From IMG/VR virus record IMGVR_UViG_3300010362_000017: a stretch of DNA of 64,000 bases. One strand, given 5' to 3'. The stretch's first letter is position 1, and every line of letters starts with the position of its first letter. Source of the stretch: an uncultured virus (IMG/VR IMGVR_UViG_3300010362_000017). Taxonomy: Duplodnaviria > Heunggongvirae > Uroviricota > Caudoviricetes. A model generated the notes under the pieces. It ran no database searches, had not been told where the DNA came from, and saw only the letters and a program-made list of their open reading frames with translations. Shown one piece after another: positions 1-64,000 of the stretch. The translations under genes and the position numbers were made by a program.

Positions 1-328
1 GCAAAACGCCAGCACCATCGACGTCCATGCCAGCTGGATGGATAACGTCGCCGGCGCGGTCGGCCCCGGTAGAACCAACACCCCCAGCATCACCACGGCT
101 ACCACCGTCGACGTCGTAGGCGCACCGGCCCTCGGCCCCCCGCAAGTTCAACGCAACGTCAAGACGCTGCACGTGCGCAATCGCGGCGCCTCCTCCGCCG
201 GCATCATCGTGACGCACACCGACGGCACGGTCCCGGTCGCCATGCAGGTCGTAACGCTGCCGCCGGGCGCCACCCTGCAATACATCGATGAGGTCGGCTT
301 CCTGCCGGTACTTGGCGGCAGACCATAA
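1..328 (+). CDS. Virion/fibre-associated protein, 5'-truncated by the window edge; paralog of the N-terminal domain of 340..1515
   Basis: Frame is open from base 2 (QNASTIDVHASWMDN...). Aligns by eye with the next gene (VHASW.D, TNT.ITTA.T, QRN.KTLH.R, HTDGTV, LQY.D..GF). Confidence 0.65.
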   Translation, partial: QNASTIDVHASWMDNVAGAVGPGRTNTPSITTATTVDVVGAPALGPPQVQRNVKTLHVRNRGASSAGIIVTHTDGTVPVAMQVVTLPPGATLQYIDEVGFLPVLGGRP

Positions 329-339
329 GGGGCCAGCTA

Positions 340-1515
340 ATGCTGCTTCTGACGTCACCAAACGACCGGCTGCAAATCGTCACCAGCGGACCAGCAACCA
401 TCGTCGTCCACGCCAGCTGGGTGGATACCAACACCTCGACCGGCGTGGTCACGCCCGGCGCAACCAACACCCAGATCACCACCGCCAGCACTACCTCTGT
501 TGCCGGCGCGCCCGCGGCCGGCGTCCAACGCAACATCAAGACGCTGCACGCGCGCCACAACGGCGGCCCGTCGAGCCCCGCCGACGTCACCGTCCAACAC
601 ACCGACGGCACCGTCGTCGCGCAACTCTACAAGCTGACGATGTTCCCGGCCGATGTCCTGCAATACACCGATCAGGGCGGCTTCAACCGCGCCGGTGCGC
701 TGATCACACAGAAGACCGGCGGCGTGCTGCAGTATCAAAGCGCCGGCCTGCTCAAGTTCTCGCCGCGCGACGGCGGCGCCATCAAACACAACGGCTGCTA
801 CCGCCCGATCCCGACCGCCGGTATCGCCGGCCTCGCCAATACTAGCGTCTACGTCAGCGGCAATCCGTCATCGAACCTGGCGGCCAATCAGGGATATTTC
901 ATCTTCGTCATCGACGTGAACGGCGTGCTCACCGCCAACTTCCAGCCCCTCGGTAGCGTTCTGCACGGGCCTTCGACTGCATCCGGCAACGAAGGCACGG
1001 AAATCATGCTCAATGCCGCCGGCACGGTCGAGTATCAGGAGTACACCCTGATCGGCATGTGCCAGACCAACGCCTCGGCCCAGTTCCAGGACGATTCAGG
1101 CTGGCGCGGCGTGCTCAGCTGGTTCAATCGCGTCAACAAGTTCATCTCCGGCGCGCAAATCAATTTCACCACCTCGCTGAACTATCCGCAACTCGGCGGC
1201 ATCATGGCTCTCGCCCTCAACTGGGCGAACGAAACCGTCGCCGCCATTTCCAACGTGTGCGTCTACGTCGACGGCAGCGGCCCAACGTCGGGCGAAACCC
1301 TGTATGCGAACATCGGTATCGACGGGATTTCCACGTTCGTCTCCATGCCGACACCCGGCACCACGCCGTGGGCAGGCGGCGTGCAGGAATCCATCCCGAT
1401 CGGTGGCTTCTGCACTCCCCCCGAAGGCTGGCATTCCTACAGCCTCGCCGCCGGCGTGACCGCCCCGGTCGGCTCACATTTCCTGTGCCAAATGACGGGA
1501 TTTACCCGAGGTTAG
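340..1515 (+). CDS. Putative tail/head fibre-type structural protein
   Basis: 391 aa, T/G/S/A-rich and beta-type. C-terminal half (LAANQGYFIF...TLIGMCQTNASAQFQD...VLSWFNR) resembles fibre modules of alphaproteobacterial phages. Confidence 0.5.
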   Translation: MLLLTSPNDRLQIVTSGPATIVVHASWVDTNTSTGVVTPGATNTQITTASTTSVAGAPAAGVQRNIKTLHARHNGGPSSPADVTVQHTDGTVVAQLYKLTMFPADVLQYTDQGGFNRAGALITQKTGGVLQYQSAGLLKFSPRDGGAIKHNGCYRPIPTAGIAGLANTSVYVSGNPSSNLAANQGYFIFVIDVNGVLTANFQPLGSVLHGPSTASGNEGTEIMLNAAGTVEYQEYTLIGMCQTNASAQFQDDSGWRGVLSWFNRVNKFISGAQINFTTSLNYPQLGGIMALALNWANETVAAISNVCVYVDGSGPTSGETLYANIGIDGISTFVSMPTPGTTPWAGGVQESIPIGGFCTPPEGWHSYSLAAGVTAPVGSHFLCQMTGFTRG

Positions 1516-1522
1516 GGTAGAC

Positions 1523-3826
1523 ATGGCTAATGGCAATGGTAGCGCCCTCACCCCTACGGAGCACTACCGCAACCTTGATGACTTCCCCGGCCGTCCGCCG
1601 CCAACAGCGCCCCCGGACGATCTCGGGCCTCTCACCATTGTCCTGCAAGAAGACGCCGAGGAGCCGGTCGAGAGCATCGGCATCGAGCGCGCCGATGGCT
1701 CGCTGCTCATAAGACTGGACGGCAAGAAGCCGACCGGCGAGCCCAGGGAAAACGCCAAGAAACACAACGCCAATCTCGCCGCCTTCATCGATGAGCGCGA
1801 GCTTGCCCGTATCTGCGACGAACTCCTCAACGGCATCGACGCCGACATCGAAACCCGCCGCGACTGGCTCGATCGCCGCGCCGCCGGCATCAAACACCTA
1901 GCGTTGAAGATCGAAAACCCCAGGAGCCCGACGGCCGACGCCGATACTGCGGTCGAAGGTCAGACCACCATCCGCACGCCCATCCTGTTGGACGCCGTGA
2001 TGCGGCACCAGGCCAACGCGCGGGGAGAACTCCTTCCTGCCGGCGGCCCGGTCAAAGTCACGAACTCGGCAACGGCCAAAACTCCGCGCCGCGCCTTCCT
2101 GGAGAAGCAGGCCGCGCGCCCGCGCGACGAAACCGGTGCCGACGACGATACCCTCGCGGATGACCTGGAGCAGCTTTTCAACCGCTACCTGACGAGCGTG
2201 GACCGGGAATACTATCCCGACACGACGCGCATGTTCTTCATGCAGGGGTTCGGCGGCTCAGGCTTCAAGAAAGTCTACCGCTGCCCCGTGCGCCGGCGCC
2301 CGGTGTCACGCTCCGTCGACGCCGATGACATCATCGTCTCCGACAACGAAGTCTCGCTGCACGAATGCGGCCGTGTCACGCATCGTATCTTTATGCGACA
2401 GAGCGTGATGAGGCGGATGCAGCTGTCCGGCAACTATCTCGACGTCGATCTTATGCCGCCGACAGCACCGTCGCCGGACGCCGTGGAGAGCGCCGAGAAG
2501 GACGTCGCCGGGCTCAATGTGTGGTCGACACGGCAGGAGGACTACAAGCACACGGTCTACGAGTCTTACTGCGAACTGGACATCGCCGGCTTCGAGCACA
2601 AGGAAGACGGCCACATCACCGGCCTGGCGCTCCCTTACCGGGTGAGCATCGATAAAGACTCGCAGACTGTGCTGGAGGTCCGCCGCAACTGGGACCAGGA
2701 CGATGAACTATACCTCAAGCACATGCCCATTGTTAAATACCCGTTCGTGGACGGTCTGGGCTTTTATGGCATCGGGTTACTCCAAATCATGGGAAACGCC
2801 ACTGCCGCCGTCACCACGGCCTGGCGCCTTGCCCTGGACAGTGCAGGATTTAGTTCGTGGCCGGGATTCCTCTATTCCGAAACTGTGGGACGTCAGGACA
2901 CCATGACGTTCCGCGTCGGCCTCGGCGCCGGCGTGAGGATCAACACTGGCGGCCAGCCGATCGGCAACCACGTGATGAATCTACCCTACAAGGACGTCAC
3001 TGCCGGCTTGGTGCAGGTTACCAAGCACATCGAGGAGGAGGCGCGCCGTGTCGGCGGAACGCCGGAGTTGATGGTCGGGGAGGGCCGTCAAGACGTCCCT
3101 GTAGGCACTACGCTGGCCATGCTCGACCAGGCGGTCAAAGTCTTGGACAGCGTGCACAAGGGCATGCACATCGCCCAGGCCGAAGAGTTCGACCTGCTGA
3201 GAAATCTCTTTATCGACCAGCCCGACGCGCTGCTGTGCAAGGACAGCGAAGGTACGCCGGCGCAACAGTGGGAGAAAGAGGACCTGATCAGGGCGCTCAA
3301 GAAGTGCAACCTCTCGCCGCGCGCCGATCCGAATACTCCATCCCACACTATAAGAGTGATGAAAGCCGTTGCCCTGGTGCAGCTGGTGCAGATGAACCCG
3401 CAGATGTGGGACCTGCACGCGGTCGTGCGGAAGGTCGCGCAGATGGTCGGCATGGGCGAGATCGAGGAACTGTTCGCCCCGCCCGGGCAAGGCGCGCCCG
3501 CCGATCCGAAGGCGATGAAGGCGATGGGCGACCTGCAAATGAAGATGCAGGAGTTGGCGCAAGATCAGGAGGACAGCAGGAACAAGATGATGCTTGAGCT
3601 TCTGAGCGAGAAGTTCAAGATGCTGATCGAGAGCATGCAGCTGCAGAACAATCGCGAGGAACGCGCCTCACGCGAGCGTATCGAGGCCGCGAAGCTCGCC
3701 AACGAGCGCATGCAGCTGGCGGAAAGCGCGCTGGTACATCCCGAGGCGACGCCGGTGTCACAGGCTTTCGCGCAGCTGTGGCCGCCGGCGATGGCGTTCA
3801 ATCCTGCGCCAGGGCGCATACTCTAA
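1523..3826 (+). CDS. Portal protein (podovirus type)
   Basis: 767 aa. Motifs GELLPAGGPVK, GSGFKKVY, GFYGIGL, PVGTTLAML, DPNTPS; Q/E/M-rich coiled C-terminus; lies before scaffold and capsid genes. Confidence 0.85.
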   Translation: MANGNGSALTPTEHYRNLDDFPGRPPPTAPPDDLGPLTIVLQEDAEEPVESIGIERADGSLLIRLDGKKPTGEPRENAKKHNANLAAFIDERELARICDELLNGIDADIETRRDWLDRRAAGIKHLALKIENPRSPTADADTAVEGQTTIRTPILLDAVMRHQANARGELLPAGGPVKVTNSATAKTPRRAFLEKQAARPRDETGADDDTLADDLEQLFNRYLTSVDREYYPDTTRMFFMQGFGGSGFKKVYRCPVRRRPVSRSVDADDIIVSDNEVSLHECGRVTHRIFMRQSVMRRMQLSGNYLDVDLMPPTAPSPDAVESAEKDVAGLNVWSTRQEDYKHTVYESYCELDIAGFEHKEDGHITGLALPYRVSIDKDSQTVLEVRRNWDQDDELYLKHMPIVKYPFVDGLGFYGIGLLQIMGNATAAVTTAWRLALDSAGFSSWPGFLYSETVGRQDTMTFRVGLGAGVRINTGGQPIGNHVMNLPYKDVTAGLVQVTKHIEEEARRVGGTPELMVGEGRQDVPVGTTLAMLDQAVKVLDSVHKGMHIAQAEEFDLLRNLFIDQPDALLCKDSEGTPAQQWEKEDLIRALKKCNLSPRADPNTPSHTIRVMKAVALVQLVQMNPQMWDLHAVVRKVAQMVGMGEIEELFAPPGQGAPADPKAMKAMGDLQMKMQELAQDQEDSRNKMMLELLSEKFKMLIESMQLQNNREERASRERIEAAKLANERMQLAESALVHPEATPVSQAFAQLWPPAMAFNPAPGRIL

Positions 3827-3848
3827 CCGAAGAGGGATGGAGGGAGAA

Positions 3849-4799
3849 ATGGCACATCCGTATGCAGGCGAGGCGCAGGCATCGCAAAAGCGCCGACTCG
3901 CAAGACTTCACGGGACCGCCGGCAAGCCGCACGGCTCGTCCAACATGTATAAGAAGACGACGTACCCCGGCAAAAATGCCGGCAGGGACGTCGGCTTCAC
4001 CATCCCCGGCAAGAAAGCGCGCGGGCGCGCCGATCGCATGGCGAACGGCGGCGCCGTGCGCGGCAAGAAGCGAACCAAACCACATCACACGACCAACATC
4101 GTGATCTCGGCGCCTGGTGGGCAAGGCGGTGGCGGCACTCTGGCCGCCCCACGGCCCGGCGTGGTGCCGATCAGGCGTCCGGTTCCTGTGCCGGTGCGTC
4201 CACCGATTGCCCCCCCGGTGGGCGCCGCACCGATCGGCGCACCGCCCATAGGGCCGGCAGCGCCGATCGCGCGTCCGCCAATCGCGCCTATTCGTCCGCC
4301 AATGCCGGGACCGATGCCCGGCATGAAAAAGGGCGGTGTGGTCAAGCGACAAGACGGCGGCCCCGCCGATAAAAAGAAGCAGCAGGACGAAGACGCGGGG
4401 GACGTTACAGAGGATGAGCTAATGGGCGGCGGCGGGCCTGGCGTGGCTAGTCCGCCGATTGCTTCGCTGGCGGAGCCGCCACCAACGCCACCGCAGCAAA
4501 AGCACGGTGGTGGCGTGAAAAAGCGACAGGGCGGCGGCATTCTCGGCGAGCCGCCCGGCCGCGCACCGACGCCGCCGATCAAAGGTCCGCCGACGCTCTC
4601 CGGGCGGCCGGCGCGTCCGGCCATGCCGTTGACCGTGCCGTTGCCGGGAACGCTCGCGGCGCGCCGCACGCGACCGGCGCCTGGGCTCCAGGTCGGCTTT
4701 AAGAAGGGCGGCAAGACCAGGCACAGTGACGAAGCGCAGGACCGCAAGCTGATCAAGAAGATGCTCCGTCAGGAGGAGAAAAAGGAGAAGGCTTCATGA
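3849..4799 (+). CDS. Basic, Pro-rich low-complexity protein with six xxxGG motifs (likely internal virion protein)
   Basis: RBS GGGAGA before ATG 3849. Motifs MANGGAV, MKKGGVV, RQDGG, QKHGGGV, RQGGG, FKKGGK. Confidence 0.65.
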   Translation: MAHPYAGEAQASQKRRLARLHGTAGKPHGSSNMYKKTTYPGKNAGRDVGFTIPGKKARGRADRMANGGAVRGKKRTKPHHTTNIVISAPGGQGGGGTLAAPRPGVVPIRRPVPVPVRPPIAPPVGAAPIGAPPIGPAAPIARPPIAPIRPPMPGPMPGMKKGGVVKRQDGGPADKKKQQDEDAGDVTEDELMGGGGPGVASPPIASLAEPPPTPPQQKHGGGVKKRQGGGILGEPPGRAPTPPIKGPPTLSGRPARPAMPLTVPLPGTLAARRTRPAPGLQVGFKKGGKTRHSDEAQDRKLIKKMLRQEEKKEKAS

Positions 4800-5044
4800 A
4801 AAAGCAGGTGCGCTCGGCGCCGAAGGCGAAGCTCTCGGGCTTCAGGGCCAAGAACCACGAGAGCCGCGATCCTGCACTGGTACGACAAACCGAGTACCAG
4901 GAAGGCAGGTCGCGGTTCGCTCGCGGCGGCAGTGTCGGCGGCGGATATCCCCTGTCGCCCTCGACTGGCGGCGCCGGCGGAGGTCTCGGCCGCTTGCGTA
5001 AGGCCAAAGCTGCTGCCAGGGTGCCGGACAGGACTGAATCTTAA
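4796..5044 (+). CDS. Small basic protein with FARGGSV motif
   Basis: ATGA overlap with the upstream stop; GAGGGLGRLRK tail. Confidence 0.65.
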   Translation: MKKQVRSAPKAKLSGFRAKNHESRDPALVRQTEYQEGRSRFARGGSVGGGYPLSPSTGGAGGGLGRLRKAKAAARVPDRTES

Positions 5045-5079
5045 GAAGCAATCGTAGTGGGTTCTGAGGACAAACCACC

Positions 5080-5349
5080 ATGATGGAACGCGGCGACTAT
5101 GCCTTCGCGGCTGCGCTGGAGCGCAGAATCCGCGAGCTACTTCACGGCGACGGCACGAAAGGCGGGCTCTACAACGGCCTGTTCGCGGCCCAGACCTGGG
5201 ATGACGTCAATCGCACCAGGTCGACGATCGTTGCCTACGAGATCGTGCTCAACATGATGCGCGACGTCGCCAAGGCGCTCAACGAAGGCGAGGAACCGAT
5301 GCGCGCGCCGCCGGGCCAGCCGTCGACATTCAAAGATCGGGTGAACTGA
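5080..5349 (+). CDS. Hypothetical head-module protein
   Basis: RBS GAGGA; coupled to the GroES-like gene. Confidence 0.6.
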   Translation: MMERGDYAFAAALERRIRELLHGDGTKGGLYNGLFAAQTWDDVNRTRSTIVAYEIVLNMMRDVAKALNEGEEPMRAPPGQPSTFKDRVN

Positions 5350-5840
5350 TGCCTGTGACGTTCCACGATCCGACTGCGCCGGTATCGAGCTTTGCTACGA
5401 TGCACCAGGCGCCAATGCCGCCCTGGCGCAACGACGAAGAGGCCGAAGAGTACAGGAATGATCCCAAGGCGTTCCTGATGGACCGCTGCATGGTGTGGAT
5501 ACCCACCGTCACGGTCTACCACAACTGGATCATCACGGCGACGTTCTACATGCCGCAATACGACACGCTGGGGAAAACCGGCGTGAAGTTCTATCGTGCG
5601 GACAAGAGTCACGATGAGGCGTTGTGGCAAGGAAAGGTCGGGCTGGTGATCGGCAAAGGACCGCTGGCGTTCCGCGACGACGATCACGTCAAGTTCTACG
5701 GCCAGAACGTCGAGATCGGCGACTGGGTACAGTACGATATCCTGGAGGGGCGCCAGTTCACGGTCGATCGCATTCATTGCCGGCGGCTCAAGGACACGCA
5801 AATCGTGATGCGCGTGGACGATCCGCGGCTGGTGTACTGA
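5349..5840 (+). CDS. GroES/Cpn10-like co-chaperonin
   Basis: GKVGLVIGKGPLAF...VEIGDWV...RRLKDTQIVMRVDDP follows the Cpn10 pattern; sits in the head module. Confidence 0.75.
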   Translation: MPVTFHDPTAPVSSFATMHQAPMPPWRNDEEAEEYRNDPKAFLMDRCMVWIPTVTVYHNWIITATFYMPQYDTLGKTGVKFYRADKSHDEALWQGKVGLVIGKGPLAFRDDDHVKFYGQNVEIGDWVQYDILEGRQFTVDRIHCRRLKDTQIVMRVDDPRLVY

Positions 5841-5864
5841 GGGCGGGCTTCTGAGGGCAACGTC

Positions 5865-6869
5865 ATGGCGAACGAAGATGAGGACCTGATCATCGACCTC
5901 AATCAAGAGGACGACGATGCGACGACAGCGGACCAGGCGAAGGGAGCGGCAGCAGGGGATCAGCAAGCGGCTGCGCAAGCAAAACCGCCGCCGGTTCCAG
6001 GACCTTCGGGCCGGCAAGCGCCTCCGCCCGCGGTCGGATTGAAAGACCTGGAAGCGCAGGTCGCGGCAGAGCGCGCGGCCAGGAGCCGCGCCGTCGAGGA
6101 CGCCCGCCGGCTGCAGCAGGAGCGCGATAACGCCATCCTCTTTGCCCAGGAGGCAGAGCGGCGCGGCATGTCGGTCTACGAGTTGAACAACGAGAACCAG
6201 ATCAAGGCGCTCACCGACCAGATGGATTCGCTCGAAGCGCAACACGCCGCCGCAATGAACGAAGGCGATTTCACGAACGCGGCAGCGATCAATCGGAAGA
6301 TGCAGCGGCTGGGCGGCGATCTCGCCTTGGCGGAACGCGATAAGATCGTGCTCGCGCAGCAGCGCGAGAACATGAAGGTGCAGCACCAGCGCCGCGTGCA
6401 GCCGGCGCAGCCGCGCCAGCCGGCAGAGGCGGAGCCGAGCGATCCACTGGAGCGCGCCATTCAGGGGCGCACGGAACCGACGAAGGCGTTCCTGCGCCGG
6501 CATCCTGAGCTAATCCGCGGCGACGGCTCGCTCAAACGTACCGCGATCGACGCGCACGAGAGCGCGCTCGATGCCGGCCACACCGTCGATACGCCGGGAT
6601 ATTTCGGCTACATCGAAAGCATCATCGGCCCGGCCAGAGGAGAGGCTATGAACGGTCAACCCAGCCCTACCCATCCGCGTCAACGGGCGCCGACGATGGC
6701 GGCCCCCGTGGAGCGTGGTGCCGCGCCCGGCGGCAGCGCCGATGCCAACACCTTCGTGATGACGCCAAAGATGCGGCGCCTCGCGGAGGAGCAGGGTGTG
6801 GCGCCCAGAGAGTGGGCGCTCAACTACATCCGCCTGCTCAGAGAGGGGCGAATCTCGCCGATCACCTGA
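5865..6869 (+). CDS. Putative capsid scaffolding protein
   Basis: Acidic N-terminus, long coiled coil, DTPGYF, short C-terminal helical domain; between portal and MCP. Confidence 0.7.
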   Translation: MANEDEDLIIDLNQEDDDATTADQAKGAAAGDQQAAAQAKPPPVPGPSGRQAPPPAVGLKDLEAQVAAERAARSRAVEDARRLQQERDNAILFAQEAERRGMSVYELNNENQIKALTDQMDSLEAQHAAAMNEGDFTNAAAINRKMQRLGGDLALAERDKIVLAQQRENMKVQHQRRVQPAQPRQPAEAEPSDPLERAIQGRTEPTKAFLRRHPELIRGDGSLKRTAIDAHESALDAGHTVDTPGYFGYIESIIGPARGEAMNGQPSPTHPRQRAPTMAAPVERGAAPGGSADANTFVMTPKMRRLAEEQGVAPREWALNYIRLLREGRISPIT

Positions 6870-6905
6870 GCGTTAAGGCTTTAACACGTGTATCAGGAGA
6901 GCCCG

Positions 6906-7592
6906 ATGGCAGAGCGAATACCGTCACCTTCTGAAAGAGGCCCGCTGCCGCCGCCGGTGCCGCCACCGGGAATCCCGCCGGGGCTCGCGCCCAATCCCCC
7001 GCACATGCACGAAACCGCCGGGACCGCCGGGCTTGGCGGGCTTGGCTCGCGTCAAGATGAGCCTTCTCCGTTGCGCGATTCCCCGCGCGAGGAAGGGCTC
7101 CATCCCGTGCGCGAGACCATGCGGCTGACGCTGGACCGGACACGCGAGCGGTTGCGCGAGGGCAACGCCAACATCGATCCGTTCAACATCGATGACTTGG
7201 TGGCGCAGTACGCCCCGACCAGAGGCGATCCGCGCAAGGGCAACATCGACAACGAGATCGACTTCAACTGGAAGCGCTATGAGTGCCTGGGCAAGGCCGA
7301 CTACTCGGAACAGCGGGAATACTACCTGCAGGGCTGGCGGCCGGTTCTACACTCGCATTTCCCGGGCAGATTTGCCCCGGAAGGCACGGAAGGTCCCGTC
7401 ATCGTCAAGGACATGATTTTGATGGAACGGCCCATGCGCTTGACAGTGAAGGCGCGGATGGACGAACATGAACAGGCGACTCGGGCTATGCGCGTCAATC
7501 GCGAGAACCTGGGCGTAACGCCGGAGGGCCAGGCACCGAGGATGGTACTCACGAATCGCACCACGCGCGAGGCGATTGAGATACCAGAGTAA
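6906..7592 (+). CDS. Conserved head-module protein
   Basis: RBS AGGAGA; FNWKR...GWRPV...DMILMERP pattern typical of the gene preceding decoration/MCP genes. Confidence 0.6.
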   Translation: MAERIPSPSERGPLPPPVPPPGIPPGLAPNPPHMHETAGTAGLGGLGSRQDEPSPLRDSPREEGLHPVRETMRLTLDRTRERLREGNANIDPFNIDDLVAQYAPTRGDPRKGNIDNEIDFNWKRYECLGKADYSEQREYYLQGWRPVLHSHFPGRFAPEGTEGPVIVKDMILMERPMRLTVKARMDEHEQATRAMRVNRENLGVTPEGQAPRMVLTNRTTREAIEIPE

Positions 7593-7702
7593 TCCCGGAA
7601 TAGCGCCCACGTCCGATGCCGGACGAGTGAACCAGGTCTAATCGCACGGTCTGCGGCGATGCTCGCCAAAGCCGGTAACCCCTTCACAGGGAGAGCCAGC
7701 TT

Positions 7703-8287
7703 ATGGCGAACACACAGGCTCCATTCGGATTCCGGCCCATTCGCCGTCAAGACGGCGCAGCCTGGACTTCGACCTTCACCCAACTCAAGGCCCAGAACAA
7801 CGCCGGCGCGATGAACCGCGGCGACGTGGTTAAGAGCCTCGCCGACGGCACCGTCGCGGTCGCGGCCGCTGCCGATGGTCACGTGGTGCGCGGCGTCTTC
7901 GACGGTTGCCACTACCTGCTGGCCGCTCTCGGCTACAACATCTGGACGAACTATTGGCCGGGCTCCGGCGGTCTCGGCCTGGTCGACTGCTTCGTCATCG
8001 ACGATCCGTTCGTGATCTTCGAGGCACAGGCCAACGCCGGCCCGATCACGCTCGCCGATCTCGGCGCCAACGCCGACATCGTGGTCAACGCCAGCACGAC
8101 CGGCTTCTCCAAGATGGCGCTGGGCGCCCCCACCACCACCGGCTCCGCGGCCTTCCCCTGGAAGATCGTGGGGCTGGGCAATTTCGGTGTGAACATCTCC
8201 GACGGGTACGACGCGGCGAGTGCCTACAACATCGTCGAGGTCGGCTGGAACGAGATGTTCATGAAGACTGCTGCTCTCGGCATCTAG
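7703..8287 (+). CDS. Capsid decoration / minor capsid protein
   Basis: MANTQAPFGFRP start, GDVV, VIDDP.VIFEAQ; immediately upstream of MCP. Confidence 0.7.
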   Translation: MANTQAPFGFRPIRRQDGAAWTSTFTQLKAQNNAGAMNRGDVVKSLADGTVAVAAAADGHVVRGVFDGCHYLLAALGYNIWTNYWPGSGGLGLVDCFVIDDPFVIFEAQANAGPITLADLGANADIVVNASTTGFSKMALGAPTTTGSAAFPWKIVGLGNFGVNISDGYDAASAYNIVEVGWNEMFMKTAALGI

Positions 8288-8315
8288 TCGGGCAGGGAAA
8301 AGAGGAGAATGAGCT

Positions 8316-9227
8316 ATGCCGATTGATATGGCATCGATCAAGAACGAGCTTTTCCCGGGCCTCGCGGCCGTGGAAGGTCGTTACAAGAAGATCGAGACCA
8401 AGTGGTCCCGCCTCTTCGAGAAGCGCAGTTCGAAGATGGCACAGGAACGCCGCACGCAGATGGCGTACCTGCCGCTCGCGCGTGAGAAGGCGGAAGCCCA
8501 GAGCACCTACTTCGATGAGCGCGCGGGTGAACGCTGGTTGTACAACGCAGAGATGAAGGAATTGAGCCTTGGGTATATTATTACCAGGAAGGCCGTGGAA
8601 GACAACCAGTATAAGGCAGAGTTCAATCCTTCCAACCTCGGGTTGCAAGACGTCTTTGCGGTGACCAAGGAAATTTACGCCGCGAACATCTTCAACGTCG
8701 GCACCGTCTTCGACCAGCAGGTCGGCGGTGACCAGAAAGCGCTGTTCGCGACGGACCACCCGATCGACATCGGCGTGGTCGGCAACCGTCCCGGCACCGA
8801 CATCGATCTGAACGAGTCCTCGCTGTTGACCGCCATGACGGTCATCCGCAACAACTGGGTTGATGAGCGCAACATCAAAATCAGCGCCCGCGCGGAGCTT
8901 GTCCTTGTCCCCGCGGCTCTGGAGCAAGTCATCGTGCGGCTGCTACGTAGCGAGCTTCGCCCGGGAACCAACGACAACGACATCAACGCCATCCAGCACG
9001 TCGGTGGCGGGTTGCGCGACTACATCGTCGATGAGTTCCTGACCTCACCGTATGCCTGGTTCATCAAAACCGACAAACGTGGCCTGATCTATTACGATCG
9101 CGTTCCGTTCGAAATGGACATGTACGTCGATTTTGACACAGATAATTTGAAGGTGAAGGGGAGGGAGCGGTACTGTTTCAGCTACTTCGACTGGAGGTCC
9201 GTGTACGGGAGCTTCCCCACGTCGTAA
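8316..9227 (+). CDS. Major capsid protein (HK97 fold)
   Basis: 303 aa. ELFPGL, LGYIITRKAVEDN, GGDQKALFATDHP, LVLVPAALE, AWFIKTD, KGRERYCF; RBS GAGGAG. Confidence 0.9.
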   Translation: MPIDMASIKNELFPGLAAVEGRYKKIETKWSRLFEKRSSKMAQERRTQMAYLPLAREKAEAQSTYFDERAGERWLYNAEMKELSLGYIITRKAVEDNQYKAEFNPSNLGLQDVFAVTKEIYAANIFNVGTVFDQQVGGDQKALFATDHPIDIGVVGNRPGTDIDLNESSLLTAMTVIRNNWVDERNIKISARAELVLVPAALEQVIVRLLRSELRPGTNDNDINAIQHVGGGLRDYIVDEFLTSPYAWFIKTDKRGLIYYDRVPFEMDMYVDFDTDNLKVKGRERYCFSYFDWRSVYGSFPTS

Positions 9228-9321
9228 CTGAATGTGCGCGTCTGGGTGAAACGACACCCGGGGAACTGGCGAGGCGGACTGTCAGCTGCCTGCGCGCATG
9301 TCAAACAAAGGGGAGTCCGCG

Positions 9322-9561
9322 ATGGCACGTCCGCCTGCTGGTCCGATTGGCAACTCCCCGCGCGACCTGCGCGATGACTTCATCGGGGAGGCGGCGGAGT
9401 TGGCCAAGGGCGGCAAGGTCCCGCGCTGGCCGCCTAATCCCAAGCGCATGGTCAATCCCAAGAACACCTTCCACAGCAAGGTGAGTGGCGGAAACTCGAC
9501 ACGTCGTGCTGATCGCTCGCCGTCGTTTCGCCGTGGGCACTTCATGAAGCGGGGGAAATGA
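9322..9561 (+). CDS. Small basic protein with LAKGGKV and RRADR motifs
   Basis: RBS AAGGGGAG before ATG 9322 (ORF track starts at 9298). Confidence 0.6.
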   Translation: MARPPAGPIGNSPRDLRDDFIGEAAELAKGGKVPRWPPNPKRMVNPKNTFHSKVSGGNSTRRADRSPSFRRGHFMKRGK

Positions 9562-9562
9562 C

Positions 9563-10498
9563 ATGGCGCTCCCGCCCCAGTTCATCAAAAAGAAGAAGAA
9601 GAAGCTCTCGCCGTTCCACGCCAAGGTCGCGGGCAAGAATGCGCGTTCGCGGCCCGACCGCAAGGCGTACCGCCGCGGCGGCGCGGTCGCGGGGAAAGCG
9701 GACGCCGATCTGCTCTCCCCCGCCACGCCGAAGGCGCCGAAAGGCGGGCGCGTGGTGCAGAAAAGCAAGTACCAGGAAGGCGGTGCAGTCCCGCCCGGCT
9801 TTCGATACGGAACCGATCCCGATAAGGCGCTGATCCGTACTCGCCGGCAAATGGAGACGCCAAAGGAGCGCCCGGCGCTACCCACGCCGACGGAGCGGCC
9901 GGCGCTGCCCAACGTCACACTGGAGCGGCCCTCGATCAAAGACATCGAGTTGAAATACGAGCCGAAAGAGGTCGGGGCTCCCCAGCGCAAGCGCGGCGGT
10001 GTTGCCAAGCGCCAGTACGGCGGAAGGACGCCGCGGCCTGGGCTTGGTCCGCTTGGGCGTCCCGATACTTATCCAGGAGGAGCCGGCGGCCCCCGCGTCG
10101 GCGAGGACATCGCGCGCAGAACCGAGGAGGGCATGCGGCCAAAGACCGAGGAAGGTTTCCTCAAGGGCCGCGACGAGATCATGCCCCGGAACTACCAGGA
10201 AGGCGGCGGGATTAGCTCGGTTCGACGCAAGCCTAAGCCTGGCGAGAGCCGAGAGCCGCCGCCGCTGACCGGCCCGGTCGAAGGGCTCAAGGACGGCGGC
10301 GATAGCGGCAAGTGGATCGGCAAGGCACGCGCCAGCATGGAGCGCCGCGGCACCGTCGGTTCACTGCGCAAGGCGATGGGCACCAAAAGCGGCGAGACAA
10401 TCCCGACATCGAGCCTGCAGGCTAAGAAGGCGCAGGCCAAGCGCACCGGCAACACCAAGATGATGCGCAAGGTCCAGTTTGCGCTCAACGTGAGGTAA
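9563..10498 (+). CDS. Basic low-complexity protein with seven xxxGG motifs (likely internal virion protein)
   Basis: YRRGGAV, APKGGRV, YQEGGAV, RKRGGVA, RQYGG, YQEGGGI, LKDGG; C-terminal KWI...GSLRKAMG...FA segment. Confidence 0.65.
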   Translation: MALPPQFIKKKKKKLSPFHAKVAGKNARSRPDRKAYRRGGAVAGKADADLLSPATPKAPKGGRVVQKSKYQEGGAVPPGFRYGTDPDKALIRTRRQMETPKERPALPTPTERPALPNVTLERPSIKDIELKYEPKEVGAPQRKRGGVAKRQYGGRTPRPGLGPLGRPDTYPGGAGGPRVGEDIARRTEEGMRPKTEEGFLKGRDEIMPRNYQEGGGISSVRRKPKPGESREPPPLTGPVEGLKDGGDSGKWIGKARASMERRGTVGSLRKAMGTKSGETIPTSSLQAKKAQAKRTGNTKMMRKVQFALNVR

Positions 10499-10596
10499 TA
10501 GGCTTCCCTTACCACAGGGAAGGGAGAGGCTGGATTTCTGCGGTGATTGTCCTCCCGTGGTGACGGTCTGGTCTCTCCACATATTCGAGGAGCACA

Positions 10597-10902
10597 GTGA
10601 TGGCGCTTAACAGCTTCGTCATTCCGCCGACCACGCCGGGTGGAAGCAAGACGGTTGGGATGAATCCGAAGCTCCCCGGTACGCTGTATGTCTACACGAC
10701 GGGCGCCGCTAACTATGATGTGCAATGCACTCTTGACGATCCAATGACGACTCCGGCAGCGAACGTGCGCTGGGTGACATCTCCCGAAGTTCCCCCAGGT
10801 CAGACCGGCAGCTACGCCGTCGCACTCAAGACGCCCATGTTTGGGATTCGAATCTACGTGAACAGCAACGCCGCGGCGATCGAGGTCAGGGTATTGCAAT
10901 AA
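10597..10902 (+). CDS. Small virion structural protein
   Basis: RBS GAGGAG; beta-rich 101 aa (YDVQCTLDDP...GIRI...VLQ); coupled to the adaptor gene. Confidence 0.6.
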   Translation: MMALNSFVIPPTTPGGSKTVGMNPKLPGTLYVYTTGAANYDVQCTLDDPMTTPAANVRWVTSPEVPPGQTGSYAVALKTPMFGIRIYVNSNAAAIEVRVLQ

Positions 10903-11606
10903 TGGCAGCGCCTCCGGCCAGTGGCACCTACGCATGGTTTCCCCCGTTCTCCGATGTGATCATCGCAGCATACGGGCGCTGCCAGATTCGCCGCGACGCC
11001 ATCTCGATGGATCACCTGTTCGACGCGGCGATGGCGGCGAACCTGCTGCAGGTCGACTGGTCGAACGAACAGGTCAATCTGTGGACGGTTGACTTACAAG
11101 TCATCAATCTGATCCCCGGCGAGCCCACCTACGACGTCGATCCGTCGACCGTCATGATCATGGCGGCATGGATATCGACCGGCACCAATCCGGTGAAGGA
11201 TAGGATCATCATCTCGACCGATCGCGATACCTACGCGGCCTATCCCGACAAGACCACGCCCAACCGGCCGACGGTGTACTGGTTCAACCACACGATCGAG
11301 CCGACGATTACGCTCTGGCAACCGCCGGACGACGCCGAGCCCTATACGCTCAAGTTTTTCCGCGCCCGCCAAATCCAGGACGCCAGCGTGCCGGGCGGCA
11401 TGACGCCGGAGGTGCCGTATCGTTTCCTCGAAGCCTACGTCGCCGGGCTCGCCTTCAAGCTGGCGGAGTTGTACGCGCCCGGCCGCATGACGGAACTGGC
11501 ACCGCGTGCGGTCGGCGCCTTCACCAAGGCCAAGGACCGTGATGTCGAGAACTCGCCGCTACGTATCGTGCCGGCGATGAGCATCTACACCAACGCGGCA
11601 TACTGA
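10902..11606 (+). CDS. Head-tail adaptor / tail tubular protein A-like
   Basis: SGTY.W, WSN..VNLWTV, ITLWQPPD, EVPYRFLEAYVAGLAFKLA. Confidence 0.75.
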   Translation: MAAPPASGTYAWFPPFSDVIIAAYGRCQIRRDAISMDHLFDAAMAANLLQVDWSNEQVNLWTVDLQVINLIPGEPTYDVDPSTVMIMAAWISTGTNPVKDRIIISTDRDTYAAYPDKTTPNRPTVYWFNHTIEPTITLWQPPDDAEPYTLKFFRARQIQDASVPGGMTPEVPYRFLEAYVAGLAFKLAELYAPGRMTELAPRAVGAFTKAKDRDVENSPLRIVPAMSIYTNAAY

Positions 11607-11908
11607 TGGGCACATTCGCACCAAAGGGCCACGCCAAGGTCGATCCGCAACGCCCGGAGGCGTTTGCGATCTGCGACTGCTGCGGCTTCCAGTACAACCA
11701 CCGCGACCTGCGCTGGCAGATGGCCTGGTTCGGCAAGGAACTGCGCAGCACCGGCTGGCTGCATTGCCCGACCTGCCTGGACAATCCCAATCCGACGATG
11801 CGGCCTATCGTCCTTCCGGCCGATCCCGTGCCGATCCTCAATCCGCGCGCGGAGAAGCACGGCCCGGACAAGACCACGCCGGAATACAAGCCGCCGATCA
11901 TACCGTAG
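11606..11908 (+). CDS. Zn-ribbon protein (2x CxxC) of the tail module
   Basis: AICDCCGFQY and HCPTCLD; DPVPILNPR tail. Confidence 0.7.
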   Translation: MGTFAPKGHAKVDPQRPEAFAICDCCGFQYNHRDLRWQMAWFGKELRSTGWLHCPTCLDNPNPTMRPIVLPADPVPILNPRAEKHGPDKTTPEYKPPIIP

Positions 11909-11916
11909 GAGCAGAT

Positions 11917-12339
11917 ATGGCGAACGTACTCTATCCGCTCTGGAAAGACTCGGTGATGACCGAGTTGGATGCGAACAACTCCCTCGATCAGATTGGAGTC
12001 AACGCACCCTATCTCGCGGTGGTGACACTTGGCGTCGGCGGCTACACCTATTCCGACAGCCACCAATACTTCTCCAGCGTTTCCGGCACGCCGGCGCCGC
12101 CGGTGGCGCTCAACAACAACATCCTAGTCTCGAACATCTTCAAGGCCGACACCGCGGTCTTTATCAACGTCACGGGAACGAGCATCGGCGGGCTGATCAT
12201 CTATCGCCACAACAGCGGCGCTAGCTCGACTTGGCGGCTGGTGCTCTATGAGGATACCGGGATCACCGGCTTCCCGATGGTGCCAAACGGCGGCAACCTG
12301 CTGATCACTTGGAACACACAGGGGATATTCGCGCTATGA
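11917..12339 (+). CDS. Virion structural (tail-associated) protein
   Basis: RBS AGGAG; MANVLYPLWKD...PNGGNLLITWN..GIFAL. Confidence 0.65.
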   Translation: MANVLYPLWKDSVMTELDANNSLDQIGVNAPYLAVVTLGVGGYTYSDSHQYFSSVSGTPAPPVALNNNILVSNIFKADTAVFINVTGTSIGGLIIYRHNSGASSTWRLVLYEDTGITGFPMVPNGGNLLITWNTQGIFAL

Positions 12340-12674
12340 ATGATCCTTTGGTCGAAGCGGTCAAGAATGCGGGAAACCTGCAAGAGATTTGGGATGCTCT
12401 CAACAAGGCGATGGAGGGCAAGCTCCCGATCGAGCAGGTCTATACCCTGGCGGTCAACCTGATCGTGCACGGCATTCGCATGACGACGCCCTCGCGCGGA
12501 GGAGCCGAGTACGTGGTCGACGACCTGTTCCGGCGCGCCAAGAACCTGACGCTGGCGCACTACGACAGCGTGACCGGCAAGCGCAAGGTGCTGTTCCCCT
12601 ATTCGCAAATGGTGAAGGCGCCGTTCCACGTGAACGAAAGCCAGATATTCCGCCCCGACGGCAAAGGCAGCTGA
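12336..12674 (+). CDS. Hypothetical protein
   Basis: ATGA coupling to the upstream gene; HYDSVTGKRK. Confidence 0.55.
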   Translation: MNDPLVEAVKNAGNLQEIWDALNKAMEGKLPIEQVYTLAVNLIVHGIRMTTPSRGGAEYVVDDLFRRAKNLTLAHYDSVTGKRKVLFPYSQMVKAPFHVNESQIFRPDGKGS

Positions 12675-12681
12675 GGATGAA

Positions 12682-13026
12682 ATGCAGCCAGCACAGCTAC
12701 CCTTGGACATCTACCGCGGGGATAGCGCGCACCTGCGCGTGAGGCTGTGGGCTGATCCTGACAAGACCATCCCCGTCGATCTGACCGGGGTTGATGCCAA
12801 GTCCCAGATACGCGAGCGCCCGGCAGGCACGCAAATCACCGATCTCGTTTGCGTCGTCACGCTGCCCAATATCATCGATGTGACGCTGCTCGCCGCCGAC
12901 AGTCATAAGCTGCCGAGCAAGGGCGCCTGGGACCTGCAGCTGACCTATCTGTCGGGCGACGTTAGAACGCCGCTTGCCGGCCCGGTCACCGTCACCCCGG
13001 ATGTGACTGACAGCACGGTGCCGTGA
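12682..13026 (+). CDS. BppU-N-like fibre attachment protein
   Basis: LDIYRGDS, PVDLTG...SQIR, WDLQLT, G.VTVTPDVT; precedes the fibre gene. Confidence 0.6.
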   Translation: MQPAQLPLDIYRGDSAHLRVRLWADPDKTIPVDLTGVDAKSQIRERPAGTQITDLVCVVTLPNIIDVTLLAADSHKLPSKGAWDLQLTYLSGDVRTPLAGPVTVTPDVTDSTVP

Positions 13027-14927
13027 TGGCCGATGATCCTCTCGACCTTATCGAGACCGTCGAGGTCGAGGTCGTCGAGGTCGATCTCGTCCTCGATCCG
13101 GTTGAGTTGATCGAGGTCGAGGTCTCGCCACCAATCCAGGCGATCGACGTCGAGATCGAGGTCGGCGCAACCGGCCCACCCGGCGCGCAAGGACCGCCCG
13201 GCGCTGATGGTCCGCCCGGCGCCGATGGCGCCCCCGGTGCTCCCGGCGCTGACGGCGCTGACGGTGTTAACGGCGCTGACGGTGCGCCTGGTGCTCCTGG
13301 CGCCCCCGGTGCGCCCGGCGTCGGTGTGCCAGCCGGCGGCACGATCAATCAGGTGCTCGCGAAGACGTCGAGCGCTGACTATGCGACCGCGTGGATAACA
13401 TCTCCTACTGGCATCCCCGAGGCGCCCAGCGATAGCAAGCTCTATGGGCGCTTCAACGCCGCCTGGGCCGTTGCTCAGCCGTTCGACGCCGATCTCACCT
13501 CGATCGCGGCTTACGCCAGCACCGGACAATGGCTCTACCGTTCTGCTGCTGACACCTGGTCGCCGGTCACTATCAGCACCGGATTGTCGTTCTCGGGCGG
13601 CACTCTGACTTGCACGGTGAGCACGGCAGGCTTGGCGACAACGACCTATGTCGACAATGCCGACGCGCTCAAGGCGAACATTGCCTCACCAACATTCACA
13701 GGCGATCCGAAGGCGCCGACGCCAACAGCGGGAGACAACGACACTAGCATTGCAACGACGGCGTTCGTGCAAGGTGCGCTGACGACGGCTTTGGGCAGCT
13801 ATGTGCTCAAAGCCGGCGACACGATGACGGGCGATCTGACGATCAGCAAGGCTTCGCCGGTTCTGTATTTTGACAAAACGCTGGGAGGCGTGAACGTCGT
13901 TTACGGTCGCGTGGCCGGTGTGGCGCGCTGGGGCCTGTTTCTCGGCGAGGGCACCACGGAGAGCGGAGGCGCGAGCGGAGCCGGCGGTTCGGATTTTGTA
14001 ATCCTTCGCTACAACAACTCCGGTGCCGTCTTCGGCCCGATCCCGCTCAAAATCAACCGCGCTGACGGGACGATGACGCTGGAGAGCTTGGAGGGCGGCA
14101 ACGTCACCTCGCTCGTTCTCAATAAAACTGCCACCGGCGGCCGGGGCGATGTTCTCTGGGGTAGAACGAACAACCTCAATCGTTGGGCGATCAGTCTCGC
14201 CGACAGCACGACCGAGTCGGGCGCGAATGCGGGCAGCAACTTCTCCATCACCCGCTACACCGATGCCGGTGCATTCATCGATAACCCGCTCACCATCAAC
14301 CGCGCGACCGGGGCGGTGGCCGCAAACATTCCGCTTCCAACGTACCAAAGTTTTACGACAGCGGGCTCCTCTGGCACTTACAACTCTCCTGCCGGGTGCA
14401 AGCGCATCAAGGTGAGAATGGTCGGTGGTGGTGGTGGTGGCGGCAGCTTCACGAATGGCAATCCTGGGACCGCCACGACTTTCGGAACCGGGACCTGCAA
14501 CGGTGGTGGCACCGGGGGGACAGGCAACCTCGGCGGTGGTGGCGGCGTCAGTGGCGGCAGCTTCCAGTTTTTTATGACTGGTGGGTACGGGCGATTTGGC
14601 ATGCTTAGTGTCGTATCGCAGTTCGCTGGCGTGGGCGGAGATGGCGGCAGCAATCCGATCGGTCAAGGTGGCAGCGGGACCTACAACGGCCCGGGCGGAA
14701 GCCCAGTTGGTTATGGTTCCGGCGGAGCCGGTGGCGCTCCTAATGCAACCACAACGACGACACCTGGCTGCGGTGGCGGCAGCGGGGGCTATGGCGAGCA
14801 GGTACTTCCGGCCGGCTCTTACAGCTACAGCGTCGGTAGTGGCGGCGGCGGGCAGGGCGCGAACGCGGCCTTCTCCGCCGCTTCCGCCGGACTTGGCGGC
14901 GCTATCTTTGTCGAGGAGTTCTACTGA
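13023..14927 (+). CDS. Tail fibre with collagen-like segment
   Basis: G-X-Y repeat (GPPGAQGPPGADG...), EAPSDSKLYGR, ASPTFTGDPKAPTP...IATTAFV, YVLKAGDTMTGDL, two RW...TTESG...GS.F...RY repeats, Gly-rich C-terminus. Confidence 0.85.
   Translation: MMADDPLDLIETVEVEVVEVDLVLDPVELIEVEVSPPIQAIDVEIEVGATGPPGAQGPPGADGPPGADGAPGAPGADGADGVNGADGAPGAPGAPGAPGVGVPAGGTINQVLAKTSSADYATAWITSPTGIPEAPSDSKLYGRFNAAWAVAQPFDADLTSIAAYASTGQWLYRSAADTWSPVTISTGLSFSGGTLTCTVSTAGLATTTYVDNADALKANIASPTFTGDPKAPTPTAGDNDTSIATTAFVQGALTTALGSYVLKAGDTMTGDLTISKASPVLYFDKTLGGVNVVYGRVAGVARWGLFLGEGTTESGGASGAGGSDFVILRYNNSGAVFGPIPLKINRADGTMTLESLEGGNVTSLVLNKTATGGRGDVLWGRTNNLNRWAISLADSTTESGANAGSNFSITRYTDAGAFIDNPLTINRATGAVAANIPLPTYQSFTTAGSSGTYNSPAGCKRIKVRMVGGGGGGGSFTNGNPGTATTFGTGTCNGGGTGGTGNLGGGGGVSGGSFQFFMTGGYGRFGMLSVVSQFAGVGGDGGSNPIGQGGSGTYNGPGGSPVGYGSGGAGGAPNATTTTTPGCGGGSGGYGEQVLPAGSYSYSVGSGGGGQGANAAFSAASAGLGGAIFVEEFY
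13171..13325 (+). repeat. Collagen-like 9-nt-period repeat inside the tail fibre gene
   Basis: Tandem Gly-X-Y triplets such as ggcgctgac and ggtgcgcct. Confidence 0.8.
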
Positions 14928-15256
14928 TGGTCGCGCTTAACGGGCCAAATCTTTACGAGCCGCAGTATCAGCTTCAAGGTTGGTACGACGATAGCAGCAG
15001 GGTGTTGGCCTCCTGGTTTGACCGGGACATTGCAGGGTGGCTCGCCACGGACACTACAGGCACCGTCATCCCGCTGGTGCAGGCGGAAGTGCCGTTCTTC
15101 GTCAACGAGAACATCATCTTCACGCCGCCGCCGATCACGGTCGAGGTGCTGCCGCCGTTCTTCGTCAACGAGAACATCTTCTTCGTGCCGGTGGCTGCTC
15201 GCATCGTCGGCCGGCCGGACCAGATGATCAAGAACGAGGTACGGCGGCGGCGCTAG
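14927..15256 (+). CDS. Small tail-associated protein with an internal duplication
   Basis: Coupled to the fibre stop; PFFVNENI appears twice. Confidence 0.6.
   Translation: MVALNGPNLYEPQYQLQGWYDDSSRVLASWFDRDIAGWLATDTTGTVIPLVQAEVPFFVNENIIFTPPPITVEVLPPFFVNENIFFVPVAARIVGRPDQMIKNEVRRRR
15091..15178 (+). repeat. Exact 25-nt direct repeat (GCCGTTCTTCGTCAACGAGAACATC)
   Basis: Copies at 15091-15115 and 15154-15178, in frame. Confidence 0.85.
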
Positions 15257-15275
15257 AATCAGATAGGCTTGAGCC

Positions 15276-15611
15276 ATGTATGCCGGGATAGATTTTAGCC
15301 CCCAGGAGAACGAGGAATCCGAGGTGCTTGGCTTGGATTTCGTTAACGATTTGCAGCACGACGAAGTTCTGATGTCGTCGGTGTGGGACCTTTCCGCCGT
15401 CTCCGGCATCGACACCGATCCCAATGCCCATCTGGAGGGGCCGTCGTTCATCACCGAGCCCTACGGCAGCATGCGCAAGACCGCGACTATCCAGCGTGTC
15501 GGCGGGTTGTTTCCCGGTGTCACCTATCGCGTGCGCGCCAAGTGCATCACCACGCTGGGCAATGAAATCCATCTGTGGTCGCATATCCGAGGGGTGACGT
15601 CGCTCACATGA
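15276..15611 (+). CDS. Fibre-tail adaptor-like protein
   Basis: ESEVLGLDFVNDL...GVTYRVRAKCITTLG. Confidence 0.55.
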   Translation: MYAGIDFSPQENEESEVLGLDFVNDLQHDEVLMSSVWDLSAVSGIDTDPNAHLEGPSFITEPYGSMRKTATIQRVGGLFPGVTYRVRAKCITTLGNEIHLWSHIRGVTSLT

Positions 15612-16366
15612 CCTACGACGAATGTGTCTCCTGGCTCAAGACGATGCTCAGCGTCGAGATGAACGATGAGGACGTCAACTTCACGCGCATCCTGCCGGCG
15701 ATGTTCCTCTACGCCGACGGGCGCATGTATCGGGAGATGCAGTTCCTCGCGACCAGGATCACCCAGCCGGTACGGCTGATCGCGGGCAACCGCGAGTTTC
15801 CGCTGCCGATGTCGGTGCGGGCGCTGCGGCAAATCAACGTGCTCACCCCCGCAGGGCCGATCACCAATACCAGCACGCGCAAGCCGCTGGACCGCATCTC
15901 CCCGGAGTCGCTCGATTTCTTCTGGCCGCAAGCATCTTTCAAACCAGGATTGCCATTGAAATATGCAGTCGTCGGCTCTGTCTCGCCGGTTGTCACGCCG
16001 TTCACCCAGCCGCCGGTGCCGGTCCCGGACTCCCAGGAGATGACGCACACCGTGCGGCTGATGCCGGAGCCGGACAAGGCGTATTACGCGGAACTCTACG
16101 GCGACATTCGGCCGTTCCCGCTCTCGCCGGACAACCCCGAGACGTATCTGAGCGTGTACTGGCCCGAGCTATTTCTGTGCCTGTGCATGGTGTTCGGCTC
16201 CGGCTACCAGCGCGATTTCGGCGCGCAAGCGGATGATCCGGCGCGCGCGGTCAGCTGGGAATCGCAATACACCTATCTCCGCCAGGGCGGCGTGCTGGAG
16301 ACAATGCGAATGCACGGCGTGGCGCCTGGTCCGCCGCCACCGCCGGTAGCTGCAGCACGGGGGTAG
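15608..16366 (+). CDS. Phage adaptor / tail tubular protein
   Basis: ATGA coupling; MTY...AD.RMYRE..F, P.PDKAY, ETYLS.YWPELF, SWESQY. Confidence 0.7.
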   Translation: MTYDECVSWLKTMLSVEMNDEDVNFTRILPAMFLYADGRMYREMQFLATRITQPVRLIAGNREFPLPMSVRALRQINVLTPAGPITNTSTRKPLDRISPESLDFFWPQASFKPGLPLKYAVVGSVSPVVTPFTQPPVPVPDSQEMTHTVRLMPEPDKAYYAELYGDIRPFPLSPDNPETYLSVYWPELFLCLCMVFGSGYQRDFGAQADDPARAVSWESQYTYLRQGGVLETMRMHGVAPGPPPPPVAAARG

Positions 16367-16369
16367 CGC

Positions 16370-19156
16370 ATGCCCCTGGTTAAGCCCCAGGCCAAACCCG
16401 GCTTCCAGTCTCAGGCCACGCAAGCCCAGGCCACGGGCTCCTGGTACGGCGGCAATCTCGTGCGCTGGCGCGGCGGCCTGCTGGAAAAGTGGGGCGGCTG
16501 GGAGCGGCTGTTCCAGGATGCCTTCGGCGCCATCATCCGCCGCATGCACGCCTGGCTCGATCTCGGCAACAACAAGAACCTGCTGGTCGCGACCGATCTC
16601 GGCGTCCAACTCGCAATCCAGGACGCGATCTACGAGCTAGGACATCAGATCGATCTCCAGGGCGGTCTCATTCTGGAGCTTGGTGGTGCCGCGGCGACGA
16701 CGTTCTCGACCACGGCCGGCTCGACCACGGTGACGGTGAATACCAACGTCTCGGTGGCGAGCGGCGGCACCTTCGTGTTCGAACTGCCGGTATCGCTGGG
16801 CGGCAATATCATTCCTGCGCAGACGTTCTTTAAGATCAAGGACCTGGTGACTGGCGGCTTCACCTTCGACATGCCGCTGCAGGCAGCTGCGACGACCGCC
16901 GGCGTTCCCGGCATTCGCCTATTCACCAACGACCTGCCCAACATAATGTCCTGCTTGTGGCCCTCGCACGGGCTCAGCGTCGGGAGTCCCGTGACGTTTG
17001 CGCAGACCACGACGGTCAGATATGGCGCCGCGGGCACCTGGGAGCAGGTCAACTTCTCTGCCCCGGCCGGGACCGTGGTCTACGTCGACAGCGTGGTGGA
17101 CGCGAACAACTTCCGCTTCCAGATGGGCGTGCTGGGAACGGGCAACGGCAACGGCGATCCCGAGCATCAGGTCTATGACGGCTGTGTCGCCGAGCACTCG
17201 ACCACGACCGGCACGTTCAACACCTCGCTGGGCGTTGTGATCGGCATCGCCACCTCGCAACCGCTGGGCAATCCGCAGAAACAGTCCTGGTTCCTGGCCA
17301 ATCTGGGGCAGGATGGCTTGGTGCTGGCGGCAGGTGGTCCGCTGCAGGTCTACCATCCGCCGATCACTAATGGCCCCTTCATCAAGCCGGTCGGCGTCGG
17401 CCCGCCGGTGACGGCGCCGCAGCACAACAACGGCATGATCGTTGCCATGCCGCAGGCACAGGTCATCCTGTTCGGCTCTGAGCCGATCCTGGGCTCCGGC
17501 GTGATCGATCCGCTGCTGGTGCGCTGGTCCGACGTCGGCGGCTACGACATCTATAATGCCACGGTGAGCAACCAGGCCGGCAGCTTCCGGCTCTCGCGCG
17601 GCTCGCGCATCGTCGGCGCTATCCAGGCGCCGCAGGCCACCCTGCTGTTCACCGACGTCGACTGCTGGATGATGAGCTATGTCGGGCCGCCGCTGATCTA
17701 CGGCTTCGCCATCATGGCCACGGGCTGCGGCCTGGTCGCGCCGCATGCGGTCGGGGCAGTCGGGACGGCAACAATCTGGCAGTCGCTCAAGAACTTCTGG
17801 CAGTTCGCCGGCGGTGTGGCGCCGGTGCCGTGCACGGTGTGGGACTACATCTTCGAAGACATCGATACGGTCAACATCAACAAGTGCCACGCCGCGCCCA
17901 ACTCCTCGACTAACGAGTTGGCGTTTTACTTCCCGTCCAAGGCGACGGCTCTATCGCCGGCGGGGAACCTGCTGCTGTGGTCGACAGAGTTGTGGCAGCT
18001 GAGCGCGTGGTCGCCTACGGGCGTCATCGTCGATTTCTACGCTCTGTTTACGGCACTGTACGTGTACGAGCCCAACATTCGGATTGGTGGCTGGTTCGAC
18101 GACAGCGCGTTCGCGATGATCAGCTGGTGGGACCGCGACCTGCAGGGCAAGGTCGGCGTCATCATCTTCGCCCCGGACGGCAGCGGCACGGTCATCAATC
18201 TGAAAGAGACCGCCACCACCGGGCAGCACCACATCACCCAGCTGGTGCTCAAGCGCGCGGAGAAGATCACCTATACGTTCTCGCTCTACGCGCACTATCA
18301 GTCGACGCGGAATCTGACGCTGCTCGCCGGCTTCGTCGGCGCCTACGCCTACGCGACGTTCGACGTCATCCACGGGAATATAGTTTCCAGCGGTGTGTCG
18401 GCGCCGTCGTTCATGCTCAATGAGGCCAAGGTAGTCCAGGACCAGCTGGCGACCGGGCCAGGCGGCAATGGCTGGATGCGGTACATAATGACATTCACCA
18501 GCGATCACTCGCCCGAGCTAGGAGTATCCATCAACGTCACCAATGGCACGCAGCTGAGCTACCTGGGCGTGCCGCCGAATGGCTGCTTGATCTGGGGCGC
18601 GCAGCTGGTCGAGGGCAGCATCCCGCAGGACTATCAGCCGACGTCGGGCACACAGGTGCAGAACGAGACCACGAAATACGTCAAGGTCAATATGGCGGAG
18701 GGCGGGGCCTGGGACAGCGGCGTGCTGACGCGCTCCGCCTGGCTGGACAACTCGATCTGGGGAACGCCGCTGGGCGCCGACGAAAATAATCTTGTGCAGC
18801 AGCACGAGCGCGGGTTTGACGCCGATACCGAGCCGATGAAAGGTGTGTACGTGGAGACCGGCTTCGTCGAGCTAGGCGACGGCAGCATCATCATGATGGT
18901 CGATGAGTGCCATCCCGACTTCAAGTGGGCCGGCCGCGACGGCGGCGTGAAGGTCACGATCAAAGCGGCCAACTACCCCGAGGGGCCGGTGCATGATTTC
19001 GGGCCGTATTCGATGACGCCAACACGGCAGTTCTTTAGCCCGCGGGTACGCGCGCGCTACGTGGGGCTCAAGTACGAGTGGGACCACCTCAAGGGCTTCT
19101 CGGCGCGCGTCGGTGTGGTGACCTATCGGGTGAAGCCGGCGGGAAAACGACCGTGA
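16370..19156 (+). CDS. Tail nozzle / stabilisation protein with inserted beta-sandwich domains
   Basis: 928 aa. VRWRGG..EKWGGW, DPLLVRWSD, NQAGSFRLSRGSRIV, GCGLVAPHA, PVPCTVWDYIF, TRSAWLD, RVRAR. Confidence 0.75.
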   Translation: MPLVKPQAKPGFQSQATQAQATGSWYGGNLVRWRGGLLEKWGGWERLFQDAFGAIIRRMHAWLDLGNNKNLLVATDLGVQLAIQDAIYELGHQIDLQGGLILELGGAAATTFSTTAGSTTVTVNTNVSVASGGTFVFELPVSLGGNIIPAQTFFKIKDLVTGGFTFDMPLQAAATTAGVPGIRLFTNDLPNIMSCLWPSHGLSVGSPVTFAQTTTVRYGAAGTWEQVNFSAPAGTVVYVDSVVDANNFRFQMGVLGTGNGNGDPEHQVYDGCVAEHSTTTGTFNTSLGVVIGIATSQPLGNPQKQSWFLANLGQDGLVLAAGGPLQVYHPPITNGPFIKPVGVGPPVTAPQHNNGMIVAMPQAQVILFGSEPILGSGVIDPLLVRWSDVGGYDIYNATVSNQAGSFRLSRGSRIVGAIQAPQATLLFTDVDCWMMSYVGPPLIYGFAIMATGCGLVAPHAVGAVGTATIWQSLKNFWQFAGGVAPVPCTVWDYIFEDIDTVNINKCHAAPNSSTNELAFYFPSKATALSPAGNLLLWSTELWQLSAWSPTGVIVDFYALFTALYVYEPNIRIGGWFDDSAFAMISWWDRDLQGKVGVIIFAPDGSGTVINLKETATTGQHHITQLVLKRAEKITYTFSLYAHYQSTRNLTLLAGFVGAYAYATFDVIHGNIVSSGVSAPSFMLNEAKVVQDQLATGPGGNGWMRYIMTFTSDHSPELGVSINVTNGTQLSYLGVPPNGCLIWGAQLVEGSIPQDYQPTSGTQVQNETTKYVKVNMAEGGAWDSGVLTRSAWLDNSIWGTPLGADENNLVQQHERGFDADTEPMKGVYVETGFVELGDGSIIMMVDECHPDFKWAGRDGGVKVTIKAANYPEGPVHDFGPYSMTPTRQFFSPRVRARYVGLKYEWDHLKGFSARVGVVTYRVKPAGKRP

Positions 19157-19416
19157 GAGTCGAGGAAGTCTGGCGGCTGCTGGCGCAATCGATGAATGCG
19201 ATGGCGGACCATGTAGCCAATGGGAAGGGCTACGGGCTCACGCCGGTAGCCTTCGATGACCTGCCGGACGCGCCCAAGGTCGGGACGATCATGTGCGTCA
19301 ACAACAGCCTGACCAACACTTGGGGCGCCGTGATCGCTGGTGGCACGCTGCCGGCGACGATTTATACTGTGCTGGCGTTCTATAACGGCACGAACTGGAC
19401 GGTGATTGGAAAATGA
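19153..19416 (+). CDS. Small tail protein
   Basis: GTGA coupling to the nozzle stop; C-terminal VLAFYNGTNWTV. Confidence 0.6.
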   Translation: MRVEEVWRLLAQSMNAMADHVANGKGYGLTPVAFDDLPDAPKVGTIMCVNNSLTNTWGAVIAGGTLPATIYTVLAFYNGTNWTVIGK

Positions 19417-19571
19417 CCTATCTGCCCCCGGATTCTCCGCCAATGTCCCAGCAGCCGCCGCCGGCCTCTTTCGACCAATGGGCCGCGTCAATGATGCTGG
19501 TGGTGCAGGCAATGCAGCGCTTGCACGCTGCCTTCGACGAAAAGTTCGTCCACTCCAAGAGCAGCCCATGA
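19413..19571 (+). CDS. 52-aa protein absent from the ORF track (MTYLPPDSPP...VHSKSSP)
   Basis: ATGA overlaps at both ends fill the gap exactly. Confidence 0.6.
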   Translation: MTYLPPDSPPMSQQPPPASFDQWAASMMLVVQAMQRLHAAFDEKFVHSKSSP

Positions 19572-19915
19572 GCGAGCAGCTGGATACTTATCTGACGCAA
19601 TCCTATCGCCGCGAGGTGCTGGGTGACGCCGTAACCGTCGAGATGCCGCCGGTGTCCGACAAGCTGATCGCGGAGATCGAGAAAGAGATCGGGCGCATCG
19701 ATGGCTTGAACCTGGGCGCGCACTTGGCGAACCGAGATTTCGTGAGCTACACCAATCGGCGGGCGATGCTGCGGCTGTTGTTAAAGCTCAAATCGGAACG
19801 GATACGGCAGAAGATGGAGCAGGAAGATGCCGCTTCAAGGGCCGGGACACTTCGAGGAGAACGTGCGGACGCTAATGGGGGAGATCGGGAAGTCCCCGCA
19901 CGTCCAGAGCCGTAA
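19568..19915 (+). CDS. Hypothetical protein
   Basis: ATG 19568 overlaps the previous stop. Confidence 0.5.
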   Translation: MSEQLDTYLTQSYRREVLGDAVTVEMPPVSDKLIAEIEKEIGRIDGLNLGAHLANRDFVSYTNRRAMLRLLLKLKSERIRQKMEQEDAASRAGTLRGERADANGGDREVPARPEP

Positions 19916-20210
19916 GCAGGCCCTCGCCATCGCCTATTCCAAGGAGCGCGGGCGCGCCGAAGGTGGTGCCGTCGCCGGGCTGGTCAACCACGACAACGAT
20001 CCCGAGTTGCCGCGCACGCCCGAGCCAGCGGAGATGGTGCCGATGATGCCGACGCCAAGGGGCTACCGCGATCCAGCCTATATCGACGTGATCCAGCGCT
20101 TGCTGGAAGGCCAAAAACGGCTCAACCAGATGCACCCGATACAACGCGAGCAGCTGCGGCGCTATGCCATCGGCGGCGTGCTGCGCTACATGCGAGGCGG
20201 TGCAGTCTGA
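19827..20210 (+). CDS. Small protein with KQALAIAY motif and three xxxGG motifs
   Basis: RBS AGGAAG; SRKQALAIAYS, RAEGGAV, YAIGGVL, YMRGGAV. Confidence 0.6.
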   Translation: MPLQGPGHFEENVRTLMGEIGKSPHVQSRKQALAIAYSKERGRAEGGAVAGLVNHDNDPELPRTPEPAEMVPMMPTPRGYRDPAYIDVIQRLLEGQKRLNQMHPIQREQLRRYAIGGVLRYMRGGAV

Positions 20211-20896
20211 TGGCAGGGCCGCTGCCGTACAGCGCGCTGCTCGATGCCTCGACGTCGGCGCTGATCTTTCTCAGCCAGCGTATCCCGGTGATCGTGTTCC
20301 TGACCAAGGCGATGTCGGAGGCCGATCACGTCTACACCGTCAACTACCCGAACTATCTGCAGGAGTTCCCGATCGCCAAGCTGCCGCCCGATGCCTGGCC
20401 GTTGTGGACCTGGGAGAGCGACCGGCGGACATTCGTGCCGACGCAAGTCGACCTGATTACCGATCGGCTGCGGCTCTTTTCCCAGCTGGCAGTCAAGAAG
20501 GCGACCGCGCTCGTGGAGGTAACCAGGGCGCTGACGATGGCGCGCTATCCGGCGTGGGAGGGCGTGCCGATGCAGGATGTCGTGTACGTTGCCAAGAGGA
20601 CACAGGCGCAACGGTTCAAGGACAAAGGCTATCCCGAGGGCGCGGAGCTAGATTTCCCCTATGTGCTGCAGTACGCGGACTTCTCCGGGCTGACCATGAA
20701 GGCGGCGGCCGATGAGATACTGCTCAAGGCGACCTTCGCCGATGACCTGCTGTTAAAGAGCGAGTTCTTTCGTCTGAAATACTTCGAGCGGATTAAGATG
20801 GTTACGGACCTCGAAGCGGCGGATCGGATCATCCCGGACTTTCGGCGCGACTTCTTCAAGGCGTTGGAGGTGGAGCGTGCTGTTTACCCACTATAG
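20210..20896 (+). CDS. Hypothetical protein; C-terminal half resembles tail-fibre-assembly-like helical domains
   Basis: QDVVYVAKRTQAQRF...FPY...LTMKAAADEIL pattern. Confidence 0.55.
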   Translation: MAGPLPYSALLDASTSALIFLSQRIPVIVFLTKAMSEADHVYTVNYPNYLQEFPIAKLPPDAWPLWTWESDRRTFVPTQVDLITDRLRLFSQLAVKKATALVEVTRALTMARYPAWEGVPMQDVVYVAKRTQAQRFKDKGYPEGAELDFPYVLQYADFSGLTMKAAADEILLKATFADDLLLKSEFFRLKYFERIKMVTDLEAADRIIPDFRRDFFKALEVERAVYPL

Positions 20897-21962
20897 GTCG
20901 GATTACGTTGGGCGCTTCGACACGCTGCCCGGCATGGCCAAGTTCAATGCCTATTTCAAGCTCTACCATCGCGTGGTGCCGGTCGATCGGACGGAGACCA
21001 TCACCTTTCCCATCCGCACCAAATGCCTCTTTCCCCTGCCGAAAATGAAGACGTTCACGAAGACCTATGAGCAGGTCTGCAATGTGCGCGCTCGCAATCT
21101 GGCCGCTCGCGCCGAGCTTTTGGATTGTCCGCTTTACGTGTTCTGGTCAGGCGGCGTGGACAGCACGTGTGTCCTGGTTTCGTTCCTGAAATGTGCCACG
21201 TCTGCACAAAAACAGCGGATTGTGGTGCTGCTTTCCGAGGACAGCATTACCGAGTATCCGCTGTTCTATCAGGAGCACATTCGCGGCAAGCTACCATGCC
21301 GGTCGGCGATGCTGTTTCCCTACATTCTCGGCACCAACAACCTGCTCGTGAGCGGCGAGCACAACGATCAGATATTCGGTTCCGATATCACGGCGGAAGC
21401 GATCAACCGTTTCGGCGACGCGGCTATCGCCGGTCCTTATGATCGTCTGGTGTTCCTGAACTTTTTCGAGGAGAAGCTGGGCGGCGACAGCGAAACGGCG
21501 GCGTTTTATGTGGAACTCTTTGAGCGACTCAAGGAGGCGGCGCCGATCCCAATCAAGACCAACTACGAGCTATTCTGGTGGCTGAACTTTGCCGTGAAAT
21601 GGCAGACGGTCTACATGCGGATGCTGAGCTACACGGCCAAGCGGAATGCCAACAAGCTCAACGCCAAGTACCTGAAAGACTACTACGCACCGTTCTACAA
21701 CACCGAGGACTTTCAGCTGTGGAGCATGAACAATCTCAACAGCCGGATTAAAGATGGTTGGCGCAGCTACAAGTGGCCGGCGAAAGAGGTGATCTACGAG
21801 TTCACCAAGGACATGGATTATCTCAACACCAAGATCAAACGCGGCTCGCTGCAGTACCTATTCGCGCAGAACCAGCAGTTCAACTTCATGGATGATCGGT
21901 TTCGGTTCCATGATGCTCTGGGGCCGGATGAGTTCTATCAGGAACAGAACGACTTTCTGTGA
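20877..21962 (+). CDS. Asparagine-synthetase-like (AsnB C-terminal domain, PP-loop) ATP pyrophosphatase without a glutaminase domain
   Basis: FWSGGVDST (PP-loop) and VSGEHNDQIFG, matching AsnB SGGLDS and SGEGADELFG; APF motif near the C-terminus. Confidence 0.75.
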   Translation: MLFTHYRSDYVGRFDTLPGMAKFNAYFKLYHRVVPVDRTETITFPIRTKCLFPLPKMKTFTKTYEQVCNVRARNLAARAELLDCPLYVFWSGGVDSTCVLVSFLKCATSAQKQRIVVLLSEDSITEYPLFYQEHIRGKLPCRSAMLFPYILGTNNLLVSGEHNDQIFGSDITAEAINRFGDAAIAGPYDRLVFLNFFEEKLGGDSETAAFYVELFERLKEAAPIPIKTNYELFWWLNFAVKWQTVYMRMLSYTAKRNANKLNAKYLKDYYAPFYNTEDFQLWSMNNLNSRIKDGWRSYKWPAKEVIYEFTKDMDYLNTKIKRGSLQYLFAQNQQFNFMDDRFRFHDALGPDEFYQEQNDFL

Positions 21963-22383
21963 TCACGGTCATGCGCTGGGTTGAGTTGACGTGCCGGTGG
22001 GGATGGCCGGCGGCGGCAAAAACCAGCGCGACCTTGGCCTCAGCTGCCACCCACACGCCATGCGGATATTCGGCTGGGATGTGGATCATGTGGCCGGCGG
22101 TGACTGCAATGTCCCGCCCGTCGATGTGGACGAAGCCCCCGCCCGTGATGATGTAGAGTTCGTGGTCGCCGTCGTGGGTATGCAGGGGAAAGCGCGAGCC
22201 TGGCTGCATCCGCACGAAGTCACAGCCGATCGCGCTGCCGTCCGCCTTGATGTCGCGGACGCCCTGTTTGCCGTCGATGCCGCGAAGCGGGACGCCGGCG
22301 TCGTCGTACATGGCACGCCAGTCGCCGTCGGTGATGTGGCGGATATGGTCGCGGTAACGCCAGGTCCGCGGCTGCAGGTCCAT
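21886..22383 (-). CDS. Cupin-domain protein
   Basis: MQPGSRFPLHTHDGDHELYIITGGG...AGHMIHIPAEYPHGV gives both cupin motifs with HxH..E..H ligands; RBS GGGAGG. Confidence 0.8.
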   Translation of the reverse strand: MDLQPRTWRYRDHIRHITDGDWRAMYDDAGVPLRGIDGKQGVRDIKADGSAIGCDFVRMQPGSRFPLHTHDGDHELYIITGGGFVHIDGRDIAVTAGHMIHIPAEYPHGVWVAAEAKVALVFAAAGHPHRHVNSTQRMTVITESRSVPDRTHPAPEHHGTETDHP

Positions 22384-22400
22384 GCCTGTCCTCCCGTGGT

Positions 22401-25400
22401 GTGATAAGTTCGCGAATCATGCCTACCACGGCGTACCGACGAAAGCAGCCGGACTCCGATGACGAGCCCCAAGGCGGCTTTCTGCGCAGGAGTGAGGACG
22501 GCAAGATTCAATGGCGCGGCATGCGCCGGACGAAGCAGCCGCGCCTGAGCGGGTTAGAGCGAGCGTACTGGGACGAGTATCAGAACAAGATCGCCAGCCT
22601 GCACTATCTCAACTCGAAGCGCTTCAACAGGCATGGCAACGCCGTTCCCGACGGCACCGACTTTGCGGTGATCAGTCGCCCCGGTAGTTTCGGCGGCGGC
22701 GAGCATCGGCGCCTTGTGTTCTTCAATCGCGCGCGGTTTTCATGTTCGGCTATCACCTGCAGCTGTTTGCGCATTCGTCCCGATTATGGCGGCTGCGGCG
22801 GTGGCTGCGATGGTGGCTGCGGTGGCGGCTGCGGCGGTTGCGGCTGCGATACTGGCGGTGATGCCTGCAGCGGCGGCTGCGCCATGGGTGGCGATACCTG
22901 CGGCTCTTGCGGCGGCTGCGGTGCGGCCTGTGGTGGCTGCGGCGCGACTGCCGGCGCCGGCTCATCAGGTGGTTGCGGCCCTGGCGCCTGCAGCTGCGAG
23001 GGCGGCTGTCCCGGTGGCGCCTGCGGTGGTTGTTCGACTGGTGGCGGCGGGTGTTCGGGCTGCAGCGGTGGCTGCGGCGCAGACTGCGCGGGTGGCGGCG
23101 CCGGCACCTGTGGCCCCAACTCTGCGCCCTCGGGCTGCACCGCTGGGAGCGCCGGCTGCGGCACGGCCTGCGCTCCCGGTGGCTGTGGTCCCGATCTCGG
23201 CGGATGCAATGCAGACGTCGGCGCCTCCTCTATCGGCGCGGGTGTCGCTGGTGGCTGGGGTGGCCCAACAGGTTTCGGCGACCTGGCGGGTGGAGTAAGC
23301 AGCGCCGCTGGCATGGGTATCGGTGCTACCGCCGCCGATGTGGGCTTTGGCTTTGGCGGTTTCGGTTTCGGCCCGTCGCAAGATGAGCCGTCGGGACCGT
23401 CGGGCGGTCGCGGCTCCACGGTGGCCGGTGTCGGTGTCGATTGGGGACCGGCCTTCAACGGCCAAATGGGCATCGTTGGATCGCAACTCGATTTTGCCCC
23501 GCCCGGCACCTACAGCGCTGTCTCGCCGGCGGCCTTCGAGAACGCGATGAACTACGGCTCGATCGTCGGCCCGACCGAGACTGCGGTCGAGCTTGGGCAA
23601 TCGATCGCCGGCCAGGCCAACGCGCTCGCCTCCAACGCCATCCTCAACGCGCCGCAGGCCGCGGTGCCTGGCGTCACCGCAGCTGTAGTAGGCATGGCGC
23701 AGTCGGGCATGTCGATTTCGGAAATGGCACAAGCTGTTTCGGACATGGGCATATCGCCGACCGGCCCGTTCGGAAACTTCGACAACCCGGCAGACATTAC
23801 CGGCATCCCCGCGCCGATGTCTGATCCCCAGGTCGGGCCGTCGAACGTCCGCCTGGGAGAGTTCGCACCGAGTGGCGGCGGCGACCAGCTTGCCGGCGGC
23901 GGCGGGTTCGATTTTGCTGCCGGGCCGGACGATTTGAGCGGTTTTGGAGATTTCACCACCACCGCATTCGATACAACAGATCAGCAGGACCAGGATCAGC
24001 GCGGGGGTGGCGGCCAGTTTGCAGCGGCGGCGGGTGCGCCTTCCGATCAGACTTTCGCTCCCGACACTCTCGACATGCTGACGGCCGGTGGTGGCCAGTT
24101 CGCGGGTGGCGGCCAGCAGTTTGCCGCGCTCGATACCGGCACGCTGACAGACGTGGGGACTGGCGGCGGCTTCACGACTGGTGGCGGCGGCTTCATGTCG
24201 TCGGTCGGCGACATTTCCGGTGGCGAAGGCGATATCTTCGGCGGCGGCTTCATGGACGCGGGAGGCATTTATCAAGGCGCTGCGCCGACGGATGTCCTCA
24301 ACGACATACTCAACTACACACCCGCCGGGCAGGAACCCGAGGACGCGCCGGACACCGACTACCTCAACACGGATTACGCCCGTGATCAGAGCGACCGCGA
24401 TGAGCGCGGCGGACGCGAGCGCGGTGCGCAGTTTGCGTCGTTGGCGCCACCTACTGGCGGCCTCACCCAGACACAACTCGCCGCCCTGAATATCCATCAG
24501 GGTGGCCCTGGTGCATTGTCCGCTTCCGGTGGCCCCGGCGAGAAAGCCTTCCCCACCACGCCGCAAGAAGTGGCGGCGGCCAAGACTGAGCAGCAGGCAC
24601 AAGCCGGCGGTGGCGAGCGTGCGCTCCCTGGCGATGTAGGCCCCGGCGGCATTCCGGCTCCGACGTACAGCACAACTCCTGAGCCTGGTCGCTATGAGAG
24701 CTTCGCTCCGCCCACAACATGGTCCCAGCCGCTCGATCCGAGCGCCTATCAGGCTCCGCCACAAGCCACGACGGGACCGGCGGTGCCGGTCGACACGTCA
24801 ATCGATCCAGAGGGTTTCGAGCGGTCTGATCAAGGGCGCGGGGCGGTCGCGCAAAGCGATCAACCTGCGCCGCGTGGAGGCGGCGTGCAGCCGGTCGACA
24901 CGACAATGCCGCCGGGGGCTTTCGAGCGTGGCGATCCTGGGCGTGGGGGAACGCCATACGGTTCGCCCTATACGACGAATGTGCCGCCGGGCGCAGAGCC
25001 CCAAGCTCCCGGACCAGGAGCGCCGCGCGATGTGATTGTGCAAGCGCCGTCGCTTGCGCCGCCTACCGACCAATCGCCGCTTGCGCCCGGCCCTGTGGGG
25101 CCTGGGCCAACGCCGTCCATAACAGCGCCACCGCAGCCGCCGTCGCCGCCTGCTCCTCCCTACGCGCCGCCACCACCACCCGAGGGAGGCGAGCGCGCGC
25201 GGCCGGGAGAAGGGGAACGCGGGCGCGTAACTGTTGCTCCTCCGGTGCCGGGACCAGGACCACTACTGATCCCGCAAGTCGGACCAGATGGACGGCTGCA
25301 GTTCTATGCTCCGCCACCAGTCGAGGGTGAGGGAGCGGAGCGGCCACCGATCGGGCCGCCGGGAACACAGACGCCGGGGCTAACGCAGCGGCAGCAAGAG

Positions 25401-28400
25401 GAGCAGGGCCAGGAACAGCAACGTCAGGAACAGGAGCGTCGGCGTCAGCAGCAGCAACAGGAGCAGCAGCAGCGAGAGCTAGGTCTGGCTCCGCAGCGCG
25501 CGCCCGTGACTGGGCCAACTCCGGGATTGACGCGCGAGACAGCGCCGACCGGGGCGGCTCCGGTCGCTGGTGTTGTCCCGACAGAGGCGCCGACGATTGG
25601 TGCCGGCCGGACAACCACGAAGGGCGAGGAGCGGCAGCAAATCGAGCCGCCGGCAACGACGCTCCCGCCGATACCGCCCGCGCGGGCAAAGCAGCTACCA
25701 GAGGCGCCGAAAGCGCCGGCAGTCGAGGCGCCGAAAGGCGCTCCGCCGGCCCCGCCTGGCTCCCCTGCGGCGAGCATTGCCGATATTGCAGCGGCACAGG
25801 CGGCGCGCGAGGCGCCGCAAGAAGCCAAGGCGACGCGCGCCGAGCGCCAGGCTGCGAGGACGCGCGACGTCAGCGTTCCGCCTCAGAATATGATTCCACC
25901 TGACGCGAATCAGGAACAGATCGACGCGCACAAGACGCCGCAGAGGGCCGAGCAGCGTGCGGCGATAAGAGAACGGCTCGCTGCCGATCCTGCGCTACGT
26001 GATCGGTTCGAGAAGGTGGTTCGTGCCGAGGGCGGAGACAGCCTTGCGAAGTCTACGACGGTCGCGGAGGCGACTATCAATCGCGCGATCGAGCACTTCA
26101 ACGGTGACATCGCCAAAGCGATAGCGCCCGAGCAGTTCGAGGGCCGCGGCACTAATCCCTACTTCCCAGCCAAATCTGATCCCGATCGGAAAGGGGCGTC
26201 CTCGAACGCAAACTCTAAAGCCGGCACTGACAACGCGCTGAATGGATCGGACCTCATTGATGGGGCGACCGGAAACGAGACAGGCAGAGGCGGCATCAAG
26301 GGCAACACGGCCCGCTTCACCGGCAACAACAACGTGGCTGCGGTTGGTCGCGATCCGAAGAGTCCAGACAACGAGCGCTACGGAAGAGAAACCCGTGGCC
26401 CGTGGGCAGATAGTCAGCCTCTAGGAGCGCGGACGGGGCCAGCGGGGCGCGCGCAGGCGCAAGCGGAAGGGCGTGCGCGGTCGTTCGCGGGGCTCGTGCG
26501 GGCGCCGGCGCTAAGGGCGAACAGGGCGGATGAAAAGGCGGGCCGACGCGAGTTCTCGCCGCAGAATCTGCAGGCAGCGGAGCGAGCGCAACCGTTGCGG
26601 CCTGCATCAGATCGAACATTAGATTTCAGCAAGAGCGCTAACGTCAATGTCAGCCGCATGAACCCTGCGGCAGTAGATGCTTTCAACCGCGCCTATCGCG
26701 ATTACGTTGCGCAAGGTGGTGACGCAAGTAGCGCCCACGCGAACTCAGGCTATCGCCCTGCCACCCAGGCGCAGGCGGAGCAGATGCAGAACGAGACGCC
26801 GGGCATCCGTTCGCAAGAGCAAATCCGGCGCGACATGGCGCGGAGCGGCGAGACAGGGCCGGCGGCTTCGATAGGAACGTCCAATCACGGCACCGGCAAT
26901 GGCCTGGACCTCAAGCTAGGTGGGTTTCGGACTTGGCTGGCGACGAACGGCCAAAGATACGGCCTGGCTGGGATTAGGGGCGGTCTTAAGGGCGATGATC
27001 CATATCACGTCGAGTATGTCGGCCCTGGTAGAGGTACAGGCGAGACGCAGATCGCTCGCCAAGCCCCGGTGCGCGGAGGCGAGGCGCCGCGTACTCCGTC
27101 CGGCCTGGCAGAGAACAGAGCCGCGCTGGCGGGTGGCCGAGGCACCGTCCCGGCGGTTCCCGGCACCGAGCCGGTGGTTCAGGGCGCGCCTATAGTTGCG
27201 CCGCCGACGCCGCCGGCTTGGGCACCGCAGTTCGGGCCGCCTCCGGTACAGCCTGTGCCCGGTCGTGCTGGCACGCCATCAGGACCGGGCATCGAACGCG
27301 GCCTTCCGATCACAGGCGGCGTGGTCTCGCCGCTCACTCCCGGCTTGGCCGGCACACCATCGGGAGCGGCGATCGAGCGTGGGCTTCCGATCGAGGGTGG
27401 CGTTACCGCCGGTCCCGGTATTGCTGGTCTGGTTGGCGGGCCATCGGGACTGAGGGCTGGAGAGCGCGCTCTTGATATCGTTGGCGGCGTGCAACGTGGC
27501 CCCGGTGAGCCTGGTGCGCGTGGCACGCCATCAGGCGAAGCGGTTCTGCCCCCTGGCTACGGCGTTGGCCGCGTCGGCGAAGTCACTCGTGAGCCCCTTG
27601 CGCGGTTAGGGACGGAGGGGCAGGCCCCGGCGGGACCGGGAGAGTGGGGAGTCACCGCTGGTCCTGGCATCGCCGGTCGACCTGGTGCGCCATCAGGACC
27701 GCCCGAGCAGCGTCCCGCGGTCGAGCCGACAGCGGAGGAGATGGCCGGCGGCTACCAGCCTAGTGTCGGTGCCGGTGGTGTGCAGCCGGGTGTCGGCGTG
27801 CCTGGCGCCCCTGGCGCCCAGGCCGGCGAGACGCGCGGCGGCTTCACGCTGACAGGACCGCCCACGGGAGAACCGACAGCGCAGCCTGGCCTCACGCCGA
27901 TCGCGGAGCCGACGGAGACTGCCGGCGTTCCTGGTGCGCCCGGCACTCAGGCGGGCCTGGCGCCAGAGGGCAGACCTACGGCACCACCGGAAACGCCACC
28001 AACAGAGACACCTCCAACAGAGACGCCACCAACAGAGACACCACCGACGTCGACATACGTGCCGCCGAGCATAGGAGTGTTGCCAAAGCCGCCGACCAAG
28101 CCTGAAACCAAGACCGAGAAGCAGCGCATTGAGGAAGCATTCCAGCACGGTCTCCAGCGCATGAGCCCGGAGGAGCGGGCGAAAATCCAGGAGTATCGGG
28201 CCAATGTCACCGACAAGATGAAATCGGATTTGGTCAACGGGAAAATGACCGTCTACGAGTTCATGGCGCAAGGAGGCGGCAACAAGGTTTCGGCGGCGAC
28301 TATCAAGTCGATCGCTGATGGCACAGCGATGTGGCCGCTTAGCAACTATCGGGCCGAAGTCCTAAAGGGAATGCAGGGCATACAGCAGACGGTCGCCGAG

Positions 28401-30515
28401 GCTCGACAAGGTATCGCCAGCGATCGTCAGCTGATGCAGGCTTACACCGCTGCCGCTGCGGCGGTTGACAAGGCACGTGACGCCTGGGAGCGCGAGGCTC
28501 ACCAGAGTTACCTGACCGCACAGCAAGCGCAGCCACCGGCACCGCAACCTCCGGCTGTTGCTCCTCCGCCCCCGGCACAGCCTGAACCGGGGCCAGGAGC
28601 GTGGGGTGTTACGCCTGGCCCTGGCGTTCCTGGTCTTGTCGGCACGCCGTCGGGGCCGGCGGCAGAGCGGCCAGGCCAGCCGCTCGCGCCTCTGTATGAT
28701 CCGTCCGCCTACGAGATGCCGCCCTTCACTTCGCGAGAACCGCCTCCTTCAACCGGGCCTATCGAGATTGGTCCTGAGCGACAGGAACGTCCGGGAGAAC
28801 TGGCTCCGCTGTATGATCCGTCCGCCTACGAGAAGCCGCCCTTCACCTCGGCGCTACCACCTCCCCCAACCGGGCCTATTGAGATTGGTCCTGAGCGGCC
28901 GGAACGGCCGGGAGAAGAAGCAGAGCCAACGCCGGACTACACTGGCGCACCGTATGCGACGATGCAGTATCCGCCGATGACGCCAGCGGCGCCGCCTGGT
29001 CGCCCTGCTGGTCCTGGTGGCATTCGCGAGATTGGTCCCGATCCGAATGTCGACTACTATTCGGTGCCGCCTTATGCGCCGCCACCGGCCCCGACACCGC
29101 CCGTCGTTGCGCCACCGGCGCCGCCGCCGACTGTTAGTCCGCCGGCTCCTCCGCCAATCACGGCGCCTCCTGTGCCGCCGTCCGTGACTCCTCCGTCTGT
29201 TGCTCCGCCCGCTGCACCGACCGTGCCTGCACCAGCCGCACCGCGAGTGGCAGCTGCACCTCCAGCCGCGCCTGCGGCTCCGTACTATCCGCCGTCGTAT
29301 TTCGGCGGCAGAGAGGAAGCCATAGCTCAGCAAGTGCAGACAGAGATGCGGCGCAATCCAGCGCGTGTTGCTGCATTGATGGATGCCAATCCAAACATGG
29401 GCGTGATGCTGGCGTCCATCTTCACACCGGACCAACTCTCAGAGATGTTTGCGGATGTTGGGTTCAGTCGTGGCGAAGCTAATCCGCCGCCGCGGCGTGA
29501 CAACGACCAACAGCAACAGCAGCAACAGCAACAGCCGCCGGCGCCGACGATGGCACAGGGCGGTCTCGTGGACCTGCCGGGCTATTACCAGCAAGGCGGT
29601 GAGATGCTGCCGGTGCCGACTGACGAGCAGATACGAGCGGCGGCACGTGGCCCGAGACCAAACCAGCCGCTCTATCAGAGCTATGAAACGACGTGGGCGC
29701 AGAAGTCGTCAGGTTATCCGTATCTTACCGATCAGTTTAGAGTCAGACCTGCCGAGTGGGAGCGCTTCCTGCGCGAGCAACCACAGTCGACGAACGTCGT
29801 GGACACTCGCGGTCAGCCGCCTCCTGTGCGCCGTCCTGGCGAACCGGAGATAATCAGGAATCCAGACGGCAGTTTCAGCTATCGCTACGAGACTGGCGGT
29901 CTTGTCCCGCTGCCTCGCCAGACTGGTGGTCTCACGCTGGGCGGCATGAACACGCTGTCCAAGCAGGCGCATTTCACCGGGCTCAACACGCGCGCGGCTA
30001 TCCCGAAGCCTGGCGTTCACCTGATTTCGTCCAGCGTGCCTGGTCGCGTCGATCGTATCCCGATGCGCGCGGGCAGTGGCTCGTACATTCTGCCGGCGGA
30101 TGTTGTCAGCGGGCTGGGCCAAGGTAACACGATGGCCGGCGCCGCCATGTGGGGTAAAGCGATCTCGCATTCGATCGGCCCGATGGGGATGGCGAATGCG
30201 ATCAAGGCGCGCAGCATGAAGCAGCCGTCGCTGCGCATGCCGAGCCCCAACGTGAACCCGCGCGACTATGGCGGCGCTGGGTTCGGCTTCAAGGGGCAGG
30301 GTTGGGGTAAGTTCGCTGATGGCGGTGAGACCAATGGCGATGACTTCACGCCGATCATCACGGCGGGCGGAGAGGCCGTGGTCGATCCAGAGATTGTCGA
30401 GGCGCTGGGCGGCGGCGATGCAGAGGCGGGCAAGAAGGTGCTCGCCAACTCTGTGAGGAAGGTGCGCTCGCAAACCATAGCGCACATGAAAAAACTACCG
30501 GGGCCGGTTGCATGA
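22401..30515 (+). CDS. Giant internal virion/ejection protein: Cys/Gly tract, low-complexity spacers, cell-wall-hydrolase-like and peptidase M15-like domains
   Basis: 2704 aa; start uncertain (22401, 22419 or 22521). VVRAEGG...EATINRA; NSGYR...SNHGTGNGLD...DPYHVE; C-terminal PGRVDRIP...SYILPADVVSGLGQGNT.AG domain. Confidence 0.75.
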   Translation: MISSRIMPTTAYRRKQPDSDDEPQGGFLRRSEDGKIQWRGMRRTKQPRLSGLERAYWDEYQNKIASLHYLNSKRFNRHGNAVPDGTDFAVISRPGSFGGGEHRRLVFFNRARFSCSAITCSCLRIRPDYGGCGGGCDGGCGGGCGGCGCDTGGDACSGGCAMGGDTCGSCGGCGAACGGCGATAGAGSSGGCGPGACSCEGGCPGGACGGCSTGGGGCSGCSGGCGADCAGGGAGTCGPNSAPSGCTAGSAGCGTACAPGGCGPDLGGCNADVGASSIGAGVAGGWGGPTGFGDLAGGVSSAAGMGIGATAADVGFGFGGFGFGPSQDEPSGPSGGRGSTVAGVGVDWGPAFNGQMGIVGSQLDFAPPGTYSAVSPAAFENAMNYGSIVGPTETAVELGQSIAGQANALASNAILNAPQAAVPGVTAAVVGMAQSGMSISEMAQAVSDMGISPTGPFGNFDNPADITGIPAPMSDPQVGPSNVRLGEFAPSGGGDQLAGGGGFDFAAGPDDLSGFGDFTTTAFDTTDQQDQDQRGGGGQFAAAAGAPSDQTFAPDTLDMLTAGGGQFAGGGQQFAALDTGTLTDVGTGGGFTTGGGGFMSSVGDISGGEGDIFGGGFMDAGGIYQGAAPTDVLNDILNYTPAGQEPEDAPDTDYLNTDYARDQSDRDERGGRERGAQFASLAPPTGGLTQTQLAALNIHQGGPGALSASGGPGEKAFPTTPQEVAAAKTEQQAQAGGGERALPGDVGPGGIPAPTYSTTPEPGRYESFAPPTTWSQPLDPSAYQAPPQATTGPAVPVDTSIDPEGFERSDQGRGAVAQSDQPAPRGGGVQPVDTTMPPGAFERGDPGRGGTPYGSPYTTNVPPGAEPQAPGPGAPRDVIVQAPSLAPPTDQSPLAPGPVGPGPTPSITAPPQPPSPPAPPYAPPPPPEGGERARPGEGERGRVTVAPPVPGPGPLLIPQVGPDGRLQFYAPPPVEGEGAERPPIGPPGTQTPGLTQRQQEEQGQEQQRQEQERRRQQQQQEQQQRELGLAPQRAPVTGPTPGLTRETAPTGAAPVAGVVPTEAPTIGAGRTTTKGEERQQIEPPATTLPPIPPARAKQLPEAPKAPAVEAPKGAPPAPPGSPAASIADIAAAQAAREAPQEAKATRAERQAARTRDVSVPPQNMIPPDANQEQIDAHKTPQRAEQRAAIRERLAADPALRDRFEKVVRAEGGDSLAKSTTVAEATINRAIEHFNGDIAKAIAPEQFEGRGTNPYFPAKSDPDRKGASSNANSKAGTDNALNGSDLIDGATGNETGRGGIKGNTARFTGNNNVAAVGRDPKSPDNERYGRETRGPWADSQPLGARTGPAGRAQAQAEGRARSFAGLVRAPALRANRADEKAGRREFSPQNLQAAERAQPLRPASDRTLDFSKSANVNVSRMNPAAVDAFNRAYRDYVAQGGDASSAHANSGYRPATQAQAEQMQNETPGIRSQEQIRRDMARSGETGPAASIGTSNHGTGNGLDLKLGGFRTWLATNGQRYGLAGIRGGLKGDDPYHVEYVGPGRGTGETQIARQAPVRGGEAPRTPSGLAENRAALAGGRGTVPAVPGTEPVVQGAPIVAPPTPPAWAPQFGPPPVQPVPGRAGTPSGPGIERGLPITGGVVSPLTPGLAGTPSGAAIERGLPIEGGVTAGPGIAGLVGGPSGLRAGERALDIVGGVQRGPGEPGARGTPSGEAVLPPGYGVGRVGEVTREPLARLGTEGQAPAGPGEWGVTAGPGIAGRPGAPSGPPEQRPAVEPTAEEMAGGYQPSVGAGGVQPGVGVPGAPGAQAGETRGGFTLTGPPTGEPTAQPGLTPIAEPTETAGVPGAPGTQAGLAPEGRPTAPPETPPTETPPTETPPTETPPTSTYVPPSIGVLPKPPTKPETKTEKQRIEEAFQHGLQRMSPEERAKIQEYRANVTDKMKSDLVNGKMTVYEFMAQGGGNKVSAATIKSIADGTAMWPLSNYRAEVLKGMQGIQQTVAEARQGIASDRQLMQAYTAAAAAVDKARDAWEREAHQSYLTAQQAQPPAPQPPAVAPPPPAQPEPGPGAWGVTPGPGVPGLVGTPSGPAAERPGQPLAPLYDPSAYEMPPFTSREPPPSTGPIEIGPERQERPGELAPLYDPSAYEKPPFTSALPPPPTGPIEIGPERPERPGEEAEPTPDYTGAPYATMQYPPMTPAAPPGRPAGPGGIREIGPDPNVDYYSVPPYAPPPAPTPPVVAPPAPPPTVSPPAPPPITAPPVPPSVTPPSVAPPAAPTVPAPAAPRVAAAPPAAPAAPYYPPSYFGGREEAIAQQVQTEMRRNPARVAALMDANPNMGVMLASIFTPDQLSEMFADVGFSRGEANPPPRRDNDQQQQQQQQQPPAPTMAQGGLVDLPGYYQQGGEMLPVPTDEQIRAAARGPRPNQPLYQSYETTWAQKSSGYPYLTDQFRVRPAEWERFLREQPQSTNVVDTRGQPPPVRRPGEPEIIRNPDGSFSYRYETGGLVPLPRQTGGLTLGGMNTLSKQAHFTGLNTRAAIPKPGVHLISSSVPGRVDRIPMRAGSGSYILPADVVSGLGQGNTMAGAAMWGKAISHSIGPMGMANAIKARSMKQPSLRMPSPNVNPRDYGGAGFGFKGQGWGKFADGGETNGDDFTPIITAGGEAVVDPEIVEALGGGDAEAGKKVLANSVRKVRSQTIAHMKKLPGPVA
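28683..28916 (+). repeat. Two tandem 117-bp imperfect repeats (LAPLYDPSAYE.PPFTS...TGPIEIGPER.ERPGE)
   Basis: Copies at 28683-28799 and 28800-28916. Confidence 0.85.
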
Positions 30516-31180
30516 CGAAGGTGTTGTACGATCTCGAAAGCGGCGTGCCTGGCGTGCGCCTCGCCACCAAGGACGATGAGTGGCAGATATTCGGACTGCT
30601 GATGCTGCTCCATGCCGAGAACGGCATGTTCCGGCTCAATCGCGACAAGGTGCTTGCCGGTATTCAATGGGCGACCGAGCGCAAGGGCGGCATCATCTTC
30701 TGCATCGACGACAACAAGGGCGTGGTTGCGACGCTGGGGATGTGCATCACGTCGGACTGGTACAGCGACGATGAGTATCTGCTGGAGCGCTGGAACTACG
30801 TTCACCCCGACTATCGCCGCAGTGACTACTCGCGCAAGCTGATCGACCAGGCCAAGTGGACGCACGAATGGTTCAAGCGCACGGGCGTGCTGCTGCCGCT
30901 GCAGGTCGGGATTAACTCCTTCGACCGCACGGAAGCGAAGGTGCGGCTGTACGCGCGGCAGATGGCGTGCATCGGTGCGTTCTTCATGTACGGCTTGCCG
31001 CCGTTGCAGGCGGATAAGATGGCCGACGAAATGCGCCGTATCGACGAGTTGAACCAAAAGAACAAGGGACTACCCATCGGCGAGCAAAAAGTGCGGCCTG
31101 TGGTCGAGACTATTCTCAAGGTAGGCAAGCGGAAACCGGAGCCGCTGTACTTCGCACGGGAGAGCGAAGATGTGCAATAA
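30512..31180 (+). CDS. GNAT-fold acyltransferase-like protein
   Basis: VRLATKDD start, WYSDDEYLLERWNYVHPDYRRS (motif A-like), AKVRLY; lies between ejection genes. Confidence 0.7.
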   Translation: MTKVLYDLESGVPGVRLATKDDEWQIFGLLMLLHAENGMFRLNRDKVLAGIQWATERKGGIIFCIDDNKGVVATLGMCITSDWYSDDEYLLERWNYVHPDYRRSDYSRKLIDQAKWTHEWFKRTGVLLPLQVGINSFDRTEAKVRLYARQMACIGAFFMYGLPPLQADKMADEMRRIDELNQKNKGLPIGEQKVRPVVETILKVGKRKPEPLYFARESEDVQ

Positions 31181-33743
31181 GAGCGGAAGCCCTCCGGTCC
31201 CCAATCAAACCTCGACGGCTTATCAATCCGCGACTGCGCCCAGCGCATTCGTCCAGCCCTACTACCAGGGCTTCCTGCAGAACGCGCAGCAACTCTCACA
31301 GACGCCGTTCAACACGGCGATGCTGGGGCAAGTTGCGCCGATGAATGCCTCGCAGACTGCGGCCGGCACGCAGCTGTTCAACCTCGGCATGAATCTGGGG
31401 AGCTTCGATCCCAACGCCGTCAGCACCATCCAGTCGCCGTTCATGGAAGACGTGGTGAAGGCGACACAGGATTGGTTCAACAACCAGAATCGTATCCAGG
31501 GCAACGACCTTATCGGTCAGGCCATCCGTTCCGGCAACGCCTTTGGCGGCGATCGCGCCGGCATTGCGGAGGCACAGCTGGCGGGGCAGCAGCAACTCGC
31601 GCAGGCCCCGGTCATCGCCGGCTTGCGCCAGGCCGGCTACACGCAAGCCCTCGACGAATACAATCGCCTCAAGCAGATGGGCATCACCGGCGCCGGTACT
31701 GCGCTGGGCTGGGGCACGCTCGCGCAGCAGCAGCAACAGCGCGAGATGGACGTCGCGCAACAGAACGCCATGATGGCGTCAGCCTATCCGTTCCAGACTG
31801 CAAACTGGTACGGCTCGACTCTGGGCGGTATTGGCCCGCTGCTGGGCTCGTTCGCTCAGGGTTACACCACGCCGCCGCAACCTAACGAACTGACACAAGG
31901 TCTCGGCATTGCATCCTCGCTGATCGGTCTTGGTACGTCATTGTTCGGTAAGGACGGCGGTGTGGTGGGCCGTAAGGTCGGCGGTTTGGTGCCGATCGTG
32001 GTCGCGCGTCGCAACGGCGGCCTGGTGCCGGTCGCATTCAGGGACGGCGGAGGCGTCATCCATCTTGTTCCACCGTCGCGCCCGCCGCGCCGGCAGACCG
32101 GCGGCCTGGTGCCGGTGTGGGGGATGTATCGTGGCGGCCTGATCGATCGCCGCATCCCGCGGCACGGTCTCGGCCGGCGTCTGCCACCAAAGCGCCAGTA
32201 CGGTGGCGGTATCAGCCTGAGCACCGGCGGCGATGATGATGACACAGGGCCTACCACGCACAGCTTCAATCTCGACCAGCTGAATATCCCGACATTCAAG
32301 GGGCCGCCCGACGCCGGCTCTTGGATACAGCAGCGCATGCGGGACACCGCACGCGAGCAAAAGAAACCGGCCAACCCGACCGCGGACGCGATCGATGCCA
32401 TCAGCGGCATTGCCAAGAAGGCGGCGCCGATGCTGGCGCTGATGGCGCTCAAGAGCGGCGGCAGAGTGGGATATTACGCCGATGGCGATGACGTCGACGA
32501 CGACGACAACGAGGCCGTGCTGGATACTGGTGCCGATGATGTTTCCAGGGAGGACATGCCGCGGCTGATCCAGACAGCGTATGCCGCGCCTGGTGCGGCA
32601 GCGTATCGTCCTTCACAGCCGCAGGTGCCGGTGGTTGCTCCCGCCCCGGCCGCTGATACAGCTGCGCCAGCTGCGCCAGCAGCAGCTGCGCCTGCCGCCA
32701 CTACAGCAGCAGTTAATCCCGAGTCGTTCTGGAACCAGCCACCACCTCCCGGTGGACGCACCTTCTATGGCGGGAGGACAGCCGACACTGGAGGTGGCCG
32801 CGCTGGTGAGACGACGGTCATCCCCGGTCTCGGCCCGCCACCGCGCACCTTCGCCCAGCGCTGGGCAACCAATCCGTTCACGCAAGCTGGCGCAGCGATG
32901 CTGATGAGCCGCAGCCCGTATTTCGGGCCGGGCGTGGGCGCGGGCATGCTGGCGGCATCGGGCTCGATCGAGCAGCAACGCAAGGAAGACCTGCTCGAAA
33001 ACAAACCGCAGATGATCGACGACGGCCAGTCGATCAAATATCGCGTCGGCAACAGGATAATCGACTCCGGCATCACCTCCCCGAAGGCGCGGGCGGCCCA
33101 GGAAAGGCGAGACGTTCTTGAGTATCAGGAGGGAAAGCGCACGGAGCGGCAGCAGATACGTTCCGGCGGCAGGCCGTCGGGCGCACAGGCGGAGGCAACC
33201 AATCGCTTCCACATGCGCGCGCTGCAAAAGCAGCTGGAGGCAATCAAGGATGATCCCGATCGCGTGGCGAAGGCGCGGCAGATCATTCAGGACTACAACA
33301 ACCAATGGGGCACGAACTTCAACGTGCCGGCTGCGCCTGCGCCCGAAACGGAAGGGGCGGCACCAAGCGGTGAGGGCTTCTGGAACTGGCTGTGGCGAGG
33401 CATCACCGGCGCCAGCGCACCGGCGAAGCCGGCCGCTGCGGCTGCAGCGGAGTCAGAGCCGGACGACGAAGGGCAGGCAGCGCCAGCTGCCCCGAGGGGC
33501 GGCCGCACGGGCGCGGCAGCTATCCCGACAGCGCCGGCAGCGCCTGCCGCAGAGGCGCCGCAGGACCTAGCAACCGCCCTCGATAAGAAGACAATCACCA
33601 AGGAACAAGCGATCTCGCAAGCTCGCGCCGCCGCCAAGCGCGATCCCAGCAAGATCGATATGATCACCAAGCGACTACGCGATGCTGGGATAAAGAACTT
33701 TGGCGACCTGCTGCAGGGCTCACCAGCGACACCAGCACGGTAG
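31170..33743 (+). CDS. Internal virion / DNA ejection (pilot-like) protein
   Basis: MCNKSGS start, SPFMEDVV, NAFGGDRAGIAEA, LRQAGYTQA, Q-rich; eight xxxGG motifs. Confidence 0.7.
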   Translation: MCNKSGSPPVPNQTSTAYQSATAPSAFVQPYYQGFLQNAQQLSQTPFNTAMLGQVAPMNASQTAAGTQLFNLGMNLGSFDPNAVSTIQSPFMEDVVKATQDWFNNQNRIQGNDLIGQAIRSGNAFGGDRAGIAEAQLAGQQQLAQAPVIAGLRQAGYTQALDEYNRLKQMGITGAGTALGWGTLAQQQQQREMDVAQQNAMMASAYPFQTANWYGSTLGGIGPLLGSFAQGYTTPPQPNELTQGLGIASSLIGLGTSLFGKDGGVVGRKVGGLVPIVVARRNGGLVPVAFRDGGGVIHLVPPSRPPRRQTGGLVPVWGMYRGGLIDRRIPRHGLGRRLPPKRQYGGGISLSTGGDDDDTGPTTHSFNLDQLNIPTFKGPPDAGSWIQQRMRDTAREQKKPANPTADAIDAISGIAKKAAPMLALMALKSGGRVGYYADGDDVDDDDNEAVLDTGADDVSREDMPRLIQTAYAAPGAAAYRPSQPQVPVVAPAPAADTAAPAAPAAAAPAATTAAVNPESFWNQPPPPGGRTFYGGRTADTGGGRAGETTVIPGLGPPPRTFAQRWATNPFTQAGAAMLMSRSPYFGPGVGAGMLAASGSIEQQRKEDLLENKPQMIDDGQSIKYRVGNRIIDSGITSPKARAAQERRDVLEYQEGKRTERQQIRSGGRPSGAQAEATNRFHMRALQKQLEAIKDDPDRVAKARQIIQDYNNQWGTNFNVPAAPAPETEGAAPSGEGFWNWLWRGITGASAPAKPAAAAAAESEPDDEGQAAPAAPRGGRTGAAAIPTAPAAPAAEAPQDLATALDKKTITKEQAISQARAAAKRDPSKIDMITKRLRDAGIKNFGDLLQGSPATPAR

Positions 33744-33746
33744 GGC

Positions 33747-36700
33747 GTGATGGCTGAGGACTTTTTCGCGGACATCACAGAGCCGGAACCGGAGCGGACG
33801 GAAGGCCGCCCCGACATTCTGGCGGTGCCCGAGCGCCTGCGCCCGCCCGTGCGCTTCGTGCCGCAAGGTGTGCCGCGCGAGCCGCCGCCGCCGCCGCCGC
33901 CGCCGGCCCCCGCGCAGGAGCCGTTTTACGATCCGATGACCGGCGCGCCGGTGCGAGTGCCGGGCCAGGTCGTGCAAGAGCCGCCTGGGAAGCCGGGGTT
34001 CGTGCAAGGTCTAGGGGAAGGGCTAGGCAGCGCGGTCAGCGGCGCCGCCGAGACCGGCGAAGCAATGGTCAATCGGCTGCGCGGGCGCCCGCTCGCTGAG
34101 CCGACAGAGAGTTTTACGACAGCGCCGGAGGTGGCAGAGCTACCGCCGAGCCAGGGCATGTTTCATCCGTATTGGTGGGGACACATGCTGGGGCACGGCG
34201 CGCCAGCAATGGCCGCTTACGCCCTACCTGGCGGTGCGATCGGCGCCGGCTTGGCGACCTTCATCACCGAATACGGCCCGTCGTTTCGGGCGAATGTCGA
34301 AGCCGGCGTACCGGAAGATCAGGCGCTTCGTACCGCTCTCCAAAGCTCCGGCGTGAATGCGGCTGCGACCGCCGCCATGTTCGGCCTGCCGCTCAGAGTT
34401 TTTACGCAACTGATTGGACAACCGACCGTCGGCGGTGCCGCACAAATCCTGCAGAACTACATTGCCGGTTTGCCTCCAGAGGACGCCTTTAGGGGCGTGG
34501 GAGAGGCGATGCTGGCAGGTCTGTTCGCGGCTGCTCCCGTAGTCGCCGGCAAGGGCATCGCCAGAGTGTACCGGCGAGTGAGAGGCAAGGGCGCCGAGCC
34601 GAAGGTCGAGGGTGAACCAGAGGCCCCACCGGCAGAGCCCGAGGCCCCATCGGCAGAGCCGGCAGCTGAGGTGCCAGCAAAGACGCCAGCTGCCAAGCCG
34701 GCAGAGGAAGCGCCACCGACAGCACCGACAGCACCGACAATATCCGAGCCATCCGCGCCGGCACGGGCGCCGACGGACGCCGATCTCTTTGACTGGATGG
34801 TTCGTACCGGCGGAGAGGGCGAGCCGCCGACGGCCGCCCCCGTGCAGGTCGCTGCGGCTGCGCCTATCCGCGTTGCCCCTCCTCGAGTCGAGCCCCGTGT
34901 CGAGCCGCCGCGGCCGCCCCCGGCAGAGCCGCCTCGCGCGCGGGAGCCGGTCCCGGAGGCCCGGCCGGAGGAGCGCGCGCCAGAGCGTCCAGCAGAGCCG
35001 CCTCGCGCGCAGGAGCCAGATTACTTCTCCGACATCGGCGAGCCGCCGGATTGGGTGACCGAGCGGCTTCCTGAGCCACGGGGAGAACGGCCCCCAGAGG
35101 AACAGCTGCCTTACGATGAGGCCGCAGCGTGGGCGCGCAGGCCGGAAGCCCCGGAACCGCCTCGCGCGCGGGAGCCGGCGCCGAAGCCAGAAGAGTATCG
35201 ACCGCGGGGCGCCCTCCCGCCTGCGGAGGAGATCGGCCAATCCGTTCAGCCGATCCCCGGCTTTGGCGGAATCTTCAAGGTGGGGGACGAGTTCGTTCTT
35301 CGTGACCAGCTGGGCAAGGAGCTTGGGCGTTACGCTACCGCTGACGAAGCTCGCAATGCTGCCCGTGCTCCTCCCGCGGAGGAGCCGGTTGCGCCGCCGC
35401 AGTTCCCGGAGGCGCCCGCCCCCGCACGTGTGCGGGGTGCAATACCCGGGCTGGCTCCCCCGAAGGGTGGCAGGGCGCAGTCGTTGATGGATTTCATCCG
35501 CCAGCACGGCATCGATCCGAACGATCCGATGATCGGCGACGTGCAAGCGATGAACCTGCCCCGCGGCTACATCCGCAAGGGTGGTAAGCCGCTCGATACG
35601 CTGTTGGAAGCGGCGGTTGAGGCCCGCTACATCGATGATCCCGGTTTCAGGGGCGGCGGCGAGCGCACGTCAACTGTCGATGACCTGCTGGCCGCGATGG
35701 ATAAGGACCATCGGGCGCGCAAGGCCAAGAACCCGGAGCAGCAGGTCTGGCCGCAGGGCGAAGAGGTCATGCGCCGCCCGGGTGCCGAGGAGCGCCAGCG
35801 GTCACGCGATCTCGACACGACGGCCCGGAGCATCGAGGAAGCATTCGAGAAAGAGGGCATCAGCAGGAACGAGCTTGATCCAAACACTTTGCGGAACGCA
35901 GCCGAGGCAATGTATCGTCGTGAGCCTGGCTACGAGACACCGCTGGAAGCCTACGATCGAGCCGCCGCATGGCGAGAGGAGGTCTACGGTGAGAAGCGCA
36001 CAGGAGTGCGCGGAGGCCGCGAGAAAGTTTATCCAGGCGGCGAACCGCGAGCAGAACCCCGAGGTGAAGAAGCGCCTGCTGGGCCTCGCCCACGCGAACA
36101 AGGGCCTGGTAAGGCTCGCGAACTTGCTCGCGAAGAAGTCCGCCCCGAAGCCCTAGAGTTTGCACACGATGTCGCCCGGCGCCAGGTCGGACGAGAGATC
36201 GATTTTCTGGACTCGATGCCGCTCAGCCGCGTGCTGGCGGGGCTTGATTTCTCTCACCTCTCCGGTGCTGCCCTCAAGACTGCCGAGTGGGTTCGCAACC
36301 GGCTCACCCGCCTGGTCGGTGACACGCCGGTCCACTTTGTTGCCGAGCGGGATATCCACGAGTTTGCCGGTCATACTGATCCCAAGGCGAGGGTGAATGG
36401 CTTCTGGGCACAGGAGCTTAACACACGGACCAGCAAGCCGGACAGCTTCATTTTTTTGAACGCGGACATGATGTACGCCGGCAACAAGGCCGAGGGCGTC
36501 CATACCGTCCTGCACGAAGCCACCCACGCCGCCACCAATGCCGCCATCGACCGCAACGCCGCGGTGCGGCGCTCGATCCAGGCGATGATGACCGCTCTCA
36601 AGGGAAAGATAACGAAGGGCGGCAAGCCGATCTACGCGATGACGGACGTACACGAGTTCATCGCAGAGGTCTTTAGCAATCCGCAGCTGCAGGAGGCGAT

Positions 36701-39700
36701 GCACGGGGTTCAGACGCCATCGTCGATACGGGCCGCGCTGGGCTGGGCGTCCGGCAAGGGCCTCTCGATGTGGGATGCGATGGTGGAGACGGTGCGGCGT
36801 GCGATCGGTCTGCCGCCCAGGCTGGCCGGCGAGTTGGACAAGATCATGCAGCCGACGCTGTTGGAGACGGCGCTGACGGTCGGCGAGACCGCGCTGCAGG
36901 CACGCGAGAAGATGGAGGCTCCGGCGCGCCGGGCGATGGCGCGAGAGCGTGAGGAGCCCCGGTTCGAGCCCGGCGCCGAGGGCAAGCCGCAGCAGGTCAT
37001 CCCTGGCGCCGAGCGGCGTGTCGGCGAAGCGCTGCAGCGCAAGGCCGAGGCCCCGCTCAAGCCCAAGGTCGAACAGAAAGGGATGGACTTTGGCCTGTTC
37101 GGCGATGAGCGGAACCAGGGTGACCTGTTCGGCGGGCGCGATGTCAAAGGCAAGGCGCTGATCGTTGACGCCGCCAACGAAGCGCTGACCGACAAGCTGC
37201 GGATGTCGAACCATCCCACGCTGTCGAAGATCGCTGGCTACTTGCCGCGCTACAAGCACTACGGCCCCACCGAGGTGCGGGTGAGGACGCAGGACTACTT
37301 CCTGCGCTGGCGCCGCGCCGCCGAGCAATGGATGCGGGACAATGCGGGAAAGATTCTGCCCGACTGGGCGAACCCGTATCAGGCGGAAGCGCTCTCCCAC
37401 GGCAAGGCCAAGGCCCGGTTGGAAGAGGTGATGGCAAAGTTCAAAGAGCCGTTGGCCAAAGCGGTTAACAAACTTGGCAAGCGGGCCTACGAAGAGGCCG
37501 GCGAGTTCTTTCAGGCCAAGCACGCCATCGAGCGCAACAAGGAACTGCGCAAGATCAATCCGACTTTCACCGATCCCGCCGGCATGTCCGACGCCCAGGC
37601 GCAGGCCATCTTGCAGCGCGTGGCTCGCGATCCACGTCGAGCCTTGTTCGAGGATGCCTACAAGAAGATGCGCTCGCTGATCGACGCCACGCTCGATATG
37701 CAGGTGCGCGATGGGCTGATGTCCCAGCAGATGGCTAACGCCTGGCGCCAGCGCTGGCCGGACTACGTGCCCATGCGCCACACCGAGGTCGGGGACATGA
37801 TCGGCATCGGCCGCGGCCTGGATATCCGTGGCAAGGAAAGCCAGCGCGCGTTCGGCCGGCTGTCGCGCGCAGACAACCCTATTCAATATGCGCTGATGCA
37901 AATGGACCGTGCCATCATCCGCGGTGCCAAGAACGAAGTCGGTGAGGCGGTGAGCAACTTCGTCGAGCGGGCGATCACCTCTGATCCAGCGAACAGGGAC
38001 CTATTCAGCACGACCGAGAAGCCTACCAAGCAGCAGATCAATCCGAAGACCGGGCTGGTCGAGACCGTCGTCGATCCCAACTGGCGCAACGATCCCAACA
38101 TCTTCATCTGGAAAAAATACGGTGCGGAGAAGCACGTCTACTTCAAGGGCGAGTATGGCGGCCAGCTGATCCGCGCGCTCAAGAACATGCAGCAGCAGCA
38201 GGCCGGCGAGTTCGTGCGCGCAATGAGCGCGGCGACGCGGTTCCTGGCAAGGCTCAACACTTCGCTCAACCCCGAGTTCATCATCTCCAACTTCGTCCGT
38301 GACGCCGGCGAGGCGTTCATCAACCTGCCGAAGGACCAGCAGGCGGCGCTGGTCAAATCCTTCCGCAAGAATCTGATCCCGGCGTTGTCGGGCGCGTGGA
38401 AGGGGCAGGACAAGGTGACGCTGCGCGGCGGCAGGTGGGCGCAATGGTATCGTGAGTTCGAGGCAGAGGGCGGCAAGATCGGCTACTACGGGGCCGAGAC
38501 TGCGGAGGAGCATAGCGCCAACTTCCAGAAGATGCTCAAGGACCTGCAGCGCGGCCCGCTCTCTGTGAAAAAGATGGGCAAGACCGTTATCGATGGCATC
38601 GATAAGGTCAACACCACGATAGAGAATGCCACGCGCCTGGCGGTCTACGTCGCGGCGCGCGAGAACGGTATCTCCAAGGCGAAGGCCGCCTTCATGGCGC
38701 GCGAAGCGACGGTCAACTTCAACCGCCGCGGCGAGAGCCGGGCGCTATCCTCGGCCTACATGTTCGCCAACGCCGGGCTGCAGGGCACGGTGCGTGGCGT
38801 ACAGGCGCTCAAAAGTTCCCCTCGCGCGCGGAAAGCGGCGGTGGCGTTGGCGGCCAGCGGCGCTGCGCTCACCACGTACAACATCTTTGCCGGCGGCACG
38901 GACAAGGACGGTCGCTCGTTCTATTCCAAGATACCGCCGTGGGAACGGCAGCTGAACTTCATCTTCATGAACCCCACCGGCAACGGGCAGTACATCAAGA
39001 TACCCAAGCCGTTTTTCTACGGCATGTTCTTTGGCATCGGCGATCACCTGGCGAGCTTCGCGTTTGACAGGAAGACTGCTGCCGACACGGCCAAGGGCAT
39101 ATTCTGGGATGCAGCCAAGGCGGTCGATCCGCTGGGGCAGGACGAAGGCTGGGCGCATTGGGTTCCCACCATTGCCAAGCCGCTCGCGCAGCTGGCGCTC
39201 AACGAGAACCCGTGGGGCAACCCGATCTACCCGGAGGAAAAGGACTACAGCAAGTACAAGTCGAAGGCGGAGGGGTTCCACTTTCGCAGCACATCAGAGC
39301 CAGCCAAGTGGGCCGCAAGGATGCTCAATCAGCTGGGCGGTGGCGACAAGAACGTGCCGGGGAGCATCAACGTGGGCGTCGGCACGATATCCACAGACAT
39401 CCACCCCGAGGTCATCGACTATCTGACGGGCTTCGTGACCGGCGGTCTCGGCCGTTTCGGCATGAACATGTACACGTGGGGAACGCGGCTCTACAACGGC
39501 CAGGAATGGATGCCGGAGAAGACGCCGTTCGTCCGCAGGTTCTACGGCGAGGCCCCGCAGCCGGGAGCCGAGCGCGCGCTCTATGCCGAGCAGCGCAAGG
39601 AGGCCGAGGCAGCGAAGCAGCGCAAGACGCCCGGCCCGGAGATGAGATCGGCGCCGGCGTTCCAGGAGGCGCAGAAAGCCAATAAAAAGCTGTACCAAGA

Positions 39701-39881
39701 GATGGATAAGGTGCAGAAAAACGATAGGCTCTCGGAAGCTGAGAAGGACAAGCGCGTCAAGGCGCTGGAGCAGAAGCAGCTGGACAACATGCTCAAGGCA
39801 CGACGGACGTTGGAGCGCGCCCGTGCTGCGCAAGAGAAGCGCAAGCCGACGTTTGCCGTCGGCGGTCTGGTTCGGATTTGA
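33747..39881 (+). CDS. Large polyvalent ejection protein with zincin-like HExxH domain and C-terminal LPD38-like domain
   Basis: 2044 aa. VLHEATHAAT...HEFIAEVFSNP; NPEFIISNFVRD; TVNFNRRG; YIKIPKPF...PTIAKPLAQLALNEN.WG.PIYP. Confidence 0.75.
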   Translation: MMAEDFFADITEPEPERTEGRPDILAVPERLRPPVRFVPQGVPREPPPPPPPPAPAQEPFYDPMTGAPVRVPGQVVQEPPGKPGFVQGLGEGLGSAVSGAAETGEAMVNRLRGRPLAEPTESFTTAPEVAELPPSQGMFHPYWWGHMLGHGAPAMAAYALPGGAIGAGLATFITEYGPSFRANVEAGVPEDQALRTALQSSGVNAAATAAMFGLPLRVFTQLIGQPTVGGAAQILQNYIAGLPPEDAFRGVGEAMLAGLFAAAPVVAGKGIARVYRRVRGKGAEPKVEGEPEAPPAEPEAPSAEPAAEVPAKTPAAKPAEEAPPTAPTAPTISEPSAPARAPTDADLFDWMVRTGGEGEPPTAAPVQVAAAAPIRVAPPRVEPRVEPPRPPPAEPPRAREPVPEARPEERAPERPAEPPRAQEPDYFSDIGEPPDWVTERLPEPRGERPPEEQLPYDEAAAWARRPEAPEPPRAREPAPKPEEYRPRGALPPAEEIGQSVQPIPGFGGIFKVGDEFVLRDQLGKELGRYATADEARNAARAPPAEEPVAPPQFPEAPAPARVRGAIPGLAPPKGGRAQSLMDFIRQHGIDPNDPMIGDVQAMNLPRGYIRKGGKPLDTLLEAAVEARYIDDPGFRGGGERTSTVDDLLAAMDKDHRARKAKNPEQQVWPQGEEVMRRPGAEERQRSRDLDTTARSIEEAFEKEGISRNELDPNTLRNAAEAMYRREPGYETPLEAYDRAAAWREEVYGEKRTGVRGGREKVYPGGEPRAEPRGEEAPAGPRPREQGPGKARELAREEVRPEALEFAHDVARRQVGREIDFLDSMPLSRVLAGLDFSHLSGAALKTAEWVRNRLTRLVGDTPVHFVAERDIHEFAGHTDPKARVNGFWAQELNTRTSKPDSFIFLNADMMYAGNKAEGVHTVLHEATHAATNAAIDRNAAVRRSIQAMMTALKGKITKGGKPIYAMTDVHEFIAEVFSNPQLQEAMHGVQTPSSIRAALGWASGKGLSMWDAMVETVRRAIGLPPRLAGELDKIMQPTLLETALTVGETALQAREKMEAPARRAMAREREEPRFEPGAEGKPQQVIPGAERRVGEALQRKAEAPLKPKVEQKGMDFGLFGDERNQGDLFGGRDVKGKALIVDAANEALTDKLRMSNHPTLSKIAGYLPRYKHYGPTEVRVRTQDYFLRWRRAAEQWMRDNAGKILPDWANPYQAEALSHGKAKARLEEVMAKFKEPLAKAVNKLGKRAYEEAGEFFQAKHAIERNKELRKINPTFTDPAGMSDAQAQAILQRVARDPRRALFEDAYKKMRSLIDATLDMQVRDGLMSQQMANAWRQRWPDYVPMRHTEVGDMIGIGRGLDIRGKESQRAFGRLSRADNPIQYALMQMDRAIIRGAKNEVGEAVSNFVERAITSDPANRDLFSTTEKPTKQQINPKTGLVETVVDPNWRNDPNIFIWKKYGAEKHVYFKGEYGGQLIRALKNMQQQQAGEFVRAMSAATRFLARLNTSLNPEFIISNFVRDAGEAFINLPKDQQAALVKSFRKNLIPALSGAWKGQDKVTLRGGRWAQWYREFEAEGGKIGYYGAETAEEHSANFQKMLKDLQRGPLSVKKMGKTVIDGIDKVNTTIENATRLAVYVAARENGISKAKAAFMAREATVNFNRRGESRALSSAYMFANAGLQGTVRGVQALKSSPRARKAAVALAASGAALTTYNIFAGGTDKDGRSFYSKIPPWERQLNFIFMNPTGNGQYIKIPKPFFYGMFFGIGDHLASFAFDRKTAADTAKGIFWDAAKAVDPLGQDEGWAHWVPTIAKPLAQLALNENPWGNPIYPEEKDYSKYKSKAEGFHFRSTSEPAKWAARMLNQLGGGDKNVPGSINVGVGTISTDIHPEVIDYLTGFVTGGLGRFGMNMYTWGTRLYNGQEWMPEKTPFVRRFYGEAPQPGAERALYAEQRKEAEAAKQRKTPGPEMRSAPAFQEAQKANKKLYQEMDKVQKNDRLSEAEKDKRVKALEQKQLDNMLKARRTLERARAAQEKRKPTFAVGGLVRI

Positions 39882-40052
39882 GGTCTCACCCGCGGAGGAC
39901 AGCGCGCGCCGGCCGCGCCCGCCGGCAACAGCGGAAAGGAGTCCCACCCGATCGGTTTCCTATAACTACCCCGCACAAGTTGGCAGGGGGCGTCGGCTCA
40001 ACCCCGGCGCCCCCACGTGTTAACATGGGGGCTCGATTCGTAGGGCTTAAAT

Positions 40053-40457
40053 ATGGAGCCGCTAGAGCAGGTGCCACTCGGCCAGCGCGTGATGCTGACC
40101 GTCGCGATTGTCGTGGGACTCCTGCTGCTGCTCGCGCTTATAGGTTGGCTTGGCGGCGGCTGGAACGTCACGGCGGAGGATTATTCTTACGGACTGGCAG
40201 CGGCTGAGGAGCCTCTGACGGCATCGAAGTACGACGAGCGCATATTGGAGCTAGACAAGGAAGCGATCGAGCAAGCCTATCGTGATCAGATCGCGCACTT
40301 GTATTCCGTCTGGCTCAAGTCGGGTGACATAGGGGCGCCTGAGCGTGCGCGGACGGGAGCTATGGGCGCGCGTGCTGCCTTCATCGCCATCATGAAGGCG
40401 CTTGAAAGGCGCGAGGAAGAACTCAAGAAGCTGAGAGAACTGAGCCCGGTGAGGTAG
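40053..40457 (+). CDS. Membrane-anchored protein of the lysis region
   Basis: N-terminal TM helix (VMLTVAIVVGLLLLLALIGWL) followed by a helical domain. Confidence 0.6.
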   Translation: MEPLEQVPLGQRVMLTVAIVVGLLLLLALIGWLGGGWNVTAEDYSYGLAAAEEPLTASKYDERILELDKEAIEQAYRDQIAHLYSVWLKSGDIGAPERARTGAMGARAAFIAIMKALERREEELKKLRELSPVR

Positions 40458-40459
40458 CC

Positions 40460-40657
40460 ATGCCAGGCGCCAGCGAAGAGGTTGCCAAGGTTGCCGCGAC
40501 GACGGTCGAGGCGCTTAAGAGTACCCCGGCAATCCTCGCTCTCGTCCTGTTCAACTTGGCCTTCATGGGGGTGGTCACGTACATCCAGTGGAGCAACGGT
40601 GCGCGCTGGGAGAGGGTGATTGAATTGGTGCTCAAGCAATGCGGAGACGGTAAATGA
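40460..40657 (+). CDS. Small membrane protein, holin candidate
   Basis: TM segment AILALVLFNLAFMGVVTYI; coupled to the endolysin start. Confidence 0.5.
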   Translation: MPGASEEVAKVAATTVEALKSTPAILALVLFNLAFMGVVTYIQWSNGARWERVIELVLKQCGDGK

Positions 40658-42144
40658 CCGACGTTCCTCGCTGGCTTCAGGTGATGAGATCGATTACGGG
40701 CACCGACGAGTACGCGGGCGCCGCCAACAACCCGAAGATCATGGCCTGGGTACAGGCGATCGCGGACGCCTATCCGTTCATGGAGAACTACTGCGACGGC
40801 TACACGGGGGACGATATCGCTTGGTGTGGGTTAACAGTCGCCTACTGCATGACCGAGGCGGATATCCAGCCGGTCTGGGGGCCGACCGACACCGACCGCT
40901 GGCTCTGGGCGCAGGCGTGGGCCGGCAATCAGCAGATGTTCCGGCACACCACCCGGCTGACGCCGGGCACCATCGTAGTGATGACGCGATCGGGCGGCGG
41001 ACATGTGACGCTCTTTGAGGAATGGGACGACGGCATGCTCGTATGCAGGGGCGGGAACCAAAGCGACAGTGTTTGCACCGCCAGGTACGATCCTTCCACG
41101 GTCATCGCCTATTGCTGGCCGGTCGCTGCCGGCGAGCAGCCGCAGATACCCGTGCAGGACAGGCCGCTGCTGGAGGAAGGCGACGAAGGCCCCGACGTCG
41201 TGGACATGCAGGGCATGATCCCGTTCTTCACGGGGGAAGTCGACGGCGATTTCGGGCCAATCACCAACGACAACGTGCTGGTCTACCAGTTCACGCGCGG
41301 GCTGGGTGTCGACGGCCAGTGCGGGCAGCAGACCTGGACGGCGCTCTACGACGATGCGCCGGCTGTGATCAACCCGCCGGCGCCACCGCCCAATCCGTTG
41401 ACGCCGGACCAGCAAGCCGCGATCAAGAAGATCGCCGAGGACAGCGACATCGCGGAGTACGACTGGGAGGACAGAGGCGAGGCCAGTTTCGGATACACCC
41501 AAGGCATGGCCCTGGCGTTCGCCCAGACGTACCTCAAGCTGCAGGCTGGGCACTCTGCCGCGCTCGAAATGACCAAGCCGCGGACCAACAGCGACAAGGA
41601 CGTATTCAATCTCTGGCGTAGCGAGTTTGAGGATGATGGCATGTCGAATGAGGCGAGCACGCCTGCAGCTGATAGGCTGATTCACCTCTACGCCTTCATG
41701 CTGGGCAGCGGGATGAGGGAATCGTCCGGGGTGTACTGTACGGGGAGGGACCAGAGCGCTGGCTCGTCAAGCCAGACCAGCGACACATGTGAGAGTGGGC
41801 TGTTCCAGACTTCGTATAATGCCCACGGCGCCAGCGATCCCGAGTTCGACATGCTGATGGCCGAGTACGGCACAGGACAATCGCCGGGCTACACCGAGAC
41901 CTTTGCGGATGGCGTGTCGTGCGGTTCGAGCGACTGGGAATGTGTCGGCTCTGGGCCTGGTCTGTTGTTCCAACGGCTGTGCAAGATCATGCCGGCGTTC
42001 GCCGTCGAGACGCACGCGCTCACGCTGCGGAACCTGTGCAACCACTACGGTCCCGTGATCAGGTTCGAGGTCGAGCTAAAGCGCGACGCCGCGGCGATGT
42101 TCAAGAAGGTGCAAACCTATTTGGATGGGGCAGCAATGGCATGA
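40654..42144 (+). CDS. Modular endolysin: TIGR02594/CHAP-like domain + peptidoglycan-binding domain + putative lysozyme-like domain
   Basis: PRWL...NPKIMAW...IAWCG...GHV...GGNQSDSV; EGDEGPDV...DGDFGP.T...DG.CG..TW.AL; MRESSG...GLFQTS. Confidence 0.8.
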   Translation: MTDVPRWLQVMRSITGTDEYAGAANNPKIMAWVQAIADAYPFMENYCDGYTGDDIAWCGLTVAYCMTEADIQPVWGPTDTDRWLWAQAWAGNQQMFRHTTRLTPGTIVVMTRSGGGHVTLFEEWDDGMLVCRGGNQSDSVCTARYDPSTVIAYCWPVAAGEQPQIPVQDRPLLEEGDEGPDVVDMQGMIPFFTGEVDGDFGPITNDNVLVYQFTRGLGVDGQCGQQTWTALYDDAPAVINPPAPPPNPLTPDQQAAIKKIAEDSDIAEYDWEDRGEASFGYTQGMALAFAQTYLKLQAGHSAALEMTKPRTNSDKDVFNLWRSEFEDDGMSNEASTPAADRLIHLYAFMLGSGMRESSGVYCTGRDQSAGSSSQTSDTCESGLFQTSYNAHGASDPEFDMLMAEYGTGQSPGYTETFADGVSCGSSDWECVGSGPGLLFQRLCKIMPAFAVETHALTLRNLCNHYGPVIRFEVELKRDAAAMFKKVQTYLDGAAMA

Positions 42145-42263
42145 GACAGCAGGACAGCCGGGAGCGAGTTGAGAAGCGCAAGGAGGTGCGCGCGATCATC
42201 GTGTTCCTGATCATCGCGGTCGTCGCCGCGACGTTGCTGGCCTACCAGTATTTCTGGGGTTAG
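42141..42263 (+). CDS. 40-aa single-TM protein
   Basis: ATGA coupling; AIIVFLIIAVVAATLLAY. Confidence 0.55.
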   Translation: MRQQDSRERVEKRKEVRAIIVFLIIAVVAATLLAYQYFWG

Positions 42264-42487
42264 TGCTGCGCTCCCTTGCTGTCGTCCATGTGCTCTAGCA
42301 CGAAGCGCTGAGCGTGGGCGCGGGCAGCGTCTGCAGTCTTGAATGTCTCGCGACTGATGTAGGCAGCGCCGTCGGCGTAGATGAGCCGTACCTTCCAGCC
42401 GCATTTCTTAGTCTTGAGTTCCATGATTTCGAGCAGCTGCCAGGTGCACAGCATGGGCTCGCCTTCGTGACGCTCTATCTCGATCAT
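42260..42487 (-). CDS. Hypothetical protein
   Basis: MIEIERHEGEP...; coupled to the upstream gene. Confidence 0.5.
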   Translation of the reverse strand: MIEIERHEGEPMLCTWQLLEIMELKTKKCGWKVRLIYADGAAYISRETFKTADAARAHAQRFVLEHMDDSKGAQH

Positions 42488-42669
42488 GGTCGGCACTCCG
42501 GTGGCGGCTTGCCTTCGTCCAGGCAGCGCTGCTGCTTCCATTGCAGGTCTTGCCGGTGGGGATCGAAGCGCAGCGGCGCCGAGCAGGCAAACACAATCAT
42601 CAACAATGCAAGAAGCGCGATCAGGAACAGCGCGTGCAGGAGCCATCGCGGGGGTGGGGGGATTCTCAT
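42484..42669 (-). CDS. Small membrane protein / possible lipoprotein
   Basis: Hydrophobic stretch ending IVFAC. Confidence 0.5.
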   Translation of the reverse strand: MRIPPPPRWLLHALFLIALLALLMIVFACSAPLRFDPHRQDLQWKQQRCLDEGKPPPECRP

Positions 42670-42848
42670 TGCCCCAGTTTACGCTCTAGCTCAGCGACGC
42701 GCTTCTCCAGCCGCTCGAACTTCTGCAAGATGAAGTCCAGCGTGTCGTTGGATTGGTGCTCCAGGGCAAGGATACAGCGGTACAGCCGTCGGTATGCCTT
42801 CTCGCGGGCGGGCTCGTCAGGGCTATGCGTGCGACCGTCGGCGCGCAT
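42666..42848 (-). CDS. Small coiled-coil protein
   Basis: RBS GAGGA; ERLEKRVAELERKL. Confidence 0.5.
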   Translation of the reverse strand: MRADGRTHSPDEPAREKAYRRLYRCILALEHQSNDTLDFILQKFERLEKRVAELERKLGQ

Positions 42849-42849
42849 G

Positions 42850-43023
42850 TTATCCTCGATCGCTGAACCACAACGGGTAGAGGATTTCGATGGCGAGGAT
42901 GCCGAGCACGGCACAGATGGCGGCTCCGGCCAGCCCCTTCCACACACCGTGGTCCCTAACAAGCTCAACCGTGCCGTAGATGAAGCCGACTACGGAGACG
43001 ACGGCGACCAGGTTCCATTTCAT
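42850..43023 (-). CDS. 57-aa two-TM membrane protein absent from the ORF track (MKWNLVAVVSVVGFIY...)
   Basis: ATGA overlap with 43020..43289; fills the gap. Confidence 0.55.
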   Translation of the reverse strand: MKWNLVAVVSVVGFIYGTVELVRDHGVWKGLAGAAICAVLGILAIEILYPLWFSDRG

Positions 43024-43289
43024 TTCGGCCCCAGCAGCAACCTCTCACGTCGGTCCCAGTCGGCCCTCTTGCGGGCGATGAACTCGCGCACGGTCTGCAC
43101 CAGTTCGCGATAGTCGCTGGCGTCGTCGGAGGCCATCTGCTCCAACGCCTCGACCAGGCTGCGTTGCGACGGCATAGTTGGCCGGTCGTAGGGCTCAGGG
43201 CCGTTGCCTTGTCGCGTCGGTTGGCCTGGTGCCTGCCGCATCGCGGCCACGGCCTGCTCACGCTGAGTCTCAGGGGTGTTGATTGCCAT
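43020..43289 (-). CDS. Hypothetical protein
   Basis: RBS AGGAG; helical. Confidence 0.55.
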   Translation of the reverse strand: MAINTPETQREQAVAAMRQAPGQPTRQGNGPEPYDRPTMPSQRSLVEALEQMASDDASDYRELVQTVREFIARKRADWDRRERLLLGPK

Positions 43290-43563
43290 GTCGTTTTCTC
43301 CTTTGCTCTCGCATCCTCTCGATTATTTGCCTGGCTCTCTGCACGCTCTTGTCTTCCAGCGCCTTGCGCTGCTCCTTGTCGGTTGCCTGGCGTACCGTGA
43401 AGCGATCAATGAACACCATGATCCCCGCGCAGTTGATGCACAGGCTGACGTCGCCCTCTTCCGGGCCGTGGTCTTTCCCGTCTGCTTGTGTGCAGGCATC
43501 GAGCTTCTTGCCGCAGTAAGGGCAGATATAGCTGGTGAGAAAGAACGCCCGCCATTCGCCCAT
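43270..43563 (-). CDS. Zn-finger protein (CPYC...CINC)
   Basis: Two CxxC pairs; PEEGDVSLC. Confidence 0.6.
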   Translation of the reverse strand: MGEWRAFFLTSYICPYCGKKLDACTQADGKDHGPEEGDVSLCINCAGIMVFIDRFTVRQATDKEQRKALEDKSVQRARQIIERMREQRRKRHGNQHP

Positions 43564-43583
43564 CTGCGTCCCCCATCGTAAGG

Positions 43584-43613
43584 CCGGACGCGGGGGCCTT
43601 ACCCCGCGCCCGG
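43584..43613. terminator. GC-rich hairpin downstream of the PEP-CTERM-like gene
   Basis: CGCGGGG-GCCTTA-CCCCGCG flanked by CCGG; no U-tract. Confidence 0.35.
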
Positions 43614-43619
43614 TAGCAC

Positions 43620-44330
43620 TTACGCAACGCGACGACGTTTGCGCCAGCGGTTCAAGCCGAACATGCCAAAGCAACCGCTGCCCAGCAGCCACGGCACTAG
43701 ACCGGCGCCGACGATCGGGCCGGGCACACTGACGATACCTTCACTGGTCGCCGTGGTGACTACCTTGCCGATGTCTGGACCGCTATTGAGGAACAGATCA
43801 CCGAGCACCCATGAACCACCGGGAAGTGCCCCGGCGATGTCGATGTTGACCGGCGATGGTCCGCCGCCCTTGTTGCTGAGCGAGTAAGTACCCGCATCGA
43901 ACAAGAAGACAAAGAACCCGGTCGCCAGCGGATCAAACAAGTTGGTCTGATCCAACAGCGTCGTCACCATATTGGGTGGTGCGCCCCCGGCAAGTTGTTC
44001 GCCGAGGTAATTAACCTCCAAGCTCCCGGAGATGAACGCCAGCTGGCTGAACAAACTGAAAGAGCCAGATGACGTGCCGGTCGCGCTGAAGTTGAAGTTG
44101 AAGCCCACGTCGTTGGGCACCAAAATCTTCAGCTGGAGGTCGCCCGAGTTGGGGGGTGCTGAGAACACCTGCAACCCGGAGACAATGCCACCGTTGAGTG
44201 GCACGAAAGCGCCGTTACTGTCACTGCACGTCGAGCAGGTGAGCAGCAACGGATCGAACGTATCGGCTTGCGCCGGCACGGTAAGTGGCAGCAGTAGCGC
44301 CGCTGCCATCGCGTACAATACCTTCCTCAT
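43620..44330 (-). CDS. Secreted protein with PEP-CTERM-like (VPGP) C-terminal sorting signal
   Basis: Sec signal MRKVLYAMAAALLLPLTVPAQA; C-terminus VPGPIVGAGL + TM + RWRKRRR; RBS AGGAGAG. Confidence 0.8.
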   Translation of the reverse strand: MRKVLYAMAAALLLPLTVPAQADTFDPLLLTCSTCSDSNGAFVPLNGGIVSGLQVFSAPPNSGDLQLKILVPNDVGFNFNFSATGTSSGSFSLFSQLAFISGSLEVNYLGEQLAGGAPPNMVTTLLDQTNLFDPLATGFFVFLFDAGTYSLSNKGGGPSPVNIDIAGALPGGSWVLGDLFLNSGPDIGKVVTTATSEGIVSVPGPIVGAGLVPWLLGSGCFGMFGLNRWRKRRRVA

Positions 44331-44361
44331 GTACTCTCCTGTGGAAGGGGGTTGTTGGTTT

Positions 44362-44856
44362 CTATTGCCCATCCATTGTCCTCCGAAAGTACGTAAGCTC
44401 TCCGGGTTTGGTGCGAAGCCCTGCCATCTCCTCTACCTCCCGGCGCAGATCGTTGTGCTCCATGCCGGGGATAATCTCGGTGCAGATCACGTCGAGCATT
44501 CGCTCAGTCAAGAGACGTAGCTGCTCGTCGCCGATCTTTTTCAGGCTTTTCGGGACGACCTCCATTTGGCGTGTATGCGGATCGTATACAGGCTTACTAT
44601 AGCCCACTCTGATCTTGAGTTTCGCCATCGCATCGTCCTTGTCCAAAAAATAATCGGTGTTGTCCGCGGTCTTGTGCACCAGCGCCCACAGGAACTTGAG
44701 CGCGTCCAAGTTACGCTCTGAGGTAATGCGGTGCATCGTTTCCGTGTGCATCGCGACAAGCGCGACGTCCTCCTCCGCCATGACGTTGTTGGGGAAGAAA
44801 CCGACCTCGCCTTTGTGCAGGGCAGGGCGCTTAACGAGCGTAGTTTCGATTGTCAT
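44362..44856 (-). CDS. DUF1367-like recombination-associated protein
   Basis: LKIRVGY...PKSL...ICTEIIPG; directly downstream of ERF. Confidence 0.55.
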   Translation of the reverse strand: MTIETTLVKRPALHKGEVGFFPNNVMAEEDVALVAMHTETMHRITSERNLDALKFLWALVHKTADNTDYFLDKDDAMAKLKIRVGYSKPVYDPHTRQMEVVPKSLKKIGDEQLRLLTERMLDVICTEIIPGMEHNDLRREVEEMAGLRTKPGELTYFRRTMDGQ

Positions 44857-45006
44857 TGCGATCTCCCGGGGCCGGGCGGCGAGTGAGGCCGGATGGCGCG
44901 ACCATCCCGGAGGAGCTACCTCTAACCGTGCCCCACTCGCCGTCCTATCCGCAGCGGCTGCTTGCCTCTAGCCGGGCTTCCAGGATTACCGGCTCGTGCG
45001 GAATCT

Positions 45007-46125
45007 CTATGCTGCCTCCGGCGGCGCCCCGCCCAGCCTCTCTCTGGTGCGCTGCCATTCTCCGGCCAGCATCTCCCAGTCGATGGCTTCAAACTCGCCT
45101 TCGCGCGGGGCAACCATCTGGTTCCAGAACTGTACGGCGCCGGTCAGGGTGTGCATCTGCTGCAGTTGCGCCGCCACCCAATTCAAGGCGTCCTGTGCGT
45201 CCTTCTTGGGATCGGGCATGCCCTGTGCTGGCGCGACCTGCTGGCTTCGCATATCAACGGCGGTGGCAATCCGCTCGTAGATTTGTGAGTGCCTGTCCGA
45301 AAGCATCTGCAGGATGGGATCGTTCTGCTCGTCCCACTCGCGTATCTCGTCCTCGGTCTTGGCTTGGCCGATCATGCGGATATAGGTGGCCGCCCATTCA
45401 TCGGGGCCTTTGCCGGGGCCGAGTATGATTTTATGGGGACCGGCCGGTGTGGTCGGTTCTTGCTTGGGCGTTTCCTGCTTGGGCGCGGAACCCCCGCCCT
45501 CCGCCGGGGCCGAATCGGCCGCCGCAGATTTTTGGTCTCGCGCAGGACCGGGTACGCGAGTCTTGTTCGTGTCGCCTTCGTCGGCATCCCCATCCTCGAA
45601 GTCGCCGGCGGGAACCTGGTAGAGCGAAAGCAGAAAGGATTTCCGCGCGCCGCTATGGCATTTGTTGACGGCCTTGTCGTCGTAGTCGCCCTTGCGCGTG
45701 CGGGCGACGCACATGCCGGTGTGCAGCTGCGGCGGCAGGCTCTCACCCGATTCGTGGTAGACGATGAACTCGTATTGAATCGCGAGACGACCGCCCTCGA
45801 CCGTTTCGACCTTGATCTGGCTCTGCGTGACGGCCAGCCCGTTCGCGCCCATCAATGGCGTGATGGCGTACAGCAGGTCTTCGAAGCGGGCGTAGTCGTA
45901 GTTGAAATAGTCGTTGTGCCCACGTTTGCGGATTGTGCCAACTTCCTTCATCACGTTGGCGATAGCCCTGGTGATCTTGCCGGTCGGCCGGGGAGGCGGC
46001 GCTGCGGTGCGCTGCGCAATCTCCTGCCTTGCGGCACCGTCGACTTGCGTCAGCCCGGCTGTGGCGGTGGTTCCACGCGGCCCCGGCACCATCGGGACAC
46101 GGGGTTTGGAGGGTTGATCGTTCAT
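45007..46125 (-). CDS. erf: ERF-family single-strand annealing protein
   Basis: IRKRGHNDYFNYDYARFEDL...HESGE...DDKAVNKCHSGARK.FL..LYQVP. Confidence 0.8.
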   Translation of the reverse strand: MNDQPSKPRVPMVPGPRGTTATAGLTQVDGAARQEIAQRTAAPPPRPTGKITRAIANVMKEVGTIRKRGHNDYFNYDYARFEDLLYAITPLMGANGLAVTQSQIKVETVEGGRLAIQYEFIVYHESGESLPPQLHTGMCVARTRKGDYDDKAVNKCHSGARKSFLLSLYQVPAGDFEDGDADEGDTNKTRVPGPARDQKSAAADSAPAEGGGSAPKQETPKQEPTTPAGPHKIILGPGKGPDEWAATYIRMIGQAKTEDEIREWDEQNDPILQMLSDRHSQIYERIATAVDMRSQQVAPAQGMPDPKKDAQDALNWVAAQLQQMHTLTGAVQFWNQMVAPREGEFEAIDWEMLAGEWQRTRERLGGAPPEAA

Positions 46126-47051
46126 ACTGCTTTCTGCTCCTCTAGGACGTTGACGCCTGGCACGGTAATCCCTGAACGCACGGCGCGGTTAGCGAGGTCC
46201 TGGACGGCCATCTTGATGTCAGGACTATCAGCGAAAAAAGCCAAGCACGCCTTGTAGTCGGTGATCTCGGCGTGCTTGAGACTCTTGAGCGTCATCGCTC
46301 GTCCGCGCGTGCCAGCACGGGGACGACGGGCATCGCCAGTGGGAGGTGTGCCCGCCGCCGCCGCCGCCTTGGCCTGTTCTTCTTGAGCTTGCTTGAGCTT
46401 GCTCAGCCAAGGCGTAAGGAGTTTGTATTTCAGGTCTTTGTAGGTCTCGGCTTTGAGCAGCACCGGCGCCCACTTTTTCTGCACCGCTTTCATGCCTTCG
46501 TCGTAGGGCCGGCGCTCCTCTTTGCGCTGCTCCTCGGCGAGGTGGCATAGCTCTGCCAGGCGATCGGCGAGGTTCGCGATACGGTCGGCCTCAGCCTGAT
46601 CGGCGATCGGCGGCCCCTCAATGCGCCGTATGGCCTCGCGCGCCAGGTCCTCGATTTGGTCGAACAGAGTCTCGTAGCTCATATCCTCGGGCGGGAGGTT
46701 GTCGCCCATCGGCACCAATTCGTGCTCGTCCGGCCACGGCTTCCCGTCCTCGGCAACGGCGCGATAGGCTTCCTCGCTGACCGGATGATTGCCCACCATC
46801 ACCCATAGGTCTTGGCCGCGCTCCGGCGTCACGTCCGTGTCGCCGACACGGCAGCACAACCGGCCATCCCATCCGGGCCAGTAGGCAATCGGCGTAAAGG
46901 TGCGGCGCGCGCCATACTGCTCCTTGTGCGGCTTGCGAAAGAACCCGGCGTGCGGCGTGCCTTCGTTCATCTCGACGGGCATGCCGGCGAGCTTGGCCTT
47001 CCACCACGCCCAGGCGTCATAGTTGTTGTCGTAGAACGATTCCGTGCTCAT
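46122..47051 (-). CDS. Conserved phage protein of the recombination module
   Basis: WAWWKAKLAG...PHAGFFR N-domain; coiled coil; C-terminal AEITDY...VPGV. Confidence 0.65.
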   Translation of the reverse strand: MSTESFYDNNYDAWAWWKAKLAGMPVEMNEGTPHAGFFRKPHKEQYGARRTFTPIAYWPGWDGRLCCRVGDTDVTPERGQDLWVMVGNHPVSEEAYRAVAEDGKPWPDEHELVPMGDNLPPEDMSYETLFDQIEDLAREAIRRIEGPPIADQAEADRIANLADRLAELCHLAEEQRKEERRPYDEGMKAVQKKWAPVLLKAETYKDLKYKLLTPWLSKLKQAQEEQAKAAAAAGTPPTGDARRPRAGTRGRAMTLKSLKHAEITDYKACLAFFADSPDIKMAVQDLANRAVRSGITVPGVNVLEEQKAV

Positions 47052-47060
47052 TCACGCTCC

Positions 47061-47297
47061 TTATTGAGTGCGGGGCAGTCGCGGGCGCGGGCCATGCAGC
47101 GCGGACGGGATATCCACCATCTGCGCGAGGTACAGGGCGGCGATGTCCAGGCGCCGCGTTTCCAGGATCGCACGGCAGTATTTGACGTGCAGGTGCGCCT
47201 CGGCGTTGCTGATCTTCTTGGCGTCAATCAGCTTCCATATCTTGTACATCTTGGCGCGAAGCTCGGCCGTCTCCTTCAACAGTTCGTCGGTGTCCAT
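47061..47297 (-). CDS. Hypothetical protein
   Basis: RBS GAGGAAG before MDTDELLKE. Confidence 0.5.
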   Translation of the reverse strand: MDTDELLKETAELRAKMYKIWKLIDAKKISNAEAHLHVKYCRAILETRRLDIAALYLAQMVDIPSALHGPRPRLPRTQ

Positions 47298-47550
47298 AGG
47301 GGCTTCCTCTGTGTCCAAGTCGGTGATTTCCAAAGTCGAGTTTCCGGCCGATCTGGCGGACGACAGTCTCAAGTTCGTCCAGGGCCAGCTGCAGCGCGCG
47401 AATGTCGGCCTTGGCCTTCTGGCGTAGGCGCTGGACTTGCTGTGCGCGCGCGCTCAGCTGCGGCCGGCACTGCACGCACAGCGTCGTGTCATCGGCTGCG
47501 AGCGGCCCGCCGCAATCCGTGCAGCGCAGCGTTCGCGTCATGCCGCGCAT
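47224..47550 (-). CDS. Zn-ribbon / coiled-coil protein
   Basis: CTDC...CVQC followed by a coiled coil. Confidence 0.45.
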   Translation of the reverse strand: MRGMTRTLRCTDCGGPLAADDTTLCVQCRPQLSARAQQVQRLRQKAKADIRALQLALDELETVVRQIGRKLDFGNHRLGHRGSPYGHRRTVEGDGRASRQDVQDMEAD

Positions 47551-47557
47551 GAAGCTA

Positions 47558-48550
47558 TCAGTCATAGTCGCCATCGTTCTTGCCGATGAACCCGCCACCC
47601 GCCAACTCGTTGGCGCACTCCATCACTAGCTGGCGGTCGCGCGCGCCGGTCTCGCGCACCAGGTCGTCAATCGTGTACCTGTAGCTGCTGCCGCGGATAA
47701 CCCGCAGGATTGCGTGTTTCACGTTCTGCTTGATGATGGCCCACTGCGCGTCGGTCATCGCCAGGCTCATCTCGTGCAGGGATTGCGGCTTCGGCTTCGC
47801 TGCCGGTTCGGGCGGTTCGGGCTGCTTTTCCGCCTGCTTCCTCCTCAAGACGATGTTGGCCTTTTGATTCTTGAGCCGCTTGGCCAGCTTGCCCAGGACA
47901 ACGGTCTGCTCGGTGATCCACTCCCGCGTTTGACCGTTTACCCTCCATTCCGGCACATAGCGGTTGTGCGCGTCGACCATCATGGGCGCTGCTTTGCGCT
48001 CCGCCGGCTTGCGGTAGTCGCGCTTGCGCCTGGGCTCTGGCTCGGGCGGAGCGGTCTTGGCGACAGAAGCAGCGGCGCGCTTGGCCTTGGTAAGAGTTTC
48101 GCTCCTCTCCCACTCGGCGTCGGCGAGTGCGGTCTGGAGGATACGACGCTCGCGCTCTGCCCGTAGTTTCGCTTCCTCCTCCGCGTGTATGCGCTGCATC
48201 TCGGCGCGCTGTTCGCTCACGGCAATACGGCTGGTACGGCGACGCTCCTTCTGTTCGGGAGTGAGCCGCACCGTCGTGTCGACGCCGAGACGGCGCACGA
48301 CACCGGGTTCCTCATCCCAATGGTTCTGCCAGTAGTCCATTTCCTCGTCGGGCGCGGGCCGGCGGTCGCCGGCAAAGTTCTGCCAGCCACCAACCTGCTG
48401 GGAGAGCGAGCCGTTTTCGATATATCCCCGGTCGCAAATGCGCTGAATGAACTCCCTGTCGTCCAAGGTGAGAGGGCGCGCCAAGAAATCGTTCCATTCC
48501 ATGTAACGGAAGGCCCGCTTGATCGTCTTGGTGTAGACGCCCGGTTTCAC
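47558..48550 (-). CDS. Hypothetical protein, possible C-terminal winged helix
   Basis: 330 aa; YTIDDLVRETG...ELAGGGFI. Confidence 0.55.
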   Translation of the reverse strand: MKPGVYTKTIKRAFRYMEWNDFLARPLTLDDREFIQRICDRGYIENGSLSQQVGGWQNFAGDRRPAPDEEMDYWQNHWDEEPGVVRRLGVDTTVRLTPEQKERRRTSRIAVSEQRAEMQRIHAEEEAKLRAERERRILQTALADAEWERSETLTKAKRAAASVAKTAPPEPEPRRKRDYRKPAERKAAPMMVDAHNRYVPEWRVNGQTREWITEQTVVLGKLAKRLKNQKANIVLRRKQAEKQPEPPEPAAKPKPQSLHEMSLAMTDAQWAIIKQNVKHAILRVIRGSSYRYTIDDLVRETGARDRQLVMECANELAGGGFIGKNDGDYD

Positions 48551-48807
48551 TTGCGCTTTGCCCTCTTACGACGTGGCGGTGCCCTCTTTTTCTTTCGCTG
48601 CCGCTCGGTGTAGTCGCGGAAATATCTGAGGTATGCCTCGATGTTGTGGAGCGAATCGCAAGCTGTCATCAGGCAGTTCCGCGTTCGCTCCTGGTAGTCC
48701 CGTATGTCGCGCAAAACCTGAGTGGCGGCCAGCAACTCGCGCACGCGCTGGCGTAGGGTTTCCTCATCGGCCGCCTTGATCTCCGCCTCGGTCATGATCT
48801 GAAACAT
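48547..48807 (-). CDS. Hypothetical basic protein
   Basis: Coupled to both neighbours. Confidence 0.5.
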   Translation of the reverse strand: MFQIMTEAEIKAADEETLRQRVRELLAATQVLRDIRDYQERTRNCLMTACDSLHNIEAYLRYFRDYTERQRKKKRAPPRRKRAKRK

Positions 48808-49001
48808 CACTTTGTCCTCGCACGGCAGCGCAACGCCCAGGCGGGACAACCGGGCGGCTTGGTCTGCTCTGCGGTGGGCCAGGGGCGATAGTCGGCGGCG
48901 CGGACGCGCGTGGTGAGAATCGTCACGATGAATAGGATGGCGACCACCAACGCGATGATGATCGTCACTTGCGCGCGCCAGACCTGGCGACCGGGAGTCA
49001 T
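48807..49001 (-). CDS. Small membrane/secreted protein
   Basis: TM segment VTIIIALVVAILFIVTIL. Confidence 0.5.
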   Translation of the reverse strand: MTPGRQVWRAQVTIIIALVVAILFIVTILTTRVRAADYRPWPTAEQTKPPGCPAWALRCRARTK

Positions 49002-49147
49002 GTTTTCCTCCGCGTGTAGATGCCGGAGAAGGTGCGCCGGGCGCAGCGGTAGCAGAACTCCTCCTCCGGCTCTTTCAGGCGTGCCGGCTCGCGGTCGCCT
49101 TCCTCGCGGCGCCAGCACTCGTCACAGATTGGAACGGTGTAGTTCAT
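48998..49147 (-). CDS. 49-aa Zn-finger protein absent from the ORF track (MNYTVPICDECW...FCYRC...)
   Basis: ATGA overlaps at both ends; 2x CxxC. Confidence 0.6.
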   Translation of the reverse strand: MNYTVPICDECWRREEGDREPARLKEPEEEFCYRCARRTFSGIYTRRKT

Positions 49148-49359
49148 GCGCTCCGCTCCGATACTGTCACGTGGACTTCCATCAGCTTGCCGAATCGCGC
49201 AGCGCGGGTGAGCACGTCGACCAGTGCTTTAGTCAAGACCTGGGCGTCACGCTCGAAGTCCATCCCGTGGGCCGACAATAATATCGGGGTGGGGTAATAC
49301 CTCGGATCGTCTATCCAGAGGTTGTCGGCGTTCCCCTGGAACCGTTCGTGTTTCATCAC
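49144..49359 (-). CDS. Hypothetical protein
   Basis: Coupled to both neighbours. Confidence 0.5.
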   Translation of the reverse strand: MMKHERFQGNADNLWIDDPRYYPTPILLSAHGMDFERDAQVLTKALVDVLTRAARFGKLMEVHVTVSERSA

Positions 49360-49541
49360 ACCGCCCCCATCGGCTTGCGTGCGCGCGCCAGCGTGTACCG
49401 GCCACGGCCAAGCTCGCGCAGGATGCCAATTTCCGCGAGGTGTCCGAGTGTCGGCAGTCGCTTGAGGCCGGCTCTGTGGTAGGCAGTCTTTAATACCGCG
49501 GCCTCACGGCGGCGGATCACGTGATTGACGCGCTTTCGCAT
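49356..49541 (-). CDS. Small basic protein, possible wHTH
   Basis: RBS GGAGG; LAEIGILRELGRGRY. Confidence 0.5.
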   Translation of the reverse strand: MRKRVNHVIRRREAAVLKTAYHRAGLKRLPTLGHLAEIGILRELGRGRYTLARARKPMGAV

Positions 49542-50112
49542 GTGATGTCCTCCTGGGTTTGGTCTTACCGTCAAATCCTCTGGTGAGTTTCTTGTCGAAG
49601 CCTCGACTACGAATCTTCCGCTTCGGCTTTTTGTTCCAATCGATGGCACTGTAGTTTTCGGCGTAGAGATCACGCGGTTCGTTCATGCGCTCGTAGGCGT
49701 TTTTGGCTCCCGCCTCGAAGCCTGCGCGAACAGCCTCGCCCATAGCTACGACGATATTACCGTGCGGGCCATGCAGTGCATTGCTCCAGTCGAGCAGGGC
49801 CTTCTGTGAGCGGCGCGCGTCCGCTTTCGTGCGAATGCGCCGGCTCTTGGCGATGATCTTGGCGTCCTCCCTAGTCTTCTCCTTGTGCGCTTTGCGCAGC
49901 ATCGGCGTCAGGTTCCAGTACACGTCCTCGCCTTTGAACGTGTGCAGCCGGTTGTGATCGAAATGGAACAACGAAAGGAACTGGTGTTCCGTCATCTTCT
50001 TGGCGTCGGTGTACCAGAGCGGCCCCTTGTAGCGCTCCATCGCATACGCCAGCAGGGCGCTGGCGCATTTGGTCCGCCATGAAATGTGCTTTCGACGAGT
50101 CTTGTCAGCCAT
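49504..50112 (-). CDS. HNH-like nuclease homolog
   Basis: FDH..LH...D..WNL.P....HKEKT..D...IAK..R; basic C-terminus. Confidence 0.6.
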   Translation of the reverse strand: MADKTRRKHISWRTKCASALLAYAMERYKGPLWYTDAKKMTEHQFLSLFHFDHNRLHTFKGEDVYWNLTPMLRKAHKEKTREDAKIIAKSRRIRTKADARRSQKALLDWSNALHGPHGNIVVAMGEAVRAGFEAGAKNAYERMNEPRDLYAENYSAIDWNKKPKRKIRSRGFDKKLTRGFDGKTKPRRTSHAKARQSRDPPP

Positions 50113-50150
50113 CGTGTGCAATGTTATAGGTGTATGGCGATGTCTGTCAA
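50102..50150. promoter_or_regulatory. Overlapping divergent sigma70-type promoters
   Basis: + strand TTGTCA(50102)-17-TATAGG(50125) with extended TG; - strand TTGACA(50150)-16-TATAAC. Confidence 0.65.
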
Positions 50151-50340
50151 CCGAAAGCCGCCGACCGTTTCCGTCACAGTTCGGCTCCCGCGCCGCCTGG
50201 CAGCGCGATTGAAGGAGGCCGCCAATGTTCGCGGTTGGCCACCGGCGCCCAGCCAGGCACAGATTGTTGCGCGTGGCGTGGAAATAGTCCTGGACACATT
50301 GAGCAAACAAGGCGGGGCGCTCAGTGACGGTACACGGTAG
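50134..50340 (+). CDS. Ribbon-helix-helix (Arc/CopG-like) regulator
   Basis: VSVTVRLPRRLAARLKEAA...SQAQIVARGVE. Confidence 0.65.
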   Translation: MAMSVNRKPPTVSVTVRLPRRLAARLKEAANVRGWPPAPSQAQIVARGVEIVLDTLSKQGGALSDGTR

Positions 50341-50905
50341 TACGGGCAATCCAGGACGCGCCAGCCTCAGAGAGCGTGCTGACGACCGCTACGATACGCC
50401 GCCGCAAGCGGTCCACGCGCTGGTCAAAGCGGAAATGCTACCGCTGCACATCTGGGAGCCGGCCTGTGGTGCGGGCTCTATCGTCAACGTGCTGCGCGAG
50501 GCCGGCCATACCGTCATGGCGACGGACCTGCAGAACGGCGGATGTTATGACAGCCGCTTTGGCATTGACTTCCTGATGGAGTACACCGCGCCGATCGGCT
50601 GCGAAGCGATCATCACCAACCCGCCGTACAAGCTGGCAGACCAGTTCGTGCGGCACGCGCTTACATTGGTGCCCAAGGTCATCATGCTCTTGCGGTTCAA
50701 CTACTTGGAGGGCGTGGGCCACAGCGACATCATCGATAAGCACCTGGCGCACGTATATCTGTTCCGCAATCGTCTGCCGATGATGCACCGCAAGAACTGG
50801 GCCGGGCCAAAGTCTACCAGCATGGTTGCATTTGCGTGGTTCTCCTGGATGCGCGGCCACACCGGGCCGATGACGTTGAGCCGGCTGACGTGGACAGATG
50901 AGTGA
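50324..50905 (+). CDS. DNA amino-methyltransferase (m6A/m4C type)
   Basis: D.YDTP, WEPACGAG (SAM-binding), IITNPPY (catalytic). Confidence 0.85.
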   Translation: MTVHGSTGNPGRASLRERADDRYDTPPQAVHALVKAEMLPLHIWEPACGAGSIVNVLREAGHTVMATDLQNGGCYDSRFGIDFLMEYTAPIGCEAIITNPPYKLADQFVRHALTLVPKVIMLLRFNYLEGVGHSDIIDKHLAHVYLFRNRLPMMHRKNWAGPKSTSMVAFAWFSWMRGHTGPMTLSRLTWTDE

Positions 50906-51413
50906 CGATGTTCGTATTCGGCTGACCTGGGACGAGATACTTGAGGCCGCTCTAGTTGGTTGCGTGACTAATATCGACAGCCTGAAGCGCAAATACGTGC
51001 CGGGCAACAATGCGCCAGAGGAGGAGAACTGGACTTTCAACATCGAGGGCAGATGCGGAGAGAAGGCCGTCGCCAAGCATTTCGGTGTGTACTGGGCCGC
51101 GATGACGAACATGGGCAATCCCAAGGCTGACGATGTTGGGCCGTATCAGACCAAGACCAACACCAGCCGCAAATGGGATGACCTGATCCTGCGCGATAGC
51201 GACAACATCGACCGCAACTATATCTCGGTGTTGAGCTTCCTGCCCGATTTCGTGATCACCGGATGGATGGAAGGCACGGAGGTTAAGCAGGAAAAATGGA
51301 GACGCGAAGGAAGCCCGGGCAGGGCGCCGGCGTTCTTCTTCCCGCGCAAACTGCTGCATCCGCTGAGAACATTGCCGGGGCTCGTGGTCGCGCGACGAAG
51401 GCCGCTGGTTTGA
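50898..51413 (+). CDS. Hypothetical protein, possible PD-(D/E)xK fold
   Basis: G..GEKAVAKHFG...ADDVG.YQTKT. Confidence 0.5.
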   Translation: MSDDVRIRLTWDEILEAALVGCVTNIDSLKRKYVPGNNAPEEENWTFNIEGRCGEKAVAKHFGVYWAAMTNMGNPKADDVGPYQTKTNTSRKWDDLILRDSDNIDRNYISVLSFLPDFVITGWMEGTEVKQEKWRREGSPGRAPAFFFPRKLLHPLRTLPGLVVARRRPLV

Positions 51414-51538
51414 CACGTAAAACCAAGCCGCCCGATTTGCAGGAATGGGTTGCCAGGTACGGGGGATATCAGAACATTCCGTGGGAAAAGTGGGACGCTG
51501 CGACGGCGCAGTATCACATCGCGCGTCGGATGAGGTAA
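51410..51538 (+). CDS. Small hypothetical protein
   Basis: TTGA coupling; PPDLQEWVARYGGY..IP. Confidence 0.45.
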   Translation: MTRKTKPPDLQEWVARYGGYQNIPWEKWDAATAQYHIARRMR

Positions 51539-51541
51539 AAC

Positions 51542-52069
51542 ATGCCAACAGGCGGCGACGGCTCGGTCATCCTGGAGCAAGCCTATGCGCTCAGTAAGAT
51601 GCTCAACAACAAAAGCTGGCACGGGTTGTTGCGCAGCGGCATTACTCCATCGGATATCGACTTGCCGTACATCCCGGTGGTGTTCGGCAGCTTTGCACGT
51701 ACCATCCTCTGTGATTTGTCGAACAGCTACAGACAGTGGTCCGAGGCGCCGACCGGCCAGCATCGGCTCTATCGAGAGTTGACAACATCGGCGCCGCACA
51801 TTGCCGTGCTTTGTCACCACAACGTCACCCCGGAGATGGGCCGCAAGATCGACACGCTGTACGATATCGACTCGTTTCAAGTGATGCTGGAGGATTTTGG
51901 TTTCGTGTACTCGAAGCTATTCGAGGCCGACGACTGGCAACCTTTCGTCGAGCGCTGGGTGAACGATCCGCATGGACCGCAGTTCATACGTCGCCGGTTG
52001 CTCGGCAGCTGGGCCAAGCAGAACAGCCCAACAACTCCGGCCTCATTGCAGACGGCCGTTGCAAAGTGA
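51542..52069 (+). CDS. Hypothetical protein
   Basis: RBS GAGGT; 175 aa. Confidence 0.55.
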   Translation: MPTGGDGSVILEQAYALSKMLNNKSWHGLLRSGITPSDIDLPYIPVVFGSFARTILCDLSNSYRQWSEAPTGQHRLYRELTTSAPHIAVLCHHNVTPEMGRKIDTLYDIDSFQVMLEDFGFVYSKLFEADDWQPFVERWVNDPHGPQFIRRRLLGSWAKQNSPTTPASLQTAVAK

Positions 52070-52203
52070 TAGCTATTCGAGTACACTGAACGCGATGGTC
52101 ATGGCACTGTGCCGGTACGCGGCGTGGGGTTGCTGCCCACGGGACATAAGGGAGTAGCTTCCCTCCGGTTTGTCCATGACCATCGCTTTTTTTGGAGGCC
52201 CCG

Positions 52204-52419
52204 ATGGCACACGAGTGGACACAGTATCGGCGCACAACGGTACAGGACATGCGGCCCTACGAGCCGGGCGAAGACGTAACGAACATCGAGATCAATCCGA
52301 TTGACGCTGCGCAGGGCTCGCCGAAAGAGGGTGACATGATCGCCCGCAATCCGAACGATGAGACCAAGGGCTGGCTCGTGAGCCAGCACTATTTCGCGCA
52401 CAACTTTACGCGGGTATGA
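52204..52419 (+). CDS. Small conserved phage protein
   Basis: RBS GGAGG; MRPYEPGED...GSPKEGDMIARNP...WLV...YF..NF. Confidence 0.7.
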   Translation: MAHEWTQYRRTTVQDMRPYEPGEDVTNIEINPIDAAQGSPKEGDMIARNPNDETKGWLVSQHYFAHNFTRV

Positions 52420-52673
52420 CCTACGATCCTAACTACAAGCTCAAGCACAAGCCGCCGCCAGTCCACCGGCTGGCGTACTACAAGCGCCTGCCACCGCCCA
52501 TGGTGGGCGATCCGCGGCCCGATCTCGGCTGGCACTGCAAGAACCCCTGGAAGCAGCGCTGCGAGGCGGTCTACGCCGCGATGATGGCGTTCAAGCACGG
52601 CACCGTGCCGCCCAGGAGCAGGGTTGGTCTCTGGTACTACGACGTGGACACCGACCATTACAGGCAGGCGTGA
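52416..52673 (+). CDS. Hypothetical protein
   Basis: Coupled at both ends. Confidence 0.5.
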   Translation: MTYDPNYKLKHKPPPVHRLAYYKRLPPPMVGDPRPDLGWHCKNPWKQRCEAVYAAMMAFKHGTVPPRSRVGLWYYDVDTDHYRQA

Positions 52674-54196
52674 TGCAAGAGTTGCGACCATACCAGGAGG
52701 AGGCCCTGCAAGCCCTTCGGGAGACCGTGGGGCAGGGCGTTCGCCGGCTGGTAGTCCAGGCCCCGACCGGGAGCGGAAAGACGCTGCTTGCGGCTACGGT
52801 TGTCCAGGCGTGCCTAGCCAAGCGCAATCGAGCGGTTTTCTGCGTGCCCGCCATCCAGCTGGTCGACCAGACCGTGGAAATGTTCTACGCGCAGGGCATC
52901 CGGGGGATTGGCGTTATCCAGGCTAACCACGTCATGACGGATTGGTCCCAGCCGGTCCAGGTCGCCTCCATCCAGACCATCCGCAGCCGCCGCGTCTACC
53001 CGGACGCCAAGGTCGTGATCATCGATGAGGTGCACCAGCTACATAAGGCCCACGTGAAATGGCTGCACCATCCCGATTGGGAGAACGTGCCGTTCATCGG
53101 CCTGTCCGCCACGCCCTGGACGACCGGGCTGGGGCGGTACTTCGACTCGCTCTTGGTTATGTCGACCACCGCGGACCTGATCGAGCAGGGCTATCTCAGC
53201 AAGTTCAAGGTGTTCGCGTCGGACCACCCGGACTTGTCGCACGTCAAGACCGTGGCCGGCGACTACCACGAAGGCCAGCTTTCCAGGGTGATGCAGCAAA
53301 GCCCGCTGGTCGCCAACGTCGTGGAAACCTGGCGGTCGAAGTGGAACAAGGACAAGACATTCCTGTTCGCGGTCGACTGCGCCCACGCCCAGATGCTCCA
53401 GGCGCGCTTTCGCGATGCCGGGATTAGCTGCGGCTACCAGGACGCCAACACCTCGCTGGCTGATCGGGCGGCGCTCAAGCGGGCGTTCCACAACGGCGAG
53501 GTGAGGATCATCTCCAACGTCGGCACGTTGACGGTGGGCGTCGACTACGATGTGCGTTGCCTGATCCTGGCACGGCCGACCAAATCGGAAATGCTGTACG
53601 TGCAGATCATCGGGCGGGCGTTGCGCACCGCCGAGGGCAAAGACCACGCGCTGATCCTCGATCACACCGACACCACTAGTCGGTTGGGATTTGTCACCGA
53701 TATCCATCACGAGCACCTGTCGCAGGGCAAGCTCGACTCTACCCAGAAGCACGTGCCCCGTCCGGTACTGCCCAAGCCGTGTCCCAAGTGCACGGCGCTG
53801 ATGCCGGCCGGCGTGAAGGTGTGTCCGGAGTGCGGGTTCGAGCGCAAGGCGCCGGAGAGCAAGATCATCGAGCGCGAGGGCCGCTTGGTCGAGTGGGACT
53901 ACCAGTTCCGCAAGCCCAAGTACCCCAAGGCGATAGACGAGCCGATAATCTACACCTACGAAGAGAAGGCCCGGTTCTACGCCCAGCTGCGCGGCTACGG
54001 TATTGCCCGCAACTTCAAGCCGGGCTGGGCCAAGCTCAAATACCGGGAGAAGTTCAATGGCGTCTGGCCGGAGTGGGCCTGGGAGCGGCACCATCCCTTG
54101 CCGCCCGGCCCGGAGGTCATGATGTTCATCAAATCCCGGTTCATCGCGTGGGCCAATGATCCGAGAAACCCCAACTACCGACCGCGCTCTGCGTGA
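52670..54196 (+). CDS. SF2 DExH helicase (YejH/RadD-like) with C-terminal Zn ribbon
   Basis: LRPYQ, APTGSGKT, IIDEVH, LSATP, QIIGRALR, CPKC...CPEC. Confidence 0.9.
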   Translation: MMQELRPYQEEALQALRETVGQGVRRLVVQAPTGSGKTLLAATVVQACLAKRNRAVFCVPAIQLVDQTVEMFYAQGIRGIGVIQANHVMTDWSQPVQVASIQTIRSRRVYPDAKVVIIDEVHQLHKAHVKWLHHPDWENVPFIGLSATPWTTGLGRYFDSLLVMSTTADLIEQGYLSKFKVFASDHPDLSHVKTVAGDYHEGQLSRVMQQSPLVANVVETWRSKWNKDKTFLFAVDCAHAQMLQARFRDAGISCGYQDANTSLADRAALKRAFHNGEVRIISNVGTLTVGVDYDVRCLILARPTKSEMLYVQIIGRALRTAEGKDHALILDHTDTTSRLGFVTDIHHEHLSQGKLDSTQKHVPRPVLPKPCPKCTALMPAGVKVCPECGFERKAPESKIIEREGRLVEWDYQFRKPKYPKAIDEPIIYTYEEKARFYAQLRGYGIARNFKPGWAKLKYREKFNGVWPEWAWERHHPLPPGPEVMMFIKSRFIAWANDPRNPNYRPRSA

Positions 54197-54422
54197 CGTG
54201 GTGCGCCGCGCGATAGACGACAATCAGTACAAGGCGGAGTTTACGCCCTGGTGCAACACGTTCATGTGCAACAAGTGCTACGGCGAGATCGTCAGCAAGC
54301 AAGATGACAAGACCTACCGCGCGCTGACAGAGCCGCCGCCGCGCGAGCGCAAGCTAGACCTGGGCGAGCCTCGCCCGGTCGAGGACGTGCAACTTGCCGC
54401 CCGCAAGATCGAGCTTGATTGA
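54156..54422 (+). CDS. Small protein carrying an MCP-like peptide (RRAIDDNQYKAEF.P); start 54156 or GTG 54198
   Basis: 8-residue identity with MCP D96-F103. Confidence 0.6.
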   Translation: MIRETPTTDRALRDVVRRAIDDNQYKAEFTPWCNTFMCNKCYGEIVSKQDDKTYRALTEPPPRERKLDLGEPRPVEDVQLAARKIELD

Positions 54423-54678
54423 CTTTGAGCGCCTGGCGCTCGGGCTGATCGTCCACGGCCCGACCGCTGCGACCATCGCCACGGTGCGGCCGTTGGCGTA
54501 TTCGCCGCTGTGGCTGGAGACCAGGAACTTATTGCGCGAGCACGGATTTACCGAGGCAGAGATTGCTCACTTGATGAATAAGCACCCGGCCGGTTGTCCG
54601 TGCTGGGAGTGCGTCATCGCGCTGAACCGCGCCGCGCGCCGCAGCTACTACCGTAGGAAACGGTCCACAGCAAAGTGA
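54415..54678 (+). CDS. Hypothetical protein with HPAGCPCWEC motif
   Basis: Overlaps the upstream stop; H/C cluster. Confidence 0.45.
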   Translation: MIDFERLALGLIVHGPTAATIATVRPLAYSPLWLETRNLLREHGFTEAEIAHLMNKHPAGCPCWECVIALNRAARRSYYRRKRSTAK

Positions 54679-54782
54679 GTCATCCGCCCGACTCGCCTCT
54701 TTAGTTTGGATTGCGACTCGCAGCGTTGCGCTATACCTATGTGGAACTCCCGTGCGGGGAGTGTGTAGGAACGGAGAGGGCC

Positions 54783-55082
54783 ATGCGATCCCGTCTCGCT
54801 GGGAAGGCGAGCCTATGCCGTGAGCGCGCGCGGTTGTGTAGCGCGCTGGCCCGCCATCGTTACTGCGCTGAGGCTAAGCGCAGCGAGTATGAGGCGATGG
54901 CTGCGCACTGGCTGGCGCTCGCCGAACATTTCAAGCTGGCCGAACAAGTGAGCGGGTTCCTGGAGTGGAATGCGCGACGGCTTGAGCCGCCGTCGGCTTT
55001 CGAGGAGGAAACGCCATGCAAAACGTCGGTCTTATCCTACTGTGCTTCGCCTTCGTCTTTGCGGTCATCGCGGCGTGCATAA
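54783..55082 (+). CDS. Small helical protein
   Basis: RBS GGAGAGGG; CRERA..C..LA...MA..W..LA pattern. Confidence 0.5.
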   Translation: MRSRLAGKASLCRERARLCSALARHRYCAEAKRSEYEAMAAHWLALAEHFKLAEQVSGFLEWNARRLEPPSAFEEETPCKTSVLSYCASPSSLRSSRRA

Positions 55083-55177
55083 TGTCGCAAGCCGGCCGCT
55101 TCCACTTGGGCTGGGCGGCGGTGGCGTGCTGGATTGCCGCCGAACTGATCGGAGGATTGGGACGTGCCTTCCACTAA
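55016..55177 (+). CDS. 53-aa two-TM membrane protein absent from the ORF track (MQNVGLILLCFAFVFAVIAA...)
   Basis: RBS GAGGAGG; two hydrophobic helices. Confidence 0.65.
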   Translation: MQNVGLILLCFAFVFAVIAACIMSQAGRFHLGWAAVACWIAAELIGGLGRAFH

Positions 55178-55379
55178 GCTGCCGCGGCTCCGGTTCAAAC
55201 CGGACATGCCGGCGATCTCTTGGGGGCGGGCCGATAGCCCGCCTCGTTTGCTATGCTCGGTCTGCCACGGCAAGCTCCCGGAGGTGGCGCTCAGGCTGTG
55301 GCGCGGCGACGGCACGTCAGCGGCCTTGTGCGACGAGTGCGTGGAGAAATGGATCGGGCCGGTTACGGTCGAGGCATAG
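55164..55379 (+). CDS. Zn-finger protein
   Basis: CSVC...CDEC; RBS GGAGG. Confidence 0.55.
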   Translation: MPSTKLPRLRFKPDMPAISWGRADSPPRLLCSVCHGKLPEVALRLWRGDGTSAALCDECVEKWIGPVTVEA

Positions 55380-55406
55380 AAAAAGGGCCGCTCTTGCGAG
55401 CGGCCC
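55380..55406 (-). terminator. Rho-independent terminator at the convergence of two operons
   Basis: On - strand: GGGCCGCTC-GCAA-GAGCGGCCC-TTTTT. Confidence 0.85.
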
Positions 55407-55444
55407 AGAGTGCCCAAACGAAGGAGTATTCACGCCAGCGCAGG

Positions 55445-55903
55445 CTACTTGCCGGCGCGGATAGCGTCAATGGCGGCCTTGCCCGTCAGCGGCCACTTGC
55501 GAGTTTTTCCCCGCAGATTTGCCTCGCGCTTCTCGCGCTCCACGGCCCGGCGCTCGGCCTTCTTCTCTTTGGTGCGGGGATCGGGTAGCGTCTGTAGCTG
55601 GCGGTTTCGCTTCAGATTCTCCGGGATGTCGAGGCCGTCATCTTCTCGTGGTGGTACTTGTGCCGGGGCTGCTTCCGTTCCAGGGGCGGCCCCGGCTTTT
55701 TCGTCGAACCCGCCGGTGACGTTGCGGGTGTCGTCATAGATGGGCTTGTGCTCGGCCATAAGCCGCTCGCGTAGCTCCTCCCGGTCGAGGCGCTGTCGCT
55801 GTCGCTCCAGCTTGTCGACCGTGTTGAGCGCTCGCTTGAGCCGGGTTCGCCAGCGCTTCAAGTCGGCCTCGCACTTTCTCAGTTTCGCTTCGGTCTTTGT
55901 CAT
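55445..55903 (-). CDS. Basic coiled-coil protein with DDGLDIPENLKR motif
   Basis: RBS GGAG; has its own promoter and terminator. Confidence 0.65.
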   Translation of the reverse strand: MTKTEAKLRKCEADLKRWRTRLKRALNTVDKLERQRQRLDREELRERLMAEHKPIYDDTRNVTGGFDEKAGAAPGTEAAPAQVPPREDDGLDIPENLKRNRQLQTLPDPRTKEKKAERRAVEREKREANLRGKTRKWPLTGKAAIDAIRAGK

Positions 55904-55930
55904 CTCATGACTCCATGTTTCGAGTTGACG

Positions 55931-55969
55931 TTCGCATTATAGCAAATCGAGTTTTCGCACTTTGCGAAC
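55931..55969 (-). promoter_or_regulatory. Extended -10 promoter with TTCGCA repeats
   Basis: - strand TGCTATAAT (55944-55936); TTCGCA at 55931 and 55954, inverted at 55963. Confidence 0.5.
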
Positions 55970-56032
55970 ATCAATGGGTTAGCTCAGGTCTCGGGCCTGA
56001 TTCGCGTTTCCGTTCAACGTAACAAAAAGTGA

Positions 56033-56281
56033 TTAGGTGGATTTTTTGCCGCCTTCGATCACGCGCAGCCTCGGCTCCAGGTCGAGGCCGTAAACGTCGT
56101 AGCGGTGCATCGGCCGTGTCTCGAAGCGGCAGGCGACAACCCCATCACGGATAGACTGCGAGACCGGCACGATGAAGCGATAGGTCAACGTCTCGTCGAT
56201 CTCGCGCTCCATCATGCCGCGCTCGATCTCGTAGCGTAGCTCGCTGAGCAATCGCTCGATGCGCTCCATGCGCAGGTTCAC
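56033..56281 (-). CDS. Hypothetical protein
   Basis: GTGA coupling; ends LRVIEGGK. Confidence 0.55.
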   Translation of the reverse strand: MNLRMERIERLLSELRYEIERGMMEREIDETLTYRFIVPVSQSIRDGVVACRFETRPMHRYDVYGLDLEPRLRVIEGGKKST

Positions 56282-56463
56282 AGCTTGCATTCCTTCTTGA
56301 GCGTCAGAATCCATCGGCGCTTCCAGACTGCCGGCACGGGCGCGTCGTCGAGGGTTAGCTCGTTCACCATGTCGCCAAGGAACTTGCGGTCTTCCTTCGC
56401 GATACAGTAGGCGCTCTGCTTTTGGAGTAGCGCGACCAGGCTGAGCCATTCGTCCGGTGTCAT
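56278..56463 (-). CDS. Hypothetical protein
   Basis: Coupled at both ends. Confidence 0.5.
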   Translation of the reverse strand: MTPDEWLSLVALLQKQSAYCIAKEDRKFLGDMVNELTLDDAPVPAVWKRRWILTLKKECKL

Positions 56464-56681
56464 CCTTGTAGCTCCTTCACCAATCGGTCGAACATGGGAA
56501 TGCTCTTGGTCAGGCGGACGCGAACCATCAACCGCAGCAGGCGCGCGACGCTCTCCGGTATCTCAGTCTCGCCGCTGCCGTAGCGGTACTCGGTACGGAT
56601 GGAGACGCCCAGTGCCTCGGCCATGCGCTCGTGCGTCCAGCCTAGCTCGGCGCGGGCGTGCTCGTATTGTCGCGGTGTCAT
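56460..56681 (-). CDS. XRE-type helix-turn-helix protein
   Basis: ARAELGWTHERMAEALGVSIRT..RY.SGETEIP. Confidence 0.8.
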   Translation of the reverse strand: MTPRQYEHARAELGWTHERMAEALGVSIRTEYRYGSGETEIPESVARLLRLMVRVRLTKSIPMFDRLVKELQG

Positions 56682-56899
56682 GTGTCGTTATCCTCGTCGT
56701 CGTCCAGGTCGAATAGCTCGGCCCAGTACCGTTTGCAGAACACCTTCCATACCTCTTGGCCGTTCGCGAGGCATTTCCAGGCCCGCGAGTCGCTGCAATC
56801 CCGGCTGTCGTTGACACAACCGGGCGCGTCGAGGCCGGCTGGCGCGGTTGAGAGCGCCAGCGCGGCCATAACGATGGCGAGCGCGATCAGCTTGCGCAT
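56678..56899 (-). CDS. Small secreted Cys-containing protein
   Basis: Signal-like MRKLIALAIVMAALALS; 4 Cys; acidic tail. Confidence 0.55.
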   Translation of the reverse strand: MRKLIALAIVMAALALSTAPAGLDAPGCVNDSRDCSDSRAWKCLANGQEVWKVFCKRYWAELFDLDDDEDNDT

Positions 56900-57351
56900 A
56901 GCATTCCTTGCAAGAGCCCCTTGTGCTCGGTCGCGTGCGTCATTTGCAGCGGTGAGAGCGTGGCGGGCGCGTGCTCGGGGCGCAGGATGAAATACCAGCC
57001 CTGCATGGTCTTGCCGGTATTGTCCTCGGCGTTGACGGTGAGGATTTCACGGCGGTCGGGGTAGTTCTTGAGGTTGCCGCCGAGATAGGGCGCCACCGCT
57101 TCCATGTTGCCGGTGAAGGCGCCCCACGCCTCGCACATGAAGACGTAGCGCGTGACGCCCTTGGCGCGGAATAGGTGGCGCAAGCCGTACACCATTTCCT
57201 CCTTCTCCTCCTGGCCTTGCCACGGTGTGAGGATTAGGAGGTGTTCGCCGTTGCGGTCGATGGCGTGCCACATCGGGACAAGCTCGCCGCGCTCTTTGAA
57301 GATCACGGCCGCTCGCTCGGCGGCGTTGTCGAAGAATGTTTTCAGGTCCAT
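56887..57351 (-). CDS. Conserved phage protein
   Basis: RBS GGAGGAGG; YVFMCEAW...PDRREIL. Confidence 0.65.
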   Translation of the reverse strand: MDLKTFFDNAAERAAVIFKERGELVPMWHAIDRNGEHLLILTPWQGQEEKEEMVYGLRHLFRAKGVTRYVFMCEAWGAFTGNMEAVAPYLGGNLKNYPDRREILTVNAEDNTGKTMQGWYFILRPEHAPATLSPLQMTHATEHKGLLQGMLCAS

Positions 57352-57352
57352 A

Positions 57353-57556
57353 TCAGTCCTCCTCCGGGTAGGGCGCCAAGCCGATAGCCTCGGCGGCTGC
57401 GTCGATGGCGGGACCAAAGATGTCGCACCACATGTCTCCGCCGTAGTCGTCGAGCGCTTTGGCAACCTTCAACGGATCGTAGCCACGGTCGCACAACGTA
57501 TCGAACGTCAATGCCAAGCCGGCGTCGTATTGGTAGTCCTTCGGTTTCGGGCTCAT
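57353..57556 (-). CDS. Small acidic protein
   Basis: RBS AGGAG. Confidence 0.6.
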   Translation of the reverse strand: MSPKPKDYQYDAGLALTFDTLCDRGYDPLKVAKALDDYGGDMWCDIFGPAIDAAAEAIGLAPYPEED

Positions 57557-57569
57557 GTTGAACTCCTAT

Positions 57570-57731
57570 GGTTGGGTTAAGATGGTGGCTTGCAAGGCTT
57601 CGCCGATTGAATACTCCCAGCTAATAACCGGGAGCCCGGGAGCGGCACTCCAGCCTTGCCTTGATCGGGCCATTGCACCCTCGTTGCGCTGCCACCTCGC
57701 CTAACGGGCCTAAACCTCCCGGCTACCAACC
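57570..57731 (-). ncRNA. Candidate structured non-coding RNA
   Basis: Intergenic; four nested complementary pairs plus two crossing pairs (see findings). Confidence 0.45.
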
Positions 57732-58276
57732 TAGCGAGCGCGAAGCACCATGTCGGGGGCAATGGCCTGCCGGCCTTCGTCGCCGTCGCCGTAGACGAAT
57801 GACCGCACCATTTCGTGCTTGGTTTTGGTGCCGTCTAGGTTTTCTATGGTGTACGTCTCGCGCTTGAACTTGCCGCCAAGCTCCCGCTCCAGAGCGGCGG
57901 CGACCAGATCGCTAACGTCGGTCCACGGCTCGCTCACGTTCTCGGGCTCGGGATCACATGCGCTGTAGATTTCGGCGCCTTTGAGCGTGTAGCGAACCTC
58001 GCGCGGGGCCGGGGCTTCCAGCGTATAGATCACGTCGTCGTCATAGTCGCCAACCATGGCGATGCGGTCGCCGCGCCAGCGGCCTAGCACGTCCTGGTGC
58101 TGGTCGAAGTCTCCGCCGCCGTCGCCGGTCGAGGCGGACGCCAGCAACAGCAAGAGCGCGGCGCCGGTTCCCGGATGTGTGCCGAGTTGTTCGACTTGCT
58201 TCAAGCCGCAGCCCAAGCGGTGCGGGTTGATGTACTCGCGGCGGTCGAGGTTCACTATCTTGTGGTACTGTCCCAT
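57731..58276 (-). CDS. Conserved phage early protein
   Basis: MGQYHKIVNLDRREYINPHRLGCGLK...GRWRGDRIAMVGDY; RBS AAGGAG. Confidence 0.7.
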   Translation of the reverse strand: MGQYHKIVNLDRREYINPHRLGCGLKQVEQLGTHPGTGAALLLLLASASTGDGGGDFDQHQDVLGRWRGDRIAMVGDYDDDVIYTLEAPAPREVRYTLKGAEIYSACDPEPENVSEPWTDVSDLVAAALERELGGKFKRETYTIENLDGTKTKHEMVRSFVYGDGDEGRQAIAPDMVLRAR

Positions 58277-58351
58277 GTTAGACTCCTTCGTTCACGGGCT
58301 CGGCGGTATTGCCGGCCATGTGCCAGGGGCCACCCTGACACATGATCTGCA

Positions 58352-58666
58352 TTACCTCCCTTCGATGTTGAACTCGATTCCGGTAGCGGTGCGGAATGCT
58401 TTGAGCGGCGCGTAGGCTTTGCGCAGGCGTTGCGGGGTGGCGTCGGCGCGCTTGCCCTCGCGGTAGCTCCAGGTGCCGTCGCCTTCGATCAACTCCATAA
58501 GCAAGCGCGCGGCGCGTGCCGGCTTGGGCCAGTAGCACCAGCCATCGGAGTTGGCGTTAGCGGCGTGCATTAGGTTCGCCAGCGTTTGCGTGGCGGGACC
58601 AAGGACGGGGTGAGAGCGCCAGCGGTTGCGGGCTTCCTCGATGTCCCACTCATTCATGAACTTCAT
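58352..58666 (-). CDS. Conserved phage early protein
   Basis: FMNEWDIE...NSDGWCYWPKPARAA; RBS AAGGAG. Confidence 0.7.
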   Translation of the reverse strand: MKFMNEWDIEEARNRWRSHPVLGPATQTLANLMHAANANSDGWCYWPKPARAARLLMELIEGDGTWSYREGKRADATPQRLRKAYAPLKAFRTATGIEFNIEGR

Positions 58667-58668
58667 TT

Positions 58669-58938
58669 TCAGACTCCTTCTGGGTTGCGTTGCCAGCCTC
58701 CCGGGACGGGCGGCTCGGCCTCTTGTTGCTCATAGTGCTCTGCCATTGCGTGGCATTCGGCCGCGAACTCGTCGGCAGACATACCTAGCGGCCAGTTGGT
58801 CGGTACGCTGTTGTTGAGCCGTTCATTCTCGTGCAGCACCGCGCTGATAATGTCGGCGGCTTGCGCGATACGGCGGAAGGCGGTGGCCAAGGTGTGGCGG
58901 TGGATTTGGTCCACATAAACGTCGTTGCTCTCGGCCAT
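58669..58938 (-). CDS. Hypothetical protein
   Basis: RBS AAGGA; coupled. Confidence 0.55.
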   Translation of the reverse strand: MAESNDVYVDQIHRHTLATAFRRIAQAADIISAVLHENERLNNSVPTNWPLGMSADEFAAECHAMAEHYEQQEAEPPVPGGWQRNPEGV

Positions 58939-59135
58939 TAGTGCGTTTCCTTTTTCAGCATGTCCCATATCTCTCGCATTTCGGGATCGTCGCGTGGCGC
59001 GTTGTGGTACACATCGGCAAGACGGCGAACGGCCGCCATAAGGTCATCCGGTAGTGCCTTGCGTTTCTCCCACAGTGCGTCGTGCTCGCGCACAACAGCG
59101 GCCACAGCTGCGAGCAACCTAACGGCGGGTGTCAT
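58938..59135 (-). CDS. Hypothetical protein
   Basis: RBS AAGGAG; coupled. Confidence 0.55.
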   Translation of the reverse strand: MTPAVRLLAAVAAVVREHDALWEKRKALPDDLMAAVRRLADVYHNAPRDDPEMREIWDMLKKETH

Positions 59136-59359
59136 GAGGCTCCTTGCGGTTTTCTCGCGCCCGATTCGATCTCGTTGCCGCGCGCCTTGGCGATGATGCG
59201 CAAGAGGCGCCGTAGCTCGGCGACGAAACCGGCGATGAAAGCGAACTGCGCTTCCTGGTCGGAGTCGCTGTCCATTGCCTTGCTACAGGCGGCGGCGAAG
59301 GTCTCGGCCGCATAGGCGCGGCCGGCCTTGTGGGCGGCAACCATGCGCTCGGTGGTCAT
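59132..59359 (-). CDS. Hypothetical protein
   Basis: RBS GGAGG; coupled. Confidence 0.55.
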   Translation of the reverse strand: MTTERMVAAHKAGRAYAAETFAAACSKAMDSDSDQEAQFAFIAGFVAELRRLLRIIAKARGNEIESGARKPQGAS

Positions 59360-59360
59360 G

Positions 59361-59543
59361 TCAGCCTGCCTCCGGTTCGCTTATCAAGATAAAGGCGTGA
59401 TCGTCGTCGGTGCTGTTCGCGATGTCGCAAGCGGTGCGGCAAAGCTGTTCGAGCATATCGCACATTGTTTCGGCGTCGCTTGCTTCAAGCTCTACCGTTA
59501 CGGTGCGGGTGATGCGCTTTGGGCGCTTCAGTGCGTGTGCCAT
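59361..59543 (-). CDS. Hypothetical protein
   Basis: Fills the gap in a tightly packed operon. Confidence 0.45.
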   Translation of the reverse strand: MAHALKRPKRITRTVTVELEASDAETMCDMLEQLCRTACDIANSTDDDHAFILISEPEAG

Positions 59544-59866
59544 GTCTTGCCCCCATCGTGTGAGTGGTGGCCTTGCGCGACCATGGTGCGGTCAACCTTG
59601 CGGCCGGCTAGAAGCTCGGCGCGCTCGATTGCCAGGCGCGCCATTGCGTTGCCTGTCGCCATTATCCTTCGATAGGCGCAGGCGTCGGTGATGCCGTCGC
59701 GGCTGGTCGTGTCCCAGCCTTCAAAGGCGATTGCGCCTTGCGGGCCGATGCGAACCTTGACGCGCCCCGCGGCCAGAGCGGCGGCAAGCCGCTCCGTCGC
59801 TTGGCGCACCTCGGCCGCGCGCTCGCTGATGGTTTGATTGCGCTTTAGCCTGGTGTCGCAGGGCAT
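59528..59866 (-). CDS. Small protein of the AAA module (MPCDT...HSHDGGKTWH)
   Basis: RBS GAGGTG; His-rich C-terminus. Confidence 0.65.
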   Translation of the reverse strand: MPCDTRLKRNQTISERAAEVRQATERLAAALAAGRVKVRIGPQGAIAFEGWDTTSRDGITDACAYRRIMATGNAMARLAIERAELLAGRKVDRTMVAQGHHSHDGGKTWHTH

Positions 59867-59867
59867 G

Positions 59868-60719
59868 TCACACCTCGAACAAACGGCCCTGAGACACGGG
59901 CGCCGCGGTTTCGCTCTTGGGCTCGTCGTCGTAGTCGATCACGCGGCCGTCGCCGTCGCGTGCAACGTCGTCGGGGTAGGCCGGCGCCTCGGTCTCGGCC
60001 TCAAAGTCCACGGCGCGGCCGGTGTGCTCTACCTCGGCGATGGGCGCGGCCTCGCCGATGTCCAGGAACGCCGTGCGCGCTTCTTCAATGCGAGCGATGG
60101 CGGCCCGGTCAATCTCTTGCGCTCCGGTTTCCGCGGCCTTCACGGCCTCGCGCGCGGTCTTGCGTGCGATATCAATGGCGCCTTGGATTTTCTGTTGCAT
60201 CTCCGGGGTTAGCATCTGCGCCACGGCGCGCGCGCGGTTGCAGGCGTCCCGGATCACCTTAACGTCGAGGTTCGCCATACCCTCGGCCATGTTCGCCATA
60301 AGGTCGCTCATTTCGGCGTTGATTGCCTTGATTGCTTCGGCGTCATCCGGGGCGATGCGGCCGGCCAGCACGTTGAAGGTAACCCGCGTCACGGCCGCGC
60401 TGGCGTTGAAGTCATCGACGATGGCGCGGGCGGCGGCCACGGCGCCGTCGAGCGCTTCGCGCTTGCTCTCCGGGCACAGCAAGCCAAAGGCCGATTGTGC
60501 GCAAACAGATTGTACAGCGCTGCGGGCCGCGCTCCGGGCTTTGCTGGCGCGCTCTTGCTCGGCCTTGTCGGTGATGTGGCGGTTTGTCTCCCAGCGCGAC
60601 TCCTCGGCGCCGTCCACGGTGGTGGTGGTGCCAAGGTCCGTTGTGGAGTACCGCACATTGCCCCTGACGCTGGTCGTCACAGCGACCAGCAAGCCGGGGC
60701 GAAGGGTAGAGGTAAACAT
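59868..60719 (-). CDS. Helical protein of the AAA module
   Basis: RBS ACAGGAG; 283 aa; acidic tail ending QGRLFEV. Confidence 0.65.
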   Translation of the reverse strand: MFTSTLRPGLLVAVTTSVRGNVRYSTTDLGTTTTVDGAEESRWETNRHITDKAEQERASKARSAARSAVQSVCAQSAFGLLCPESKREALDGAVAAARAIVDDFNASAAVTRVTFNVLAGRIAPDDAEAIKAINAEMSDLMANMAEGMANLDVKVIRDACNRARAVAQMLTPEMQQKIQGAIDIARKTAREAVKAAETGAQEIDRAAIARIEEARTAFLDIGEAAPIAEVEHTGRAVDFEAETEAPAYPDDVARDGDGRVIDYDDEPKSETAAPVSQGRLFEV

Positions 60720-60747
60720 GTGTTTAGCTCCTGTGTTGCGTTTCGCT

Positions 60748-60776
60748 AACATGCCATTTTGGCATGATACGGTCAA
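60748..60776 (-). promoter_or_regulatory. Promoter TTGACC-17-CATGTT overlapped by inverted repeat CATGCCA-N3-TGGCATG
   Basis: Read directly; IR at 60750-60766. Confidence 0.55.
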
Positions 60777-60834
60777 GCGGGGGGCTTGCCGGTCTTGCGC
60801 GCGCTTGTGGAAGGCGGCGCAAGGGCTGCAAGTC

Positions 60835-62403
60835 CTAGCCTAAGTCGAGCACGCGCCCCGTGGGGCCGGTACGCGCTTCCTGGCTGGTCGCCGGCCGCGC
60901 GCGTTTGCTCCACGCGCGGAGTCGCTGCATCTTCTCCGGCATGGAGTCGACCAGCGGCACAACCTTGCCGGCGGCTGCGATCAGGTCGGCCGGCGTGATC
61001 TCGCGGGCACCATCGGCGAAGGCCGTAAACATGGCCTCGTCAATTAGGCTCGCTACCTCGGCGCCTGTGAACTTGTCGCAATGGCTGGCAATCTCGTCGG
61101 CACCATCGGCGCCGAATAGCTTCACGGGATCACGGCCACGGCTGCGGGTGGTTGCCTCGATGATTTGCGCGCGCTCGATAGGCGTGGGCAAGTCAACGAA
61201 GAACATTTCATCCCAGCGGCCTTTGCGTAGAAGCTCCGGGGGGAGCGCTTCCACATCGTTGGCAGTGGCAAAAATGAACGCCTGATTTGTGCGGTCGTTC
61301 ATCCATGTCAGCATGGCGCCCAAGGCATCGGAAGCCACACCGCCGTCACCCTGCGGCCCGGTGCTGCCGGCGAAAGCCTTGTCCATCTCGTCTATCCAAA
61401 GGACGACGCGCCCCATGGACTCAACGGTACGCTGCGCCTCCCGGATATTGCGCTCGCTCTCGCCTACGTATTTGGAGCGCAACGCGCCCATATCCCAGCG
61501 GATGATTGGGCAACGCCATGCGGTGCCGGTCGCCTTGGCGCTAAAGGTCTTGCCACAGCCACTAACGCCGATGACCAAGACGCCCTTGGGGATTGCCAGG
61601 CCATAGGCTCTGGCCTCCGGGCTATAGGCAATGGTCCGCTGCATGAGCCACCCCTTCATGCTGTCGAGGCCGCCTACGGCGTCGAGGCCGCCAGGCAAAG
61701 GCTCAACCCAAGTAAGGAGTCCGCTGCGGGCGATGACTCGCTTTTTCTCCGCCGCGATCATCTCGGGATCAATGCGACGAGTCTTGACCAATGACGCGGC
61801 GAAAGCGGCCTCGGCCTCCAAGCTATTCAAGCCAATGGCTGCATCTATCGCGATGTCGCGATTGCCGTTCAGGGGCTCCACGCGCTCGCCCCCGTTTTTC
61901 ATGGTGCGGTCGAGTACTTGCCCGATCTCTTCGCGGTCGGGCTTCGGCCAGTCCATCACCACAGCATCGCCACCGCCAAGCTCGGGCGGTACGTTGCCGG
62001 AAGGCGCGAGCACGATGATTGAAACGCCAAGCGGGGGAAGCTCGCGCGCGAGGTTGCGCAACTGCCTCAAAGTCTGAATGCCGATGGGGCCGTCTAACCA
62101 CTTGTGCAGGTCGCGCATAACCCACACGGTGCGGCCGCCGCCTTCCTTGGCCTTGGCGCGAATGAATTTGAGCGCTTCGGTGGCGTCCTGCGTCTCTTGG
62201 CCGGCGACTAGCTTGCCGCTCAAGTCGGTCAGCCCTTGGGCACAGTCCCAGAACATTGGCATATACCCGGCGCTCTCACACGCGCGGGCAAGGTAAAGCT
62301 CGACTCGCACCTCCTCCGGGCTGTTAACCCAAAGGACGGCGTTGCGAGCACGAAGCAATGCGGCCACATCGGCCGCTTGCGTCTGCGATCTGGTAGGGGG
62401 CAT
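60835..62403 (-). CDS. Ycf46-like AAA+ ATPase
   Basis: Walker A GVSGCGKT, Walker B VLWIDEMDK, ATAND...LPPELLRKGRWDEMFFVDLP; degenerate N-terminal AAA domain. Confidence 0.85.
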   Translation of the reverse strand: MPPTRSQTQAADVAALLRARNAVLWVNSPEEVRVELYLARACESAGYMPMFWDCAQGLTDLSGKLVAGQETQDATEALKFIRAKAKEGGGRTVWVMRDLHKWLDGPIGIQTLRQLRNLARELPPLGVSIIVLAPSGNVPPELGGGDAVVMDWPKPDREEIGQVLDRTMKNGGERVEPLNGNRDIAIDAAIGLNSLEAEAAFAASLVKTRRIDPEMIAAEKKRVIARSGLLTWVEPLPGGLDAVGGLDSMKGWLMQRTIAYSPEARAYGLAIPKGVLVIGVSGCGKTFSAKATGTAWRCPIIRWDMGALRSKYVGESERNIREAQRTVESMGRVVLWIDEMDKAFAGSTGPQGDGGVASDALGAMLTWMNDRTNQAFIFATANDVEALPPELLRKGRWDEMFFVDLPTPIERAQIIEATTRSRGRDPVKLFGADGADEIASHCDKFTGAEVASLIDEAMFTAFADGAREITPADLIAAAGKVVPLVDSMPEKMQRLRAWSKRARPATSQEARTGPTGRVLDLG

Positions 62404-62473
62404 CTGTTTAGCTCCTGTGTTGGACTCATCAGGCGCCGCGTCACGGCGCGAGGGGCTTGCGCCCCTTTCGTCC

Positions 62474-62677
62474 TTAGCCTCCCCAGCCATGTTCGCGTTG
62501 CCAAGCAAGCTCGCGAAGCTCAAGCTCGCGCCCCTCGATCACGCGCTCGGCGTTGGGGTTGCCGTGCCGCATGTCCCAGCGGCGAAAGCACGGCCAGCAC
62601 GCAATGAGCCCGGTCGCCTTGGCGCCTCGACACAGCGGGCAAGTGGTGGAAGCTCTGACGCGGGGGTTGTCGCTCAT
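62474..62677 (-). CDS. Zn-finger protein
   Basis: CPLC...CWPC. Confidence 0.55.
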   Translation of the reverse strand: MSDNPRVRASTTCPLCRGAKATGLIACWPCFRRWDMRHGNPNAERVIEGRELELRELAWQREHGWGG

Positions 62678-62835
62678 GAGCGCACCCCACACGCGCGGTA
62701 GAAGCGGTCACGGTCGAAGCGGGGGTTTTGGCGTTGGCAGAGATCAGCCATTGCCTGCGCGTTTTGCCGGCGTTCCCATTCGTCCTTGATGGCGCGGATA
62801 GCGACGGCCAGCGCTCGGAAGTGCTTGCGTGTCAT
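62674..62835 (-). CDS. Small conserved phage early protein
   Basis: MTRKHFRALA...NPRFDRDRFYRACG. Confidence 0.7.
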   Translation of the reverse strand: MTRKHFRALAVAIRAIKDEWERRQNAQAMADLCQRQNPRFDRDRFYRACGVRS

Positions 62836-62869
62836 GTGTCTAGTTCCTTGGTTTGAGTGAAACGCCCAT

Positions 62870-62920
62870 AAGGTACAGAGGCTTAACACCCTGTCAATAT
62901 GGCATCATGCCAATATGACA
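62870..62920 (-). promoter_or_regulatory. Early leftward promoter TTGACA-16-TACCTT with an overlapping imperfect palindrome
   Basis: -35 at 62897-62892, -10 at 62875-62870; palindrome TGTCAATATGGCAT-C-ATGCCAATATGACA at 62892-62920. Confidence 0.6.
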
Positions 62921-63207
62921 TAAGCCCTTGATCTATGCCGTACATTTATTTTTTGGACGCAATCAGGTCAGCGCCGCTGCCATATCTAGGGGTAGTAGGT
63001 CGGCCGATAGGTCAGCACTATTGCCAAGTCGTTGATTTCGCTGTGAGTTCCGGCGATTGAGCCTTGACCGGCTGCGCGAATCATGGCGAGATTCGCGTCG
63101 CGCGCGCGCGCATTCTTCTGTTGCCACAGTCTAGGGACTACCGAGAAAGCAAGGAAGAAGAAGCAAGTAAGACAGAGCGGCGGCGGTTTAGCTTCAAGGT
63201 GTAGTCA

Positions 63208-63420
63208 ATGGGCTGGGGCTACGATGATTTGCCGGAAATAGACCTGGGGGCGCAAGCCACCGATGAGGTCAAGCTCGGCCAACGCTACAGCGGCAAGCGG
63301 CACGCTAACACATGGGCCGCAGCGGGCCGGCAAGCGCAAGTCCCCATTTGGTGGCAAGAGGTCAAGCGGGTATGCCGCGAAGCCGGCGAGGCGCTCGAAC
63401 GGTCCCGGGTGACGCTATGA
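63208..63420 (+). CDS. Hypothetical protein
   Basis: 70 aa; its stop overlaps the next ATG. Confidence 0.45.
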   Translation: MGWGYDDLPEIDLGAQATDEVKLGQRYSGKRHANTWAAAGRQAQVPIWWQEVKRVCREAGEALERSRVTL

Positions 63421-63863
63421 CAACGCGCCGCGCCTTCCTGGCCGGCCTCGGTAGCCTCTTGGCCGCCCCAGCCATCGTGCAGTGCTCTAACCTCATGTCG
63501 CTCCGCGGCGTGCCGCTCCAGCTATGGGAGCACCGCGAGGTCGGCATCGGCTACGTCATCACCCGCCAGGCCGTCGAGAGCATGACTCGCGAGGCAAGCG
63601 AGCGCTGGCGTGAGCATCTGCGCACAACCCCGGACCTGACCGCCCATCAGCTATGGGACACGGATATGCTGGAGATCGCCGGCCCGCCTGCCGACGTGTT
63701 CAAAAGCTGGCGCCTCGGCCTCGGCTATGAAGGCCGCTACCCCAAACGCCTAGAACCGCGCCCCGGCCGCCTCTGGGTGCAAGGTGACCGCACAGACCGC
63801 GCCGCGCGCTACTTGCTCGGCCAACAAGCCATACCAGGCGACAAAGCGCGATCTACCAGCTAA
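63417..63863 (+). CDS. Protein with twin-arginine-like N-terminus and an MCP-like peptide
   Basis: MTTRRAFLAGLGSLLAAPAIV; EHREVGIGYVITRQAVE vs MCP EMKELSLGYIITRKAVE. Confidence 0.65.
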   Translation: MTTRRAFLAGLGSLLAAPAIVQCSNLMSLRGVPLQLWEHREVGIGYVITRQAVESMTREASERWREHLRTTPDLTAHQLWDTDMLEIAGPPADVFKSWRLGLGYEGRYPKRLEPRPGRLWVQGDRTDRAARYLLGQQAIPGDKARSTS

Positions 63864-63873
63864 CTTCCAAGGC

Positions 63874-64000
63874 ATGGGAAAGCCAACCACACCACGCCCT
63901 CGCAACGCCCTCGGCCAATACCTGGTCCGCCCCGGCGCAACACCGCGCAAGCGACCAGACCAGCCCCAGCCCGTCGACGCATGGTCTGGACAAGGTGGCG
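63874..64000 (+). CDS. 3'-truncated ORF; weak small-terminase candidate
   Basis: Open to the window edge (MGKPTTPRPRNALGQY...); the call is positional only. Confidence 0.25.
   Translation, partial: MGKPTTPRPRNALGQYLVRPGATPRKRPDQPQPVDAWSGQGG

Follow-up and report, generated by a model that had tools for sequence, protein, structure and literature searches.

The stretch of DNA analysed here (64,000 nucleotides, called the window below) represents most of a soil phage contig and encodes a portal, an adaptor, a capsid protein and very large late genes, together with an ERF protein, a helicase and an AAA ATPase. On its plus strand, a superfamily-2 helicase gene (52670-54196) is followed by ORF1 (54156-54422; 88 aa) and by a conserved ORF of 94 aa (54394-54678). 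ORF1 occupies the gap between its two neighbours and overlaps both of them if the ATG at 54156 is the start. The helicase and the 94-aa ORF are adjacent in five of nine relatives; the slot behind the helicase holds unrelated inserts in two of the nine, and the 94-aa ORF is missing there in two. The earlier note on this DNA had assumed that the frame of ORF1 is translated, and by its codon score the frame does look coding (0.41 bits per codon against -0.44 to -1.0 in the other five frames). In a strain that is 97.5% identical, the frame is intact and differs by two synonymous and two replacement changes in 89 codons. Because this strain has CTG in place of the GTG at 54198, the start of ORF1 is placed at either ATG 54156 or GTG 54201. 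Its codon signature, its fit to the operon and its intact frame all suggest that ORF1 is a genuine gene. Where contigs from three soil runs cover parts of the region, no variant inside ORF1 was seen among the matches listed, and a search for sigma-70 sites in 52000-56200 found none. Close by, eight clustered synonymous changes separate the window from strain L185 at 55106-55147, in a gene for a 53-aa membrane-like protein; we read this stretch as a recombined patch under selection.

Within ORF1, residues 17-31 (54204-54248) copy residues 91-105 of the major capsid protein, residues 37-40 (54264-54275) are the first four residues of an 857-aa protein from the block of very large late genes (31170-33743), which is the source of this module, and a C-terminal module (54312-54419) contains the motif R-K-L-D-L. 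All of these features lie on the plus strand; the four-residue module is placed alike in members of the gene family described below, and the C-terminal module is common to them. Judged only by position, the 857-aa protein is a putative internal virion protein. The 2044-aa protein at 33747-39881 has an LPD38 domain, and its neighbour is a 2704-aa protein of no known family. The AAA ATPase (60835-62523) ends in R-x-L-D-L in several genomes, as do ORF1 and some of the family genes, and a shared C-terminal tag of the three is possible; the general enrichment of this motif at C-termini is weak (19 against 9-16 at inner positions).

The major capsid protein (8316-9227, plus strand; 303 aa; HK97 fold) is identified as such by a match to phrog_371 (E 1.9e-7), by annotated major capsid proteins at the top of 27 matched phage records (best 51.5%) and by a fold search that placed HK97-fold capsids first (best Z 10.6 with a low-confidence model of pLDDT 52.7). 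The model falls below a pLDDT of 50 at residues 64-113, 262-272 and 276-286, and the match to the Mu capsid 9JOD is weak (E 0.31); the accessible text of PMC11915804 gives no domain boundaries. A search of bacterial genomes for relatives of the capsid protein found none. Four capsid segments on the plus strand are of concern here: residues 91-105 (8586-8630), which are copied in ORF1 and hold the family-invariant D96, N97 and Y99, and three that are copied elsewhere in the family and not in ORF1, namely residues 2-16 (8319-8363; in members from relatives), residues 49-61 (8460-8498; in some members) and residues 268-282 (9117-9161; a predicted hairpin, copied in the middle of the folded domain of the family).

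Several other features of the contig deserve mention. A GroES-like co-chaperonin (5349-5840; phrog_3188, E 4.9e-4) lies within the head gene block and is conserved in relatives. Tandem genes at 2-328 and 340-1515 precede the portal and have a common N-terminal domain of 115 residues, which is duplicated in most relatives. Two basic low-complexity proteins (3837-4799 and 9563-10498) flank the head genes, have short repeats in common and are possible DNA-condensing core proteins. A 24-residue module of the gene at 16370-19156 (residues 565-588) is also found in small ORFs of the tail region, at 15 loci.

The capsid copy in ORF1 and its recurrence

The earlier note had described the segment 54204-54248 as a copy of capsid residues 91-105 (8586-8630), and this was borne out: identity extends to 11 of 15 residues and, in the DNA, to 29 of 45 bases, and the core of eight residues (capsid 96-103) is unchanged, with four of its eight codons differing, all synonymously. 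Within the genome, tblastn gave this match E values of 4e-6 (PAM30) and 0.002 (BLOSUM62). The earlier note also stated that the remainder of ORF1 is unrelated to the capsid protein; this is so, with the correction that the remainder is related to other accessory genes. The four-residue module of ORF1 belongs to this remainder; that 4-mer occurs four times in 3.0 million aa, and in two relatives whose homologue of the 857-aa protein has a different start, the family genes carry a close version of their own start.

A chance resemblance to the capsid is practically ruled out. Outside the capsid gene, ungapped 15-mers scored up to 67, whereas 12 codon-shuffled windows peaked at 36-43 and the reversed window at 36. 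A point in favour of chance comes from DNA patterns of the motif, which had no match in viral contigs and matched seven loci in metagenomes (collection of 241 million records); of the six loci examined, two belong to the family and four carry a 10-residue version of the pattern in unrelated proteins. The shuffled-window null, the sliding-profile scan and the recurrence in relatives, for which reversed controls were empty, nevertheless refute this explanation.

A profile of capsid residues 75-110, the check that the earlier note had proposed, found ten further matches, spread over 9 of the 33 related records. The motif was seen to recur in homologues of ORF1 as well as in other small ORFs of the clade, so that a second of the note's refuting conditions, absence of the motif from homologues, did not apply. 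We also ran sliding capsid profiles of 24 residues against 48,466 six-frame ORFs (3.0 million aa, with 72 capsid frames removed). At 16 bits or more, 9-10 ORFs were found for windows 73-104, five for window 1-24 (one of which is a true capsid fragment) and one to three for windows starting at 9-49; windows from 97 onwards gave none, and the reversed control was empty. The copies at this threshold fall in windows 1-72 and 73-112 of the capsid. With the threshold lowered to 14 bits, small ORFs with capsid pieces occur in 9 of 13 long relatives, one of them (G005) doubtful, again with empty reversed controls, and the pieces are mostly residues 2-16, 49-61, 88-103 or 268-282. The closest relative, whose capsid protein is 95% identical, has no such ORF. 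When the same test was applied to 20 other proteins of the window and to the terminase of a relative, no comparable set of copies appeared, and these controls gave only ordinary shared modules, contig-end fragments and low-complexity matches. At the DNA level, eight matches exceeded the best control (29.1 bits), all of them in the capsid register and in small ORFs, seven at codons 79-93 and one at codon 271; there were no out-of-register copies above control scores. As capsid genes, L184, G026:2-58 and the matches of G031 and G032 at codon 281 were left out of the counts.

The second copy that the earlier note had pointed to is real and is weaker than the first: 63537-63578 (plus strand) copies capsid residues 82-95, with 9 of 14 residues identical (E 0.009). 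It lies in an ORF of 148 aa (63417-63863, plus strand) with a twin-arginine-like N-terminus, a pattern that was judged by eye, is also present in relatives and matched no Pfam or NCBIfam model. Such N-termini are combined with capsid pieces in at least four records (the ORF 63417-63863 of the window, L174:5169-5429, L157:8057-8422 and L171:8625-9014), and P0003 has the same kind of N-terminus without a clear capsid piece. The twin-arginine-like ORF L145:3761-4360 (minus strand) has stretches that by eye resemble the head gene 6888-7592 and capsid residues 215-224, a likeness that scores 12-13 bits, or 26.9 bits at the DNA level.

The accessory family and its folded domain

A profile built from the ORFs of six relatives and searched against 1.84 billion entries gave 30 representatives, of which 29 are small proteins of this kind; P0013, a long repeat protein, was removed. 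A second family profile gave 25 matches, 16 of them new. Searches with P0007 and P0008 gave one locus already in the set and none, respectively. The names looked up in 20 clusters offered nothing beyond 'hypothetical protein', and 16 family members had no significant match in Pfam or PHROG. In the resulting set of 46 proteins, capsid residues 88-103 are copied in 45 (twice in 19), residues 2-16 in 31, residues 268-281 in 16 and residues 49-61 in five, counts that lean on the retrieval, as the profiles used already held these pieces; capsid windows away from the favoured pieces give 0-3, and the equally conserved capsid segment 209-224 is copied in none of the 46. By their sequences, the family members are mosaics of short capsid pieces of their own clade and the start of another large late protein. 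In the literature accessible to our search, we could not find a published description of phage genes built from pieces of their own capsid protein, or any other account of this kind of gene.

ORF1 is very probably a member of this family, of the P0042/P0007/L040 type. It aligns with the C-terminal half of P0042 (244 aa) at 38% identity over 72 residues (E 1e-7), and when its tail, which is free of the motif, was compared with 34 family proteins, eight matched at p<=0.02 (two of the eight are near-identical). ORF1 thus has two traits of the family, a copy of residues 88-103 and homology outside the capsid piece, and its four modules stand in frame and in family order. It is a truncated member: the N-terminal domain of the family, which combines residues 2-16, 268-282 and 88-103, is lacking, and only the 88-103 piece is present. 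Its position also differs, as ORF1 lies behind the helicase and the family genes of relatives flank the terminase (directly after the large terminase in five records and in the block before it in four). We regard ORF1 as the C-terminal half of an accessory family gene that has moved to a new place, and as a small gene that the phage can do without. With ORF1 as the query, a protein search gave only ORF1 itself and viral contigs gave only capsid genes; a single near-identical relative, a strain variant, is known, with no separate orthologue otherwise. Neither ORF1 nor the folded domain had a significant match among the families and folds searched, whether to a known anti-defence protein or otherwise, an absence that excludes nothing, and Atlas matches for the two (0.75-0.76) were set aside as too low. 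A second type of ORF (L142:11495-11800; L139:18480-19178, minus strand; P0029) combines capsid pieces with a common alanine-rich hydrophobic tail.

Many family members start with, or consist of, a unit of 70 residues, and the profile of this unit matches the capsid profile at 96.8% (E 2.2e-10). In an ungapped scan, three parts of the unit map to capsid residues 2, 268 and 88 (z 6.6, 5.4 and 7.7), with p<=0.001 against column shuffles for segment bounds that were picked after viewing the alignment. The predicted structure of the domain (pLDDT 91.3) consists of a helix, three strands and two helices; fold searches with it reached a best Z of 5.1 and gave no viral match at E<=0.001. Three distant pieces of the capsid have thus been joined, out of their original order, into one compact domain. 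Taking HK97 topology and the weak alignment with the Mu capsid as guides, we assign the pieces to the N-arm helix, to the P-loop hairpin and to the strand with a short helix that precede the spine helix. We infer that the pieces touch in space; in solved shells, such elements come together at the three-fold contact and the scaffold site (PMC5644958 and PMC12749128, accessible text).

Origin of the cassette and selection

Among the loci fetched, the DNA of the ORF1 motif is most similar to a sibling accessory gene (37 of 45 bases), followed by the capsid genes of relatives (35 of 45) and by the capsid gene of the same genome (29 of 45). The earlier note had argued from the synonymous differences for selection on the peptide or for capture from the capsid gene of a related phage. 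Because the closest DNA is that of a sibling accessory gene and not that of the phage's own capsid gene, direct duplication is the poorer fit and capture from a relative the better one. The synonymous differences lend no support to selection, since they came from a comparison with the phage's own capsid gene, which was probably not the donor. The capsid piece probably reached ORF1 via the accessory family, and the motif cassette seems to have been reshuffled among sibling accessory genes.

The proposed dN/dS check did not favour selection on the motif either: against four siblings, the 15 codons gave dN/dS values of 0.65-1.3 with dS of 0.18-0.55, and there is no purifying signal. The flanks of the motif are far more diverged from the siblings than the motif is. 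For ORF1 as a whole, dN/dS was 0.38-0.56 against four of five siblings (the fifth was saturated), and whole family genes gave 0.33-0.67 in 10 pairs. The invariant capsid residues T90, D96, N97 and Y99 are retained at 70-89% in 27 copies, which fits selection and also recent capture.

Possible functions and known systems

The earlier note had put forward a capsid-mimic decoy, an assembly modulator and an interferer with co-infecting relatives as candidate roles. We favour the reading that the genes of capsid pieces act as mimics competing with new capsid protein for a host sensor, and we would give it somewhat less than an even chance. According to this reading, the pieces would display the most conserved outer-corner surface of the capsid while being unable to build a shell. 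A host factor that binds capsid, most probably an anti-phage sensor, would then be contested between the pieces and freshly synthesised capsid monomers, and its activation would be delayed or blocked. The place of ORF1 in the replication operon would mean that its product is synthesised ahead of the capsid protein. The wider proposal of a renewable self-mimic kit, in which capsid surface pieces are repeatedly recombined into small genes, the permuted domain rebuilds one corner of the capsid subunit and the products serve as decoys for capsid-recognising sensors, is possible and rather doubtful.

The decoy reading draws support from known defences. In the accessible text of the sources, capsid proteins trigger Avs7/8/10, Lit and CapRel (PMC13581612) and appear as defence triggers elsewhere as well (PMC12236752), and the escape mutations of staphylococcal Thoeris fall in the capsid P-loop and E-loop (PMC12578639), the elements to which two of the copied pieces were assigned. 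These systems make the capsid protein a liability; they are host sensors, whereas the ORF1 family consists of phage genes, and a capsid-derived inhibitor of any of them was not found in the accessible parts of the three papers. A precedent, by analogy, is DSAD1, which according to the available text competes with a structural trigger for the sensor DSR2 (PMC11087589). Like DSAD1, ORF1 is a small, patchily distributed phage accessory gene whose product would compete with a structural trigger. However, the target of DSAD1 is known, its trigger is the tail tube and the available text does not describe DSAD1 as a sequence copy of that trigger, whereas in the ORF1 family the copy is plain in the sequence. 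Patchy and fast-changing genes also suit a conflict, and the same few capsid pieces have been chosen selectively and in register. The dN/dS of whole family genes (0.33-0.67 in 10 pairs) and the folding of three distant pieces into one domain count in its favour as well. Against the decoy reading stand the motif without purifying signal relative to siblings (dN/dS 0.65-1.3), the lack of a folded domain in ORF1 with its one near-identical relative, the export-like signals of some members, which would take them out of the cytoplasm, and the location of most family genes in the packaging block, which suits a role in assembly as well. Furthermore, Avs sensors envelop and need the whole capsid fold, and short motifs are what Lit and CapRel recognise (PMC13581612, accessible text); a short piece might therefore go unnoticed, or might itself set off the defence that it was meant to block.

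A less likely contender is a role in assembly. Bound to capsid subunits or to scaffold at the three-fold contact, the pieces would either tune the assembly of their own phage or spoil that of co-infecting relatives or hijacking satellites. The position of family genes directly after the large terminase (five records) or in the block before it (four) suits such a role, and the copies appear to track the sequence of their own clade, as in the G031 copy compared with its capsid and in the four-residue module. In HK97-fold shells, moreover, the N-arm helix binds scaffold and CpmB, and the P-loops and E-loop tips form the three-fold contacts (PMC5644958 and PMC12749128, as far as their accessible text goes). 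A piece nearly identical to the phage's own capsid would nevertheless hardly separate rival from self, ORF1 lies in the replication operon, such genes are absent from 4 of 13 long relatives, and the same piece occurs in unrelated frames, some of them export-like. The SaPI1 protein CpmB, which competes with the scaffold of phage 80alpha, is likewise a small mimic, and in an HK97-fold shell it acts where the N-arm and the three-fold region lie (PMC5644958, accessible text). CpmB, however, is the product of a parasite and imitates the tail of the scaffold, whereas the ORF1 family copies the shell protein and belongs to the phage itself; in the family proteins, the candidate scaffold genes 5865-6869 and 6888-7592 had left no piece that our search found. 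ORF1 and its family would work like DSAD1 or like CpmB, and they belong with either kind only by analogy. Capsid paralogues of the T4 gp24 type derive from the major capsid gene too. Gp24 (PDB 1yue) has a full-length HK97 fold and a conserved structural role, whereas the family has pieces of 15 residues or a permuted domain of 70 residues in dispensable genes. Such a paralogue is ruled out for ORF1, with 15 capsid-like residues in 88 aa, and for the family domain, which is only a helix, three strands and two helices.

That ORF1 is a shuffled remnant, a recombined cassette behind the helicase whose peptide has no function here whatever the full-length family does, seems unlikely. The low dS and the dN/dS near 1 of the motif against siblings, with far higher divergence of the flanks, agree with it, as do the single strain variant in place of a separate orthologue, the unrelated inserts behind the helicase in two of nine relatives and the ERF-family annealing protein encoded in this genome. 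The strong coding signature, the exact operon fit, the four modules, which have stayed in frame and follow the order seen in the family, and the dN/dS of the whole gene (0.38-0.56 against four siblings) speak against a remnant, and so do the absence of the equally conserved segment 209-224 from all 46 proteins and the lack of out-of-register DNA copies above control scores. It is more improbable still that the pieces are docking tags, which would attach small proteins to the procapsid or have them packaged. The fusion of the same piece to several unrelated sequences and the module that repeats the first residues of the putative internal virion protein would suit a tag; however, ORF1 has no recognisable cargo domain and no pieces of the candidate scaffold genes turned up in the family. 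Loading tags copy scaffold or cargo and are not known to copy the shell.

The folded domain carries a meaning that stands independently of function: a confidently folding domain made from three distant pieces of one parent shows with rare clarity how recombination can give birth to a domain. Capsid proteins trigger several bacterial immune systems and yet cannot mutate freely, and since it is precisely the invariant residues of the capsid that this family copies, it points to the surface under pressure. Its members are small, expressible baits for finding a binding partner, and if the decoy kit is true, these proteins could be used as bait to find immune sensors that recognise the capsid.

Follow-up and report, generated by a model that had tools for sequence, protein, structure and literature searches.

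Among the main triggers of bacterial immunity are the capsid and portal proteins, which a phage cannot easily mutate. Capsid proteins are known to be sensed by CapRel, Lit/Gol and Avs7, Avs8 and Avs10, in the case of Lit and CapRel through short motifs (PMC9712102, PMC13581612); the predicted contacts of CapRel lie on the P-domain sheet and the spine helix (PMC9712102), and Avs7, Avs8 and Avs10 bind the A-domain of the capsid protein (PMC13581612). All of these are host sensors and not phage decoys, and such capsid-sensing defences provide a selective reason for a phage to make a decoy; the term "decoy" has been used for host systems in the available part of 10.1101/2023.04.06.535777. No sensor for the Mu gpT-like major capsid proteins (MCPs) was identified in the literature searched. 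For one small phage protein, the DSR2 inhibitor DSAD1, competition with a structural trigger for binding to the host sensor has been proposed; this is a protein which acts against a tail-tube sensor and whose competition was seen by cryo-EM; the accessible portions of that report (PMC11087589) describe neither an export leader nor descent from the trigger gene.

Here we describe a gene, ORF 63417-63863, from a 64,000-nucleotide stretch of DNA (the window) of an uncultured virus (IMG/VR IMGVR_UViG_3300010362_000017). The gene is conserved and under selection, contains an MCP-derived segment and lies at the head of the late operon. The reading we prefer, to which we would give a probability of roughly 0.4, is that it encodes an optional accessory capsid decoy for a host factor that reads the P-domain, routed to the membrane, and by analogy it would then work like DSAD1.

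The gene, its surroundings and its leader

The window represents most of a ~70-kb uncultured podovirus-like phage with a G+C content of 63%. Close relatives, with MCP identities of 83-95%, are 65-72 kb in length, the nearest record is a 13-kb fragment from which the gene is absent, and there is no cultured relative with more than 52% MCP identity. The features concerned are as follows.

63208..63420, + strand: upstream ORF, 70 aa, its stop overlapping the start of the gene
63417..63863, + strand: the gene, 148 aa, second in a rightward operon that follows the divergent gap 62890-63207
63417..63518, + strand: leader, comprising RRxFL, a hydrophobic stretch, AAPAIV and then the family's conserved linker to residue 34
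63729..63860, + strand: C-terminal extension, residues 105-148, unconserved
8316..9227, + strand: MCP of the Mu gpT-like HK97 group, the source family of the pieces

The MCP matches phrog_371 (E 2e-7) and, through ESM Atlas, PF10124/PF25209 (score 0.99), and is 51.5% identical to an annotated MCP. The start of the gene is supported by the overlap of its ATG with the stop of ORF 63208-63420 (ATGA) and by a GC3 of 0.85 in codons 1-104, compared to 0.68 in codons 105-148; the residues encoded by the latter are absent from the orthologues. Seven codons of the gene differ from those of a 99.1% identical strain, four of them silently, and the three amino-acid changes all fall within residues 140-147. 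No family could be assigned to the gene in Pfam, PHROG or NCBIfam scans, its full-length product had no matches in 50,697 GenBank phage records or in viral contigs and two in a set of 5.8 billion proteins, and an ESM Atlas search with residues 30-108 gave no usable match. The upstream ORF likewise has no family and no match in related genomes, and a search for sigma-70 promoters across 62500-64000 found none. The divergent intergenic region contains a GC-repeat hairpin followed by a T-rich run (63094-63110), which is at chance level in shuffles. Elsewhere in the window family scans identified a portal (1523-3826, PF23899), a GNAT protein (30512-31180), an LPD38 protein (33747-39881), a peptidoglycan-binding protein (40654-42144), ERF (45007-46125), a helicase (52670-54196) and an AAA ATPase (60835-62523).

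The sequence-only reading from which this work started had described an RRxFL leader with a hydrophobic stretch and AAPAIV, and it is present as described (TRRAFL, residues 3-8), with a moderately hydrophobic h-region (residues 7-21, mean hydropathy 2.05). Within a leader family of 184 members, collected by likeness to the window leader, RR is present in 182 and F or L at RR+3 in 174, and the spacing from RR to the AP motif is nearly fixed at a median of 13 residues. PAIV is followed by RA in 109/184 members and by QC in the window ORF. Bacterial lipoboxes follow the pattern [LVI][ASTVI][GAS]C; the window leader (I-V-Q-C) has no lipobox, and five of the 184 members have a Cys at most two residues after PAIV.

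When the leader profile was compared with 185,579 prokaryote genomes eight loci were recovered, and the N-terminal pattern recurs in the four long ones that were scanned, all of them periplasmic solute-binding proteins; the AAPAIVR ending is common to the window leader type and to DctP and ABC binding proteins. The window ORF does not match the Tat signal families PF10518 and TIGR01409 at their curated cut-offs and one of 14 leader-family members matches these families (E 0.024); cellular look-alike leaders also fall under the PF10518 cut-off, so the PF10518 test is weak. This is a twin-arginine-type leader of the alphaproteobacterial kind, for which Tat targeting is likely; cleavage of the window protein by signal peptidase I is uncertain. 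Short leader genes also occur in assembled genomes of Hyphomicrobiales and Methylocapsa (L408 and L414), where that of L408 adjoins a terminase, which hints at alphaproteobacterial hosts for the leader family.

The capsid-like segment and the predicted mini-domain

63528..63578, + strand: MCP-derived strand and short helix, ORF residues 38-54 corresponding to MCP 79-95 (8550-8600)
54156..54422, + strand: leaderless ORF behind the helicase, with a piece of MCP 91-105 at 54204-54248 (11/15)

It had been noted that ORF residues 38-54 are identical to MCP 79-95 at 10 of 17 positions and that this piece overlaps the one at 54204, and both observations hold: the common part is MCP 91-95 and the joint span MCP 79-105. 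The two pieces are the best two non-self matches when the window is searched with the MCP by tblastn (54204-54248, E 4e-6; 63537-63578, E 0.009). The Smith-Waterman score of the ORF against the MCP, 57, is reached by 1/10000 shuffles of the ORF and 4/10000 shuffles of the MCP, and among 914 window frames the ORF ranks second, behind the 54204 piece with a score of 70; across the whole window, a best frame scoring at least 55 is obtained with 10 of 100 shuffled MCPs. The comparison with shuffled controls is thus clear pairwise and borderline window-wide, and the doubt that the latter raises is removed by the orthologues, in which the MCP-like stretch is kept, their payload profile matching the MCP profile over MCP 78-105 (probability 96%, E 2e-9).

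When the 17 codons of the segment are compared with those of the MCP three are identical, seven synonymous and seven changed, and since identity at codon positions 1, 2 and 3 is 9, 15 and 5 of 17 the likeness has been kept in the protein and not in the DNA. The motif GYxITRxAxxDN, which had been put forward as a signature of the family, fits only 5/40 members, with the DN (D96-N97, invariant in MCPs) kept in 6/40; a shorter motif, G[YF]x[IV]TR, fits 32/40. Across the 40 segment-aligned members the residues kept are G86 (40/40), Y/F87 (40/40), R91 (37/40), T90 (35/40), L85 (34/40) and E82 (27/40). The window piece scores 57.5 against its own MCP clade, 59.8 against a 55%-identical sister clade and 67 against one further MCP; as it is no closer to its own clade than to sister clades, a copying from the present MCP is not supported, and it may be an old copy or come from a sister lineage. 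None of eight other window proteins matched the payload significantly. There was no support for a further, N-arm piece of the MCP within the ORF, columns 25-42 and the C-terminal helix scoring within shuffles, and a match of 63729-63776 to MCP 20-34 is not significant.

63549..63722, + strand: predicted folded mini-domain, residues 45-102, strand-helix-helix-strand-strand-helix (AlphaFold2, 21 sequences)
63639..63680, + strand: beta-hairpin, residues 75-88, candidate diverged copy of MCP 268-282 (9117-9161), the family ranking 1-2 of 289 offsets at the predicted register

The payload had been thought of as a short displayed epitope; it is instead predicted to be a folded domain (residues 45-102), with an AlphaFold2 pLDDT of 82-92 over residues 51-100, 72 over 41-50 and below 50 over 17-41. 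The first strand and helix of the model are the MCP segment, and the equivalents of E82 and L85 are conserved yet precede the predicted strand (45-49), leaving an extended edge. The hairpin shares 5/12 identities with MCP 271-282. With a 12-member family the predicted register ranks second of 289 offsets and is equalled by 0/300 column shuffles (1/300 when the window row is left out); as an unguided maximum the match is not significant (76-189 of 300 shuffles) and hhalign did not find it. Four leaderless relatives, placed at the same MCP 268-282 register, give rank 1/289 and 0/300 shuffles. The window domain probably holds the C-terminal hairpin of the MCP, with moderate support.

The C-terminal hairpin and the strand that precedes the spine helix form a pair at the tip of the P-domain in the HK97 topology. 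As modelled, the mini-domain looks like such a P-domain tip from which the A-domain has been deleted, where the placing of the pieces on the HK97 fold follows this general topology and the AlphaFold2 model of the MCP has a pLDDT of 37. The P-loop is placed near the three-fold axis of an HK97-fold capsid in the available text of 10.1101/2022.09.09.507160. Sequence searches found no solved structure related to the MCP, Foldseek gave no match of the mini-domain at E 0.001 in PDB or BFVD, and the best VIA match has a Z of 6.6 with no capsid protein among the matches listed; such fold searches neither show nor exclude likeness to a small part of the HK97 fold. The 148-aa ORF is without a complete N-arm, E-loop, P-domain or A-domain, and 28 profile columns align to the MCP.

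Leader genes and capsid pieces in other phages

With the first 62 residues of the ORF as query 88 representatives were found at E 0.001, and a profile of 14 sequences recovered at least 2885 proteins among 8000 scored, mostly through the leader. The leader, the MCP segment and a tail containing D, G-P and W are common to the members of one subfamily. In 55/184 short leader proteins this MCP superfamily is represented by a segment of at least 21 bits, a share inflated by queries that contained the segment, compared to 0/184 shuffles. The MCP gene was found by the 62-residue N-terminus in 21 of 25 related records, all chosen for having this MCP; full homologues of the gene are found in two of the 25, and in two of the 12 that are at least 90% complete; in records that are fragments the gene could have been missed. 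This small phage gene is optional and variable among close relatives. Relative to two orthologues dN/dS is 0.34 and 0.39 in the leader, 0.38 and 0.24 in the segment and 0.70 and 0.83 in the tail, over large distances and with ortholog pairs found by protein likeness; these values indicate that leader and MCP segment are under purifying selection. The leader-plus-capsid-piece genes form a real family, recurrent and selected.

In unrelated phages, too, the leader often carries pieces of a phage's own capsid or portal proteins. A pattern search of 22 near-complete genomes identified 19 leader genes in 18 genomes, with a pattern that missed four known leader genes (that of G010 among them), and each payload was matched against the proteins of all 22 genomes. 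For seven of the 19, the window included, the best match is a protein of 300-580 aa from the same genome, with scores of 49-152 against null values of 48 (95%) and 52 (99%). The six targets outside the window are four major head proteins of three families, one portal or head-tail adaptor and one unassigned protein; two of the seven payloads score almost as well on the MCP of another phage. The remaining 12 leader genes have no source for the payload in their own genome. A PHROG scan of 84 leader proteins gave a head or connector family for only four at E 0.05, the low number being due to the shortness of the pieces.

In the clade of the window (14 genomes: the window, ten close relatives and three more distant) MCP segments of at least 24 bits turn up away from the MCP gene in 15 of 13382 frames, spread over 10 genomes, where about two such frames would be expected by chance. 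Eleven map to MCP 1-23, 48-67, 79-105 or 285-301, one to MCP 41-53 and three short ones to 213-224. Pieces in the leader family come from MCP 1-37, 48-68, 76-128 and 269-303, with 1/55 from 130-260. Conservation in the middle of the MCP (130-262), at 0.50-0.55, is on a par with that elsewhere (0.57), so the scarcity of pieces from it is not an artefact of detection, and the pieces are biased against the A-domain.

Genes with MCP pieces occur with or without the leader and on different scaffolds. In the six relatives whose gene neighbourhood was compiled (G003, G004, G005, G010, G014 and G022) they stand at the head of the late operon, where they precede the large terminase or portal and share the orientation of the MCP, and the window gene occupies the matching late-operon place, again oriented like the MCP. 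Four of the leaderless genes are minis.

L081:1743-2009 (G022): leaderless mini
G003:57711-58379: leaderless mini
G004:48061-48684: leaderless mini
G005:23040-23486: leaderless mini

The order in these four is N-terminal helix, C-terminal hairpin and then strand-helix; they join MCP 1-18 and 268-282, to which 86-105 is added in three of the four. In G022 the leaderless mini directly follows the leader gene. Two further leaderless genes with MCP pieces, G004:56477-57178 (-) and G005:30492-30749 (-), close with a hydrophobic stretch and then TRRFW, mirroring the leader, which suggests that tethering to the membrane may matter more than export. Leader genes also occur in tandem (L235:2116-2361 and the gene after it; L236:86-331), the first of the pair carrying a piece like MCP 276-294 (21.9 bits) and the second 83-98 and 54-67. 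A different twin-arginine leader in G012 (27625-28014, -) carries MCP 48-67 (48.8 bits), and this piece fits its own MCP clade best (75.8, compared to 45.5 for the window clade).

The other MCP-piece gene of the window, ORF 54156, departs from this late-operon placing, being located behind the helicase, and may really start at GTG 54198 or 54201. It matches only MCPs and has no orthologue in 24 related records, so the suggestion that the window holds a pair of genes presenting one segment in a cytoplasmic and in a tethered form is not supported. An RKLDL motif near the C-terminus is common to 54156-54422 and the minis G004:48061-48684 and G005:23040-23486.

Explanations for the gene and comparison with known systems

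Should the protein be a decoy, its payload would fold into a domain of ~60 residues, as the model predicts, that rebuilds the tip of the capsid P-domain from the C-terminal hairpin together with the strand and helix that lead up to the spine helix; having lost the A-domain and most of the spine it could not be expected to assemble. Made just before or with the MCP, it would bind a host factor that reads this face of the HK97 fold, for example a CapRel-type sensor, and the twin-arginine leader would take the complex out of play, either by holding it at the inner membrane or by hitchhiker export, the Tat pathway being described as co-exporting signal-less partners in the accessible part of PMC4273604. 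The borrowed leader would then serve phages as a cassette to be used again and again, each time with a graft of the head-protein surface that is sensed by the host. The conservation of the segment, dN/dS values of 0.24-0.39, the repertoire of the clade and the own-genome head-protein payloads all favour the decoy reading. Opposed to it are that plain Tat export leads to the periplasm, away from cytoplasmic sensors, that a copy of a trigger could activate rather than block the sensor, that 12/19 leader genes have no own-genome source, that the piece does not track its own MCP clade better than sister clades, that in the window subfamily the MCP origin of the hairpin is not significant without the predicted register and that 3/15 clade frames map to MCP 213-224. 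It is a good deal more doubtful, and in our view unlikely, that the gene belongs to a modular "bait and remove" form of counter-immunity, in which the sensed surface of a phage's own capsid or portal, rebuilt as a small folded domain on a borrowed Tat leader or a C-terminal membrane tail, would drag cytoplasmic capsid sensors to the membrane or out of the cell.

Chance likeness to the MCP is refuted and keeps next to no probability, for the ~10 of 100 shuffled MCPs that reach a similar best score window-wide are set against the profile-profile match (E 2e-9), the 55/184 leader proteins compared to 0/184 shuffles and a register that ranks 1/287 with 0/100 shuffles. It would also seem quite improbable that the gene is near-neutral debris, conserved capsid stretches being the sites at which divergent phages would recombine and leave jobless scraps behind a mobile leader: a patchy and mosaic distribution, the singleton ORF 54156 and a tail (105-148) that looks non-coding are what such a process would leave, but third codon positions have eroded while the protein was kept, dN/dS is well below 1 in leader and segment (in pairs found by protein likeness), and orthologues that are only 35-47% identical still have an open frame and the fold in common.

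The other two explanations give the protein a function. We regard it as on the unlikely side that the capsid tip was exapted as a handy stable domain, exported by Tat for a role in the periplasm or membrane that has nothing to do with capsid sensing; it might exclude superinfecting phages, time lysis or clog the Tat translocase. A leader that stays invariant while the payloads of its family, at least 2885 proteins, are very mixed, and that resembles the signal peptides of periplasmic binding proteins and keeps an AxA-like site (RA in 109/184), together with the 12/19 payloads lacking an own-genome source and a drifting tail (dN/dS 0.70-0.83), would fit this well, yet the same MCP segments are carried by leaderless genes and by genes with a C-terminal hydrophobic tail, in unrelated phages the leader has repeatedly received grafts of head-protein pieces, from no fewer than four families of capsid or portal proteins, and residues outside the predicted core are conserved. 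Rather unlikely, too, is a modulator of assembly or a poison for competitors, whereby the mini-domain parks capsid subunits, scaffold or satellite capsid-redirecting proteins at the membrane and so tunes the phage's own head assembly or spoils that of co-infecting relatives. The pieces come from the N-arm, E-loop and P-domain, regions through which HK97-fold capsid subunits contact each other and the scaffold, with scaffold binding the N-arm (PMC11922011, 10.1101/2022.09.09.507160; for scaffold, PMC11922011); the genes lie in the late operon, and for several pieces the fit to sister MCP clades equals or exceeds that to their own. Against this, D96-N97, invariant in MCPs, is kept in only 6/40 minis, the gene is optional, with full homologues in 2/25 related records, and a competitor poison made with the phage's own MCP would need self-immunity.

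Whichever explanation holds, the family is real and as far as searched undescribed: the literature searched, which takes in few subscription papers, gave no description of Tat-leader capsid-fragment genes, and phage-gene screens in supplements could bear on novelty. New here are the folded-domain model, the evidence for the hairpin, the repertoire across the clade, in which leaderless and C-tailed forms occur, and the under-representation of the A-domain. Were the decoy reading true, this widespread family of selected mini-proteins would let phages counter immunity without any change to the structural gene, and would supply ready-made baits with which to pull down unknown sensors; if "bait and remove" were true, the catalogue of grafted pieces would map the virion surfaces that bacteria sense, the pieces here pointing to sensors of the P-domain tip rather than the known ones of the A-domain. 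Even if the decoy reading fails, the family is a clear case in which new small proteins, predicted to be folded, arose from pieces of an essential structural gene and a host export signal.

A number of known systems share features with the window protein. The Tat signal peptides of alphaproteobacterial solute-binding proteins (PF10518, TIGR01409) have the same RRxFL, hydrophobic stretch and AAPAIVR ending, and a folded passenger, a feature of Tat substrates, is predicted here by the pLDDT of 82-92 over residues 51-100; in contrast to these cellular signals the window leader is encoded by a phage, has a capsid-derived passenger, fails to reach the curated cut-offs and, at the likely cleavage site, reads QC where RA is usual. 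The HK97-fold MCPs of the Mu gpT-like group (PF10124, PF25209, phrog_371) supplied the 79-95 segment and, probably, the 268-282 hairpin as well, but the window protein retains about a tenth to a fifth of their sequence, without the A-domain, E-loop or full spine helix, and would not be expected to form a shell. Type I KH and secretin N-domain-like folds have the same order of strands and helices as the model (Z 4-5), but the scores are at background level, there is no GxxG loop and the sequence traces to the MCP, the resemblance being one of common arrangement only. Avs7, Avs8 and Avs10 are unlikely targets as the A-domain, which they read according to the accessible text on them, is the part left out of the mini-domain. 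Finally, unlike DSAD1, the window protein, known here from its sequence and predicted fold, has its origin in a capsid gene family and bears a twin-arginine leader.
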